NCBI GenBank assembly: GCA_022705345.1
Contig: JAKJEQ010000001.1
Location: 319-49,709, forward strand
Direction of reading: 5' to 3'
DNA: 49,391 bases
From: Planctomycetota bacterium
Lineage (GTDB): Bacteria; Planctomycetota; Phycisphaerae; Sedimentisphaerales; UBA12454
The notes beneath the pieces were generated by a model, which saw only the letters and a program-made list of their open reading frames with translations, was not told where the DNA came from and did not search any database. Positions within the stretch are counted from its first letter, which is position 1; each line of letters starts with the position of its first letter. The translations under genes were made by a program, and so were the position numbers. Shown piece after piece: positions 1 through 49,391 of this stretch.

Positions 1-1
1 A

Positions 2-265
2 AACGCCGGAATCGACGATGTCGAAAACGCACACAGGAGTCTTATGAAGGTTATGCAAGAGAATTTGACGCAGCGCGAACAGCATGTAATTCGTTATCAC
101 TTTGGGCTTTCCGGCACAATGGTCAAAAAGGAATTCAAGACGCTAAAGCAGATTGGTGAGGATTTGGGCCTGACCAAGGAACGTGTCCGCCAGATCGAAC
201 TCGAAGCCCTGAGTAAACTGCGTCAAACTCTAAGCCCTGAAGAATTCGAACTTCTGACAAGATAA
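2..265 (+). CDS. RNA polymerase sigma-70 family factor, C-terminal fragment (5' end outside window)
   Basis: The frame is open from the window edge. The translation ...LTQREQHVIRYHFGL...TLKQIGEDLGLTKERVRQIELEALSKLRQ is a region 4.2 HTH of RpoD-type sigma factors. Stop TAA at 263..265. Confidence 0.85.
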   Translation, partial: NAGIDDVENAHRSLMKVMQENLTQREQHVIRYHFGLSGTMVKKEFKTLKQIGEDLGLTKERVRQIELEALSKLRQTLSPEEFELLTR

Positions 266-317
266 AATCATCTTAAATCTTATGTTCCACAACTACTTAC
301 ACAAATTACATTAATTA

Positions 318-531
318 CTCAAATTGACCGATTCAGCGGTTAAGATTGCCACCCCTGCCTTCGCAGGGGTAAACTCCTGCGCCTCGCAATAACATCAAAC
401 GCCATTTTTGTCATTGCGTGGATTTCCGTTTCGGGACGACGAAGCAATCTCAAACCATAAATTATAAAGTGTGTTATCATTTATTAAATAATAAGTTATA
501 TAGATATCATTATCAAATCGGTCAGTTTGAG
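318..531. mobile_element. MITE-like non-autonomous element, copy 1
   Basis: The ends CTCAAATTGACCGAT (318..332) and ATCGGTCAGTTTGAG (517..531) are inverted repeats. An exact TTAATTA flanks both sides (311..317, 532..538). The interior is built from GTCATTGCG...CAATCTC hairpin modules. It is the reverse complement of 46224..46426, roughly 90% identical by eye over alignable parts. Track ORF 418..621 lies inside it and is an artefact. Confidence 0.7.
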
Positions 532-623
532 TTAATTATTTATTCAAATATGTTTCTTTTCAAAATTAAAAATACCGTTAGAATTACAGATATGAATTTT
601 CTTTATGGCAAGGGAGTTTAAAA

Positions 624-1430
624 ATGTCGAAGATAGGTTTTATCGGGGCGGGGAATATGGCGGAAGCGATAATCAAGGGCGTTATCGATGCGCATATTTA
701 TCACGCGGAAGATATTATCATTTCCGATGTACGCAAAGACAGGCTCAATGAACTTGCCGACAAGTACGGCATTTCGTTTATGAGTAATATGCAACTCGCT
801 GAAGCGGTCGATATTCTTGTATTGAGCGTTAAGCCGCAGAATATGACGTCGGTTCTGAATGAAATAAAAAACTCACTCTGCGAAACATTGATGGTTTCCA
901 TTGCCGCCGGCATTACTACCGGTTCGATATGCAATACGCTGGGATATTCATCTGTGATTCGGGTTATGCCGAATACGCCTGCGCTGATCGGTCAGGGCAC
1001 GGCTGTATTGTATGCAACGAAAGAAGCCAGAGAAAGACTTAGCGAAGTTGAGCGGATTTTTTCGGCGGTCGGACTTGTAGCGGCGGTTGAAGATGAAAAA
1101 CTGCTTGACGCTGTTACGGCGGTGAGCGGGTCGGGGCCGGCGTATTTTTTTCTGCTGATGGAAGAGATGATAAAGACGGCAGAGAAAATGGGACTTGGCA
1201 AAGAGCTGGCGGAAAAGATAGTTCTGCAAACCGCGAAAGGTGCTGCGATGCTGGCAATCGAACGCGCTAAGACAGGAGAAAAACCAGAAGTTCTCCGGCA
1301 AAAAGTTACATCGCCAAACGGAACAACTGAAGCGGCATTGAAAGTTTTCGCGAAAAATGATTTTTCAAAAATAGTCAGTGAAGCACTTGCGGCGGCGGAG
1401 AAACGCAGCAAGGAATTATCAGGGAATTAG
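624..1430 (+). CDS. proC: pyrroline-5-carboxylate reductase
   Basis: 268 aa. N-terminal Rossmann motif IGFIGAGNMAEAI and C-terminal VTSPNGTTEAAL, typical of ProC. AGGGAG RBS just upstream. Confidence 0.93.
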   Translation: MSKIGFIGAGNMAEAIIKGVIDAHIYHAEDIIISDVRKDRLNELADKYGISFMSNMQLAEAVDILVLSVKPQNMTSVLNEIKNSLCETLMVSIAAGITTGSICNTLGYSSVIRVMPNTPALIGQGTAVLYATKEARERLSEVERIFSAVGLVAAVEDEKLLDAVTAVSGSGPAYFFLLMEEMIKTAEKMGLGKELAEKIVLQTAKGAAMLAIERAKTGEKPEVLRQKVTSPNGTTEAALKVFAKNDFSKIVSEALAAAEKRSKELSGN

Positions 1431-1481
1431 ACACCGATTAACGCTGCTTCTTTAGACACAGATTAACGCGGATTTACACTG
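1431..1481. repeat. REP-like repeat family A (GATTAACGCGGATTTACACTG type)
   Basis: ACACCGATTAACGCTG...ACACAGATTAACGCGGATTTACACTG. The same family occurs at 6938..6960, 7375..7400, 26418..26473 and 27587..27640. Confidence 0.6.
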
Positions 1482-1489
1482 TAAATATT

Positions 1490-2290
1490 CTATTTCTTGA
1501 TTGCTATTGCTTTGAAGAAGGTGTAGCAGAAGACGCCATCGGATTCGGTTGTTCGATATAATGCTTTGACGCCGGAGTCGAAAGTTTTTTCGTCAATCAG
1601 GTTGGCGGAGATTACAGATTCGCGGACGCCTTCGATCATCGCTGTGAAAGTATTTTTCGTGAAGCCTTCGACAAGATGGGGCTTGCTCGAATCAACGTAA
1701 ACCAGCCGAGGAGAAACGCAAACTGAATCGAAACCGGCGGAAGTCAAAAGAGGATAAAGCTGTCTGCCGATGTTGGCGTTGCCGCCGGAACGGGCCTGCA
1801 TTGTACTAAGAGATTTTATTGCTTTATGCGCAGAGTCGCTGTCGGGATGGAAGAAGGTCGAGCCGTGGTCGCCTTCGATGACGGTTATAGTACCATTTGG
1901 TTTCAGAAGTTTGTTTAAAGAAGTCAAAGCATCGATGGGGCGCGGGAGATGTTCGAGAACGAAGCATACGAAAATATGGTCGAATGATTGAGGCTGGAAA
2001 TCCAAATTGAAAATATCGGCCTGGCGGAAAGTTACATTTCTATAACCTGCGTCAGCGATCTTTTGCTTTGCCTGTGCGATCGAACTTTCGGAAATATCAA
2101 TCGATGTAAAAAGAGCATCGGGGCTGTTTGCGGCAAGAGTAACGGTTTGAGCGCCTACGCCGCAGCCTGCTTCGAGGACTCGGCTGCCAACTGGGTAGTG
2201 AGTATCATGGTGGAGCAGCTCGGCCAATGTGGAGGCCTGATCCTGCAAACGGATATTCTCTTTTGGGTTATAGCCGTGTACGTAGTCCAT
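1490..2290 (-). CDS. class I SAM-dependent methyltransferase
   Basis: 266 aa. Motif I VLEAGCGVGAQT and an acidic post-I loop SIDIS. Methyltransf_11/25-like layout. Confidence 0.85.
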   Translation of the reverse strand: MDYVHGYNPKENIRLQDQASTLAELLHHDTHYPVGSRVLEAGCGVGAQTVTLAANSPDALFTSIDISESSIAQAKQKIADAGYRNVTFRQADIFNLDFQPQSFDHIFVCFVLEHLPRPIDALTSLNKLLKPNGTITVIEGDHGSTFFHPDSDSAHKAIKSLSTMQARSGGNANIGRQLYPLLTSAGFDSVCVSPRLVYVDSSKPHLVEGFTKNTFTAMIEGVRESVISANLIDEKTFDSGVKALYRTTESDGVFCYTFFKAIAIKK

Positions 2291-2326
2291 TTGAGAATGT
2301 CTGCCGGGCTGAGCCGGCGAAAACAG

Positions 2327-2509
2327 CTACTCAATGATGATAGCTTCTACGGGACATTCGTCTGCGGCCTGCTGAGCGGCGTCTTCGAACTGTGGCGGAA
2401 TTTCCTCGACGACAACTTCGGCCATATCGTCGCCCATCTGGAAAACTTCTGGACATGTTTCTACGCACAACCCGCATGCTGTGCAGCTTTCGTCAATTCT
2501 TGCTTTCAT
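2327..2509 (-). CDS. small single-cluster [4Fe-4S]/[3Fe-4S] ferredoxin
   Basis: 60 aa. CTACGLCVETCP ... ECPVEAI cysteine pattern, as in Desulfovibrio/Thermotoga-type monocluster ferredoxins. Confidence 0.85.
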   Translation of the reverse strand: MKARIDESCTACGLCVETCPEVFQMGDDMAEVVVEEIPPQFEDAAQQAADECPVEAIIIE

Positions 2510-2580
2510 AATTTCCTCTACAACTAAACCTGAATTATGTTTTTAAACCCTTCCATTAATTGAGGGCTTAATATTTATAA

Positions 2581-2677
2581 AAGCCGGGATTGCCAGACAC
2601 AACCAGGTGATCGCTTATGGCTGCTCGGTTCCCCGCCTGACCAGGTTCGCGGACCCGGATAGCCTGAGTCCCGGCCG
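2581..2677 (-). ncRNA. ffs: signal recognition particle RNA (small 4.5S type)
   Basis: The minus strand reads GCCGGGA...CCUGGUCAGGCGGGGAACCGAGCAGCCAUAAG...UCCCGGC. The helix-8 motif GGUCAGG-stem-GGAA tetraloop-AGCAGCC matches the E. coli 4.5S core (ACCAGGUCAGGUCCGGAAGGAAGCAGCC). The 5' and 3' ends pair (GCCGGGA/UCCCGGC) and are followed by UUUU. Confidence 0.8.
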
Positions 2678-2792
2678 ATTAATTTTATCGAATTTTAGAA
2701 AAATAACAACACAAAAGATGAACTTTACATTTCAATTTGACTAAATTGCCATTTAGATTTATGATGAAATAACAATTTTGTTCGGAGAAATA

Positions 2793-4436
2793 ATGGCTTA
2801 TACAGTACTTGCAAGAAGGTATCGTTCGCAAACGTTCGGAGATGTTGTCGGACAGGTTGCGATATCGCAGACGCTGCAAAACGCCATTAAAACGGACAAA
2901 GTAGCGCACGCATATCTTTTTACAGGGACTCGCGGAGTAGGGAAAACAACTACCGCGCGAATCCTGGCCAAATCTTTGAATTGCCTGAATTCGGAAAAGC
3001 CGACGGTTGAGCCTTGTTTGAAATGCGACAGTTGCCTCGCGGTAAACAGCGGCGAGGACATCGATGTTATTGAAATCGACGGCGCATCTAATCGCGGGAT
3101 TGAAAATATTCGCGAACTTCGGAACAACGCGATATACCGGCCTGCCAGGGCGAGATTCAAAATCTATATCATCGACGAAGTTCATATGCTCACGACTGAG
3201 GCGTTCAATGCTCTTTTGAAAATACTCGAAGAGCCGCCTGCTCACATAAAATTTATTTTCGCGACAACCGAGCCGAACAAAGTTCCGGCTACGATTCAAT
3301 CGCGATGTCAGAGATTCGATTTTACGAATATCAGCGCTGCCGATATCATCACACAGTTAAAAAGGGTTCTCAATGAAGAGAAAATAAAATTCGAGGACGA
3401 CTGCATAATTGCGCTGGCTAGACTTGCGAACGGGTCGATGCGCGACGGGCTGAGTTTGCTTGATCAGCTTATCAGCGGAGCCGGCGAACCGTTGACCGTC
3501 AAAAAACTCGAAGAGCAGCTTGGACTGCCGAGCAATGAAAAGACATATCTGCTGCTCGAGAAAATCGGGCAATCGGACGCGGGCGGGACTTTGCAGGCGG
3601 TCGATGATTTGATTGTCGGGGGGCTTAGCTGCGTCGGGCTGCTTGACGCTCTGGTACAGAGTTTTCGCGATATGATGGTTTTAAAGGCGGCCAAGGATTC
3701 ATCTTCGCTTGTGATTTTGACCGATGCGGAGAAAAAGGGGCTTTCGAAAGTCGCTGAATTTTTTGATATACCGGCAATTGTCTATAATATTTCGCTTTTT
3801 GAAAAGCTTCGCTGGCCTGTGAAGAACAGCGATAATCCGCGAGCTCTGCTCGAGGCGTCGCTGATGCGGGTCGCTCTGGCAGAACATTTTATGAGCATAC
3901 CGGAATTACTTAGAGGACAAAAACCGAACGCCGATTCGGCCGGCGGGTTAAAAAAAAACTTTAATGTAAGCTCAAGACCTGCGTTTAATCAGCCTGCGCA
4001 AACAGAAATACCGCAACAAAGACAGGTGATTGATGGAACATGCGATTACGAAAAGATAAAACAAAACTGGAGTTCGATAGTCGAATCAATTGCCAATGCG
4101 AGGATTGCGGATTTTCTTAAAAAGTCATCGCCTTTGAGACTTAGCGGCGGAACGCTTGCACTTGGATTTAACTCAAGTGATGGATTTACGATGAAACTTT
4201 GTCAAAGCAATGGCAGAGCGGACGCGATTGCACAGGCATTATCGGCGGCGACCGGAACAGAATTGAAAGTTAGTTTCGAATTGTTAAATCTGCCTTCGCA
4301 GAATACAGCAAAGCCGAAACCAAAAGGGGCTAAGGCGAGCAAAAAAGTGATCGATGACGCTGCAAACAGTCCGTTCATCAAATCTGTATTGACCGAACTT
4401 GAGGCGAATATAATTGATGTCGAGGAACTGCAATGA
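2793..4436 (+). CDS. dnaX: DNA polymerase III subunit gamma/tau
   Basis: Walker A GTRGVGKTT, zinc module CLKCDSC, DEVHML, sensor SRCQRF. The ATG at 2793 (MAYTVLARRYR...) has GGAG 8 nt upstream and is preferred over the track start at 2778. Confidence 0.93.
   Translation: MAYTVLARRYRSQTFGDVVGQVAISQTLQNAIKTDKVAHAYLFTGTRGVGKTTTARILAKSLNCLNSEKPTVEPCLKCDSCLAVNSGEDIDVIEIDGASNRGIENIRELRNNAIYRPARARFKIYIIDEVHMLTTEAFNALLKILEEPPAHIKFIFATTEPNKVPATIQSRCQRFDFTNISAADIITQLKRVLNEEKIKFEDDCIIALARLANGSMRDGLSLLDQLISGAGEPLTVKKLEEQLGLPSNEKTYLLLEKIGQSDAGGTLQAVDDLIVGGLSCVGLLDALVQSFRDMMVLKAAKDSSSLVILTDAEKKGLSKVAEFFDIPAIVYNISLFEKLRWPVKNSDNPRALLEASLMRVALAEHFMSIPELLRGQKPNADSAGGLKKNFNVSSRPAFNQPAQTEIPQQRQVIDGTCDYEKIKQNWSSIVESIANARIADFLKKSSPLRLSGGTLALGFNSSDGFTMKLCQSNGRADAIAQALSAATGTELKVSFELLNLPSQNTAKPKPKGAKASKKVIDDAANSPFIKSVLTELEANIIDVEELQ
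3950..3958 (+). other. A9 homopolymer slippery tract inside dnaX (candidate gamma-subunit recoding site)
   Basis: Frame 0 reads TTA AAA AAA AAC. The -1 frame reaches TAA at 3962..3964 and the +1 frame reaches TAA at 3967..3969. Confidence 0.5.
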
Positions 4437-5041
4437 CAAATCCCGCTTATACTCAAAGTTTGAATAGATTAATAGATGAGCTGGGAAGACTGCCGGGGAT
4501 TGGACCCAAAACGGCGGAACGGCTGGCGTTTCATATTTTAAAAGCTGAAAAAAATGAAGCGATGCAGTTGGCCGATGCAATAACGAAACTAAAGAGCAGC
4601 GTTCGTCAATGCAAATTATGTCACAATCTTTCGGAGACGGAACTTTGTTCGATTTGTACGGACACCAGACGCGATAAAAGTATCATCTGCGTTGTTGAGC
4701 AGTTCAAGGACCTTATCGCGCTGGAGAAAACGGGTCTTTGCAAGTGGGTTTATCATGTTCTCGGCGGACACATCGCGCCGCTGGAAGGAATCGAGCCGAG
4801 CGATTTGACTATAGATCATCTGGTCAGCAGGATTCGAAGCGAAAAAATCAGCGAAGTCGTTATGGCGACAAATCCGACTGTCGAAGGAGACGGAACTGCG
4901 CTTTACATCAGCTCATTAATCAAGCCAATTGGGGTGAAAGTAACAAGACTTGCGCGGGGGTTGCCGGGCGGAAGCCAGATAGAATTTGCCAGCGGAGCTA
5001 TACTTACCGATGCGATTCTCGGCAGAAACCCTCTGGAATAA
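4433..5041 (+). CDS. recR: recombination protein RecR
   Basis: 202 aa. N-terminal HhH LPGIGPKTAERLAF, a C4 zinc finger CKLCHNLSETELCSIC and a Toprim region. ATGA overlap with the dnaX stop. Confidence 0.93.
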   Translation: MTNPAYTQSLNRLIDELGRLPGIGPKTAERLAFHILKAEKNEAMQLADAITKLKSSVRQCKLCHNLSETELCSICTDTRRDKSIICVVEQFKDLIALEKTGLCKWVYHVLGGHIAPLEGIEPSDLTIDHLVSRIRSEKISEVVMATNPTVEGDGTALYISSLIKPIGVKVTRLARGLPGGSQIEFASGAILTDAILGRNPLE

Positions 5042-5120
5042 AACAAAAAACGAAAAAAAACGGTGCCAGGAGTCGTTTCTATTAAAATTTAAATTTTTTT
5101 ACGTGTTTTCCTGCAAAAAA

Positions 5121-5149
5121 TTGCATTCAACTTACAAATTTGTTATATT
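5121..5149 (+). promoter_or_regulatory. sigma-70-like promoter upstream of rpoN
   Basis: TTGCAT (5121..5126), 17-nt spacer, TATATT (5144..5149), about 55 nt before the rpoN start. Confidence 0.4.
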
Positions 5150-5202
5150 CATAAAACTGGAACAGAATTTGCTATAAGGCGTAGATTTTAGTTAGGACAA
5201 CT

Positions 5203-6654
5203 ATGAAACTGGATATGACAAATCAAATGCGATTAGAGCAGCGGATGAAGCTTGCGCCGCGGATGATTCAGTCTATGGAAATATTGCAGCTTTCTACGCT
5301 GGCACTTCTGGAAAAAATCGAGACCGAACTAAACAGCAATCCTGTACTCGAAATGGACGAGCCGGACGAAACGGGCGGGATGCCGCCGGAGGGACCTCCG
5401 CAAATTCAGGAACCGATTCCGAGCGAGACTGTCAGCAAACGCGATGATTTCAGTAAAGTTGAGGATTTCGCCGACGATACGGACGGTTATTTTTACAGAA
5501 CAGAAATTTCGCGGCCCGGCGATTACGATGATGTCGATAAGAAACTCGAAGCGATGAACAACACGCCTGATACGGGACTATCGCTTAACGATTTTCTCAA
5601 CGAGCAGTGGCGGCTGGTTGACGCGGACGAAAAAGTCAAAAAGGCCGGCGAGCAGATAATCGATTATATCGACGAAAAGGGATATCTGAAAGTCCGGCTT
5701 GAACAGCTTTATAATAAGGACAAAAACGATTTTACTTACGAGGACCTTGAACAGGCTTTGAAGCTGATACAGCAGCTTGAGCCGGCGGGCATTGGGGCAC
5801 GCGATGTGCGAGAGTGCCTGCTTATCCAGATGGAACAATCCGGCGATAACTGTCGGTTCGAGAAGGAGCTTGTATCTAAACATCTTGATAAGCTGCTTGA
5901 AAATAAACTGCCTGATATAGCCAAGAAGATGAACTGTACCGTCGAGAGAATCAATGAGGCGATTTCGCGCCTGCGTAAATTCGATACGTCGCCCGGGCTG
6001 CAAATCAGCAAGACAAAAAATCCGCCGATAAAGGCTGACGTGATTGTCGAGTCGGATTCCGACGGCGGATTCAAAGTTTCGCTCGCCGACAGGAGCATAC
6101 CTTCGCTTCGAATCAACGATTATTATTCGGGCATGGCAAAAGATAAAAAACTCGATTCGAAAACACGCCAGTTCTTAAACGATAATATCCGTTCGGCCAA
6201 ATGGCTGATGGACGCGATAACCCAAAGGAAACATACCCTGCTGAAAGTTGCAAGAACGGTTGTGGACAGTCAGGAGGAATTTTTTGAAAAAGGGAAAATG
6301 TATTTAAAGCCGCTGCCGATGTCGGAAGTGGCGGACAAAATCGGCGTTCACGTCGCGACGGTATCGCGAGCCGTAGCGGGCAAATATATTCAATCGCCGC
6401 AGGGATTGATGCCGCTTCGGGATTTGTTCGGCGGTGGAATGCAAAGCAGCGACGGAGGAAGCGAAAGCTTCGAGGCTATACGCGCTAAAATGCAGCAGAT
6501 TATCGATTCAGAAGATAAATCAAAACCTTTGAGCGATGACGCTATAAAGAGAAAACTTGAAGAGGCCGGAGTAAAAGATATCGCCAGAAGAACAGTGGCG
6601 AAATACCGCAAAATAATGAAAATACCGACGGCACGGTTCAGGAAAAAATTTTAA
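5203..6654 (+). CDS. rpoN: RNA polymerase sigma-54 factor
   Basis: 483 aa. N-terminal region I LEQRMKLAPRMIQSMEILQLSTLAL, an acidic region II and a C-terminal RpoN box ARRTVAKYRKIMKIP. The start could be M5 (5215). Confidence 0.93.
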   Translation: MKLDMTNQMRLEQRMKLAPRMIQSMEILQLSTLALLEKIETELNSNPVLEMDEPDETGGMPPEGPPQIQEPIPSETVSKRDDFSKVEDFADDTDGYFYRTEISRPGDYDDVDKKLEAMNNTPDTGLSLNDFLNEQWRLVDADEKVKKAGEQIIDYIDEKGYLKVRLEQLYNKDKNDFTYEDLEQALKLIQQLEPAGIGARDVRECLLIQMEQSGDNCRFEKELVSKHLDKLLENKLPDIAKKMNCTVERINEAISRLRKFDTSPGLQISKTKNPPIKADVIVESDSDGGFKVSLADRSIPSLRINDYYSGMAKDKKLDSKTRQFLNDNIRSAKWLMDAITQRKHTLLKVARTVVDSQEEFFEKGKMYLKPLPMSEVADKIGVHVATVSRAVAGKYIQSPQGLMPLRDLFGGGMQSSDGGSESFEAIRAKMQQIIDSEDKSKPLSDDAIKRKLEEAGVKDIARRTVAKYRKIMKIPTARFRKKF

Positions 6655-6655
6655 T

Positions 6656-6907
6656 CTACCCAACCGTAAGTTTCATAAAGACGAAGATGCCGACGGCCGC
6701 TAAAACCATAAATACAAGGATCGAGCCGAACAGCAAAAACGTCTCACGAACAAAAGACGCCAATTCGATCTTCTCCATCTTAGTCGCCTTGTAAACAATC
6801 GCGACAACTGCAATCAGAGGCAAAGCAAGCAAAAACGATTTCGGCGTAGTGCCGATATGAACAGGAGACATAAAACTTGCTAAAATACACATCATATTAT
6901 TCATCAT
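6656..6907 (-). CDS. small integral membrane protein (hypothetical)
   Basis: 83 aa with two or three hydrophobic helices. Convergent with rpoN. No recognisable family. Confidence 0.4.
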   Translation of the reverse strand: MMNNMMCILASFMSPVHIGTTPKSFLLALPLIAVVAIVYKATKMEKIELASFVRETFLLFGSILVFMVLAAVGIFVFMKLTVG

Positions 6908-6936
6908 ATATTAAATTTTATAATACTATTGTTTTA

Positions 6937-7359
6937 TCACTGATTACACGGATTACACTGGTTTTTAAAATCATTTGTATTGATAAGCCTTTTCCATTCC
7001 AAAGACTTTTGACCAAAATTAAACAAAAGACCAATTTCATAGCTACTTGCTTTAAGATAATTAATTACCTGAAGTTTTTCTATTTCGCCAATTTGCTTAA
7101 TAGCTTTTATTTCCACAATAATTCTATTATCTACAAGAAAATCACATATAAATTGCTTAATTTTTCTTTCCTTATAAAAAACCGGCAATTCATACTGACG
7201 TTTAAAACCAATTCCATTTATTTCAAATTCAACCGCAAGCGCTTCTTCATAAACACTCTCTAAAAATCCCGGGCCGAGCCGGCGATGTACTTCCATCGAA
7301 GCTCCAATAATGTCACCTGTTATACCGCTTGCTACGAAATTTTTCTCAATATACGCCAA
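6937..7359 (-). CDS. GxxExxY protein (PD-(D/E)XK nuclease-fold family)
   Basis: 140 aa. It has the diagnostic GPGFLESVYEEAL motif and the DFLVDNRIIVEIKA (D...E.K) core. The C-terminal tail NQCNPCNQ is encoded by a family A repeat. Confidence 0.85.
   Translation of the reverse strand: MAYIEKNFVASGITGDIIGASMEVHRRLGPGFLESVYEEALAVEFEINGIGFKRQYELPVFYKERKIKQFICDFLVDNRIIVEIKAIKQIGEIEKLQVINYLKASSYEIGLLFNFGQKSLEWKRLINTNDFKNQCNPCNQ
6938..6960. repeat. REP-like repeat family A (left arm flanking the GxxExxY gene)
   Basis: CACTGATTACACGGATTACACTG. It is an inverted partner of 7375..7400. Confidence 0.65.
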
Positions 7360-7374
7360 TTTTCCCTTTTATAA

Positions 7375-7400
7375 AATCCGTGTAATCAGCGTAATCAGTG
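7375..7400. repeat. REP-like repeat family A (right arm flanking the GxxExxY gene)
   Basis: AATCCGTGTAATCAGCGTAATCAGTG. The 18-mer TAATCAGCGTAATCAGTG recurs at 27623..27640. Confidence 0.65.
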
Positions 7401-7411
7401 CTAAAAAAAGA

Positions 7412-7813
7412 TTAAACAGATTTTCTTTTGCAATGGGCTAAATAAACAGCGTTGACGATGCAAAGGAGATTCATCATTCCGGCTATGCCGGTATAGATTT
7501 CGCCGATTTCGCGAGGCCTACCAAATGAATCAAGGTGATAAACCGCTCCGCTAAGGTGAGCCAGATACGCTACGGCAGGTGAGAAAAGGACCTGAGCATA
7601 AAACCACGGCGACTTCATTTCGATTGTCGCAATCGAGCCGATGTAAATGCCGACTGTAAACGCGAAAACGAGCGATATAAAAATTATCAAAGCGCGTTTC
7701 CGCTCGCCGATGAGCCAATGGCCTGCGCCGGGTATCCACCACGCGCAGATGCCCGTCAGGACGAGCATCGCCCCATGGGGCAATTTGGATTTACCGGCGG
7801 TAATGTCAGCCAC
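7412..7813 (-). CDS. integral membrane protein (hypothetical)
   Basis: 133 aa with about four TM helices. Its start overlaps the stop of the upstream PpiD-like gene by 1 nt, suggesting an operon. Confidence 0.55.
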   Translation of the reverse strand: MADITAGKSKLPHGAMLVLTGICAWWIPGAGHWLIGERKRALIIFISLVFAFTVGIYIGSIATIEMKSPWFYAQVLFSPAVAYLAHLSGAVYHLDSFGRPREIGEIYTGIAGMMNLLCIVNAVYLAHCKRKSV

Positions 7814-10020
7814 TATTTTTCCTCCGGTTTATTAACATCGTTTGCATCCGACTCTGACCTCTGAGCTTCCTGCAGATTTACGCGCCCGGTAATGTTATCC
7901 GGCATCAGAAAATCAATGGTCGCACTCTGAGCGTCAATGAAATCCTGTTCGAGCGCGAGCCGCTGGCGAATCTGTTCATATTCGTTAAGACTGCCCGGCC
8001 CGGTTACGTTCATATCCTGCACAACGTAATACGCAAGACGCGGTTCGAAATCGATAATCAAAGGAAGCTGCTGCTGATTTTCCTGAACCTTTTCATAAGT
8101 ATCGAAGAATGTATCAATCAAACCGCAGTATAAAACGCTCTGACTTATGATTTCATCGGCGGCCGGCATCCCCTGCACGCGAACCCTGGTCATTTCGAGA
8201 TCCATTTCTGATATTCTCCTGATGTTGTTCATAGGCTGGGTTTCGAAGGTTTTAGCGTTCGGATCGTTGGCATCTTTCTTGCCGTACTGAGCGTTTATCT
8301 TTTCCAAAGCTGCTTCCCAATTTCCAGCTTTTGCAAGCTGCAGAAATTCATTAGCCGCTTTTTCGGCAACTTCTGTCGCGAGAAGCTTTTTATAGTCTTC
8401 CGCAACAATTTTTTTGAGGACGAATTTTGAATCTTCATCAGTCTTTTCATTGCCAAGGTCAGGAAGATTTTTCTCGTAGCTGAAATCAAGGCTTTCGGGG
8501 GCCTGCGATTTTGCTGCTTCGACAACTCTGACGATAGCAGTAAGTCCGCCGCCCATATCAGAAAGAGGACCGATGCTTACGAACATTCTCGGCGTTGTCG
8601 GTTCGAAGGGACCCAGTTTCGCCGCTTCATCGCCAAGAGCGGGAACTGAAAAGGCAAGTTTCACGAGCCTTGTCGGCATCCTGCTTTGGCCTGCTATCAT
8701 AAGACTGCCAAGAGTCTGGTCCGCCTGGATATCCTGTTCAGTCAGCAGAGAAGTTCTGCCGCTGTAGACATTCACATCGTAAGTTTTGGATATTTCCTGA
8801 GCAACGGCTGTGTAATCGCCTGCCCGTGCTTTGAAATCCTCAATATCGGCTTTCTCAAAATCGAGGGCCTGAATCGTGCCATCCGTTTTCTCAATCGCTT
8901 CGGAGAGAATTTTTGCAGCCATTGCATTGATTTTCCTGTTCTCGAGCATTCGTTTGATCGAATCCGCTACTTCAGCAAAGCTTTTCTGCTTTTTAACCAT
9001 TTCTGAATTGGGGTCATTGGGGTCTTTCGGCACTTCAGTTGTAATCGGAGGTCTTTCAAGGTTCTGGCGATAGTAATCTTCTATCTCTTCGCTGGTCGGA
9101 GCGGGAATATTCTGCTTTATATCGTCAAGCTTGATTATCATATAATCCAGCGCGACTCTTGGCGGCAGCTTATAGCCGAAGCCAACCGGATTTTCCTCTG
9201 AAATCCTGCCCGGCAGAACGTTCTTGAACTGCTCGAACTGTCCCGTAAGCTGTGCGTTTGTCGGCTCGTCGACTTTGTCTGTGAAATCCTGCGCCGGAAA
9301 CTGAACGAAATTGACATCCATGCTCGTCGTTGCTCTTGCGAACATATTTTTGAGCTGGGCCTCAGTTACGTTTTCAGTTTCAGTTGCGACTCTCGAATAT
9401 GTCATAATTGACATCAGGTTGGCGAAGACCTTCAATACCTGGTCTTCAGACATACCGTTAGCCGATGCGATACCGTTGACCAGCGATGCGGCATCTGCCT
9501 GGTTATTTGTTAGCTGAGGAATAATAGACTTAAGAACATCGCCGGCGGTTCTTGGTGAAACGATAACGCCGGATTCGAGCGCCTCGTTTTTGAGAAGATA
9601 ATAAAAGAGTTCTGATCTTCCGCGAGACTGTCTGAAAAATTCATCAATCTTCAATGGGCTTATCAGCATCCTGTTCTGCATAGCGATATTTTTAAGTTCA
9701 TCGCTGATCATCGCCGCTCTTTCAGTTTCCGGAAAGAGAAGCTGACCGAGGAGAATTGAACGGATGTCCTGCTGTGCCAGCAGAAGACGATCCGCCATCA
9801 GGGCATTGAGGATTTTCAGTTCGTTTGCAGCCTGCTGTATGTCCTGGAAAGTGATTTCTTTATCGCCGTTGTAAGTCCACATCGAGGAGTTCTGGCCCGT
9901 TGATCTGGGCCTCGCAAGCTGGTCGAGGACGCTTGGCATAATAAACGCAATCATAATTACTATAACAAATATGGCCATAAGCTTGCCCATATTCTTACGA
10001 ATCCACTTAACCAAATGCAT
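7813..10020 (-). CDS. PpiD/SurA-N-like periplasmic chaperone, membrane anchored
   Basis: 735 aa. The N-terminus MGKLMAIFVIVIMIAFIMPSV is a single TM anchor, as in PpiD, followed by a long periplasmic alpha-rich region. No clear parvulin signature was recognised. Confidence 0.5.
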   Translation of the reverse strand: MHLVKWIRKNMGKLMAIFVIVIMIAFIMPSVLDQLARPRSTGQNSSMWTYNGDKEITFQDIQQAANELKILNALMADRLLLAQQDIRSILLGQLLFPETERAAMISDELKNIAMQNRMLISPLKIDEFFRQSRGRSELFYYLLKNEALESGVIVSPRTAGDVLKSIIPQLTNNQADAASLVNGIASANGMSEDQVLKVFANLMSIMTYSRVATETENVTEAQLKNMFARATTSMDVNFVQFPAQDFTDKVDEPTNAQLTGQFEQFKNVLPGRISEENPVGFGYKLPPRVALDYMIIKLDDIKQNIPAPTSEEIEDYYRQNLERPPITTEVPKDPNDPNSEMVKKQKSFAEVADSIKRMLENRKINAMAAKILSEAIEKTDGTIQALDFEKADIEDFKARAGDYTAVAQEISKTYDVNVYSGRTSLLTEQDIQADQTLGSLMIAGQSRMPTRLVKLAFSVPALGDEAAKLGPFEPTTPRMFVSIGPLSDMGGGLTAIVRVVEAAKSQAPESLDFSYEKNLPDLGNEKTDEDSKFVLKKIVAEDYKKLLATEVAEKAANEFLQLAKAGNWEAALEKINAQYGKKDANDPNAKTFETQPMNNIRRISEMDLEMTRVRVQGMPAADEIISQSVLYCGLIDTFFDTYEKVQENQQQLPLIIDFEPRLAYYVVQDMNVTGPGSLNEYEQIRQRLALEQDFIDAQSATIDFLMPDNITGRVNLQEAQRSESDANDVNKPEEK

Positions 10021-10237
10021 TATCGATCTCCAAAATCAGGGTTCAAGGTAAAGATACAGGGTATATGAGCCAAAATCTCATTGCCCTAAGTTCCTATTTA
10101 CATTTAGAAACGCAAAAGTATAAAGGATTTACAGGTTTTTGCAATAACAAAATATTGAGCTTTTTGAACGCAACTATTTGCAATTTGGATACTTAACGTT
10201 TATGATTAAAATTAACCTTTACATGTTAAACCGGCAT

Positions 10238-10291
10238 TGTAGGGGCAGACCTGTGTGTCTGCCCGGGCGAATACATAGGTTCGCCACTACA
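10238..10291. repeat. REP-like double hairpin, family B
   Basis: GGGGCAGACCTGTGTGTCTGCCC followed by GGGCGAATACATAGGTTCGCC. The same unit occurs at 27889..27942, and the first hairpin alone at 43561..43582. Confidence 0.8.
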
Positions 10292-10336
10292 AATCGAATA
10301 ATAAAGCAAATTTCCATGAAAGGTTACAATAAAATA

Positions 10337-11611
10337 ATGAAATCAGGAAAAGATTTTAATAGAGCGCAAAAATTTATTCCCGGCGGAGTAAATTCACCCG
10401 TTCGGGCGTTCGGCTCGGTCGGACTTAGCCCCGTTTTCATTGAAAAAGGCAAGGATTCGAAGATTTATGATGTCAAGGGCAATGAATTTATCGATTATGT
10501 CTGTTCGTGGGGGCCGCTTATATTGGGGCATTGCCATCCGAAAGTATCGGCGGCGGTAAAAGATGCGGCAAAAAGAGGATCGTCGTTTGGTGCGCCAACG
10601 ATTGCCGAGACCCAGCTTGCGGAGATGATTTGCGGAGCCTTCAAATCGATCGACAAAGTTCGCCTTGTCAGCAGCGGAACTGAGGCCGTGATGACGGCAA
10701 TCAGGCTGGCAAGAGCATTTACCGGCAGAAATTATATCCTGAAAATGGCAGGCTGCTATCACGGCCACAGCGATTCGATGCTTGTAAACGCAGGGTCGGG
10801 GTCGGCGGAATTTTCAAAGCCGTTATGCCCGGGTGTGCCAGAGCAGATTTCTAACCTTACGCTTGTCGCCGAATACAATAATGTAGATTCGGCGGCTAAA
10901 ATTTTTGAAAAATTTAAAAACAAAATCGCTGCTTGTATTATCGAGCCTGTAGCGGCGAATATGGGTGTTGTTTTGCCAAAGCCCGGCTATCTGCAAGCTT
11001 TGCGAAATCTTTGCGATGAGAACAAAGCGATTCTGATATTCGATGAAGTGATTACAGGATTTCGGCTTTGCTATGGCGGCGCACAGAAGATTTTTGGAGT
11101 AAGGCCGGATATTACATGCCTTGGCAAAATCGTCGGAGGCGGACTGCCTTGCGCGGCGGTTGGCGGAAGAGCCAAAATTATGAATATGTTGGCGCCGGTC
11201 GGAGCAGTTTACCAGGCCGGCACGCTTAGCGGCAATCCTTTGGCGACCGCCGCGACAATTGAGACATTGAAAATTTTGAAAAATGGAAAAATTTATTCCA
11301 AACTCGAAGAAAATTCGAAATATCTGGAAAAAGGTATGACTGAGGCGGCGAAAAATTCGAATATTCCTCTCAAAATCAACCGGATCGGTTCGCTGATGAG
11401 CTGTTTTTTTACACAATATAAAGTTCAAAACTTCCAGGATGTGAAAAAAGCAAATGTTAAATTATTTAAGGCATTTTTCGCGGGAATGCTCAAAAGAGGC
11501 GTTTATTTGGCCCCAAGTCCCTTCGAAGCAATGTTCGTTTCGGCCGCTCATTCAAAAAAGGATATTGCAAAAACTATTTTTGCTGCACAAAATACGTTCG
11601 ATAAGATATAA
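10337..11611 (+). CDS. hemL: glutamate-1-semialdehyde 2,1-aminomutase
   Basis: IPGGVNSPVRAF near the N-terminus, with class III aminotransferase features and a PLP-lysine region. The start at 10337 gives about 425 aa, whereas the track start at 10178 reads through the REP element. Confidence 0.93.
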   Translation: MKSGKDFNRAQKFIPGGVNSPVRAFGSVGLSPVFIEKGKDSKIYDVKGNEFIDYVCSWGPLILGHCHPKVSAAVKDAAKRGSSFGAPTIAETQLAEMICGAFKSIDKVRLVSSGTEAVMTAIRLARAFTGRNYILKMAGCYHGHSDSMLVNAGSGSAEFSKPLCPGVPEQISNLTLVAEYNNVDSAAKIFEKFKNKIAACIIEPVAANMGVVLPKPGYLQALRNLCDENKAILIFDEVITGFRLCYGGAQKIFGVRPDITCLGKIVGGGLPCAAVGGRAKIMNMLAPVGAVYQAGTLSGNPLATAATIETLKILKNGKIYSKLEENSKYLEKGMTEAAKNSNIPLKINRIGSLMSCFFTQYKVQNFQDVKKANVKLFKAFFAGMLKRGVYLAPSPFEAMFVSAAHSKKDIAKTIFAAQNTFDKI

Positions 11612-11651
11612 TGCCGATTGATACTTTACTCTATTATATAGGAGAAACGAA

Positions 11652-12392
11652 ATGACCGAAGATGCAAAAAAGCAGGACCAGCTCCTTGAGACCACGGACT
11701 GCCTGGAGGCTATCGGTACGATTAAAAGCTGTAAAAACCTTTTCTTTTTTGTTTGTTTGATTTGTCTGATTGTGCTTCAGGCAAGCTTTTGGCTTTTGGT
11801 TACAAATCACATCGATCTTAATTCCGAAGAGCCGAATGAATCAAAAATCGATCAGGCAATAAAGACTATTTTTATGGGGGCGGCATCTCCGAACTCTGTG
11901 GACTCCAACGATCCGAACGCTAAGCCTGCGGATCCGAATATAAATTGGCAGAAATATTCAGCGAAACTCGCCGAAGCCAAACTCAGTTTCACTAAAATCG
12001 GCTGGGCGATTCGAATCTGCAATTACCTGCTGATTATCAGCTCCGTTATTTACGCTATGTCGCTGCTTTTCGGGATGATGGTTTCGCTTGTAGGAAAGCT
12101 TGGCGGTATAAGTCACATCACAAAGGCCTTCTTCATTTCCCTTCTTTTCATTGTCGTGCTTATGCCGTGGCAGACGCTGTTCAGAAGTGTTGGGATCGGC
12201 ACAATTTTCAAACCGATTGAGCTTTTGTCAAACTGGCAGGTTTATCCCGACGCGAATATATTTTCAAAAGCTTTCTTTTACCTTCGCTTTGTCGGTCTTC
12301 CTGTTGTTTCTATTCTTCTGCTGCTCTGGGCACAGCTTAAAAGCATGAAATGGTCGAAGAACACGCTCAAGCGTTTAGGCATCGTTGCATAA
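11652..12392 (+). CDS. integral membrane protein (hypothetical)
   Basis: 246 aa with several TM helices and a good RBS (AGGAGAAAC). No family recognised. Confidence 0.6.
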   Translation: MTEDAKKQDQLLETTDCLEAIGTIKSCKNLFFFVCLICLIVLQASFWLLVTNHIDLNSEEPNESKIDQAIKTIFMGAASPNSVDSNDPNAKPADPNINWQKYSAKLAEAKLSFTKIGWAIRICNYLLIISSVIYAMSLLFGMMVSLVGKLGGISHITKAFFISLLFIVVLMPWQTLFRSVGIGTIFKPIELLSNWQVYPDANIFSKAFFYLRFVGLPVVSILLLLWAQLKSMKWSKNTLKRLGIVA

Positions 12393-12396
12393 TCTG

Positions 12397-12451
12397 TTCA
12401 CCACGAAGAACAAGAAGAAACGCGAAAAATATATTATATCTTCGAGGTCTT
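12397..12451. repeat. REP-like repeat family D, left part (CACCACGAAGAAC arm plus the 13-bp TCTTCGAGGTCTT)
   Basis: TTCACCACGAAGAACAAGAAG (12397..12417) and TCTTCGAGGTCTT (12439..12451). It pairs with 12888..12908. Confidence 0.6.
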
Positions 12452-12471
12452 ATTAGTTAAAAAGGTTTGAT

Positions 12472-12843
12472 ATGGAATTTGAACCGTTATCAGGAAAACT
12501 AATTGGGTGCGCACTTGAGGTACATAAAAGTTTAGGGCCGGGATTACTTGAATCAACGTATGAAAAATGTCTTTCACATGAACTTACAAATGCCGGGATT
12601 AAACATTTTGTTCAAAAAGAAATTCCAGTTGAATATAAAGGTATAGTGCTTGAATGTGGTTATAGAATTGACATTCTTGTCGAAAACAGCTTGATAGTAG
12701 AATTAAAAAGTGTTGATAAAATATCGCCAATTCATGAAGCACAACTTTTAACATATATGAAGCTCGCCAACATTAAAACGGGCTTAATTATAAATTTTAA
12801 TGTTAAAAGATTAAAGGATGGTATTAAACGGTTTGTATTATAA
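12472..12843 (+). CDS. GxxExxY protein (PD-(D/E)XK nuclease-fold family)
   Basis: 123 aa with [13 protein letters not shown] and the [16 protein letters not shown] core. Confidence 0.88.
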
Positions 12844-12887
12844 AAGCATTCCAGATTTAAGAACACTAAGAAAAAAATAACTTCTTT

Positions 12888-12908
12888 TCTTCGAGGTCTT
12901 CGTGGTAA
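12888..12908. repeat. REP-like repeat family D, right part
   Basis: TCTTCGAGGTCTT (12888..12900) is an exact direct repeat of 12439..12451. The following CGTGGTAA completes an inverted match to the CACCACGAAGA arm at 12399..12409. Confidence 0.65.
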
Positions 12909-13783
12909 AAAATTTAGCTTTCATAGGAATGGGAATAATGGGCAGGCCGATGGCGTTGAACCTGCTCAAGGCTGGCTTTGCGCTGACTGTTCATTCACGC
13001 ACAAAATCAAAGGCTCAGGACGTACTCGAGGCCGGCGCTTTATGGGCTGAAAGTCCCGCACTGGCCGCGAAAGATAAAGATATTGTTATTACCTGCGTTA
13101 CAGACACGCCGGATGTTAAAAATGTTTTGCTCGGAAAAGAAGGTGTTATCGAATCAGCGCATCCTGGTATGATTTGCGTTGATATGTCAACGATTTCGCC
13201 TTTTGAGACGCAGGAAATGGCGAAAGTTCTTGCGGCAAAAAAAGTTGCACTTATAGATGCTCCAATTAGCGGCGGACAAATCGGCGCGATAGAAGCTAAA
13301 TTATCGATTATGGCAGGCGGAGATAAGGCGGCATTCGAAAAAGTCAGGCCAGTGTTCGAGGCAATGGGAAGGACAATCACATATTGCGGGCCATCGGGCT
13401 TCGGACAAATTACAAAACTTACAAATCAAATCATGGTCGTTCATACCGTTATGAGCATGGCAGAAGGTTTGGCTTTCGCGAAACAGGCAGGTTTAAATCT
13501 GCAAACGACTCTCGACGCGACCGTCGCAGGAGCGGCGGGAAGTCATTCATTGAAAGTGCTCGGTGCTAAAGTTGTAGCCGGCGATTTCAAGCCTGCATTT
13601 ATGATTGATTTGCAGGTCAAGGATTTAAGGCTTGTGCTCGAATATGCTGATAAGATTGGTCAGCCGCTGCCGGGCGTTGCGCTAATAAAAGAATTGTTCA
13701 GCGTTTTACAGGCTCAAGGCCGCGGCCGCGACGGCACACAGTCGCTGTATGATGTAATCAGGCAAATGGCCGCGCAGAAATAG
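12902..13783 (+). CDS. NAD(P)-dependent beta-hydroxyacid dehydrogenase (3-hydroxyisobutyrate / 2-hydroxy-3-oxopropionate reductase family)
   Basis: 293 aa. N-terminal LAFIGMGIMGRPMALNL dinucleotide fold with a family-typical mid and C-terminal region. The GTG start lies inside the family D repeat arm. Confidence 0.88.
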   Translation: MVKNLAFIGMGIMGRPMALNLLKAGFALTVHSRTKSKAQDVLEAGALWAESPALAAKDKDIVITCVTDTPDVKNVLLGKEGVIESAHPGMICVDMSTISPFETQEMAKVLAAKKVALIDAPISGGQIGAIEAKLSIMAGGDKAAFEKVRPVFEAMGRTITYCGPSGFGQITKLTNQIMVVHTVMSMAEGLAFAKQAGLNLQTTLDATVAGAAGSHSLKVLGAKVVAGDFKPAFMIDLQVKDLRLVLEYADKIGQPLPGVALIKELFSVLQAQGRGRDGTQSLYDVIRQMAAQK

Positions 13784-13785
13784 GT

Positions 13786-15339
13786 TTATCTCATCCAATT
13801 TTCTGCAAGTGCCGCAAAATCAATTGTATTTACAATATTATCTCCGGCGATGTTGCCGTTATATGCGTCATACTGAAGCCATTCGTTAAAAAAACTTGCC
13901 AGTTCTGATTTGTGATATGTCCAGCTATCTGCAAAAACATTAAAGTCGAGAAAATTCACAGTGTGCTTATGGTCATAACGATAATAATCATAATCCAATT
14001 TTTTGCAGAGCCATTGAGAAGCTAAAATATACAGGTCTTCTAAATCGACTCCGTCCGGGCAGACTAAATCTCCTTTCGCAAATTCATACCAAAGACGAGG
14101 ATAATCCCTGCCGTCTGCGCACATTCGCCAAATATCATCTGAACCGTTTACCGTTTCTCCGACCAAATCCCACTCTCCATAATAAAAAGTCGAATGTGTA
14201 TTCATTTCTGCTGTGGTTTTGCCGACCGGGAACGTAGAAGAATATCCATAAGCGATTGCGTTAGTCAAACCGCTTGAATTTACATCCCAGAAACACGATG
14301 AGATTGGACCGTCAGTTCTGGCTGCAAAACCGCCTTGATACACTGTTAATCCGCCGTATGCGTAAACCTGGGAGGCTGAATAACACTTTTGGATGTTGCC
14401 TTGCGCATAACCGAATAACCCGCCGGCATGATTACCGCATCCGCCTTTATCAAAAGCAATACTGCAGACTGAACCTCTGCTGCAGCAGTTTTTTATAAAA
14501 CTGTTGTAGCCTTGCATTCCGATAAGTCCTCCCGCATAGACCTCCCCATGATGGAATAAATCAAGCGAGCAGTCGCTGAAACAATTTTCATTCGTACACT
14601 GTACGTTACTTCCAACCAGACCCCCTGCTCCTATGGAAAAATTATATGAACTAAATAAAATCATTGACCCTGTAGTATAACAATTGATGTTGTTGCTGTT
14701 TTCCTGTATTCCGGCAAGTCCGCCGACATAAAAAGAATGTACGTAAAAGTATATATCTTCTATTCCCAAATCTTTGATCGTGGAGCCATTTGTATAGCCA
14801 AACAGACCGACAGAATATATTAAATTCGTATTTTTATTTTCATAAGTTAAATTGCGTATTACATGTTTGTTTCCATCAAAAGTTCCCGTGAATTTAGACG
14901 TTTGATGGCCGATGATATTATACTGAATATCTGTGTATGCTGACATATCGATGTCAGTCATAAGCTTAAAACATTTATTCCAGTGTTCTGTATATAGGCC
15001 GATAGTGTTCATTTGCTCGGCCGTCCATATCTGAAACGGATTGCCTGCGGAACCGTCACCTCCGCCATAATTTGTTCCCAACGAAATGATTACATCTATT
15101 GATGAGCCGGCAGGAAGCCCTGTTCCGGCAGCCGGATTCTGAAGGATTATTTCGTCTTTAGCGACGATGTTATCGAATTCATAAGAAATTGTGCCTGTGA
15201 TTAAGCCTCCGAGAACAAGAGTTTGCTCGGCTTGCGGAAGTGTCATCCCGACAATGTCAGGAATTAATACCCAGGGTGTTGATGCGAAAGTAAATGGTGC
15301 AGCAATTCCGCACAATATGACAATAAGACTCTTCTTCAT
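13786..15339 (-). CDS. secreted GLUG-motif repeat protein with an N-terminal PASTA-like domain and a dockerin-like C-terminus
   Basis: 517 aa. Signal peptide MKKSLIVILCGIAAPFTFA. PASTA-like IPDIVGMTLPQAEQTL...IDVIISLG. Repeated GGLAG/GGLVG/GGLIG/GGLFG ...NCY/NCF motifs (GLUG). C-terminal D/N-rich repeats NGNIAGDNIVNTIDFAALAENW. Confidence 0.65.
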   Translation of the reverse strand: MKKSLIVILCGIAAPFTFASTPWVLIPDIVGMTLPQAEQTLVLGGLITGTISYEFDNIVAKDEIILQNPAAGTGLPAGSSIDVIISLGTNYGGGDGSAGNPFQIWTAEQMNTIGLYTEHWNKCFKLMTDIDMSAYTDIQYNIIGHQTSKFTGTFDGNKHVIRNLTYENKNTNLIYSVGLFGYTNGSTIKDLGIEDIYFYVHSFYVGGLAGIQENSNNINCYTTGSMILFSSYNFSIGAGGLVGSNVQCTNENCFSDCSLDLFHHGEVYAGGLIGMQGYNSFIKNCCSRGSVCSIAFDKGGCGNHAGGLFGYAQGNIQKCYSASQVYAYGGLTVYQGGFAARTDGPISSCFWDVNSSGLTNAIAYGYSSTFPVGKTTAEMNTHSTFYYGEWDLVGETVNGSDDIWRMCADGRDYPRLWYEFAKGDLVCPDGVDLEDLYILASQWLCKKLDYDYYRYDHKHTVNFLDFNVFADSWTYHKSELASFFNEWLQYDAYNGNIAGDNIVNTIDFAALAENWMR

Positions 15340-15391
15340 CTTGCGTCTCCTAAATTATGGCCTCACCATTAATGTCGAGCGATAAAACTGT

Positions 15392-15419
15392 ATTTTACAG
15401 CCATTCAAGCCAATGTCAA
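15392..15419 (-). promoter_or_regulatory. sigma-70-like promoter for the GLUG protein gene
   Basis: The minus strand reads TTGACA, 16 nt, TAAAAT, about 50 nt upstream of the ATG at 15339, with AGGAGA as the RBS. Confidence 0.45.
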
Positions 15420-15455
15420 GCGAAAATAACTCCTTTAAAGACAGCTCCCCTGGTT

Positions 15456-15484
15456 AAAAAAAAAGAGTGCTGTGAGCACTCTTT
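15456..15484 (-). terminator. rho-independent terminator
   Basis: The minus strand reads AAAGAGTGC-TCACA-GCACTCTTT followed by a run of T, 24 nt downstream of the stop at 15508. Confidence 0.7.
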
Positions 15485-15507
15485 AAGTTCTTTTCAAACA
15501 TTTTATA

Positions 15508-16056
15508 TTATAGCTGCCAGCCGTTTGGAGAATGAATACTCGATGGGGCAATTTTGAATTTACGGGCAAGGTTTTCGACCAGTTCTTCTGTTCTGCTGAC
15601 CTGGTAATCTGATGCGCCCTGAGTTTTTTCGCCGACTACGCAAATGCGGATGGTCTTGCTGCTGCCGTACCAGCCTGCCGCCGGGAGAGCTGACCATTGA
15701 TTTAACCATTTTTCGGTTCGCTGAATCTCGCCGTCGAGTCCGCCGAGACTATTGCAGACGAGGAAATGAAAATTTAGGTCGTCAGAGCTTGACAGCCCGG
15801 CAAGTGATGCGATCTGTGCAAGGTCGCCGCCCTTGCTGTTGCTGTAGAAGATTTCAATTCTGTTCCACTTGTCAACTGTCGTCGGCTGACGTGTGATTGT
15901 GACTGATTCTATCGAACCGAGTGATGAATAGCTGGCTAGGCTGAACGCGCCTGCTGATATTGACTGATGATCCAGCGCCATCAGTACCGCTGCGCCTGCC
16001 GTCATGGACACTACCAGGCATACCAGAATTTTCGTTTGTCTCGGTTGACTTGTCAT
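15508..16056 (-). CDS. membrane-anchored Amidase_2/PGRP-like domain protein, probably catalytically degenerate
   Basis: 182 aa with an N-terminal TM segment. The pattern WNRIEIFYS...NFHFLVCNSLGGLDGEIQRTEKW...IRICVVG...Q resembles N-acetylmuramoyl-L-alanine amidase domains, but the zinc-ligand His positions appear to be replaced. Confidence 0.4.
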   Translation of the reverse strand: MTSQPRQTKILVCLVVSMTAGAAVLMALDHQSISAGAFSLASYSSLGSIESVTITRQPTTVDKWNRIEIFYSNSKGGDLAQIASLAGLSSSDDLNFHFLVCNSLGGLDGEIQRTEKWLNQWSALPAAGWYGSSKTIRICVVGEKTQGASDYQVSRTEELVENLARKFKIAPSSIHSPNGWQL

Positions 16057-16390
16057 TTCTTTAATCCATTAGATTTACTCGGACCTTCCGCCTCTGAAGG
16101 AATCGTTTTTTCAGAGGTTATTGGCTTATGGCCAATATATAAGTGCTATCGACAAAAGGGGGAAAAATTTTGAGTAAATTTCGCGAAAAAACTTGCCAAA
16201 CTAAAATTATTTTTTATGCAGCACATTTTTATGCAAACGCAAGAGGCAATCCGGCCTTATCGAGCAAACTCGCCGATTGGAGGATTATTCTGAAAATGCC
16301 TTCTATCTAAGCTAAAACGAATTGAGATTTACTAACTATTATTCTGTTATTTATTGTTGCTGAAAGTAGTAGGGCTTCTGCCGTTGATTT

Positions 16391-17188
16391 TCAATCCTTT
16401 ATGAGACCACAATAAATCAGTGTGAACCTGATAACGTCTTTGCCGTCTTTAACGGCAAAAAGTCTTTCTCCCAGATCAGGCGGATAAGTTTGTTCAGCCT
16501 TTTTTTCTTCAAATGCCGGAGATAGAAAAATGAATTGCCCCCAACGAATAGACACGCTAAAAGATGCTGAATCGAATGGATACTCCCAGCCGCCAATTCT
16601 TTTACTGTCGGTTTTTTGAGGCAACGTCTTATAACTCGGCTCAATTTTCAACCTGCAAGCCTGCCTCAGACCGATAAGTCTTTCTATTTGAAGTTTTAAA
16701 ATAAAAGAACCTTTCGGAAGACCGATGTTTGCGCTTGCATTTTCAGATGTTTGATAGCTGACATCTGACGGTTTTGAAATACCGCCGACCTCCATTATTT
16801 CTGTTGCCCCTTCCTGTGTAAAATACGTTGTCCGTTTGCTCATGCCGGCTTCTGCCTTCGCAAGGCTCGAAGCTATTTTTTGCCAGTCAGTGAAATCTCC
16901 CCCCCCGCAAATTAATCCGTTTGCGTTGAAATTCTGCGGATCGCGAAGATTGATATTCAAATTGTTGACTTCCTGCAATGTTGTATGAACCTGCTGAAAT
17001 TTATCTGCCTTGATTTCAAAAACAAAAACAGACAATCCGACTATCATCTTGTCTGACCGCTGCGGACGACCCTGAGGCATCAAATCTTCAAGCTTTAGTT
17101 GATCCCATTGAGTGTCAGATTGCTGCTTTTCCGAACAACCGGCAAAAAGTGCTATTAATATAACAGGTATAAATTTGAGAATCTTCAT
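16391..17188 (-). CDS. lipoprotein (hypothetical)
   Basis: 265 aa with signal peptide and lipobox LIALFAGC. It lies 76 nt downstream of the PilZ gene on the same strand. Confidence 0.65.
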   Translation of the reverse strand: MKILKFIPVILIALFAGCSEKQQSDTQWDQLKLEDLMPQGRPQRSDKMIVGLSVFVFEIKADKFQQVHTTLQEVNNLNINLRDPQNFNANGLICGGGDFTDWQKIASSLAKAEAGMSKRTTYFTQEGATEIMEVGGISKPSDVSYQTSENASANIGLPKGSFILKLQIERLIGLRQACRLKIEPSYKTLPQKTDSKRIGGWEYPFDSASFSVSIRWGQFIFLSPAFEEKKAEQTYPPDLGERLFAVKDGKDVIRFTLIYCGLIKD

Positions 17189-17264
17189 AGAGATGATAGT
17201 AATGTGAAATACAAAATTTTAAATACAAAATTTAGATTTTTGGCTCTGTCTTTTCTATTTTCTT

Positions 17265-17612
17265 TCAGATTTCGAATTGCGGCCGGGTGCAGAATTGGAA
17301 CGCTATATGCTTTCTGCCTGTTTTTTCGCAAGTTTCGACAATCCTGACGACTTTTCCATACGCGGAAACTTTGCCGCCGAGCAAATCGGTTCTATCTTCT
17401 TCGGGCAGGTCAAGTTCGAGATTAAAAAGGTCGCCTGCCCGGATTTCTTTATGCAGGATACTTTCGGCAAGCAGGCCCTGTGTGCTGATATTCAGCGTAT
17501 TTGCGGTGAAATTATGAAAGTTTTCTGACCCTATTTTTCGGCAGAAAATATCTGTGCGGATATGCAGCCGCCTGTGTTTTCTTCGCTCAGATTCTCCTCC
17601 CATAGCTTCCAT
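17265..17612 (-). CDS. PilZ domain protein (c-di-GMP binding)
   Basis: 115 aa with the RRKHRRLH (RxxxR) and NISTQGL (D/NxSxxG) motifs. Confidence 0.8.
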   Translation of the reverse strand: MEAMGGESERRKHRRLHIRTDIFCRKIGSENFHNFTANTLNISTQGLLAESILHKEIRAGDLFNLELDLPEEDRTDLLGGKVSAYGKVVRIVETCEKTGRKHIAFQFCTRPQFEI

Positions 17613-17667
17613 GCTTTAGAGTTTAGATTTCATATTATTATTACTCAATTTTAACACTATATAGGAC

Positions 17668-17684
17668 TTGCAAAAAATATACCA
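17668..17684 (-). promoter_or_regulatory. candidate sigma-54 (-24/-12) promoter upstream of the PilZ gene
   Basis: The minus strand reads TGGTATATTTTTTGCAA. GG and GC have the same spacing as in the consensus TGGCACG-N4-TTGCW. The predicted TSS is about 45 nt before the ATG at 17612. Confidence 0.45.
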
Positions 17685-17943
17685 TACTGGCAGAAAACCA
17701 AACAACCCATCTTAACCCATTTAAGTCTCGCTAAATTCCGTATTTATGACATTTATAATGTTTATTTTAAACAAGGAAAGGTGTAAATTTAGACAAAGCC
17801 GTTTAAAAAGTACAACACAACTGAACTTTAGCCGCTAATTATCGGACTAAATCGCTGAAAATCATACAGGATTTTTTATTATTGTTGTTTTTTTGCAACA
17901 TTGAAGGTTGAATTTAATCAAAGCACTTCTATAATGTAAGGAT

Positions 17944-19026
17944 ATGTCTAAATTTGCAAAACAACACGCTTTGATTGATTCAGGGAATGAAAATCTGACT
18001 TCTTGGGTATTGCAGTCCTTACCAGTCGGCATAATAGTATTCGATAAAGAACTCAAAGTTTTAAACGCAAACACTTCTGCACAAACCATTATGGACATCA
18101 AGGCGTATGCTGATGCCACGCTTGCTGCCGGGACAAACGAGAACATCTGGGGAAATTGGCGACATACTTTACTTAAGGTAATCACTGAACTAAAAGAATG
18201 CCGTTTCGACAGCGTAAATTATAGCTTTAATTCTAAATCAGCCCTGCTGGATATCAATTGCGTTCCGATGGTGGACAATAATAACGCCCTGCTCGGGGGG
18301 ATAATCATATTCGAAAACATTACTGAACAGGCAACAATTCAAAAGCAGTTCGCTCAAAATGAAAGGTTGGCGGCACTTGGAAAATTGGCCAGCAAGGTAG
18401 CTCACGAACTGAATAATCCGATTGACGGGGTGCTAAGATACATAAACCTTGCAAAACGAACGATCAGTGAACAAGGAATGCAAAAGCCCGTTGAGTACCT
18501 CGATAATGCCTGCGATGGACTGAAACGAATGATCAATATCATTACCGAACTTCTTGAATTTTCGAGAACAAGGCGTTCTACTCTCGAAGACACCTCTATT
18601 GACAGGATAATCGATGATGCCGTAAAGTTCTTCGAACCCAAGGCATCAGCGGCAGGCATTGAAATAAAAAAACATTTTTCTTCCGGGCTGCCAAAGGCGA
18701 AAGGCACAAACCTCTTCCAGGTTTTCTGCAACCTCCTAAAAAACGCTATTGAGGCTATGCCCAAAGGCGGCAAAATATTTATCGGATGCGATGTGAGAGG
18801 CGAAACTGCGGTAATTAATTTTCGTGATACGGGACCGGGCCTCAATCCTGCTGACAGCGAATCAATTTTCGAACCTTTCTTTACTACCAAAGCTGGCGGC
18901 AAAGGTACCGGCCTCGGCCTTGCGATTTGCAGAGATATAGTTGAAAAGTACGGCGGTAAAATCACCGCGGAAAACTCTTCAGAGCACGGCAGCGTGTTTA
19001 CTGTTTATTTACCAGTGAATAAGTGA
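17944..19026 (+). CDS. sensor histidine kinase (PAS-HisKA-HATPase_c, cytoplasmic, NtrB/AtoS-like)
   Basis: 360 aa. PAS-like N-terminus, H-box [11 protein letters not shown]-box [11 protein letters not shown]-boxes DTGPGL and GTGLGLAI. Confidence 0.9.
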
Positions 19027-19033
19027 AAAAAAT

Positions 19034-20074
19034 ATGACTACTAATGGAATTTTGATAGTTGATGATGATAAAATTATTCTCGATTCGCTTTGCGAATTTT
19101 TGAAACTTGAAGGATATACCACTGTCGGAGCGGATTCTTATAAAATCGCCCTTAGCCGCCTTCAAAAGCAGAGATTTTCGCTGGTTATCACCGATGTTAA
19201 TCTTCCTGACGCAAGCGGGTTCGAACTGCTTAATCATATCAAACAGAATTATCCGCAGACAGTTGTGATTATCGTTACAGGTTACGGCACGATTGAAAGC
19301 GCGGTTGAAGCGATAAAGATGGGCGCGTATGATTATCTGACAAAACCTGTTATTGATGATGAGCTTCGGCTGACCGTTGAGAGGGCGCTAAAGCAGCAGT
19401 CTCTGATCAGCGAAAACGAAAAACTAAAAAGTCAGCTTGTGCATAAATACAGTTTGGAAAATATTATTAGCCAGGATTACAAGATGGCTAAAATTTTTGA
19501 CCTTGTCGAAGCGGTCGCTGACAGCAGATCGAATATTCTTATGACAGGCGCAAGCGGAACCGGCAAAACAATGCTCGCGCGGGCAGTCCATTACCGAAGC
19601 GGAAGAAAAGAAAAACCATTCATCGAAGTAAGCTGCGGTGCGCTGCCGGAAACTTTGCTCGAAAGCGAGCTGTTCGGCCATGTGAAGGGGGCGTTTACCG
19701 GCGCAATCAGCGACAAGCAGGGAAAATTTCTTGCCGCTGACGGCGGAACGATTTTTCTCGATGAAATTTCAAGTGCATCGGCAGCATTGCAGGTAAAACT
19801 TCTGCGCGTGATTCAGGACAGGCAATTCGAACCGGTCGGAAGCAATAAAACTATTACGGTCGATACTCGTGTGATTGTCGCGTCGAACCGCAATATGATG
19901 GAGGAAGTCAAACAGGGAAGGTTCAGAGAAGATCTGTATTACAGGCTGAACGTGATAATGATAAATCTGCCGTCGCTTTGCGAAAGGCCGGCGGATATTC
20001 CTCTACTGGCACAGCAATTTATGAAAAATTTCTGCATATCTCACAATCGAACAAAGCTTGGCATCGATAAGTAA
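19034..20074 (+). CDS. sigma-54-dependent response regulator, N-terminal part (REC plus AAA+), ended by an in-frame TAA
   Basis: REC domain with DVNLPD. AAA+ Walker [15 protein letters not shown] sigma-54 contact loop, Walker B FLDEI. TAA at 20072..20074 falls where homologues continue. Confidence 0.85.
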
Positions 20075-20077
20075 GCG

Positions 20078-20422
20078 ATGTCGGTTTTGCAGCGGTATGA
20101 TTGGCCGGGCAATGTTCGAGAGCTTGAGAATGTGATTGAGAGGGCGGTGCTGTTGAGCAAGACGGACTATATTACATTTGACGATTTGCCGCTGAATATT
20201 ACCGCATTTGCGCCGCTAAATCCGATGGACGATTTTGACAGTACGAGTTTGAAGTCGGCGATAGCCGAGCCGGAACGGAAGATTTTGAGAGCGGCGCTTG
20301 AGGCAAATAACTGGAATCGGCAGTTAACGGCACTGGCCTTAAAGATTAACCGAACTACCCTTTATAAGAAGATGAAAAAATACGGCCTCGAAGATGAAGC
20401 CGAACGCATGGGCATTCGATAA
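20078..20422 (+). CDS. sigma-54-dependent response regulator, C-terminal part (sensor II plus Fis-type HTH), same frame as 19034..20074
   Basis: LQRYDWPGNVRELENVIERAVLL and the HTH NWNRQLTALALKINRTTLYKKMKKYGL. It is separated from the upstream part only by TAA-GCG. Confidence 0.8.
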   Translation: MSVLQRYDWPGNVRELENVIERAVLLSKTDYITFDDLPLNITAFAPLNPMDDFDSTSLKSAIAEPERKILRAALEANNWNRQLTALALKINRTTLYKKMKKYGLEDEAERMGIR

Positions 20423-20423
20423 A

Positions 20424-20658
20424 GGCGTCAGACACCTTTTCTACTTTTCTGGTAAGTTTTTGAGGTCTTCCGCGTACATTTAAAGAGCAGTTCAAACCCA
20501 GTGAAGAAGATGTTTTAATCATCCATTCAATTTCGCCGAATGGTCTGTTCTTTTCGATTGATCTACGAATCTCTACAATTTCTTTTCATGCGAGCATTGG
20601 CGCTGTTAAAGACGTGGTACGCATAACCTCCAGGTATTATTCGTAATGGTCGTCCCAT
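20424..20658 (-). pseudogene. relic of a REP-associated tyrosine transposase (RayT / IS200-like Y1), internally deleted and frameshifted
   Basis: The minus strand gives MGRPLRIIPGGYAYHVFNSANAR... (typical N-terminus) joined out of frame to ...EIVEIRRSIEKNRPFGEIEWMIKTSSSLGLNCSLNVRGRPQK (typical C-terminus). The HUH/Tyr core is missing. Confidence 0.55.
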
Positions 20659-20720
20659 AGTTCATATCTACCTTATATTCTGCAACACTTCAATTAAAAT
20701 AGTTCCTGGAACAATTGTGA

Positions 20721-21530
20721 TCAATCGTTGCCTTTCATGGCAGTCCATAGTACCAGCGCATCGGTATTGCTGGGCCATGTCGTACAAACGGACGGATCAC
20801 AAAAGCCCGCTTTGTTCAACAAGCCGAGCAACTCGTCATCAGGCCATGCCTTGGTTGTGCTTCGATAGACACTGACTTTGCCGTCATTTTCATCGACAAC
20901 CGTAAATATCTGAATGGCTGCCTTTTCATCCGGCAGCCACTGATTCTCTATCCGGCAGCGATGCGGATAGTCCGAAAAAAGGCCGGACTCTGATTTCTGA
21001 TCTGAAGGTTCGCTAAGTCCTGTCGCCTCGATAGCTGCGGTTGATTGCAGCTCAACAATGATTCGGCCTTGGTTAGACAAACTCGCATGGGTTTTTTGAA
21101 GAATCCCCAACGCCTCCTTTGGCGAGAAGACATTCAACTCACCATAGAGAAACATGACTAAATCATAAGGGCCACCAAAGTCGATGTTGCGAACGTCGCC
21201 CATAATAAACTCACACAGCGACCGATCAAAAACCTGTTCTTGTGCATACTCAATGGAAGCCGGGCCGAAGTCTATCCCGCGGCAATGATGTCCCATTTTC
21301 GTCAAACGATGTGAGTAAAACCCTGGGCCGCATCCAAGATCAAGAATTCGTGAAAGTTTTCTATCCAGATATTTTTCGTGAATCCATTCCACTTGCCTGT
21401 CAATCCATTCATTGCGGCGGCTGGCCAAGTCATGCTCTTGCGACAAGTGTTCTTTCAGCATGCGTCTGCTGAAATCGGGGTCATCCCAGGGAATTTTATA
21501 TGTGCCGCTCCATATATCATTAGTAGTCAT
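20721..21530 (-). CDS. class I SAM-dependent methyltransferase
   Basis: 269 aa. Motif I ILDLGCGPGFYS and post-I GIDFGPASIE. Confidence 0.85.
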   Translation of the reverse strand: MTTNDIWSGTYKIPWDDPDFSRRMLKEHLSQEHDLASRRNEWIDRQVEWIHEKYLDRKLSRILDLGCGPGFYSHRLTKMGHHCRGIDFGPASIEYAQEQVFDRSLCEFIMGDVRNIDFGGPYDLVMFLYGELNVFSPKEALGILQKTHASLSNQGRIIVELQSTAAIEATGLSEPSDQKSESGLFSDYPHRCRIENQWLPDEKAAIQIFTVVDENDGKVSVYRSTTKAWPDDELLGLLNKAGFCDPSVCTTWPSNTDALVLWTAMKGND

Positions 21531-21647
21531 ATGTCGCTATCTTTCATTTTTAAAGGTCAACCTTTTTGAGAAAGTTCCCTAAATGAAAAAACATGGAGTC
21601 CATTTTGCTCAAATTTTATCCCTCCATCCGCGCTAACGCCCCAAATC

Positions 21648-22454
21648 TTACAATAGATTTTGAGTTACATATTTTACTGCGTTATCGAAAATCGTTCGGC
21701 CGTCGGCGCGAGTCTTATCTTCGAGCCTTGTCCAGTGAGGATGCTGCGTATTTCTTACAAATCTTTCCGGATGCGGCATAAGGCCCATAACTCTTCCGGT
21801 AGAATCGCAAAGCGCAGCGATAGAGTCTGTCGAGCCATTGGGATTAATCGGAAAATCACCGAAATTTCCGTTTTCATCGACATATCTGAACGCAATTCTA
21901 TCATCGGCTTTGACTTTTTCTAACACCTCATTATTTTCGAAAACGACTTTGCCTTCGCCGTGCGCTATCGGCAGATAAATCCTCCTGCCCTGCTCGATGA
22001 AAATACATTTTTTGCTCGAAGGTTCGAGATAAACCCACCTGTCCTCGAACTTGCCGCAATCGTTGTTTGTAATTGTAATCTGCTGTTTTGAACTGTTATC
22101 GACTTTTCCGAGGATGCCGGTTTTGACAAGAACCTGGAAACCGTTGCAGATGCCCAGCACAAGTTTGCCCGCCTCTATAAACTTGTTGAGCCTGTCTGAT
22201 AAATGATGAATCATCTGGTTGGCGAGAATTTTGCCTGCGGCGACGTCGTCGCCGTAACTGAATCCGCCGGGGATGACGAGGATTTGAAACGATTCGAGAA
22301 TTTCCGGGTTCTCGATAATTCTGTTTACGTGAATTCTTTCAGCTTGCGCGCCTGCCAATTCCAGCGCATGCTGCGTTTCCATATCACAATTAATTCCCGC
22401 CGCTCGTAAAACGATTGCATTTACCCCGTTAGAAATTTTCACATTCTCATCCAT
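21648..22454 (-). CDS. purQ: phosphoribosylformylglycinamidine synthase, glutaminase subunit
   Basis: 268 aa. Class I amidotransferase nucleophile elbow LGICNGFQVL and the HGEG/HPE triad region. Confidence 0.92.
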   Translation of the reverse strand: MDENVKISNGVNAIVLRAAGINCDMETQHALELAGAQAERIHVNRIIENPEILESFQILVIPGGFSYGDDVAAGKILANQMIHHLSDRLNKFIEAGKLVLGICNGFQVLVKTGILGKVDNSSKQQITITNNDCGKFEDRWVYLEPSSKKCIFIEQGRRIYLPIAHGEGKVVFENNEVLEKVKADDRIAFRYVDENGNFGDFPINPNGSTDSIAALCDSTGRVMGLMPHPERFVRNTQHPHWTRLEDKTRADGRTIFDNAVKYVTQNLL

Positions 22455-22525
22455 ATTATTACCTTATGATGACTTTCATATTTTGCATTTTATTTATTCG
22501 GCCCGTTTTGAATTTCTAACGGGGT

Positions 22526-25405
22526 TTACCATTTCAAAGGTTTAAGCCAGGCGTCTTTCAAATCAGCGATATCCGATTCGATAACGTTTCTTCCTGAGCT
22601 GTCTTTAATTACTAATTTTTTAATATCGATAACCTGCCCTATTTGTCCAAACGCAACACCGAGCATCAGCTTTGCGAAATCGTGGAACTTCTCCGGTCGA
22701 ACTTCAACAATATAACGCGAGCACGATTCGCTGAAAAGTTGCGAGGCCAAAGATGAGCAATCATCTGTTTTCGGCAGGCCTTTCAAATCGGCAACAACTC
22801 CCAAACCGCCGGAAAACGCCATTTCTGCAAGCGCAACCGCAAGGCCGCCTTCGCTGCAATCGTGGCAGCTTGCGATCAGACCCTGATCAATCGCTTTGTA
22901 AATTTTTTCAGCTGTTAATTTGGCAGCTCGTAAATCGACTTTCGGGACATTTGCGCCGAGCTGCTTTTGGATTTTGTAATAATGACTTCCGCCAAGTTCG
23001 TTTCTCGTCACGCCGACAGCAAAGAGTAAATTTCCCGCTGCTTTCAAATCGGCCGTTACGCATTTTTTCACATCGTCAACAATTCCCATCGCACTGATAA
23101 GCAAAGTCGCAGGGATCGCGATTTCAGTACCATCGTCGCAGATAAAATTATTATTGAGCGAATCCTTTCCGGAAATGAACGGCGTTCCAAACGCAACCGC
23201 GCCGTCGAAACATGCCTGAGCCGCGCGAACAAGCGAGCCGAGGGTTTCTTCTTTTTTGCAGTCAGCCCAGCAGAAGTTATCCAGAATCGCAATTCTGTCC
23301 GGCCGAGCGCCGACGCAAATCACATTTCGGATCGCTTCATCGATTCCCGCCATTGCCATCCAATACGGGTCGATATCGCCGTACAGCGGATTCATTCCGC
23401 AGCCAATCGCGATGCCTTTATCGCTGTCGAACTTCGGCTGCACTACTGCCGCGTCATTTGGCCCATCATTAGTCACGCCGCCGAGCGGTTTGACAACCGA
23501 CCCGCCCTGCACTTCGTGATCGTACTGGCGAATGACCCATTCTTTACTCGCGACGTTATACGTGGAAAGAATCTTCACAAGATCGTCTGTATAATTTTCT
23601 TTTGGTTCTATCGCCGGCTCGCTAAGTGTCTTCGAACTCCATTTTGCCTTGCGCGAATATTTCGGCAGACCATCGTGCAGAAAATCCATATCGATCTGAC
23701 CGACCTGCGTGCCCTGATATTTTAATGTAAGCTTTTTATCGTCTGTAAATGTGCCGATAACAGTCGCCTCGACGTTTTCGCCTGCGAATATCGCGCTGAT
23801 CTTTTCGAGGTTCTCCGGCTTGACCGCGATAACCATTCTTTCCTGCGCTTCGCTGATCCATATTTCGGTATATGAAAGTCCCGCGTATTTGAGCGGCACT
23901 TTTGAAAGTTCGACATCAGCGCCGAGTTCTGCGCCCATTTCGCCGACCGCGCTGCTAAGTCCGCCCGCGCCGCAATCCGTAATGGCGGTGTAAAGTCCCT
24001 GCTCTCGTGCCTGCAAAAGAGTATCTAGCGTTTTCTTTTCAGTGATAGCGTTTCCAATCTGGACAGCGTGTGAAAACACCGTTTCGTGTTCGTGAGTCAT
24101 TGCGCCGCTTGAGAAAGTTGCGCCGTGAATGCCGTCTCTGCCTGTCTTTCCGCCGACAACCATAATAAGTTCGCCCGTCGATGATTTGCCAAAGCATTTA
24201 TCTCTCGGCATAATTCCCACATTGCCGCAGAACACCAGCGGATTGCCGAGATAACGGTCGTCAAAAAATATCGCGCCGTTAACTGTCGGTATTCCCATCC
24301 TGTTTCCGTAATCGCGAACGCCTGCGACAACTCCTTTAGCGATTCGTTTGGGATGCAGAACGCCTCGCGGAATTTCATCGAAGCTTTTATCAGGTTCAGC
24401 GAAACAGAAAACATCGGTATTCGCGATCGGCTTTGCGCCAAGGCCCGTTCCCATCGGGTCTCGCAAAACGCCGCCGATTCCTGTAGCCGCCCCGCCGTAA
24501 GGATCGAGAGCGGATGGGTGATTGTGCGTTTCAACTTTGAAACATATCGCGTCTTTATCGTCAAATTCAATAACGCCTGCGTTATCTTTGAAAACGCTGA
24601 TGCACCAGTCTTTATTAAGCTGCTTTGTCGCGCCAAAAACCGTATCTTTAATAAGATTATCAAAATGGATTTCTTTGCCGTCGAACTGGAAATCAACGCT
24701 GCTCTTTAAAGTTTTGTGCACGCAATGTTCGCTCCACGTCTGCGCGATTGCCTCAAGCTCGATGTCGGTCGGATTTCTGCCGAGCGTCTTGAAATAATCC
24801 TGAATAGTTTTCATCTCAACTGCGTTGAGGAACAGATCCATTTTTTTGCTCAGTTCGACAAGCTGCTGCTCTTCAAGACTTAGCAATTCGATTGTTTTAA
24901 GATCGAACTGATATGGCGCCAGATGCGGGCTTGGCGGCTCGGCCTCTGCGCCGATAACGACAACCTCGATGCAATCGTTCGAAAGCCTGCGCACAATTTT
25001 CTTTAGCTGCTTATCATTAATCTCGCCGAACAGAACATATTTTCTTGCGGTCCTAACGCTCTGACATTTCTGCCCCATATCGTCAATCGCGGTCATGACC
25101 GATTCAGCAACAGGGTCAGTTACCCCGCTCTTAAGATGAATTTCCACGATGGTCGCTTTTGCCAGTCCCGCCTGCGGAACAGATTTGCCGATATAAAAAT
25201 CTTCGCAGACAGGGTCAGCGAGCAATTCGCCGCCGATTCGATTGGCGAACTGATCATCAAAATCGCCTTCGATCAAAAAGACTCTCGCCGACTGAACATC
25301 CAGCACAGTTTCGATGCCAAGCTCTTTGATGTCCGCCAAAACATTTCTGCCGCCGACGTCAACACTGTCAGCCTTATTAAAAACTTCAAAACGAAATTGT
25401 GTCAC
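22526..25405 (-). CDS. purL: phosphoribosylformylglycinamidine synthase subunit PurL with an N-terminal PurS-like extension
   Basis: 959 aa. AIR-synthase-related repeats (ETHNHPS, GGAATGIGG, DCGAGGLS). About 200 extra N-terminal residues resemble PurS modules. Confidence 0.9.
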   Translation of the reverse strand: MTQFRFEVFNKADSVDVGGRNVLADIKELGIETVLDVQSARVFLIEGDFDDQFANRIGGELLADPVCEDFYIGKSVPQAGLAKATIVEIHLKSGVTDPVAESVMTAIDDMGQKCQSVRTARKYVLFGEINDKQLKKIVRRLSNDCIEVVVIGAEAEPPSPHLAPYQFDLKTIELLSLEEQQLVELSKKMDLFLNAVEMKTIQDYFKTLGRNPTDIELEAIAQTWSEHCVHKTLKSSVDFQFDGKEIHFDNLIKDTVFGATKQLNKDWCISVFKDNAGVIEFDDKDAICFKVETHNHPSALDPYGGAATGIGGVLRDPMGTGLGAKPIANTDVFCFAEPDKSFDEIPRGVLHPKRIAKGVVAGVRDYGNRMGIPTVNGAIFFDDRYLGNPLVFCGNVGIMPRDKCFGKSSTGELIMVVGGKTGRDGIHGATFSSGAMTHEHETVFSHAVQIGNAITEKKTLDTLLQAREQGLYTAITDCGAGGLSSAVGEMGAELGADVELSKVPLKYAGLSYTEIWISEAQERMVIAVKPENLEKISAIFAGENVEATVIGTFTDDKKLTLKYQGTQVGQIDMDFLHDGLPKYSRKAKWSSKTLSEPAIEPKENYTDDLVKILSTYNVASKEWVIRQYDHEVQGGSVVKPLGGVTNDGPNDAAVVQPKFDSDKGIAIGCGMNPLYGDIDPYWMAMAGIDEAIRNVICVGARPDRIAILDNFCWADCKKEETLGSLVRAAQACFDGAVAFGTPFISGKDSLNNNFICDDGTEIAIPATLLISAMGIVDDVKKCVTADLKAAGNLLFAVGVTRNELGGSHYYKIQKQLGANVPKVDLRAAKLTAEKIYKAIDQGLIASCHDCSEGGLAVALAEMAFSGGLGVVADLKGLPKTDDCSSLASQLFSESCSRYIVEVRPEKFHDFAKLMLGVAFGQIGQVIDIKKLVIKDSSGRNVIESDIADLKDAWLKPLKW

Positions 25406-26280
25406 AGTATCTCTTTCTTTGAAACTTTATATTCAATTAATTGTGCTCTTTTTTGCCGTGCGATTTCTAATAATTTTTCAACCGCTTTTTTGTCTTTATG
25501 TTTAATTGCTTTCTGCAATTTAGCAAGTTCTTTAATAAGCTTTTCAATCCCTTTACTGATATTTTCAGAATTGGTAAAGAAAATATCGGCCCAGATATTT
25601 GCCGGTCCCGATGCGATTCGAGAAGTATCGATAAAACCTTTGCCGCAGAATTTCAACTGCTGCAAATCCGAAGCGTTCAGCAAAGCGGCCGCTGTCGCAT
25701 GCGGCAGATGACTTACATTGCCCAGAATTTTATCGTGCTCTGCGGCGCTCATCGAATAAATCCGACATCCCAGAAGCGACCAGAATTTTTTCACAACCGA
25801 AACCGCCGCAGGCTTTGTCGAAGCATCTTTAGTAATGATACAAACCGCCCCATCGAACAAATCATCACGTCCGAACTCAACCCCCCGCTGCTCGGAGCCT
25901 GCTATCGGATGTGAACCTACGTAATTTACATACGCCGGTAGTCGTTTTTTCGCCCATTTATGCGGCAAAAGCTTCGTCGACCCGACATCAGTTACTATAC
26001 ACCCTTTTTTTAATGCCGGTGCGATTGTTTTGAAAATATCCTCGAAAGTGCAAATCGGTGTCGCCAAAATCACCATATCGGCATCTGCAACGCTTTGCAG
26101 AATATCATCATACACAATATCTGCTACTCCGAGCTTCCCTGCTCGTTTGCGCGTTGAGTCTCGATGACTGAAACCGGCCGTTTTGATCCCGAAATTTCCA
26201 TGGCTTACCGCCAGGGTTATCGAAGAACCCAAAAGCCCCAGTCCGATTACCGTAACTTGTCGTAAATCTTTTATCTTCAT
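25402..26280 (-). CDS. tyrA: prephenate/arogenate dehydrogenase
   Basis: 292 aa. VTVIGLGLLGSSI Rossmann motif and GSHPIAG catalytic region. 4-nt overlap with purL. Confidence 0.88.
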   Translation of the reverse strand: MKIKDLRQVTVIGLGLLGSSITLAVSHGNFGIKTAGFSHRDSTRKRAGKLGVADIVYDDILQSVADADMVILATPICTFEDIFKTIAPALKKGCIVTDVGSTKLLPHKWAKKRLPAYVNYVGSHPIAGSEQRGVEFGRDDLFDGAVCIITKDASTKPAAVSVVKKFWSLLGCRIYSMSAAEHDKILGNVSHLPHATAAALLNASDLQQLKFCGKGFIDTSRIASGPANIWADIFFTNSENISKGIEKLIKELAKLQKAIKHKDKKAVEKLLEIARQKRAQLIEYKVSKKEIL

Positions 26281-26417
26281 TGTTTTATGAAATTCTATTC
26301 ATCCCTGTCGGGTTTGTAAAAAGTATCCACAAAAGGGCCTTCTGTCAATTTTTTTCTTTCATTTATCGCTCGAAACTGATATTATGTCAAACTTCAATTC
26401 AATATGGTTAGATGGAA

Positions 26418-26473
26418 CAGTGTAAATCCGTGTTAATCCGTGTCGAAAAAACGGTATTAACCTGTGTTAATGC
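26418..26473. repeat. REP-like repeat family A
   Basis: CAGTGTAAATCCGTGTTAATCCGTGTC ... GGTATTAACCTGTGTTAATGC, immediately upstream of accA. Confidence 0.6.
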
Positions 26474-26479
26474 TATTAG

Positions 26480-27562
26480 ATGACAAATTCAAAAAGTAAA
26501 AAAACCGGCGACTATCTTACGTTTGAAACTGCGATAGCCGATATCGATAGCCAGATCGCTGAGCTTACAAAATTAAGCTCGGTCAAGGGCATCGACTATT
26601 CAACAGAGATTCGCAGCCTCCAGCGCGAGCAGGTAGCCGAGTTCAAACGAATATACTCCAACCTGTCCGCTTGGCAGACAGTCCAGGTCGCAAGACATCC
26701 CAAAAGACCGCTGCTGGGCGAATATCTTAACCTTATGGTAAAAGATTTCCGCCAGCTTCACGGCGACAGATGCTTCGGCGATGACGCCGCGATTGTCTGC
26801 GGGCTAGGCCATATCGGAAGAGAAAACGTCCTCGTCGTCGGCCAGAACAAAGGCAGGGATATAAAAGAAAAGATTAAATGCAATTTCGGCTGTCCCAATC
26901 CCGAAGGCTACCGCAAAGCACTTGCGAAAATGAAATTCGCTGAAAAATTTAATATCCCCGTTGTAACTTTCATCGACACCCCCGGCGCATACCCGGGCAT
27001 CGGCGCGGAAGAACGCGGCCAGGCACAGGCCATCGCAGTCAATCTGATGGAAATGTCCCGGCTGAAAGTTCCGATTATCTGCATCGTTATCGGCGAAGGC
27101 GGCTCCGGCGGTGCGCTCGGTATCGGCGTAGGCGACAGGATGGCAATCCTCGAATACGCATACTATTCAGTCATTTCGCCCGAAGGTTGCGCCGCGATTC
27201 TGTGGCGCGACGGCTCGAAAGCGCAGGAAGCGGCCGAAGCTTTGAAACTGACAAGCAAGGAACTCCAGCGGCTCGGTATCGCCGATTCGATTATCGCCGA
27301 ACCGCTCGGCGGTGCGCATCGAAATATACACGATGCGGTTTACAATGTCGAGCAGTACATCATCAGAACGCTGCGAGAGTTAAAGAGGATGGACACCGAT
27401 TCGCTTCTTGCGGCAAGATACAACAAACTCCGCACGATCGGCAAGGCCGCTACAATGCTCGAACAAGTTCATGCCGATGAACACAAAATCAAAATTGCCG
27501 TCCATAAAATTACTGCAGACGGTAAAATTAAATCTTCCCAACCAAAAGCCCTCAAAGTATAA
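26480..27562 (+). CDS. accA: acetyl-CoA carboxylase carboxyltransferase subunit alpha
   Basis: 360 aa with ARHPKRP, FIDTPGAYPGIGAEERGQ and IGEGGSGGAL. Confidence 0.93.
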   Translation: MTNSKSKKTGDYLTFETAIADIDSQIAELTKLSSVKGIDYSTEIRSLQREQVAEFKRIYSNLSAWQTVQVARHPKRPLLGEYLNLMVKDFRQLHGDRCFGDDAAIVCGLGHIGRENVLVVGQNKGRDIKEKIKCNFGCPNPEGYRKALAKMKFAEKFNIPVVTFIDTPGAYPGIGAEERGQAQAIAVNLMEMSRLKVPIICIVIGEGGSGGALGIGVGDRMAILEYAYYSVISPEGCAAILWRDGSKAQEAAEALKLTSKELQRLGIADSIIAEPLGGAHRNIHDAVYNVEQYIIRTLRELKRMDTDSLLAARYNKLRTIGKAATMLEQVHADEHKIKIAVHKITADGKIKSSQPKALKV

Positions 27563-27586
27563 TTATTCCAATCTAAAATTTTATTT

Positions 27587-27640
27587 AATCGCAGATTACA
27601 CAGATATTTTGTAAAATCATTTTAATCAGCGTAATCAGTG
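27587..27640. repeat. REP-like repeat family A
   Basis: AATCGCAGATTACACAGAT ... TTAATCAGCGTAATCAGTG, between accA and the kinase gene. Confidence 0.6.
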
Positions 27641-27663
27641 ATTATTAAAAACTGAGGCTATCT

Positions 27664-28704
27664 ATGAAAAAACAAATTATAACCATAGGTCTCACTCCTG
27701 CCTGGGACAGGACAATCGAAATTGACGGCATCGACTGGAACGAGCACAAGATAATTTCATCGCAAAGAATTGTCCCCGCCGGCAAAGCATTGAATATCAA
27801 TAAATCCCTTGCGTGGATGGGTGTAAAAAGTACCGCCGCGGGTCTCTGGGGCAGCCATGATTTTGAGCAAATGAAAAAAACAATTGCGGGGGCAGACCTA
27901 TGTGTCTGCCCAAAAAGGGCGAACACGCAGGTTCGCCCCTACATTAATATTCAAATGACAAAAGCTGTCGGCCGAACCCGTGAAAATATTACAGTCGTTG
28001 ACACAAAAAATAAACGCCAGATTCATCTGCGCGACAAGAGCACACTTGCAAACCAGAAATCGCTGAAACTTTTGAAACAGGATTTGGGGAAAATTATCAG
28101 CAAAGACAGTCTGTGCGTTTTCGCAGGCGCTGCGCCGATTGAAACTGTAGAGCTGCTCGAATTGGCTAAGAAAAAAGGTTCGCTCGTTATCGTTGACACT
28201 TCAGGCCCTGCTTTGAAGAAGATAGTTTCTAAAGGCGGACTGTTTTTGATTAAGCCTAACGTTGAAGAACTCGGCGAACTAGTTGGAAAAAAAATAAGGA
28301 ATGAAGAAAAAGAAATAATTTTTGCATCCAAAAAATTATTGACTAAAAGCAAATTGATCTTAGTATCGCGCGGAGAAAAAGGAGCAATGTTATTGTTCAG
28401 GTCAGAGCCGCGAGCGTCAGCGACCGGTACGGTCGTGGCAATTTCCGCAAAATACACCGGCAAAAAATATCCCGTCTGCAACACCGTCGCCTGCGGCGAT
28501 TATCTGTTGGCAGGTTTTTTATCTGTCATTGCGAGGAGCAAAGCGACGCGGCAATCTCAACCCGCCGAACTGCTCTGTGCTGACGCTCTGGAAACAGCCA
28601 TTAAATCCGCCACCGCAAAAGCTTTCGGAATAAATGAAGACTTTTCCTGGCTCAAAGTAAAAAATATAATGAAGATTAGATTATCCAGCGCATATGAAAT
28701 CTGA
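27664..28704 (+). CDS. PfkB-family carbohydrate kinase (1-phosphofructokinase/tagatose-6-P kinase-like) carrying three REP-derived in-frame inserts
   Basis: 346 aa. N-terminal ITIGLTPAWDRTIEI, AGKALNINKSL, GRTRENI, IKPNVEEL and C-terminal VACGDYLLAGFL (the GAGD anion-hole equivalent). Confidence 0.8.
   Translation: MKKQIITIGLTPAWDRTIEIDGIDWNEHKIISSQRIVPAGKALNINKSLAWMGVKSTAAGLWGSHDFEQMKKTIAGADLCVCPKRANTQVRPYINIQMTKAVGRTRENITVVDTKNKRQIHLRDKSTLANQKSLKLLKQDLGKIISKDSLCVFAGAAPIETVELLELAKKKGSLVIVDTSGPALKKIVSKGGLFLIKPNVEELGELVGKKIRNEEKEIIFASKKLLTKSKLILVSRGEKGAMLLFRSEPRASATGTVVAISAKYTGKKYPVCNTVACGDYLLAGFLSVIARSKATRQSQPAELLCADALETAIKSATAKAFGINEDFSWLKVKNIMKIRLSSAYEI
27889..27942. repeat. family B REP double hairpin inside the kinase CDS (54 bp, in frame)
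   Basis: GGGGCAGACCTATGTGTCTGCCCAAAAAGGGCGAACACGCAGGTTCGCCCCTAC, translated GADLCVCPKRANTQVRPY. Confidence 0.85.
28402..28428. repeat. family H repeat inside the kinase CDS (27 bp, in frame)
   Basis: TCAGAGCCGCGAGCGTCAGCGACCGGT matches the reverse complement of 33379..33405 at 26 of 27 positions. Translated SEPRASATG. Confidence 0.8.
28525..28560. repeat. family C repeat inside the kinase CDS (36 bp, in frame)
   Basis: GTCATTGCGAGGAGCAAAGCGACGCGGCAATCTCAA, the same family as 43591..43631 and the MITE cores. Translated VIARSKATRQSQ. Confidence 0.8.
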
Positions 28705-29704
28705 AAAAAATTTTTCTTATAAACAGCATTTGAAATTCATATTTGTTTTTCTCTCGAGCTTTCTGTTCTTCTTGTTTTTCCTGTTGTCTATTAATATATA
28801 CATCGATCCTCGCGGAATTTTCGGAACTGGAAAATATCCTATTCTCGTAGCTACTGCACGAACAGAAAAAATACTTCTTTTAAAATCTGTGGAGCAAAAA
28901 CCTCAAGCCCTGATTTTCGGAAGTTCTCATTGTATGCGTTATTCTCCCAAATACGTAGAAAATGTTACAGGTTTAAAGACTTTTAATTGTTCGGTAAATT
29001 CCGGCAAAATTGAAGATTTTCTCGCATTACTAAATTTCGCTTTGTCTGAGTGCAATATTCACCCAAAGCTTATTATACTTGGAGTTTGTCCAAGGACTTT
29101 TTGCGAAATACAGGACGAGGATTTTGACGAACGCTTACTGTCAAACGCAACCCTAATAAATTATATTCCTTTAAATTCAATACCAAGAATTCAAAAAAAA
29201 GCCGGTTTGTTTCTGAATACCCTTAATTTCGGCTATCTGAAAGATGTTAGGAGAAGTTTCGTATTATCCCAAAAACAAAACCTGCCTCTAAAGTTTTACA
29301 CCTTCGAGTCTGACGGCTTTTTAAGATTCGAGGAAAAGTTCAATGAAAAAGGAGCTTTTATCGCGAAAGATTTAGAGGTAACAGGATTTTCAAAGAACCG
29401 CATCGAATTTTTTGAGACTTTTTTAAAACTTTGCAGGCAAAACAACATCAAGCTCAAAATTATTATTACGCCATACGCACCGGATTATATCAAACAGCAA
29501 GCCGGCGGAAATCACGACCGGCTTAATCAACTGCTTGCGGAAATGCTGAAAAATTACAATAAGGAACATTCTTTTGAATTCTACAACTTCCCGCATATTG
29601 AAGATTATGGCGGTGTTGATGAATTTATGGGCTCCGCCCACCCGAGTATTTATAATTCAACTTTAATTCTGAAAAAATGTTTGACAGGCTTCAAAGAGAG
29701 CTAA
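28694..29704 (+). CDS. membrane-anchored DltD/AlgJ-like accessory protein of an MBOAT O-acyltransferase
   Basis: 336 aa with an N-terminal TM segment and FGSSHCMRY (Ser-His block, as in DltD-type SGNH-like proteins). It is 1 nt from the MBOAT gene. Assignment rests partly on context. Confidence 0.45.
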   Translation: MKSEKNFSYKQHLKFIFVFLSSFLFFLFFLLSINIYIDPRGIFGTGKYPILVATARTEKILLLKSVEQKPQALIFGSSHCMRYSPKYVENVTGLKTFNCSVNSGKIEDFLALLNFALSECNIHPKLIILGVCPRTFCEIQDEDFDERLLSNATLINYIPLNSIPRIQKKAGLFLNTLNFGYLKDVRRSFVLSQKQNLPLKFYTFESDGFLRFEEKFNEKGAFIAKDLEVTGFSKNRIEFFETFLKLCRQNNIKLKIIITPYAPDYIKQQAGGNHDRLNQLLAEMLKNYNKEHSFEFYNFPHIEDYGGVDEFMGSAHPSIYNSTLILKKCLTGFKES

Positions 29705-29705
29705 C

Positions 29706-31100
29706 ATGCTGTTTACAGATTTGAGATTTATTTTTATATTCTTACCTTTCGTGCTTTCCCTTTTTTATTTTACAAAATCGAAAAATTTTCGTCTGCTCGT
29801 CATTCTGATATCAAGTTATATTTTTTACGGTTCCTGGAATTACAAATTCTTAAGTCTGCTTTTTACATCGACTGTTCTCGATTTCTTTTCGGGATTGGCG
29901 ATTTATCGCTTCGCCGATAAAAAAATTTTACGTAAATCTATTTTGATATTTTCAATGTTATGCAACCTCGCCATTCTCGGTATTTTTAAATATTACGATT
30001 TTTTTATTACTCAGGTTCAGACTTTGCTTGTGAATTTCGGATTCCAGCCTGATCTGCCGCTGCTGCATGTGATTCTTCCGGTAGGTATTTCGTTTTATAC
30101 TTTTCAAAGTATGAGTTATACCATCGATATTTATTTTGGAAGCGTGACCCCTACTCGCAACTTTTTCAAATTTTCAGCTTTTATCGCATTGTATCCCCAG
30201 CTTGTGGCCGGACCTATTGTCAGATACAAGCAAATAAATCGGCAGCTTGAACATATCAATAGACCTTTTTCGTTGAAGAATTTTTGTTGTGGAATTCAAT
30301 TGTTCGTTCTAGGGCTTGCAAAAAAAACGATTATCGCCGATTATATCGCAGGAATCATCAATCCGATGTTCGAACGGTATTTGCAGATCGGAATGATTGA
30401 AACTTGGCTTATAATTCTGGGATACGCGTTTCAGATTTATTTTGATTTTTCAGGTTACAGCGATATGGCTATCGGCCTTGGCAAAATGCTTGGTTTCAAA
30501 TTTCCATATAATTTCAATTCACCTTATAAGGCTCGTTCTGTTTCGGATTTTTGGAGACGATGGCATATGACCCTGTCCTCTTTTCTTAAGGATTATTTGT
30601 ATATTCCTCTTGGTGGTAATCGGACCGGTTTGAAAAAAACTATATTTAACGTTATGGTTGTATTTCTGCTTTGTGGTATATGGCATGGGGCAGCATGGAC
30701 TTTTATCATTTGGGGCTGCTATTATGGAATCCTGGCTGCAGGATATAATTTCTGGAAAAATCGATGGGACGGTATGCCGATCTTGGCTCAGAGGTCCTTT
30801 ACTTTTGTACTGGTTCTGATTGGATGGGTTTTATTCAGAAGCAATAATATCCCTATGGCGGGGACTTTGCTGAGCAAAATGTTTGATTTTTCTTCGCTTG
30901 CGAGCGCTCTGCCGGACGATATTGTGCGTTTATTGATTTTGAATATTGTTTTGTTGGTCGCGGTTAACAGTCTGCCAAACTCTAATTCTTTTAAAATTAG
31001 TCAAAATCCGATTGCGGCAATCTCCTTAGCTTTACTGTTCCTTTTATCGTTGATAGCTGTCAATTCCTTAAGTATACAATTTTTGTATTATCAATTCTGA
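29706..31100 (+). CDS. MBOAT family O-acyltransferase (AlgI/DltB-like)
   Basis: 464 aa, polytopic. ISFYTFQSMSYTIDIY, FWRRWHMTLSSFLKDYLYIPLGGNR with the conserved His, and WHGAAW. Confidence 0.9.
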   Translation: MLFTDLRFIFIFLPFVLSLFYFTKSKNFRLLVILISSYIFYGSWNYKFLSLLFTSTVLDFFSGLAIYRFADKKILRKSILIFSMLCNLAILGIFKYYDFFITQVQTLLVNFGFQPDLPLLHVILPVGISFYTFQSMSYTIDIYFGSVTPTRNFFKFSAFIALYPQLVAGPIVRYKQINRQLEHINRPFSLKNFCCGIQLFVLGLAKKTIIADYIAGIINPMFERYLQIGMIETWLIILGYAFQIYFDFSGYSDMAIGLGKMLGFKFPYNFNSPYKARSVSDFWRRWHMTLSSFLKDYLYIPLGGNRTGLKKTIFNVMVVFLLCGIWHGAAWTFIIWGCYYGILAAGYNFWKNRWDGMPILAQRSFTFVLVLIGWVLFRSNNIPMAGTLLSKMFDFSSLASALPDDIVRLLILNIVLLVAVNSLPNSNSFKISQNPIAAISLALLFLLSLIAVNSLSIQFLYYQF

Positions 31101-31189
31101 AAAGGCGAATAATGAATATTATCGCAGAATCGTGATGCCAAAACAGCTTCAAAATTAAACGTAACAATTCCTCCGGTATTCATTTTAAG

Positions 31190-31218
31190 ATTGATTTTTT
31201 GATTAAGATATGGTATAA
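31190..31218 (+). promoter_or_regulatory. strong sigma-70-like promoter with an extended -10, upstream of the HNH-AP2 gene
   Basis: TTGATT (31190..31195), 17 nt, TGgTATAAT (31210..31218). AGGAG RBS before the ATG at 31302. Confidence 0.5.
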
Positions 31219-31301
31219 TACCTTCTGAAATTCAGGACATAGATAAATCTCCGCAAGTTTTCAATTCTTTAATCTTCATTTTTTTTCACAGGAGTCATTT
31301 T

Positions 31302-31970
31302 ATGCCGTTGCAAAAGAGGAAAATCGATTATTTAATGTTCAAAATTCGGGGCAATATCGTCAAAGTTGATCCCGACATATATTGTAAAATCTTCAATATT
31401 CATCGCGAGCCGCCGAACAGAAAATATAGAGGTCCTATTAAACACCTGGCTATTTCTCCGAATGGCAATCCACTAATTGTTATTGGTGAAAAAGTTCGGC
31501 ACTATATTCCTATTTCTCGTTTTATAATGAACGCGCAAAAAGGCCAAATTGTAGACCATATAAACAGAGATCCATTTGACAATCGAAGATGTAATCTGCG
31601 TTTCGTTACAAAAAGGCAAAATACGTTGAACAAAACGTGCTATAATGAAACGGGTTTTTTTGGCGTAAACATCATTCGTTCGAAGAATAGAAGTTATTGT
31701 TTTGGCAAGTTTTTATGGACGCGCGGAAAGGACTTTCGAATTCAACTGCCTGATAATCCAGCAAACAGGGTCGTATGCGCATTTGCGAGAGACAAATTTG
31801 TTTTACAGGCCGGCGACGAGGAATACGCGCCTCTTAATTTCCCCTGCTTTAAATATGAACCGTTCAGGAGCATTTTACTGAATGAAGATTTGAAAAAATA
31901 TAAAACTAAACGTTATGCAAATTGCCAGCTCGAATTTCCGTTTATGAAATTTTACAAAAAATATATTTAG
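31302..31970 (+). CDS. HNH endonuclease fused to an AP2 DNA-binding domain (homing-endonuclease-like)
   Basis: 222 aa. HNH_3-type VDHINRDPFDNRRCNLRFVTKRQNTLN, followed by an AP2-like FFGVNIIRSKNRSYCFGKFLW...VCAFARDKFVLQAGDEEYAPLNFP. Confidence 0.75.
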   Translation: MPLQKRKIDYLMFKIRGNIVKVDPDIYCKIFNIHREPPNRKYRGPIKHLAISPNGNPLIVIGEKVRHYIPISRFIMNAQKGQIVDHINRDPFDNRRCNLRFVTKRQNTLNKTCYNETGFFGVNIIRSKNRSYCFGKFLWTRGKDFRIQLPDNPANRVVCAFARDKFVLQAGDEEYAPLNFPCFKYEPFRSILLNEDLKKYKTKRYANCQLEFPFMKFYKKYI

Positions 31971-32008
31971 CGTTTGTCATCATTGTACGATAGCGAAATG
32001 CCTGATAG

Positions 32009-32152
32009 ATTGTTATCCCATCGGGATCTCAATCCATTGAAAAACCCTGTGCATCCGCTCTGGAAAATGCCATTAAATCCGCCACAGCAAAAGCCTTTGG
32101 TCTAAATGAAAAACTCAATTGGCCAAAAGCGAATTTAAGTTGGACGTTATAA
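32009..32152 (+). pseudogene. orphan duplicate of the 3' end of the PfkB-family kinase gene
   Basis: Translates ...CASALENAIKSATAKAFGLNEKLNW...*, versus the kinase C-terminus LCADALETAIKSATAKAFGINEDFSW. 32047..32129 aligns with 28575..28657 at roughly 80% identity by eye. No start codon; it is preceded by an in-frame TAG. Confidence 0.7.
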
Positions 32153-32163
32153 TCGTATCTGGC

Positions 32164-33246
32164 TCATTTACTTCCTTTTTCCTGCAATCTCCAATCATCC
32201 GAAGGATTGGTATATTTTATATCTGCGTTTTTCATAAGTCTTTGTACATATTCATAATAAGCTTTTTCCTGCAATTCATTTGAAACGCGTTTTTGTAGTT
32301 CTTCCTTCACTTCTTCAAAACTATCAGTTGTGGCTTTACCTTCCGAGATTCGCTCAATGTATTTTACAATACAGAAGCAACTATCACCTTTTATTATGCC
32401 GCTCATTTGTCCAGGCTTAAGACTTAAAACAACATTCTCAAATTCAGGTGTGAATGGATACCGCTTTAATTCGTTTCTTGTTAAAAAAATATCATTAACC
32501 TTGTCATCAATTTCAGATTGTTCAATTCCAAGCTTTTTCAGGACACGCTGCACGTGTGCCTTTTCCTCGGCACTATCTAATACATCAAAATCTTTTCCAT
32601 TTTGGATCTTTTGCAAAACTTTTTGCGCATCTGCTTTGGCTGAAGCCTCAGTTTGATATGGATTGTTTGTATCCTCATCAAACCAAAACTGTATAATTTT
32701 TAAACGATATTTCTCTGGTTCCTGATGGCAATATTCATTAATATGCTGATTATAATATGTCTTCATTTGTTCTTCTGTCGGCTCGAGTTTGCCTGAGTAT
32801 TCTTTTAATAACAACTTCGGGTAAATGAACGCAGACGCTTTTATTCCTCTTTCATATTCATAAAAATCACCTTTAAATCCTTCATTCTTTTTAAGTTCAT
32901 CATATGGAGCACCTTCCCATCTACTGATTAAATCCTGCACCTCTTTGTCAGCAACCCAAACTAATTTTTTTCTTCCTTCCTGAATAATAACTTCTGTTAA
33001 AACCATTTCTCCTATAACAACATTTCTTGCCTGAGTTAATTCAAAATCGGGATTGCTTTGTGCTGTTTCTTCTGCTCTGTGCTTCGCGATTCTTAACAAT
33101 GTATCCTCGTATATTTTCGCACCGTTCACGGTTACTGCAACTGCACGAGAATCTTTTGTATTTTTTTCTTCGCCAAATAAAAACGCAAATGTTCTACTAT
33201 TAATTATAAGAATTGATAAGAGAATTAAAATTATAAATCTTTTCAT
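32164..33246 (-). CDS. secreted SurA/PrsA-like peptidyl-prolyl isomerase (parvulin-type)
   Basis: 360 aa with a signal peptide and a SurA-N-like region. C-terminal parvulin-like FENVVLSLKPGQMSGIIKGDSCFCIVKYIERI. Confidence 0.65.
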   Translation of the reverse strand: MKRFIILILLSILIINSRTFAFLFGEEKNTKDSRAVAVTVNGAKIYEDTLLRIAKHRAEETAQSNPDFELTQARNVVIGEMVLTEVIIQEGRKKLVWVADKEVQDLISRWEGAPYDELKKNEGFKGDFYEYERGIKASAFIYPKLLLKEYSGKLEPTEEQMKTYYNQHINEYCHQEPEKYRLKIIQFWFDEDTNNPYQTEASAKADAQKVLQKIQNGKDFDVLDSAEEKAHVQRVLKKLGIEQSEIDDKVNDIFLTRNELKRYPFTPEFENVVLSLKPGQMSGIIKGDSCFCIVKYIERISEGKATTDSFEEVKEELQKRVSNELQEKAYYEYVQRLMKNADIKYTNPSDDWRLQEKGSK

Positions 33247-33308
33247 TGCCTATTCTCCTAAAAAAAATAGTTATAAAATATTTATTCGTGGTTAATTTTT
33301 TTAAAAAT

Positions 33309-33329
33309 AAATCTCTGTGATCTCTGTCG
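33309..33329. repeat. REP-like repeat family D (CTCTGTGATCTCTGT type)
   Basis: AATCTCTGTGATCTCTGTCG. Related to 36369..36390 and 46596..46616 (reverse complement CAGAGGACAC(C/A)GAGAT). Confidence 0.5.
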
Positions 33330-33378
33330 TATAAATCAAAATTTCCTAACATTTTAGCAAACACAAAGAATTTTAATT

Positions 33379-33405
33379 ACCGGTCGCTTACGCTCGCGGC
33401 TCTGA
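33379..33405. repeat. family H repeat, intergenic copy
   Basis: ACCGGTCGCTTACGCTCGCGGCTCTGA, immediately downstream of the dprA stop. Confidence 0.75.
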
Positions 33406-33406
33406 T

Positions 33407-34465
33407 TTATCTTTTTGTGAAATAATTTCCCGGCAATTGTTTTACGATTCCTTTTAATCGCATAGAAACCAATGTCGCGTTAACTTTGCCGGCGGAGAGT
33501 TCAGTCTCGCTTATTATTTCTTCGATATGGACCGGTTCGCTATCAAGGCAATCCAGGATTTTTCTTTCAGTTTCCGTCAGATTTAATTTAGACGTATCGA
33601 ACAATTCCTTCTGTTTTTCGATTTCCTTATCCGCTGTCTGCCTGACGTGCTGAGCGAAATCGATATTCAAAAATTCCAAAGCTTCGAGGACGTCTTCGAC
33701 CGACTCGACCAATTTTGCGCCCTGCTTAATCAGTTTGTGCGGGCCCTTCGATAAAGGCGAATCGATCTTGCCGGGGATAGCCATTACTTCACGATTGCTT
33801 TCAAGCGCGGTTTGCGCGGTGATAAGCGCGCCCGATTTTGGCATTGCCTCGACGACGATTGTCGCGATAGACAGGCCTGCGATGATCCTGTTTCGAGGCG
33901 GGAAGTTTTCGGCCAATGGTTCGTACTCCATCGGAAGTTCGCTGACACATGCGCCGTTCTGACAGATTTTCTCGAAGAGCGCTTTATTTTCGGGCGGGAA
34001 AATATTAGACAGGCCGCAGCCCTGGACTGCGATTGTTCTGCCTTTTGCGCTAAGTGCGCCGTTGTGCGCTGCGGAATCTATGCCTCTTGCCATTCCGGAA
34101 ACGATTGTGAAACCTGCGGCGGCAAGGAGATGCGCGAATCTCGACGCCTGTTCGGTTCCGTAATTGCTGCAATGGCGAGAGCCGACAATGGCTATTGAAA
34201 GACTATCGCAGGGCTGGAAATCCCCTTTTATATAAAGCACCGGCGGCGGATCGTAAATTTTCTTCAGGGCGGGCGGGTATCTGTCGTCTGTTATATCGAT
34301 GACGCATACGCCGAATTTGTCGGCGATTGCCAGTTCCTTTTCGACATCGAAGCTTGTTTTGGATTTGAAAATCTTTTCGGCGGTTTTTTCGCCAATTCCC
34401 TCGACTTTTGCCAGCGAGCTGACCGAAGAACCGAGAACAGCTTCTACAGACCCGAAAAATGCCAA
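33407..34465 (-). CDS. dprA: DNA processing protein DprA (true start probably further upstream, up to about 34549..34564)
   Basis: Rossmann-like DprA core IAIVGSRHCSNYG, GMARGIDSAAH, and a C-terminal winged-helix region. DprA-like sequence LRLVRSEGVGPVNFSRLL continues in frame upstream of the first canonical start (TTG at 34465). Confidence 0.88.
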   Translation of the reverse strand: MAFFGSVEAVLGSSVSSLAKVEGIGEKTAEKIFKSKTSFDVEKELAIADKFGVCVIDITDDRYPPALKKIYDPPPVLYIKGDFQPCDSLSIAIVGSRHCSNYGTEQASRFAHLLAAAGFTIVSGMARGIDSAAHNGALSAKGRTIAVQGCGLSNIFPPENKALFEKICQNGACVSELPMEYEPLAENFPPRNRIIAGLSIATIVVEAMPKSGALITAQTALESNREVMAIPGKIDSPLSKGPHKLIKQGAKLVESVEDVLEALEFLNIDFAQHVRQTADKEIEKQKELFDTSKLNLTETERKILDCLDSEPVHIEEIISETELSAGKVNATLVSMRLKGIVKQLPGNYFTKR

Positions 34466-34846
34466 TAATCTGCTAAAATTTACCGGCCCTACTCCTTCTG
34501 AACGAACAAGCCTCAGGCTCTCTCGTATATGTCTAGAATGATGTTCCAGCTTCTTTTCTCCAATATAAATAAGACTCTGGAATACCTTTTTATTTGATTT
34601 TCACGCCGAAAGCAACTATGTTTTGGCCGATTTTCATTTAAATCATTAACAGACAAAGAGTAAAATGGATTTATCGAGTCTTAAAAAGAATCGTAATTTA
34701 TTTTTAATTTTTATTTAGTAACGACATTATAAATATTTGTTATATAAGGACTTAACCAAGAGATATTTTAAGAGTCACATTTGCTTGTATTATATAAATA
34801 GCTTATAAATTGACTTTGATTGATTTTCTTGGTAATGTGATGGGCT

Positions 34847-36253
34847 ATGGTTTCGCAAATTAGTACAATTAAGAAGGCAGAGAAGGCGGGCAAAGTTTCC
34901 GCGATTAAATCTTCGAAGCAGTTTCGCAACATTAAGCAGGCGCTTGAGTATCTGTTCACGCGGACGGACTACGAAAAGCAGAGTCGCATGCGCTATAACG
35001 TAACTACTTTCAGTCTTGAAAGAATGGAAAAGCTCCTTGCAAGTCTTTCCAATCCGCATAAAAAACTCGCAACGGCACATATTTGCGGCACAAAGGGGAA
35101 GGGGTCTACGGCGACGATGCTGGCGCGGATGCTGCAGGCAAATGGATATTCAATCGGGCTTTATACTTCGCCACATGTGGTGAATCTGCATGAACGAATC
35201 GAAATAAACGGTAAAAGAATAACAGATTCCGAGCTAACATCTCTGGTTAATCGAGTTTATGGGCCGGTGGAAAAAATGGCAAAAACCGATGCGCCGACTT
35301 TCTTTGAGATTTTTACGGCGATGGCTTTTATTTATTTTGTCGATAAAAAAGTCGATATCGCGATAATCGAGACCGGTCTTGGCGGCAGACTCGACAGCAC
35401 AAACGTAATCGAACCTTCGGTGGTCGGAATAACAAATATCAGTATCGATCACCAAAATCTGCTTGGCAAAACTCTTGACTGTATCGCCAAAGAAAAAGCA
35501 GGCGTCATCAAGAAAGGCATCCCAGTCATAACCGTACCGCAAGAACCGCTTGCGATGAAGGAAATAAAAAAACAGGCTAATAGCGTAAAAGCGCCTCTTC
35601 TTGTAACAGGCAAAGATATAGATTTTTCTTATCGGTTCGAATCGTCCCGCGAACATGGGCCTCATACGCGAATTTGCCTTACAACGCCGACAAGCAGATT
35701 CGAACATTTGCGAGTCCCGCTGCCGGGCGAACACCAGGCAATGAATTGCGGATTGGCGATCGCGATGCTGGACGCACTTAAAGCGGGCGGATATAAAATT
35801 GACGATGCTAAAGCTATCGAAGGATTAAAAGAAATAAACATGCCGGGTCGAATGGAAATCGTTCATCAGGATCCGAGAATTCTGATTGACGGCGCTCATA
35901 ACGCGGCGAGTATTCGCGCTCTTGTGCAGGCGATCGGTCAGCATGTTCCTTATGATTCGATGGTAGTGATTTTCGGGTGCGGAGCAGATAAGGATGTGCG
36001 AGGAATGCTTGAACAACTTCAGTTCGGTGCGGATAAAGTGATTTTCACCCGCAGCAATTCGCCAAAGGCCGTGTTCCCACAGGAACTTGCGGATATGTAT
36101 ACCGAAATTTGCGGCAAGATGTGCCAGACGGCATTCAGTTTGAAAGAAGCGCTGCGAATCGCGTCAAGCGCAATCGGCAAAGAAGATTTGATCTGCATTA
36201 CAGGCAGCTTCTATCTTGTCGGACAGGCAAGGACGATGTTTTTGCCTGAATAA
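34847..36253 (+). CDS. folC: bifunctional folylpolyglutamate synthase / dihydrofolate synthase
   Basis: 468 aa. Mur-ligase P-loop HICGTKGKGST, IIETGLGGRLDSTN and DGAHN. Confidence 0.92.
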   Translation: MVSQISTIKKAEKAGKVSAIKSSKQFRNIKQALEYLFTRTDYEKQSRMRYNVTTFSLERMEKLLASLSNPHKKLATAHICGTKGKGSTATMLARMLQANGYSIGLYTSPHVVNLHERIEINGKRITDSELTSLVNRVYGPVEKMAKTDAPTFFEIFTAMAFIYFVDKKVDIAIIETGLGGRLDSTNVIEPSVVGITNISIDHQNLLGKTLDCIAKEKAGVIKKGIPVITVPQEPLAMKEIKKQANSVKAPLLVTGKDIDFSYRFESSREHGPHTRICLTTPTSRFEHLRVPLPGEHQAMNCGLAIAMLDALKAGGYKIDDAKAIEGLKEINMPGRMEIVHQDPRILIDGAHNAASIRALVQAIGQHVPYDSMVVIFGCGADKDVRGMLEQLQFGADKVIFTRSNSPKAVFPQELADMYTEICGKMCQTAFSLKEALRIASSAIGKEDLICITGSFYLVGQARTMFLPE

Positions 36254-36291
36254 TAAAACGGCCGCGCATAAGGCATAAAAAATGGAAGTAC

Positions 36292-36326
36292 AAAAGGCTG
36301 GTAAAATTTATCAGCCTTTTTTTTGT
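36292..36326 (+). terminator. rho-independent terminator after folC
   Basis: AAAAGGCTG-GTAAAATTTAT-CAGCCTTTT followed by a T run. Confidence 0.7.
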
Positions 36327-36334
36327 TTATTAAG

Positions 36335-36535
36335 CGATTGAAATTCCAATGCTCAAAACAGCGATGTTTGCCACAGAGGACACAGAGATTTATTTTTATA
36401 TTTTATTAACCCCCAGGATAAACCTGGGGGCTAAACACGGTTTTTTAACAGCTCCTAACTGAAATCAGAAATACCAATATCGAAATTCGAAACAAATTAA
36501 AATTACCAAAATTCCAATGCACAAAACTACTGATT
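36335..36535. repeat. cluster of short dispersed repeats (family D copy, CCCCCAGG..CCTGGGGG hairpin, AATTCCAATGC(T/A)CAAAAC direct repeat)
   Basis: AAATTCCAATGCTCAAAAC (36341..) and AAATTCCAATGCACAAAAC (36511..). GCCACAGAGGACACAGAGATT (36370..36390). Hairpin CCCCCAGGATAAACCTGGGGG (36411..36431). Confidence 0.55.
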
Positions 36536-36572
36536 AAAAAATGTACCGGACATCTTTATTTTTCGGACACCT

Positions 36573-37259
36573 TTAATTTTCCCATCGTTCTTTAAGAGAT
36601 ATATTCTGAAATGTCTTACCTGAAAGTTTGCCGCCGGGGTACCAAAGTTCCTGATAATGTTTTTTTGCTTTATATAAATGGGTTAAAGGAGAATGCCACA
36701 ACCGAACAGTTTGCATTCTTTCAAATTTACAATGTTTTTTTATACCTTGCTGATATTTCTCTGGAAGGTTGTCTACGAAAGCCGATTCAGATAACCAGCC
36801 TGCTGGATATACATTACTATCTGTTTCGGCAACAGCATACAACATCATATTAATACTTGCACGTTGAAGATTGTCTAAAGCTCTAATTTTAGCCGGTTCA
36901 TCAAAAGAGTAATTATATTTTTGACATAAATAAGCATATTGTATGCTTAAAACAATTGCCAAAAAAATTAAAAAGAGACTTGCAGCATAAATTACTGTTT
37001 TCTTTTCTACAAACAATAAAATGGGGAATAAAGATAAAATTGGAATATGCAACTGGAGAGCTCCTTTTAGCTTTAACTGTGGCGGCAGGAATTCTACAAC
37101 TATAACGAGAACAACTATTATAGACAGTGGGATTAGAACGGCTTTCAGGAATCTTTTCTCGTTGTATTTGGTTCCCCAAATTAAAGCCATGAAGATACCA
37201 AATGCCGGTGCAAACAAAATACCTATGGCATTAAAATCTGCTTCCATATCAATCTCCAA
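36573..37259 (-). CDS. integral membrane protein (hypothetical; last gene of the rhs-orphan array, possible immunity protein)
   Basis: 228 aa with about four TM helices and then a soluble tail. It follows the rhs stub at 37377..37529. Confidence 0.5.
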   Translation of the reverse strand: MEIDMEADFNAIGILFAPAFGIFMALIWGTKYNEKRFLKAVLIPLSIIVVLVIVVEFLPPQLKLKGALQLHIPILSLFPILLFVEKKTVIYAASLFLIFLAIVLSIQYAYLCQKYNYSFDEPAKIRALDNLQRASINMMLYAVAETDSNVYPAGWLSESAFVDNLPEKYQQGIKKHCKFERMQTVRLWHSPLTHLYKAKKHYQELWYPGGKLSGKTFQNISLKERWEN

Positions 37260-37376
37260 GTAAATATTGATAGTTGTATGATAAGCATTAATGGTATATA
37301 GTCAAGTAGGCTGTTATACATATAGTTGTTTAAGGGCTAAGTAGTATGAAAATTAAAACATATTTGGCAGCATTTA

Positions 37377-37529
37377 TTATGATACCGTTCTTTTCATGTT
37401 GCTGCGGTTGCCCACTTTGTCATAATCGCAGTAATTAAAATCGAATTGCGAATTTTCCAGATTATTGGTTATCCTTGTAAGTCTGTTCGCAAAGTCGTAT
37501 TTATAAATTATGTTCGCATATAATAATTT
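37377..37529 (-). pseudogene. rhs YD-repeat stub (no start, early stop)
   Basis: Translates ...YANIIYKYDFANRLTRITNNLENSQFDFNYCDYDKVGNRSNMKRTVS*. The DNA at 37395..37522 is roughly 94% identical to 39691..39818. Confidence 0.7.
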
Positions 37530-37534
37530 TCATA

Positions 37535-37930
37535 TTAGTTATTTTTTAAAGAAAAAAACAAATGATTAAAATATATTAAAGCAGAAAAAGTCACGATAGG
37601 AACTATTAGAAAAACAAACAAATTATTATTTAATAAATTTAGTTTTGAAGCAAAGACTATTGATAACATTATACAAAAAACAGCAAATAAAAATCCTATT
37701 AGAAAATTATTATATACTGACTTTAATAATTCTGAATAAAACGCTTTGGCTACGAAAAACATTAATGTGATTAAAACAGTTACTTCAAACATTAAAAGTA
37801 TCAAAATAAACAGGAATCTAATAACTGAAGGAATATAAACACCTTCCAAATATTCCGACCAATTTACACTAAAATGCATAATTAAATTACCAACCAAAAT
37901 CCCAATATAAATCGAAATCATTTTCTGCAT
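37535..37930 (-). CDS. small polytopic membrane protein, putative immunity protein for the toxin at 37941..38606
   Basis: 131 aa with four hydrophobic helices. It starts 10 nt after the toxin stop. Confidence 0.5.
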   Translation of the reverse strand: MQKMISIYIGILVGNLIMHFSVNWSEYLEGVYIPSVIRFLFILILLMFEVTVLITLMFFVAKAFYSELLKSVYNNFLIGFLFAVFCIMLSIVFASKLNLLNNNLFVFLIVPIVTFSALIYFNHLFFSLKNN

Positions 37931-37940
37931 ATTAGCAACC

Positions 37941-38606
37941 TCACTCTTTCTTATTTCCTTTTTCAGTTTTATGTGCTTTTTTTTGCTCCATCTCTCGTTT
38001 CAATGCTTCACGTGCAGCTCGTTTTTGCTCTCTTTCGAGTCTTACTGCTTCACGAACAACTTCATTGATATAAGTATGGCAATCATTATCGGGATGATTA
38101 TACCTTCTACCACCTGCCTTATATTCTTTTCGCCAACGCTCTTGAACATTCTTTTCAGCTTGTCTCACGAGGTTATCATCAAGGTTACGATGTATTGTTT
38201 TGTTATATTTTGATTGACGCCCTGGTAAATCGTTCCTGAACACAGGTCCATTATCGCTATCACCAAAATATCCGCTATTACTTGGTTGATCATCATAATA
38301 TATTTGCCAATGGTCTCCCGCAGGATGATCCCCATAAAAATAAGATGCCAGCTTTCTCGTAATTGGATTATCTAAAGGTCGGCCAAGCACTCTTGCTTCT
38401 CCGTAAGGATCTATGAAGTTAATAGAATTATTACCACAGTACTGATACAGATTCATCGAGTCGTAGTAGCCTATTGGGTCGGGACTTAAAAATCTGCCGA
38501 TGGATGGATTATAGTACCTCGCTCTATAATAGTAAAGTCCCGTCTCCTCATCATATTCGCGGCCGGTGAACATCAATCTATTAGCCGCAGAGGACACCGA
38601 ACCCAC
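37941..38606 (-). CDS. orphan Rhs C-terminal module: RHS repeat-associated core end plus an LRAT/NlpC-P60-like (His...NxC) toxin domain; the frame is open and rhs-like up to 38732 without a start codon
   Basis: FTGREYDEETGLYYYRARYYNPSIGRFLSPDPIG...NSINFIDPYGE is the Rhs core and cleavage motif. The CT has DHWQIYYDD ... HPDNDCHTYINEV. Upstream in frame: VVVEGYSYDSFGKTKILTG (YD repeat). Confidence 0.75.
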   Translation of the reverse strand: MGSVSSAANRLMFTGREYDEETGLYYYRARYYNPSIGRFLSPDPIGYYDSMNLYQYCGNNSINFIDPYGEARVLGRPLDNPITRKLASYFYGDHPAGDHWQIYYDDQPSNSGYFGDSDNGPVFRNDLPGRQSKYNKTIHRNLDDNLVRQAEKNVQERWRKEYKAGGRRYNHPDNDCHTYINEVVREAVRLEREQKRAAREALKREMEQKKAHKTEKGNKKE

Positions 38607-38737
38607 AGAGTCATCTGCCGTTAACCATTTATTATCATTGCCTGCACCAGTCAGTATCTTTGTCTTGCCGAAGGAATCGTAGCTGTAACCCTCAACAACT
38701 ACTCCGCTATTTTTAAAAGAGCTAAATGGGAATTAAA

Positions 38738-39031
38738 TTATACTCTTTTTTTTATTGGCCATATTTTACATAATAGCACAAAAGACCAAAAGAAAATTAT
38801 TATTGCTAAAGCTGCTATTGCTATTTGAATATAAAAAAGCGAAACAGCAAAAGGTGAGATAGACGGCCAAAACGGATAATTTTCTGAGAATAATACCTCT
38901 TCACTTATGTATCTTCCCTCAATCCAAGCCATATTTTCAAAGAAAAATTTAGCAGATAACCACAATGGCAACAACCAGCTTATATTTAATGACGAAACCA
39001 ACAAATGAATTAAGAGACGTAGTTTATTCAT
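38738..39031 (-). CDS. small membrane protein, putative immunity protein for the toxin at 39060..39659
   Basis: 97 aa with three hydrophobic helices, directly downstream of the toxin module. Confidence 0.5.
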   Translation of the reverse strand: MNKLRLLIHLLVSSLNISWLLPLWLSAKFFFENMAWIEGRYISEEVLFSENYPFWPSISPFAVSLFYIQIAIAALAIIIFFWSFVLLCKIWPIKKRV

Positions 39032-39059
39032 TTACATTATCCTTATCTAAATTTTCACA

Positions 39060-39882
39060 TCATGACTTTTTCAGCGATTCATTTTTAGTTGGATCTTTTT
39101 TTTCTTTTTCTTTAATGTTTTCCATTAATTCTCTCGGAGTTTCAACTCCAAACCAGCTATCAGCATCAACATCCTCACCAGTCACTTTTTCAGCAGTATC
39201 ACTCGCATAAGAACTGCAATTATTAGTTGGATATCTATATTTTTGTTTTTTATTTATTTCTTCTTGTAACTTTTTTTCCTGTTTTTTTGTCAGATTATTG
39301 TAATATCGATTAGCTGTACCCGTATGTGGTTCTTTATTCTTATGGACATCGCTATCAGGTCTTACGCGCGTTACTGGTTTGGAATGACTTTTATGCCATA
39401 AACCATAAGTTGTAGTTTTACCATCGTCATCTGTATATGAAATCCAAGAATGCGAACCTGTACTGTGTATTCCTAACGTGGCTAATCCCCACGGATCTAT
39501 CAAATTCACCTTGATTGAGTTCATTTCGGCCATAACTTGTTTCAGCCGACCCTGTCTCAGCTTTCGTTCTGCTGCCAAGCTTATCATAATAATAATTCGC
39601 ATCGCTAAAGAAACATCCCGCAGGATAATCAACACCGGAAAGCTGATGTATTTCATCATAGCTGTATCTGTGTTCTTCCCCGTTTGCTATCATGTTCCTG
39701 CGGTTGTCCACTTTGTCATAATCGCAGTAATTAAAATCGAATTCCGAATTTTCCAGATTATTGGTTATCCTTGTAAGCCTGTTCGCAAAATCGTATTTAT
39801 ATACAATATTAGCATTATTAGCATTATTAGCATAAGTAAGCAATGTTCTTCTCGACAATTCGTCACACTCATACTCAGTCAT
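39060..39882 (-). pseudogene. orphan Rhs fragment, frameshifted: YD repeats (39427..39882) joined out of frame to NLIDPWGL plus an LRAT-like toxin CT (39060..about 39520)
   Basis: Frame A reads YKYDFANRLTRI...YSYDEIHQL...YYYDKLGSRT...NELNQ. Frame B reads NSIKVNLIDPWGLATLGIHSTGSHSWISYTDDDG...YRYPTNNCSSYASD. Confidence 0.7.
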
Positions 39883-39894
39883 GCTAATGTTTTT

Positions 39895-40410
39895 TTACTC
39901 TTCGGAATATTTTTGTATAAATAAATTTGCAGACTTAAAATGTTTGTTTAAATAAGGATCTATTGTAATAAGTAAAACTTCACAAGTGACATTTGCATCT
40001 ATCGGGATATCTTTCGGCGATTCAAATTCACACTTAATTTCCCCATCTCCATGCCCGAGCCCCCATGACTTATTATAGTAATCTGAGGTCTTTCTGGAAA
40101 TTAATAGAATACCATCTTGATAAAAATTTAGTTTCATATTTAATTTTAAATCATATGCCTTCCGATATAGGTCATCATCCAGTCCGTCTAATACAATAAT
40201 CGCAGCATAGTGCCCTATATATTTTGTTTTAAATTCATAAGTTTGGACTTTATTTGTGTCAGAAATTTCAATTTTTTTATTTAGAATCGGATCATATAAA
40301 TCCTCAGGAGGACAAAAAATTTGGACATGCGGCCTGAGAAAACCTAGGATTTTACCTTTGCAAATTGGTACTCTTAGAAGAGGTATTATAAAAAAAAAAC
40401 TACCAAACAA
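39895..40410 (-). CDS. hypothetical protein (possible immunity protein); the 5' end is ambiguous because of a T10 tract
   Basis: 171 aa from TTG at 40410. An ATG at 40451 (MKIKYMVILSIFLVCLVV...) would join this frame with one extra T in the T10 run (plus-strand A10 at 40390..40399). Confidence 0.5.
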   Translation of the reverse strand: MFGSFFFIIPLLRVPICKGKILGFLRPHVQIFCPPEDLYDPILNKKIEISDTNKVQTYEFKTKYIGHYAAIIVLDGLDDDLYRKAYDLKLNMKLNFYQDGILLISRKTSDYYNKSWGLGHGDGEIKCEFESPKDIPIDANVTCEVLLITIDPYLNKHFKSANLFIQKYSEE

Positions 40411-40469
40411 ACCAGGAATATTGACAGAATAACCATATATTTTATTTTCATTAAATTGTTCCTAATTCT

Positions 40470-40623
40470 TTATTTTTTTTTGCCATTTTCATCTTCAGAA
40501 AAAACATCATTTCCTTTGTTCTTTTCTACCAACAACCTATTGTACTCTTTTTCCACCTCATCGCAATAATCCTGGCAATTTTTATGCCCTTTTCCCGTTA
40601 ACTTATATCTTTTAGCATTTGAA
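40470..40623 (-). pseudogene. possible relic of the C-terminal (NxC) half of the same toxin family
   Basis: Translates ...AKRYKLTGKGHKNCQDYCDEVEKEY..., comparable to YKAGGRRYNHPDNDCHTYINEVVRE in 37941..38606. No start codon. Confidence 0.3.
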
Positions 40624-40938
40624 TTAGTTTAGGCACATTCGCGATTGACCTGCGATTGAACTTTCGGAGTATTCATCAATTATTTTTCGATACAGTTTTG
40701 ATTCCTCCTCAATTTTGCCGTTCCAGCCGTAACTCCATGCTATCCAAAATAGCGACTCCGCAAGGAAACTGTCTTTCGAATATCGCTCGATGATTTGATT
40801 AACGCCATTTGCCGCCGATTCCGTTTGCCCCTTGTTTATAAAATCGATAATTTCATCCTTGCTTTGATTTAAATCGCCAAAAGAAATGTTCGAAAATAAG
40901 CAGACCGCCAGAACCAAACATACGCAGTTTTTCCGCAC
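40624..40938 (-). CDS. small secreted helical-repeat (TPR-like) protein, hypothetical
   Basis: 104 aa with signal peptide MRKNCVCLVLAVCLFSNISFG and an alpha-helical remainder. Confidence 0.45.
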   Translation of the reverse strand: MRKNCVCLVLAVCLFSNISFGDLNQSKDEIIDFINKGQTESAANGVNQIIERYSKDSFLAESLFWIAWSYGWNGKIEEESKLYRKIIDEYSESSIAGQSRMCLN

Positions 40939-41513
40939 ATTTTAAGCCTCCTGTTTAAAACTCTCTTTTTATTTAGATGTCCTCCGGCCTCGTCAGATGT
41001 CGTCCTCTCAACCTGTGTTCCTCATCATAGGTAATCGTTTACTTTGGATTAGAATACCTCCATTGTTCTCTAATGTCAATTAAAAATCAGATAGCAGTTA
41101 AAAAAACCGGCGCAAGTTTTTCAAACCGCCTGTGGTGAGCTTGTCGAACCATAACTCCTTTATTTATTTTTCCTATACCCTAAACCCTGTCCCCAAAACC
41201 CTATATATAGTATGTTCAAAATTTCGCGCAAGCGATTTTCATATCGCAGATTTAAAGACTGCGCAAGTTTTCACTTTTTAAGAACTTTTCGACGCTTTTT
41301 TAATACTTTTTTTCGCTTTTTAAACGCTTATTTTCGCTTTTTTTGTACATTTTAAAGAAACGCAGAAAATTGATTTAAATAACTTATAACTAACAGCTTA
41401 CAACCCAAAACTTAATTTTTCTTGCGCCGTTTTATCCGGAGGATAAAACAAGTCCTCTGGCCGAATTTTTGCATAACTGAAAATAATTGATTTGACATTT
41501 CCGCCCGATATTT

Positions 41514-41541
41514 TTAACATTCAGCGGTTTTTGCCTATAAT
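41514..41541 (+). promoter_or_regulatory. sigma-70-like promoter upstream of the PEPCK gene
   Basis: TTAACA (41514..41519), 16 nt, TATAAT (41536..41541). Confidence 0.35.
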
Positions 41542-41634
41542 GTCAAAGGCTCGTGCCTAAGACGGTATCACTTTGGGGTAAAACCATCCTTAAAAATCCT
41601 AATTTATTATTTTTTGAAAGGAGCGGATGCGCAA

Positions 41635-43521
41635 ATGGCTGTAGAAAATGCCAGGCAGTACCTGCAAGACAAACTGGACACGGAAAATTTTGAAAAATTA
41701 TCGGTTCTCAATAACGATAAGCTCTTCAAGTTTATCGCAGATTCTATCGAATTAACAAAGCCTGCTAAGGTTTTCGTCTCTACGGACAGTGCCGGCGATG
41801 TTGAATATACGCGTAAACAGGCAATTGCCACAGGCGAGGAAAAGCCGCTGAATACTAAAGGCCACACCCTCCATTTCGATGGAATGGAAGATCACGGCCG
41901 TGACCGCGAAGTCACAAAATACCTCGTTCCCGCTAACGATATTCTCAGCAAAGCTTTAAATCAGATGGAACGCCAGGCGGGTCTCAACGAAGTTTGCGGC
42001 CTGCTCGATGGTTCCATGATTGGCAGAACAATGGTCGTCCGCTTTTTGACGCTCGGCCCGAACAATTCCGTTTTCAGCATTCCGTGCGTCGAATGCACCG
42101 ATTCATTCTACGTTTCACACAGTATGAACCTGCTGTATCGTCTTGGCTATGAAGAGTTTAAACGCCTCGGCGCAAAAGCAGAGTTTTTCGCAACTCTGCA
42201 CAGCAGCGGCAAAGTCGACGAAAGAATGACCAGTTCTGAATCGGATAAAAAACGCATATATATAGATTACACAACTGATACGGTTTATTCGGTAAATAGC
42301 CAATACGCCGGCAACACCGTCGGCCTTAAGAAGTTAGCGCTTCGCCTGACAATCCGCAAAGCCGACCGCGAAGGATGGCTCGCAGAGCACATGTTCCTTT
42401 CCGGCGTTTACGGCAAAGGCGGAAGAAAAACTTATCTGGCGGGCGCATTTCCAAGCGCATGCGGCAAAACATCGACCGCGATGCTCCCCGGCGAAACAAT
42501 CCTCGGCGACGACATCGCTTATTTCCGCGAAATCGACGGCAAATGCATGGCCGTCAACGCTGAAGCGGGCATCTTCGGAATCATCCAAAATGTTACCGCA
42601 AAAGACGACCCGGCGATTTGGGATGTACTAACAAAACCCGGCGAAGTTATTTTCTCCAATGTACTTGTGAAAGACGGCAATCCATATTGGCTCGGCATGG
42701 GCGTTGATATACCAGCCGACGGCGAAAACTTCTCAGGCCAGTGGCACAAAGGCAAAAAAGACGCAAAAGGCGCCGAAATCCCATGTGCGCATAAAAACGC
42801 ACGTTACGCTGTGACGCTTAAAGCTTTGCAGAATTGCGATCCGGAACTTGAGAATACAAACGGCGTTCCGCTTGCCGGTCTTATGTATGGCGGACGCGAT
42901 CCGAAATCGTATGTCCCCTGCCAGCAGGGATTTAGCTGGGAGCACGGCATCGTCGCTTACGGCGCTTCGCTCGAAACTGAAACCACTTTCGCAACCGTCG
43001 GCAAAGAAGGCGTTCCGGAAATCAATCTCATGAGTATCCAGGATTTCGTCGCGATTTCGCTCGGCAAATACGTGAAGAACAATCTCGACTTCGGCAAGAA
43101 ATTCAAGAACCCGCCGCTTGTTTTCGGCGTTAACTATTTCCTTCGCGACAAGGATGGAAAATTTACCAACGGCGTCCGCGACAAACACGTCTGGGTAAAA
43201 TGGATGGAACTGCGAGTCCACAACGAAGCAGCCGCCCTGGTCGCTCCAACCGGCTTGATTCCATGCTATGAAGATTTGCAGGCATTATTCAAACAGGTTT
43301 TGAACAAAGAATATTCACAGGCCGATTATGTTAATCAGTTTACAATCCGCATAAAAGAAAATCTCGAAAAGATTGACAGGGTTGTGAAGTATCATAAAGA
43401 GAACGTTGCTGAATCTCCGGCCGAAGTGTTCAAAGTTCTGGCAGAGCAGAAACAGCGACTCGAAGAAGCAGGCAAAAAGTTCGGCGATTTCGTCTCTCCA
43501 TTCGATTTGAATAAAAAATAA
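41635..43521 (+). CDS. pckG: phosphoenolpyruvate carboxykinase (GTP)
   Basis: Kinase-1a FPSACGKTS, GDDIAY, and a GTP-PEPCK-type C-terminal nucleotide domain. The ATG at 41635 is preceded by AAAGGAG, whereas the track start at 41614 is a TTG inside the RBS region. Confidence 0.92.
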   Translation: MAVENARQYLQDKLDTENFEKLSVLNNDKLFKFIADSIELTKPAKVFVSTDSAGDVEYTRKQAIATGEEKPLNTKGHTLHFDGMEDHGRDREVTKYLVPANDILSKALNQMERQAGLNEVCGLLDGSMIGRTMVVRFLTLGPNNSVFSIPCVECTDSFYVSHSMNLLYRLGYEEFKRLGAKAEFFATLHSSGKVDERMTSSESDKKRIYIDYTTDTVYSVNSQYAGNTVGLKKLALRLTIRKADREGWLAEHMFLSGVYGKGGRKTYLAGAFPSACGKTSTAMLPGETILGDDIAYFREIDGKCMAVNAEAGIFGIIQNVTAKDDPAIWDVLTKPGEVIFSNVLVKDGNPYWLGMGVDIPADGENFSGQWHKGKKDAKGAEIPCAHKNARYAVTLKALQNCDPELENTNGVPLAGLMYGGRDPKSYVPCQQGFSWEHGIVAYGASLETETTFATVGKEGVPEINLMSIQDFVAISLGKYVKNNLDFGKKFKNPPLVFGVNYFLRDKDGKFTNGVRDKHVWVKWMELRVHNEAAALVAPTGLIPCYEDLQALFKQVLNKEYSQADYVNQFTIRIKENLEKIDRVVKYHKENVAESPAEVFKVLAEQKQRLEEAGKKFGDFVSPFDLNKK

Positions 43522-43560
43522 GCCGCTTTATTTACCACGGCTTCAAATCATTTACTATTA

Positions 43561-43757
43561 GGGCAGACCTTTGTGTCTGCCCTTTTTGTTTGTCATTGCG
43601 AGGACCCCTTAGGGGGACGTGGCAATCTCAAGCCTGCACACACATTGGGCTTTAAAACCCTCATTAATCCCCGGTGTTTTTATTTACCATAACCTTAAAA
43701 CCGTCATTTCGACCGGAGCTTGCCCGCCTATGGAGGGCGAAACGCAGCGGAGAAATC
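43561..43757. repeat. composite cluster of three REP families (B, C, F); the first hairpin also serves as a terminator-like structure after pckG
   Basis: GGGCAGACCTTTGTGTCTGCCC plus TTTTT (43561..43587). TGTCATTGCGAGGACCCCTTAGGGGGACGTGGCAATCTCAA (43591..43631). CGTCATTTCGACCGGAGC...GGCGAAACGCAGCGGAGAAATC (43702..43757). Track ORF 43619..43816 is made of these repeats. Confidence 0.75.
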
Positions 43758-43863
43758 TTTTAAAATTATATTCAAAGCTGCCACAGATATTTATTGCAGC
43801 CGGAATCTTATCTTAATTTAAAAGTCCATTGACTAAAGATTTTAAAAGGCTAAAATTGTTCTT

Positions 43864-44076
43864 ATGCAAAAGAACAAACCAATAAACAGAGTTGACAGAA
43901 GTAAAGCGGTTTTGAAGCATAACTTTGAAGAGGATGATTTTGTAGATGCTTCTCCGGCAGAGTGTTTAAGTTTTATGTGGGAACTGACAAAAGAAGTCTG
44001 GTCTCTTAGCGGAAGTAAAGATGCTGAACGAAGATTACAAAGACATATTGCAACACTTCATAGAAAACGAAGTTAA
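43864..44076 (+). CDS. small protein, putative partner (antitoxin-like) of the downstream nucleotidyltransferase
   Basis: 70 aa. It overlaps the next ORF by 56 nt in a different frame. No family recognised. Confidence 0.4.
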   Translation: MQKNKPINRVDRSKAVLKHNFEEDDFVDASPAECLSFMWELTKEVWSLSGSKDAERRLQRHIATLHRKRS

Positions 44077-44476
44077 ATTTCTTGTTGTTGGAGCTTACGC
44101 TCTTGGTGCTTACGGTTTTCCGCGAGCCACCGGAGATATTGACCTTTGGGTACTTGCTGATAAAGAAAATTCAAAAAAGATTTACCGCTGCCTTGCCAAT
44201 TTCGGCGCACCAATGGAAAACATCAATGAGCAGACTTTCAACGATAAAGATGTTATCTTTCAGATAGGGATTGCACCAAGAAGAATTGACATCATCACGA
44301 AAATTTCAGGCGTCGATTTTGAATCGGCTTATACTCGCAAGAAAGAAATCGAACTTGACAACCTCAAAATTCCGTTCATTTCAAAGCAAGACCTGATAGC
44401 CAATAAAACAGCTACCGGCAGAGCAAAGGACAGCATTGACATAAAAAATCTGCTCTCAGCAAAAAAGAAAAAATAA
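44021..44476 (+). CDS. minimal nucleotidyltransferase (MNT-like, Pol-beta fold)
   Basis: 151 aa. VVGAYALGAYGFPRATGDIDLWV (the G-x-hG...DxD NTase motif). Confidence 0.7.
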   Translation: MLNEDYKDILQHFIENEVKFLVVGAYALGAYGFPRATGDIDLWVLADKENSKKIYRCLANFGAPMENINEQTFNDKDVIFQIGIAPRRIDIITKISGVDFESAYTRKKEIELDNLKIPFISKQDLIANKTATGRAKDSIDIKNLLSAKKKK

Positions 44477-44480
44477 AACA

Positions 44481-45167
44481 ATGAAGTTTGCTGATTTTCA
44501 AATTTGTTTTGAAAACATTAAATCTGGGCTGCTTCCCCTTTTAGATGAAAAGCGTAAATATGAGGAACAAGATGCTCTTCTCAATGCGCCGCGATTTAAT
44601 GTTTATCGCATACTCAACATCCACCGAAAAGAGGCAATTACCCACACACCAATGATTGCAGAATTGCTTGATCCTGCCGGCTCTCACGGACAAGGCTCGC
44701 TGTTCTTGAAAACTTTTATAAATTATTTAACTGAGAAAGCTGGCTTTCCAAAACAATTAGATTTTAAAAATTGGCTCGTTGAATCCGAAAGACAGATACC
44801 GCCTTATGGAAGGCTTGATATAGTAATTTCTTCTAAAAGCTGTTTAATTGCTATAGAAAATAAAATTGATTCTGATGAACAGTCTGATCAGCTTGATAGA
44901 TATGATCAATGGTTGAAAACACGAACAAATTATCCCAACAGGTATTTGATATTTTTAACACCAACAGGGCATGCTCCCAAATCTTACAAACAAAGCCCAA
45001 AATCAACGCCGTTGATTAAACTGGCTTATCACTCCTCTGCCCATCCTAATTTATGCGACATTTTTTCTCAGACTCTTGACGAAATCAAGCCTGCCAAAGT
45101 TTGTGAGACACTTAGACAATACATCGATTTAATAAAAACAATACATTTAAAATCCAGAGGATTATAA
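44481..45167 (+). CDS. PD-(D/E)XK nuclease family protein (PDDEXK_4-like)
   Basis: 228 aa. N-terminal FNVYRILNIHRKEAITHTPMIAELLDPAGSHGQG and the core GRLDIVISSKSCLIAIENKIDSDEQSDQLDRY (D...E.K plus QL.RY). Confidence 0.7.
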   Translation: MKFADFQICFENIKSGLLPLLDEKRKYEEQDALLNAPRFNVYRILNIHRKEAITHTPMIAELLDPAGSHGQGSLFLKTFINYLTEKAGFPKQLDFKNWLVESERQIPPYGRLDIVISSKSCLIAIENKIDSDEQSDQLDRYDQWLKTRTNYPNRYLIFLTPTGHAPKSYKQSPKSTPLIKLAYHSSAHPNLCDIFSQTLDEIKPAKVCETLRQYIDLIKTIHLKSRGL

Positions 45168-45781
45168 TGGAAAATCCAGAGTCAGAAATAATTGACTATC
45201 TATCGGAGCCAAAGAATCTGCGGACCGCATTAGAGATTGGGTCACGATTTGATACAATCAGGAAAGAACTTTATGATCGGTTTTGGAACGGTATAGAAAA
45301 ACGTTTACTGAATAAAAAACCTCCGCTCAATTTAGATTCATGTAAATTTACTAAATATATAGATGATCCCAATTGGAAAACCAAATTTGAGTGGGCTAAT
45401 CTATGTATGGACGTGCATCCAAGTACACAAAAAATATTTGTGCGATATTCAATAGCATACTCAACCCAAACACCTTGCGATATATGTTTTGGTATCGTTT
45501 GGAGTGAATGGCAGCCCTTAAAAAGCCTAGTTTGGAAAAAACCATCCGTTTCCGCACTTATCAATTATCTTTCAAAAAAACATTATGGGCAGGAGTATCT
45601 TGAGATGTGGCTGGGCTTAGAGCAGTTAGATGAATATGATAATGAATTTGATTTATTAGAAAAGTCGGTAACTGATTTTGATTTGATAGCAGAAAATATT
45701 TGTAATAAATTTTGGCCATTTGTAGAAAATACTTATGAATTAGTTAAGAATGCTAATTTAGAATTAAAAAGAATGCGGTAA
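45167..45781 (+). CDS. hypothetical protein, translationally coupled to the PD-(D/E)XK gene
   Basis: 204 aa. Its ATG overlaps the upstream TAA (ATAATGG). Trp/acidic-rich with no recognisable motif. Confidence 0.55.
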   Translation: MENPESEIIDYLSEPKNLRTALEIGSRFDTIRKELYDRFWNGIEKRLLNKKPPLNLDSCKFTKYIDDPNWKTKFEWANLCMDVHPSTQKIFVRYSIAYSTQTPCDICFGIVWSEWQPLKSLVWKKPSVSALINYLSKKHYGQEYLEMWLGLEQLDEYDNEFDLLEKSVTDFDLIAENICNKFWPFVENTYELVKNANLELKRMR

Positions 45782-45833
45782 ATTTAGTTTTAAACTTCCT
45801 TGTCGTCATCCTTATCGCCTAATCTGGGAGCCC

Positions 45834-46169
45834 TTACACATATGTTTCAATTTTCTTAATAAGGATTTGTTCCAGCACAGGGTCATAGATCGGATAGATA
45901 TCGGGAATATCAAATACAATTATCTTCTCCGGCTTTTGATCATAATCAATCACGAGAATGTCCTTCATATATTCCTCCATAACAAATATCCTGTCCGCCC
46001 AGTCGGCAAGATATTTAGTAACTCTCCTTTCCGCAAGTTCATGAACTCCCGCCGATTGACATTCGATATTTTTGCCTTTGGCCTGCGCGATGCCTTTGCA
46101 AATTTGCTCGGCCGCTTTGCTGCGGTTTCGATTCGCCGCACAGATAAATAAATATTTCACGGCTTCCAC
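45834..46169 (-). CDS. low-molecular-weight phosphotyrosine phosphatase / ArsC-like fold protein (short)
   Basis: 111 aa. P-loop CAANRNRS (CX5R-S) at the N-terminus and a DIPD acid loop. Confidence 0.65.
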   Translation of the reverse strand: MEAVKYLFICAANRNRSKAAEQICKGIAQAKGKNIECQSAGVHELAERRVTKYLADWADRIFVMEEYMKDILVIDYDQKPEKIIVFDIPDIYPIYDPVLEQILIKKIETYV

Positions 46170-46223
46170 AAACTATATTATACATTCAGGCTTTTTACAG
46201 GAAATCAGTAAATTTCTTATTTA

Positions 46224-46426
46224 CTCAAACTGACCGATTTTGATAATGATATTTATTTAACTCATTATTTAATAAATGATAACACACTTTATAATTTATG
46301 GTTTGAGATTGCTTCGTCGTCTCGAAACGGGACTTCTCGCAATGACAAAAATGGCGTTTGTATGTCATTGCGAGGCTGTCCGCAGACAGCCGTGGCAATC
46401 TCAACCGCTGAATCGGTCAGTTTGAG
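46224..46426. mobile_element. MITE-like non-autonomous element, copy 2 (inverted relative to copy 1)
   Basis: The ends are CTCAAACTGACCGAT (46224..46238) and ATCGGTCAGTTTGAG (46412..46426). The interior is collinear with the reverse complement of 318..531. Confidence 0.7.
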
Positions 46427-46595
46427 TTAATTTTGACAAATATTTCCCGGGTTTATTACGGCCAAAAAATTTAAAAATCAGTCCGTGCCTGAAATCAAAC
46501 CCCGCGAAGTTACTATAAAGATATACCCCATTATTAGAAATAAGTTCGATAGGGAAAAACACTACAGCTTTCGAGTGGAAACCCTTGCTATTCGG

Positions 46596-46616
46596 CTGTG
46601 ATCTCGGTGTCCTCTG
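46596..46616. repeat. REP-like repeat family D
   Basis: CTGTGATCTCGGTGTCCTCTG, downstream of rsmA. Confidence 0.5.
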
Positions 46617-46635
46617 CAGTTATAAAAAAGACAAC

Positions 46636-47523
46636 TCAGTGGCCCAATATCTCATTACACAAATTCGCAATAGATATATAATTTTCCGCCGTCAGCTCCT
46701 CCGGCCTGTGATGAGGCTCTACAAAAGACCTCGCGAAAATATCTTCCCAGTGATGAACGTTCGCCATTCTTCCTTCGGCATGTTTCACACACGCTCTCAT
46801 CATCTTCCGCCGGTGATTCATAAACAAATTTACCGTCTCTTTAAAAAGCGGCACATTATGGATTTCCGCCACTTTCGCCGGATCCCTGTCGAACCGAACC
46901 ATTGCCGAATCCACCTGCGGCTCGGGCCAAAAAACTTTCGGCGAAAGCTTCCGAAGCATCCTGCATTGTCCCATCGCCGAAAGAAAAATGCTCAAAATCC
47001 CGTAATCATCGCTGCCCGGCTTTGCCGCCATTCTGTCTGCGACCTCTTTCTGAACAGTTACGATCATCGAATCCGCCACAACCGGCCCGTCCAGCAGATT
47101 CAGCATTACCGATGACGCGACATTATACGGAAGATTCGCGACCAGAAGCAGTCTTCCATAAATTTCTTCTTTGGCTCGAATTAATTTTGTAATAACTTCA
47201 CGATTGATTGTATTTTTATTTTCGAGAACATCCCCTGCGACCAATTCAAAATTAGGTTTATCTTTAAATTGCTGCCCAGTTATTCCTGCCAGAACTTCGT
47301 CATATTCTACCGCCACAAGTTTCCCCGCCCGTTTAACAAGTTCGCTCGTCAGAGAACCTGTCCCTGTTCCCACCTCAAGTACAATATCATTTTCAGTTAT
47401 CCCCGCGTTATTCAGCAGAAACTCCAATAAATTAAGGTCTATGAGGAAATGCTGCCCAAGCCGTTTATTCGGCTCAACCCCTGCCCCCGCCAGCAATCTT
47501 TGTATTTCCGTCTTTGTCTGCAT
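46636..47523 (-). CDS. rsmA: 16S rRNA (adenine1518/1519-N6)-dimethyltransferase
   Basis: 295 aa. LGQHFLID, VLEVGTGTGSLT and NLPYNV motifs. Confidence 0.93.
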   Translation of the reverse strand: MQTKTEIQRLLAGAGVEPNKRLGQHFLIDLNLLEFLLNNAGITENDIVLEVGTGTGSLTSELVKRAGKLVAVEYDEVLAGITGQQFKDKPNFELVAGDVLENKNTINREVITKLIRAKEEIYGRLLLVANLPYNVASSVMLNLLDGPVVADSMIVTVQKEVADRMAAKPGSDDYGILSIFLSAMGQCRMLRKLSPKVFWPEPQVDSAMVRFDRDPAKVAEIHNVPLFKETVNLFMNHRRKMMRACVKHAEGRMANVHHWEDIFARSFVEPHHRPEELTAENYISIANLCNEILGH

Positions 47524-47524
47524 G

Positions 47525-48091
47525 TCAGTCTTTATAATTTTTCGCTTTGTTCCATTCTTCCATCAAATTTAATTCAATAATTTTTTGTTCTGCTTCAGCA
47601 GTATTAATATCATTTCCTGAAAGTTCCAACATCTTTTTTATATCCCTCAAATGCTTACTGCTGCCGCCTTCCTTATAATATTGAAGTTTTCTTATGATAA
47701 CATATTCAGGAGGAGCGACCCACGCATCGCTGCCTTCTATTTTTACTTTTCTTCTATGGCTCATTGCCCATTGATGCAGTTTATCATTCGAAATCGGATA
47801 TATATCTGCTTTAAAGCCTGTCTTATGATGAATTATGTTGAAATGCCCTCCGGTAATTCTTGAGATTTCAGCTTTTATTGTCTCAGTTGGAGGACAGTAG
47901 AAGTTTTCAGTATCAAATATCTGGATCATTTTTTCAATATCATTGACATGTAAAGCAAGAACAATATCTATATCGTAAGTCATTCGCGGTTCCCCATAAA
48001 TGATGCTCGCTACTGAACCGGTTGTCATATAATCTATTTCGCTCTTATTAAAAAGGTCTATGAAAGTTAAAATAGGGTTAGCTTCTTGCAT
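47525..48091 (-). CDS. nucleotidyltransferase-fold protein (toxin-antitoxin-like module component)
   Basis: 188 aa. MTTGSVASIIYGEPRMTYDIDIVL (NTase G-S...DxD). Its stop is 1 nt before the rsmA ATG. Confidence 0.65.
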   Translation of the reverse strand: MQEANPILTFIDLFNKSEIDYMTTGSVASIIYGEPRMTYDIDIVLALHVNDIEKMIQIFDTENFYCPPTETIKAEISRITGGHFNIIHHKTGFKADIYPISNDKLHQWAMSHRRKVKIEGSDAWVAPPEYVIIRKLQYYKEGGSSKHLRDIKKMLELSGNDINTAEAEQKIIELNLMEEWNKAKNYKD

Positions 48092-48272
48092 TGCTGAATA
48101 TCCTTTTTACTTCCTGTTCAATTTGATTATCTGACCAATCATTATGTATCTGCTTGAGCCATCCCGTTTTCAATTCCCACGCGGAATAATAAAGCATGAG
48201 CGCAAGTCGTATTTTTTCAGTCGGCGTCATCTTGCTCAAAATTTCATTCTGTATTTCCGTCTTCGTCTGCAT
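48078..48272 (-). CDS. small protein partner of the nucleotidyltransferase; its first 8 codons duplicate the rsmA start
   Basis: 64 aa. MQTKTEIQ is identical to the rsmA N-terminus (22 of 24 nt). 14-nt overlap with the NTase gene. Confidence 0.55.
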   Translation of the reverse strand: MQTKTEIQNEILSKMTPTEKIRLALMLYYSAWELKTGWLKQIHNDWSDNQIEQEVKRIFSNARS

Positions 48273-48273
48273 T

Positions 48274-49335
48274 TTATTTTTTTGCTTCTATATTCTGTGT
48301 TCCGAGTTCTGCGTTCTGTTTTTTCGTTCTCGCCATCTCTATAGCAAGTTTAATCGCCGCTTTCATACTCGATTCATCCGCGACGCCTTTACCCGCGATA
48401 TCAAATGCCGTCCCGTGCGCAGGCGATGTCCGTATAATCGGCAGCCCTATTGTAACATTAACCGCGTCTTTAAACGCCAATAATTTTACAGGTATCATTC
48501 CCTGGTCGTGATACATCGCAACAACTCCGTCGAACATTCCTGCCGCCGCTTTTGCAAAAAGCGTATCCGCAGGATAAGGCCCCGAACATTTTATTCCCAT
48601 CTCCTGAGCGATCAAAATTGCCGGGCTGATAACCCGCTCTTCTTCATCCCCGAACTGTCCTTCTTCACCCGCGTGCGGATTCAAGGCCGCCACTGCAATA
48701 TTAGGCGTTTTGATCCCGAAATATTCCTTCAGAGCCGTATTCAGCAAATCGATCGGCTCATAAACTGCGCCTATCGTAAACTTATTGCGTAAATCCATCA
48801 ACGCTATATGTATCGTCGCGAGCGCAATTTTCAAAGGCCCTGCCGCGAACATCATCGCCTTTCTCGGAGACTTGCACTTTGCCGCAAGTAGTTCCGTATG
48901 TCCCGGCCATTCCGACCCCGCAAGTTTCCAGCTCGCTTTGCTTATCGGTCCGGTCACTATAGCATCGACAACTCCACCTCGTGCAGCCTCGATTGCATCC
49001 GTACAGAATCGAAGCGACGCCTCCCCCCCCGCCTTGCTCGGCCCGTTCACAAACATCGGCACCGCGTAATCGTCATAATCCGCAAGTATTATATTGTGAG
49101 GAAAATCTCTGCTTATTTTTTCGTGCTGAGTCCTGCCCCAGAACGGCTCGATTTCCGCAAGGTCCGCCGCGTATTCAAGAAATTCATCCATCCCGAAGAT
49201 AATAAATTTCACCCCCCGCCGCACATTCGGATCAAGCAATGATTTTATAATTACTTCAGGCCCGATGCCCAGCGGCTCGCCCATCGTAATGCCGATTACT
49301 ATCGGCTCTTCAGGTTTTTTAATATTGTCCGGCAC
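48274..49335 (-). CDS. pdxA: 4-hydroxythreonine-4-phosphate dehydrogenase
   Basis: 353 aa. ITMGEPLGIGPEV, GHTELLA and YHDQG motifs. Confidence 0.92.
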   Translation of the reverse strand: MPDNIKKPEEPIVIGITMGEPLGIGPEVIIKSLLDPNVRRGVKFIIFGMDEFLEYAADLAEIEPFWGRTQHEKISRDFPHNIILADYDDYAVPMFVNGPSKAGGEASLRFCTDAIEAARGGVVDAIVTGPISKASWKLAGSEWPGHTELLAAKCKSPRKAMMFAAGPLKIALATIHIALMDLRNKFTIGAVYEPIDLLNTALKEYFGIKTPNIAVAALNPHAGEEGQFGDEEERVISPAILIAQEMGIKCSGPYPADTLFAKAAAGMFDGVVAMYHDQGMIPVKLLAFKDAVNVTIGLPIIRTSPAHGTAFDIAGKGVADESSMKAAIKLAIEMARTKKQNAELGTQNIEAKK

Positions 49336-49391
49336 TTATTTGACCCCTTCTTAATGTTTTTATACGGCCTGTGTTTTTGTTTGCCGTTTTA

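What the first reader, a model, noticed from the sequence alone, without database searches (positions are those of the whole stretch)
27889..28560. Three different intergenic REP families inserted in frame in one PfkB-family kinase gene
The kinase ORF (27664..28704) contains three segments that are copies of non-coding repeats seen elsewhere in this window.
1. 27889..27942 (54 bp) is the family B double hairpin also found upstream of hemL (10238..10291) and after pckG (43561..43582). It is translated GADLCVCPKRANTQVRPY.
2. 28402..28428 (27 bp) matches the reverse complement of 33379..33405, downstream of dprA, at 26 of 27 positions. It is translated SEPRASATG.
3. 28525..28560 (36 bp) is the GTCATTGCGAGG...GGCAATCTCAA family, as at 43591..43631 and in the MITE. 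It is translated VIARSKATRQSQ.

All three are multiples of 3, begin on a codon boundary and introduce no stop. From my memory of E. coli FruK, the stretch from ...F(Q/E)Q... to GRTR has the same length as here once the 18 residues are removed, and the other two regions are about 11-12 residues longer than in FruK. Either palindromic repeats are being domesticated as surface loops, or the gene is in early decay while still open.
Basis: partly seen in the sequence, partly recalled or inferred. Interest (0 to 1): 0.7.

Follow-up and report, generated by a model that had tools for sequence, protein, structure and literature searches.

The report
Mobile palindromic repeats translated inside a kinase
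Three small mobile DNA repeats that normally lie between genes sit in frame in three surface loops of an apparently working sugar-kinase gene, and related bacteria carry other repeat families at the same three spots, which adds insertion hot spots to an already known phenomenon.

Summary
The PfkB-family kinase ORF (27664-28704, identical to a protein of Planctomycetes bacterium ADurb.Bin401) contains three segments from dispersed repeat families: a GTAG-tagged REP inverted doublet (27886-27942), one unit of a widespread 26-27-nt repeat (28402-28429), and one unit of the GTCATTGCGAGG...GGCAATCTCAA family (28525-28560).

Syntenic orthologues without inserts show these are derived insertions, net +14, +10 and +9 residues. 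In an AlphaFold model (pLDDT 89) they fall in a coil, a beta-hairpin turn and an inter-helix loop. The NxxE and G-D catalytic motifs are invariant and all 37 orthologues are open, so early decay is not supported.

New here: about 17 close orthologues carry different REP-derived peptides at the same three sites (11, 10 and 7 parsimony steps). A sister pair with 100% bootstrap differs in family at site 1. Six neighbouring genes in the same genomes have no indels. The site-1 REP is 93% identical between two genomes whose kinase genes and flanks are 72-74% identical, which points to repeated insertion or in-situ replacement.

Intragenic REPs are already documented (Rickettsia RPEs; Di Nocera 2013), so this is a new, unusually dense member of a known kind. 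Why these sites are hot spots is unresolved.

The parts
27664..28704 (+). PfkB-family (1-PFK/hexose-kinase-like) kinase CDS, 346 aa, host of the three inserts
   Evidence: AlphaFold pLDDT 89.3, pTM 0.90; Foldseek best matches 3ie7, 2jg5, 3cqd, 2abq, TM 0.75/0.84
27886..27942 (+). Site 1: GTAG-tagged REP inverted doublet (REPIN-like). Hairpins at 27890-27911 and 27917-27938; left tag mutated to GCGG, right CTAC intact. Translated (A)GADLCVCPKRANTQVRPY, residues 75/76-93
   Evidence: (D7, I7). In the model it is coil between H64-75 and E94-101, with pLDDT below 50 at residues 85-90
28402..28429 (+). Site 2: single unit of the dispersed repeat ttCCGAGCCGCGAGCGTaAGCGACCGGt. Translated SEPRASATG, residues 247-255
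   Evidence: (I8). In the model it is the turn between strands E240-246 and E257-264
28525..28560 (+). Site 3: unit of the GTCATTGCGAGG-[variable centre]-CG(Y)GGCAATCTCAA family with a trimmed centre. Translated VIARSKATRQSQ, residues 288-299
   Evidence: (D5, D15). In the model it lies between H277-289 and H301-321; pLDDT of that block is 67
10238..10291 (+). Intergenic copy of the site-1 REP doublet, with an intact GTAG...CTAC outer stem
   Evidence: -17.9 kcal/mol, z = -5.4
43561..43631 (+). Intergenic site holding a single site-1-type hairpin followed by a T-run (terminator-like, downstream of ORF 41614-43521), directly followed by a site-3-family unit (43592-43628)
33378..33405 (-). Intergenic copy of the site-2 repeat unit, immediately 3' of dprA (33407-34465, minus strand)
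   Evidence: (I8)
46225..46430 (.). About 210-nt MITE-like element with terminal inverted repeats (ACTCAAA.TGACCGATT). It holds two site-3-family units (46306-46346 minus, 46364-46401 plus). A second copy lies in inverted orientation at about 317-530
   Evidence: (I1 122 nt 93%, I2 47 nt 87%)
31966..32152 (+). Degenerate site-3-family element (about 31966-32033) followed by an orphan 3' end of a kinase gene (32027-32152, 42 codons). The duplication boundary coincides with the right end of the site-3 REP
   Evidence: (D2)
20457..20658 (-). Internally deleted relic of a RAYT-like Y1 transposase gene, followed by an AAAAGGTGTCTGACGCCTTT hairpin. It is syntenic with intact genes in L004 and L007

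Best explanation
Three non-autonomous palindromic mobile elements have inserted into a functional, fast-evolving PfkB-family kinase gene. They are a GTAG-tagged REP doublet, one unit of a second REP-type repeat that usually occurs as inverted pairs, and one unit of a repeat family that is also a component of a MITE. In other bacteria such elements are moved in trans by RAYT-type Y1/HUH transposases acting on single-stranded DNA.

Only insertions that keep the frame, carry no stop and fall in solvent-exposed connections survive purifying selection. They are therefore read through and translated as loop extensions of about 9-19 residues. The three connections are a helix-to-lid-strand coil, a beta-hairpin turn, and the loop after the catalytic G-D helix.

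The same three positions have been hit or overwritten many times in related Phycisphaerae-like genomes by different repeat families. Elements there are also duplicated, internally deleted and lost, so the loops turn over while the enzyme core stays conserved.

Shown: repeat-family membership, derived in-frame status, loop location in the model, conserved active site, recurrence at the same sites, and decoupling of REP identity from flank phylogeny.

Inferred: mobilisation by RAYT-type enzymes, translation of the inserts, and the cause of the hot spots.
For: Repeat families:
- Searches show the copies inside the window.
- The first hairpin of segment 1 occurs in at least 120 genome stretches from many phyla, and 124 of 142 copies (87%) are preceded by GTAG.
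- The segment-2 unit has at least 135 copies in metagenomes.

Derived insertions:
- Syntenic orthologues (purQ-purL-tyrA | accA-pfkB ... dprA | folC) lack them, for example L007 and L130.
- All 18 more distant orthologues are insert-free at sites 1 and 3, and 16 of 18 at site 2.

Gene still functional:
- All 37 ORFs are intact.
- The invariant residues include N199, E202, G278 and D279, which align with the NxxE and GAGD motifs of B. halodurans FruK, 2abq.
- The fold is PfkB.

Loop location: DSSP and pLDDT.

Hot spots:
- Fitch steps are 11, 10 and 7 against minima of 4, 5 and 4.
- P0009 and P0002 are sisters with 100% bootstrap but carry CRVGFSPRG versus ADLCVCP at site 1.
- Site 1 of the orthologues holds GTAGGGTGGGCTTYAGCCCAC, which also has intergenic copies in L005 and L007.

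The kinase is exceptional: six neighbouring genes in the same seven genomes have no internal indel block of 4 aa or more and are 80-91% identical. pfkB has 5 such blocks and is 68% identical.

The REP is decoupled from the gene:
- The REP is 53/57 nt identical between the window and L001, against 72% for the rest of the gene (53% at third positions) and 74% for the +-90-nt flanks.
- L001 and L003 have 85% identical flanks but different REPs.

RAYT-like genes exist in the lineage:
- L004 and L007 carry Y1_Tnp genes. The L007 protein's only NCBIfam hit is NF047646, 'REP-associated tyrosine transposase' (62.6 bits).
- The window holds a deleted relic of such a gene.

Precedent: intragenic GTAG/CGTC REPs and Rickettsia RPEs (PMC3733652; PMC10969869).
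Against: - There are no expression or peptide data, so translation of the inserts is inferred from ORF conservation only.
- The only RAYT-like genes seen are flanked by a different hairpin family (AAAAGGTGTCAGGAAC). The L007 match is below the NCBIfam cutoff (62.6 vs 80 bits). No cognate transposase for any of the three families was identified.
- Segments 2 and 3 in the kinase do not fold as hairpins.
- Loop tolerance alone does not explain the pattern. In about 17 close genomes 65-76% of these loops are occupied, yet strong GC hairpins are rare in the surrounding 20-kb loci (0.05-0.2 per kb).
- Each insert replaced 2-4 host codons, which is not the clean cut-and-paste pattern of IS200/IS605-type insertion.
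- The tree is a neighbour-joining tree of one short protein. Several sister pairs have only 65-69% bootstrap.
Confidence: 0.8

Rival explanations
1. The three loop positions are sequence- or structure-specific landing sites. Once a REP is present, it is the preferred substrate for further REP insertion or replacement by RAYT-type enzymes ('REP begets REP'). On this view the hot spots reflect targeting rather than only tolerance. This refines the main explanation rather than replacing it.
For: - The same junction positions are re-used by two GTAG families at site 1.
- REP identity is decoupled from flanks.
- Several occupied sites hold tandem or nested elements: L004 site 1 has a partial plus a full unit, L003 site 3 a degenerate plus an intact unit, and L005 site 2 two different elements.
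- Loop occupancy is far above the REP density of the neighbouring DNA.
- Class switching of REPs at orthologous sites is reported next to RAYT genes (PMC3686654).
Against: - No conserved target motif is visible next to the GTAG. The preceding base is T in 50, C in 49, G in 14 and A in 11 copies.
- Families at sites 2 and 3 lack GTAG tags.
- No cognate RAYT was found.
- No experiment on REP integration specificity exists for these families.
Confidence: 0.35
2. The shared inserts arose once each and were spread among lineages by homologous recombination of kinase alleles. The apparent recurrence would then be an artefact of a mosaic gene tree.
For: - These are co-occurring environmental lineages with a conserved locus, so allele exchange is plausible.
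- At site 3, pairs with the same insert state have slightly more similar flanks (p = 0.06).
- The kinase B-type copies share a CCGCAAAA tail that the intergenic copies lack.
Against: - Flank similarity does not track insert state at sites 1 and 2 (p = 0.6-0.9).
- At DNA level the +-90-nt flanks follow the gene tree: L001-L003 are 85% identical with different REPs, while window-L001 are 74% and L003-L005 75% with the same REP.
Confidence: 0.1
3. The inserts are kept because they do something. Either the hairpins act at DNA/RNA level (mRNA stability, pausing, antisense termination, protein binding sites), or the added loops tune the kinase. This is true domestication.
For: - REP segments are 92-94% identical between genomes whose genes are saturated at synonymous sites. 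Nucleotide-level constraint would produce this.
- The sense-strand copy of hairpin 1 is followed by AAAAA, whereas the intergenic copy at 43561 is followed by a T-run. This is consistent with avoiding termination inside the gene.
Against: - Different, unrelated families occupy the same site in sister genomes, and some close relatives (P0018) have none.
- Segments 2 and 3 have lost hairpin potential.
- L001 site 3 is an internally deleted scar.
- No terminator-like site was called in the inserts.
Confidence: 0.1
4. The kinase is a decaying gene, or the inserts are assembly artefacts of metagenome bins.
For: - pfkB is the fastest-evolving gene of the neighbourhood (68% versus 80-91% identity).
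- All data come from MAGs and metagenome contigs.
Against: - All 37 orthologue ORFs are intact, every insert is in frame, and the catalytic motifs are invariant.
- The same inserts are seen in independent assemblies. P0002 is on 6 contigs from different projects and P0001 is held by NCBI, JGI and ENA.
Confidence: 0.04

Closest known systems
Intragenic GTAG- and CGTC-tagged REPs (Di Nocera et al. 2013, BMC Genomics 14:522, PMC3733652)
   Same: - Short GTAG-tagged hairpins, often as inverted dimers encoding about 20-30 residues, lie entirely inside ORFs.
- Some ORFs are hit twice.
- Different REPs lie at about the same site in Xanthomonas recB.
- The highest intragenic GTAG counts are in a PVC-group bacterium (O. 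terrae).
   Different: - Three different repeat families occupy one 1-kb gene.
- Recurrence at three fixed sites was inferred over about 17 orthologues, with zero-indel neighbours as controls.
- The host gene is a sugar kinase rather than the replication and repair genes emphasised in that paper.
- The site-1 hairpin occurs with identical sequence across many phyla.
Rickettsia palindromic elements, RPEs (Ogata et al. 2000; summarised in PMC10969869)
   Same: Palindromic mobile repeats are inserted in frame in unrelated metabolic genes, and are predicted to be compatible with protein fold and function.
   Different: - According to PMC10969869, RPEs are about 150 bp, each with a conserved ORF-encoded peptide.
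- The elements here are 28-57 nt and show rapid turnover and family replacement at the same site.
REPINs and RAYTs (Bertels & Rainey 2011, PMC3116915; Nunvar et al. 2013, PMC3686654)
   Same: - Inverted REP doublets with a GTAG tag.
- A single-copy, syntenic RAYT-like Y1 transposase gene in the lineage.
- Switching of REP class at orthologous positions.
   Different: - REPINs are described as extragenic and largely lineage-specific.
- Here the doublet is coding and its hairpin sequence is shared across phyla.
- No cognate RAYT flanked by these families was found.
PfkB/ribokinase-family 1-phosphofructokinase, tagatose-6-phosphate kinase and Pfk-2 (PDB 2abq, 3ie7, 2jg5, 3cqd)
   Same: Same fold (TM 0.75/0.84), with the NxxE motif and the G-D catalytic motif.
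   Different: - It scores below the NCBIfam cutoffs for 1-PFK (133.8 vs 292 bits) and for the hexose-kinase subfamily (138.7 vs 216.4 bits).
- It has PAGKALN and ACGD variants of the motifs.
- It carries three extra loops. The substrate is unknown.

Membership tests
GTAG-tagged REP / REPIN | Short (20-40 nt) GC-rich stem-loop | tested here: met
   Two perfect 8-bp stems at 27890-27911 and 27917-27938; -17.9 kcal/mol, z = -4.4
GTAG-tagged REP / REPIN | GTAG tetranucleotide at one end of the hairpin | tested here: met
   124 of 142 copies in other genomes are preceded by GTAG. The 10238 copy and the L001 kinase copy have GTAG. In the window kinase the left tag is GCGG and the right tag CTAC is intact
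GTAG-tagged REP / REPIN | Multi-copy, dispersed, predominantly extragenic | tested here: met
   3 copies in the window, 2 of them intergenic. At least 120 genome stretches elsewhere. Most copies lie at ORF edges, and the apparent deep intragenic cases are mostly spurious frames
GTAG-tagged REP / REPIN | Inverted doublet of two related units | tested here: met
   Unit 2 is the reverse complement of a unit about 77% identical to unit 1, with compensatory stem changes (CAGAC/GTCTG vs CGAAC/GTTCG). 14 of 142 copies elsewhere have such a partner, and GAAC stems are the commonest
GTAG-tagged REP / REPIN | Cognate RAYT gene flanked by the same REP in the same genome | tested here: inconclusive
   Only a deleted RAYT-like relic is in the window (20457-20658). 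The intact syntenic genes in L004 and L007 are flanked by a different hairpin family. The whole genome was not available
In-frame intragenic palindromic insertion (RPE / intragenic REP type) | Segment absent from true orthologues | tested here: met
   The syntenic orthologues L007 and L130 and 16-18 of 18 outgroup proteins lack each insert
In-frame intragenic palindromic insertion (RPE / intragenic REP type) | Frame kept, no stop, host ORF otherwise conserved | tested here: met
   All 37 ORFs are intact, and N199, E202, G278 and D279 are invariant
In-frame intragenic palindromic insertion (RPE / intragenic REP type) | Insert lies in a surface loop compatible with the fold | tested here: met
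   The AlphaFold model shows coil or turn at residues 76-93 and 247-256 and an inter-helix position at 288-299, with local pLDDT dips. Distances to the active site were not computed
In-frame intragenic palindromic insertion (RPE / intragenic REP type) | Insert-bearing protein is expressed | not testable with these tools
   No transcript or peptide data
PfkB carbohydrate kinase (PF00294) | Pfam gathering score, ribokinase-like fold, NxxE and G-D motifs | tested here: met
   68.4 bits against a 25.8-bit cutoff; Foldseek TM 0.75/0.84; motifs
1-phosphofructokinase (TIGR03828 equivalog) | Score above the curated equivalog cutoff | tested here: not met
   133.8 bits against a 292-bit cutoff. The substrate should not be assumed
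MITE (for the site-3 family) | Non-autonomous element with terminal inverted repeats, multi-copy | tested here: inconclusive
   The ~210-nt element at 46225-46430 and 317-530 has inverted ends and contains two units. The kinase carries only a solo unit. Target-site duplications were not examined

The most novel reading that the evidence does not exclude
The three loop codon positions of this kinase are specific landing pads that REP/REPIN families re-use and overwrite again and again, as REP-for-REP replacement on single-stranded DNA by RAYT-type enzymes. If so, this gene family is a natural record of REP target choice and turnover, and a case where mobile palindromes continuously remodel enzyme loops.
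Probability: 0.3. Interest if true: 0.6.

Novelty: new member of a known kind. Interest (0 to 1): 0.45.

Why it matters
How REPs and REPINs choose their targets and how long copies persist is still poorly understood, and intragenic copies are usually treated as curiosities. Here one small gene has three sites with many gain, replacement, duplication and decay events across close relatives, next to neighbouring genes with none. That gives a compact comparative system for three questions:
- whether REPs target existing REPs;
- how proteins absorb 9-19-residue palindrome-encoded loops;
- whether intragenic REPs act as ectopic recombination points, as the orphan kinase 3' end suggests.

It is also a practical warning for annotation. 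Peptides such as VGADLCVCP, CRVGFSPRG, HSRESGNP, SEPRxxxSG and VIARSxATxQS inside proteins mark repeat insertions, not conserved domains.

Tried and rejected
- **Peptide screen of the 5.8-billion protein database.** The concatenated 46-aa query returned no candidates, so no genome-wide count of REP peptides in proteins was obtained.
- **Full-text search for the repeat strings and peptides.** Only unrelated primer matches came back.
- **Intragenic copies of the site-1 hairpin in other phyla.** Of 149 copies, a few lay deep in long stop-free frames. On inspection these were mostly spurious frames in GC-rich DNA, or copies at the edges of genes such as a pantoate-ligase-like ORF in L097. This is not evidence of frequent intragenic insertion elsewhere.
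- **Allele exchange as the cause of shared inserts.** Protein flanks and DNA flanks give no support at sites 1-2 and only marginal support at site 3.
- **Internal terminator role.** No terminator-like site was called in the inserts.
- **Known RNA families.** Rfam finds only the SRP RNA in the window. There are no tRNA genes.
- **Common descent versus independent insertion of the window and L001 copies.** The shared loop variant CTATGT is not informative, because it makes up 49% of copies elsewhere. The CCGCAAAA tail of the B-type kinase copies could be host sequence. This stays unresolved.
Full report
**1. What is at the coordinates**

The ORF 27664-28704 (+) encodes a 346-aa protein. It matches PfkB PF00294 at 68.4 bits. 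Its best NCBIfam matches are the hexose-kinase/1-PFK models, but it scores below their cutoffs: 138.7 vs 216.4 bits and 133.8 vs 292 bits. An identical protein is recorded for 'Planctomycetes bacterium ADurb.Bin401'.

*Segment 1* carries two perfect 8-bp GC-rich hairpins, at 27890-27911 and 27917-27938.
- As single-stranded DNA it folds far better than shuffled sequence (-17.9 kcal/mol, z = -4.4).
- It matches the doublet at 10238-10291 and the single hairpin at 43561-43582.

*Segment 2* matches 33379-33405 on the other strand at 26 of 27 positions, where none is expected by chance.

*Segment 3* shares its two conserved ends with 43592-43628, with 46364-46401, and with the reverse-strand copy at 46306-46346.

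**2. What the three elements are**

*Segment 1 is a GTAG-tagged REP inverted doublet.*
- The second hairpin is the reverse complement of a unit related to the first. The stems differ by compensatory changes, and the whole is bracketed by GTAG...CTAC in the intergenic copy.
- The exact 22-nt first hairpin occurs in at least 120 stretches of species-representative genomes from many phyla.
- 124 of 142 such copies are preceded by GTAG. About a tenth have an inverted GTAG-tagged partner, most often with the same GGGCGAAC stem as here.
- In the kinase the left tag has mutated to GCGG, so the element is best placed at 27886-27942.

*Segment 2 is not a palindrome on its own* (z = -0.7).
- It is one unit of a 26-27-nt repeat, ttCCGAGCCGCGAGCGTaAGCGACCGGt.
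- At least 135 copies were found in at least 120 metagenome stretches, frequently as close inverted pairs.

*Segment 3 belongs to a family with conserved ends and a variable central hairpin.*
- The ends are GTCATTGCGAGG and CG(Y)GGCAATCTCAA.
- Two units of this family form the core of a ~210-nt MITE-like element, present at 46225-46430 and, inverted, at about 317-530.
- The kinase copy has the shortest centre and no longer folds.

**3. They are derived insertions in a gene that still looks functional**

Eight orthologous loci share the gene order purQ-purL-tyrA | accA-pfkB ... dprA | folC, so the comparison is between true orthologues.
- Orthologues such as L007 and L130 have none of the inserts.
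- The 18 more distant orthologues in the 37-sequence alignment are insert-free at sites 1 and 3, and 16 of the 18 are insert-free at site 2.
- Relative to insert-free relatives the net gains are +14, +10 and +9 residues.

All 37 ORFs are intact. N199 and E202 (NxxE) and G278-D279 are invariant, and they align with the corresponding motifs of B. halodurans fructose-1-phosphate kinase, 2abq.

The AlphaFold model is confident (pLDDT 89.3, pTM 0.90) and has the PfkB fold (TM 0.75/0.84 to 3ie7, 2jg5, 3cqd and 2abq). The inserts sit as follows, each with a local confidence dip:
- Insert 1 (residues 76-93) is coil between helix 64-75 and strand 94-101.
- Insert 2 (residues 247-255) is the turn of a beta-hairpin.
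- Insert 3 (residues 288-299) lies between helices 277-289 and 301-321.

'Early decay' is therefore not supported. At least 20 distinct insert alleles at the three sites are all in frame, which argues for continuing selection on the reading frame.

**4. The unexpected part: three hot spots**

Within the inner clade of about 17 orthologues (57-72% identical to the query), the same three positions carry different repeat-derived peptides:

| Site | Peptides seen |
|---|---|
| 1 | ADLCVCP...VRPY; CRVGFSPRG; HSRESGNP; none |
| 2 | SEPRxxxSG; SPAITMAGS; AEFIPxxC...; SPxIY; none |
| 3 | VIARS...QSQ; AGKNGTGS...; YLAPRPAGG; none |

- The DNA behind them is hairpin-rich. At least one of the other families (GTAGGGTGGGCTTYAGCCCAC) has intergenic copies in L005 and L007.
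- On a neighbour-joining tree built from the insert-masked alignment, parsimony needs 11, 10 and 7 changes at sites 1, 2 and 3. The minima are 4, 5 and 4.
- The sisters P0009 and P0002 (100% bootstrap) carry different GTAG families at site 1.
- Occupied sites show tandem units (L004 site 1, L003 site 3, L005 site 2) and an internally deleted scar (L001 site 3, GTCATTGCGA|CTGA|ATCTCAA).
- In the same seven genomes, purQ, purL, tyrA, accA, dprA and folC have no internal indel block of 4 residues or more and are 80-91% identical. pfkB has five such blocks and is 68% identical.
- Strong GC hairpins are rare in the surrounding loci (0.05-0.2 per kb). In L001 and L008 every one found lies inside the kinase.

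**5. REP identity is decoupled from the gene**

- Between the window and L001 the site-1 element is 53/57 nt identical, with 17 of 19 third positions matching. The rest of the gene is 72% identical with third positions at 53%, and the +-90-nt flanks are 74% identical.
- L003 vs L005 (33/36) and L004 vs L006 (31/33) show the same excess.
- Conversely, L001 and L003 have 85% identical flanks but different REP families.
- Flank similarity does not track insert state at protein level either.

This argues against spread of insert-bearing alleles by homologous recombination. It favours independent insertion, in-situ replacement, or REP-limited conversion. Nucleotide-level constraint cannot be excluded. 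I could not separate these options: the shared loop variant is uninformative, and the tail shared by B-type kinase copies may be host sequence.

**6. Mechanism**

The best-supported reading has three parts.
- These are non-autonomous palindromic mobile elements of the REP/REPIN/MITE kind.
- They are tolerated when they land in frame in exposed connections of a weakly constrained enzyme.
- They are translated as loop extensions.

Mobilisation by RAYT-type Y1 transposases is inferred from what is known about GTAG REPs (PMC3733652, PMC3116915). The lineage does carry a syntenic RAYT-like gene:
- It is intact in L004 and L007. The only NCBIfam hit of the L007 protein is 'REP-associated tyrosine transposase' at 62.6 bits, below the cutoff of 80.
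- The window has an internally deleted relic at 20457-20658.
- Those genes are flanked by a different hairpin family, so no cognate enzyme for the three families was identified.

Why these three sites are hot spots remains open. Tolerance alone seems insufficient given the low REP density nearby. Targeting of existing REPs is the most attractive refinement, at roughly one chance in three.

**7. Comparison with what is known**

In-frame palindromic insertions are established.
- Rickettsia RPEs are summarised in PMC10969869.
- Di Nocera et al. 2013 (PMC3733652) describe intragenic GTAG/CGTC REPs. They report dimers encoding 20-30 residues, ORFs hit twice, different REPs at about the same site in Xanthomonas recB, and the highest intragenic GTAG counts in a PVC-group bacterium.
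- REP class switching at orthologous positions is reported next to RAYT genes (PMC3686654).

The finding is therefore a new member of a known kind. What it adds is the density (three families in 1 kb), the evidence for recurrence at fixed loop positions with internal controls, and the decoupling of REP identity from flanks.

**8. Side observations**

- A 42-codon orphan 3' end of a kinase gene lies at 32027-32152. It begins exactly at the right end of a degenerate site-3-family element.
  - It is closer to the L001-type C-terminus (69%) than the functional C-terminus of the window kinase is (52%).
  - Between the functional gene and the orphan lie DUF1574, MBOAT and HNH_3 genes.
  - This fits recombination at the intragenic REP that brought in a replacement 3' end together with three genes.
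- The cross-phylum sequence identity of the site-1 hairpin and the wide distribution of the site-2 unit are themselves odd for REPs and were not explained.

**9. Verdict**

Interest is moderate (0.45), because the phenomenon is known but the hot-spot behaviour is unusually clear and testable.

Noticed in passing
window 31966-32152 (with 28554-28704 and the genes at 28694-31970): Orphan 42-codon 3' end of a pfkB-like gene (SQSIEKPCASALENAIKSATAKAFGLNEKLNW...). It starts at the right end of a degenerate site-3-family repeat, and DUF1574, MBOAT and HNH_3 genes separate it from the functional kinase. This looks like recombination at the intragenic REP that swapped in a new 3' end plus an island. 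An HNH_3 homologue (63.5% aa) also follows the kinase in L007.
   Followed up: partly
window 20457-20658 (-); L004 3333-3857; L007 2849-3532: Internally deleted relic of a RAYT-like Y1 transposase gene in the window, syntenic with intact genes in two orthologous loci. These genes are flanked by AAAAGGTGTCAG(G/A)(A/C)ACC hairpins, a further repeat family, and lie next to 23S_rRNA_IVP (four-helix-bundle) genes.
   Followed up: partly
L009-L128 (genome-contig hits); L131-L210 (metagenome hits): The exact 22-nt GTAG REP hairpin GGGCAGACCTNTGTGTCTGCCC occurs in genomes of many phyla (Bacteroidota, Cyanobacteria, Firmicutes, Chloroflexi, Desulfobacterota, Campylobacterota, Saccharibacteria and others). 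The site-2 unit is similarly widespread in soil, peat and mat metagenomes. Such cross-phylum identity is unusual for REPs, and no paper with these strings was found.
   Followed up: partly
window 27586-27642, 26417-26451, 6924-6978, 7368-7414, 1448-1482, 33302-33337, 36363-36398: Another dispersed repeat class, made of short tandem or inverted GATTACAC(A/G)GAT, TAATCAGCGTAATCAGTGAT and CACAGAGATCACAGAGAT motifs. It sits in intergenic regions, several just upstream of genes including the kinase and accA. Orthologous spacers in other loci carry GCCAC(T/G)AAGGCAC(T/G)AAG-type repeats instead.
   Followed up: no
window 317-530 and 46225-46430: Two copies of a ~210-nt MITE-like element (122 nt at 93% plus 47 nt at 87%) lie in inverted orientation about 45.7 kb apart, near the two ends of the window.
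   Followed up: no
L007 kinase, alignment columns 214-218: A fourth, lineage-specific 5-residue insert (VSLSN) in the L007/P0018 kinase, at a position where all other orthologues have none. It may be another repeat fragment.
   Followed up: no
window 37394-37519 and 39690-39815; ORFs 36573-40410: A 126-nt direct repeat (92%) lies in a block of minus-strand ORFs. The four of these ORFs that were scanned have no Pfam match.
   Followed up: no
window 2579-2676 (-): Bacterial small SRP RNA (RF00169, 64.8 bits). It is the only Rfam family at gathering threshold in the window, and there are no tRNA genes.
   Followed up: yes
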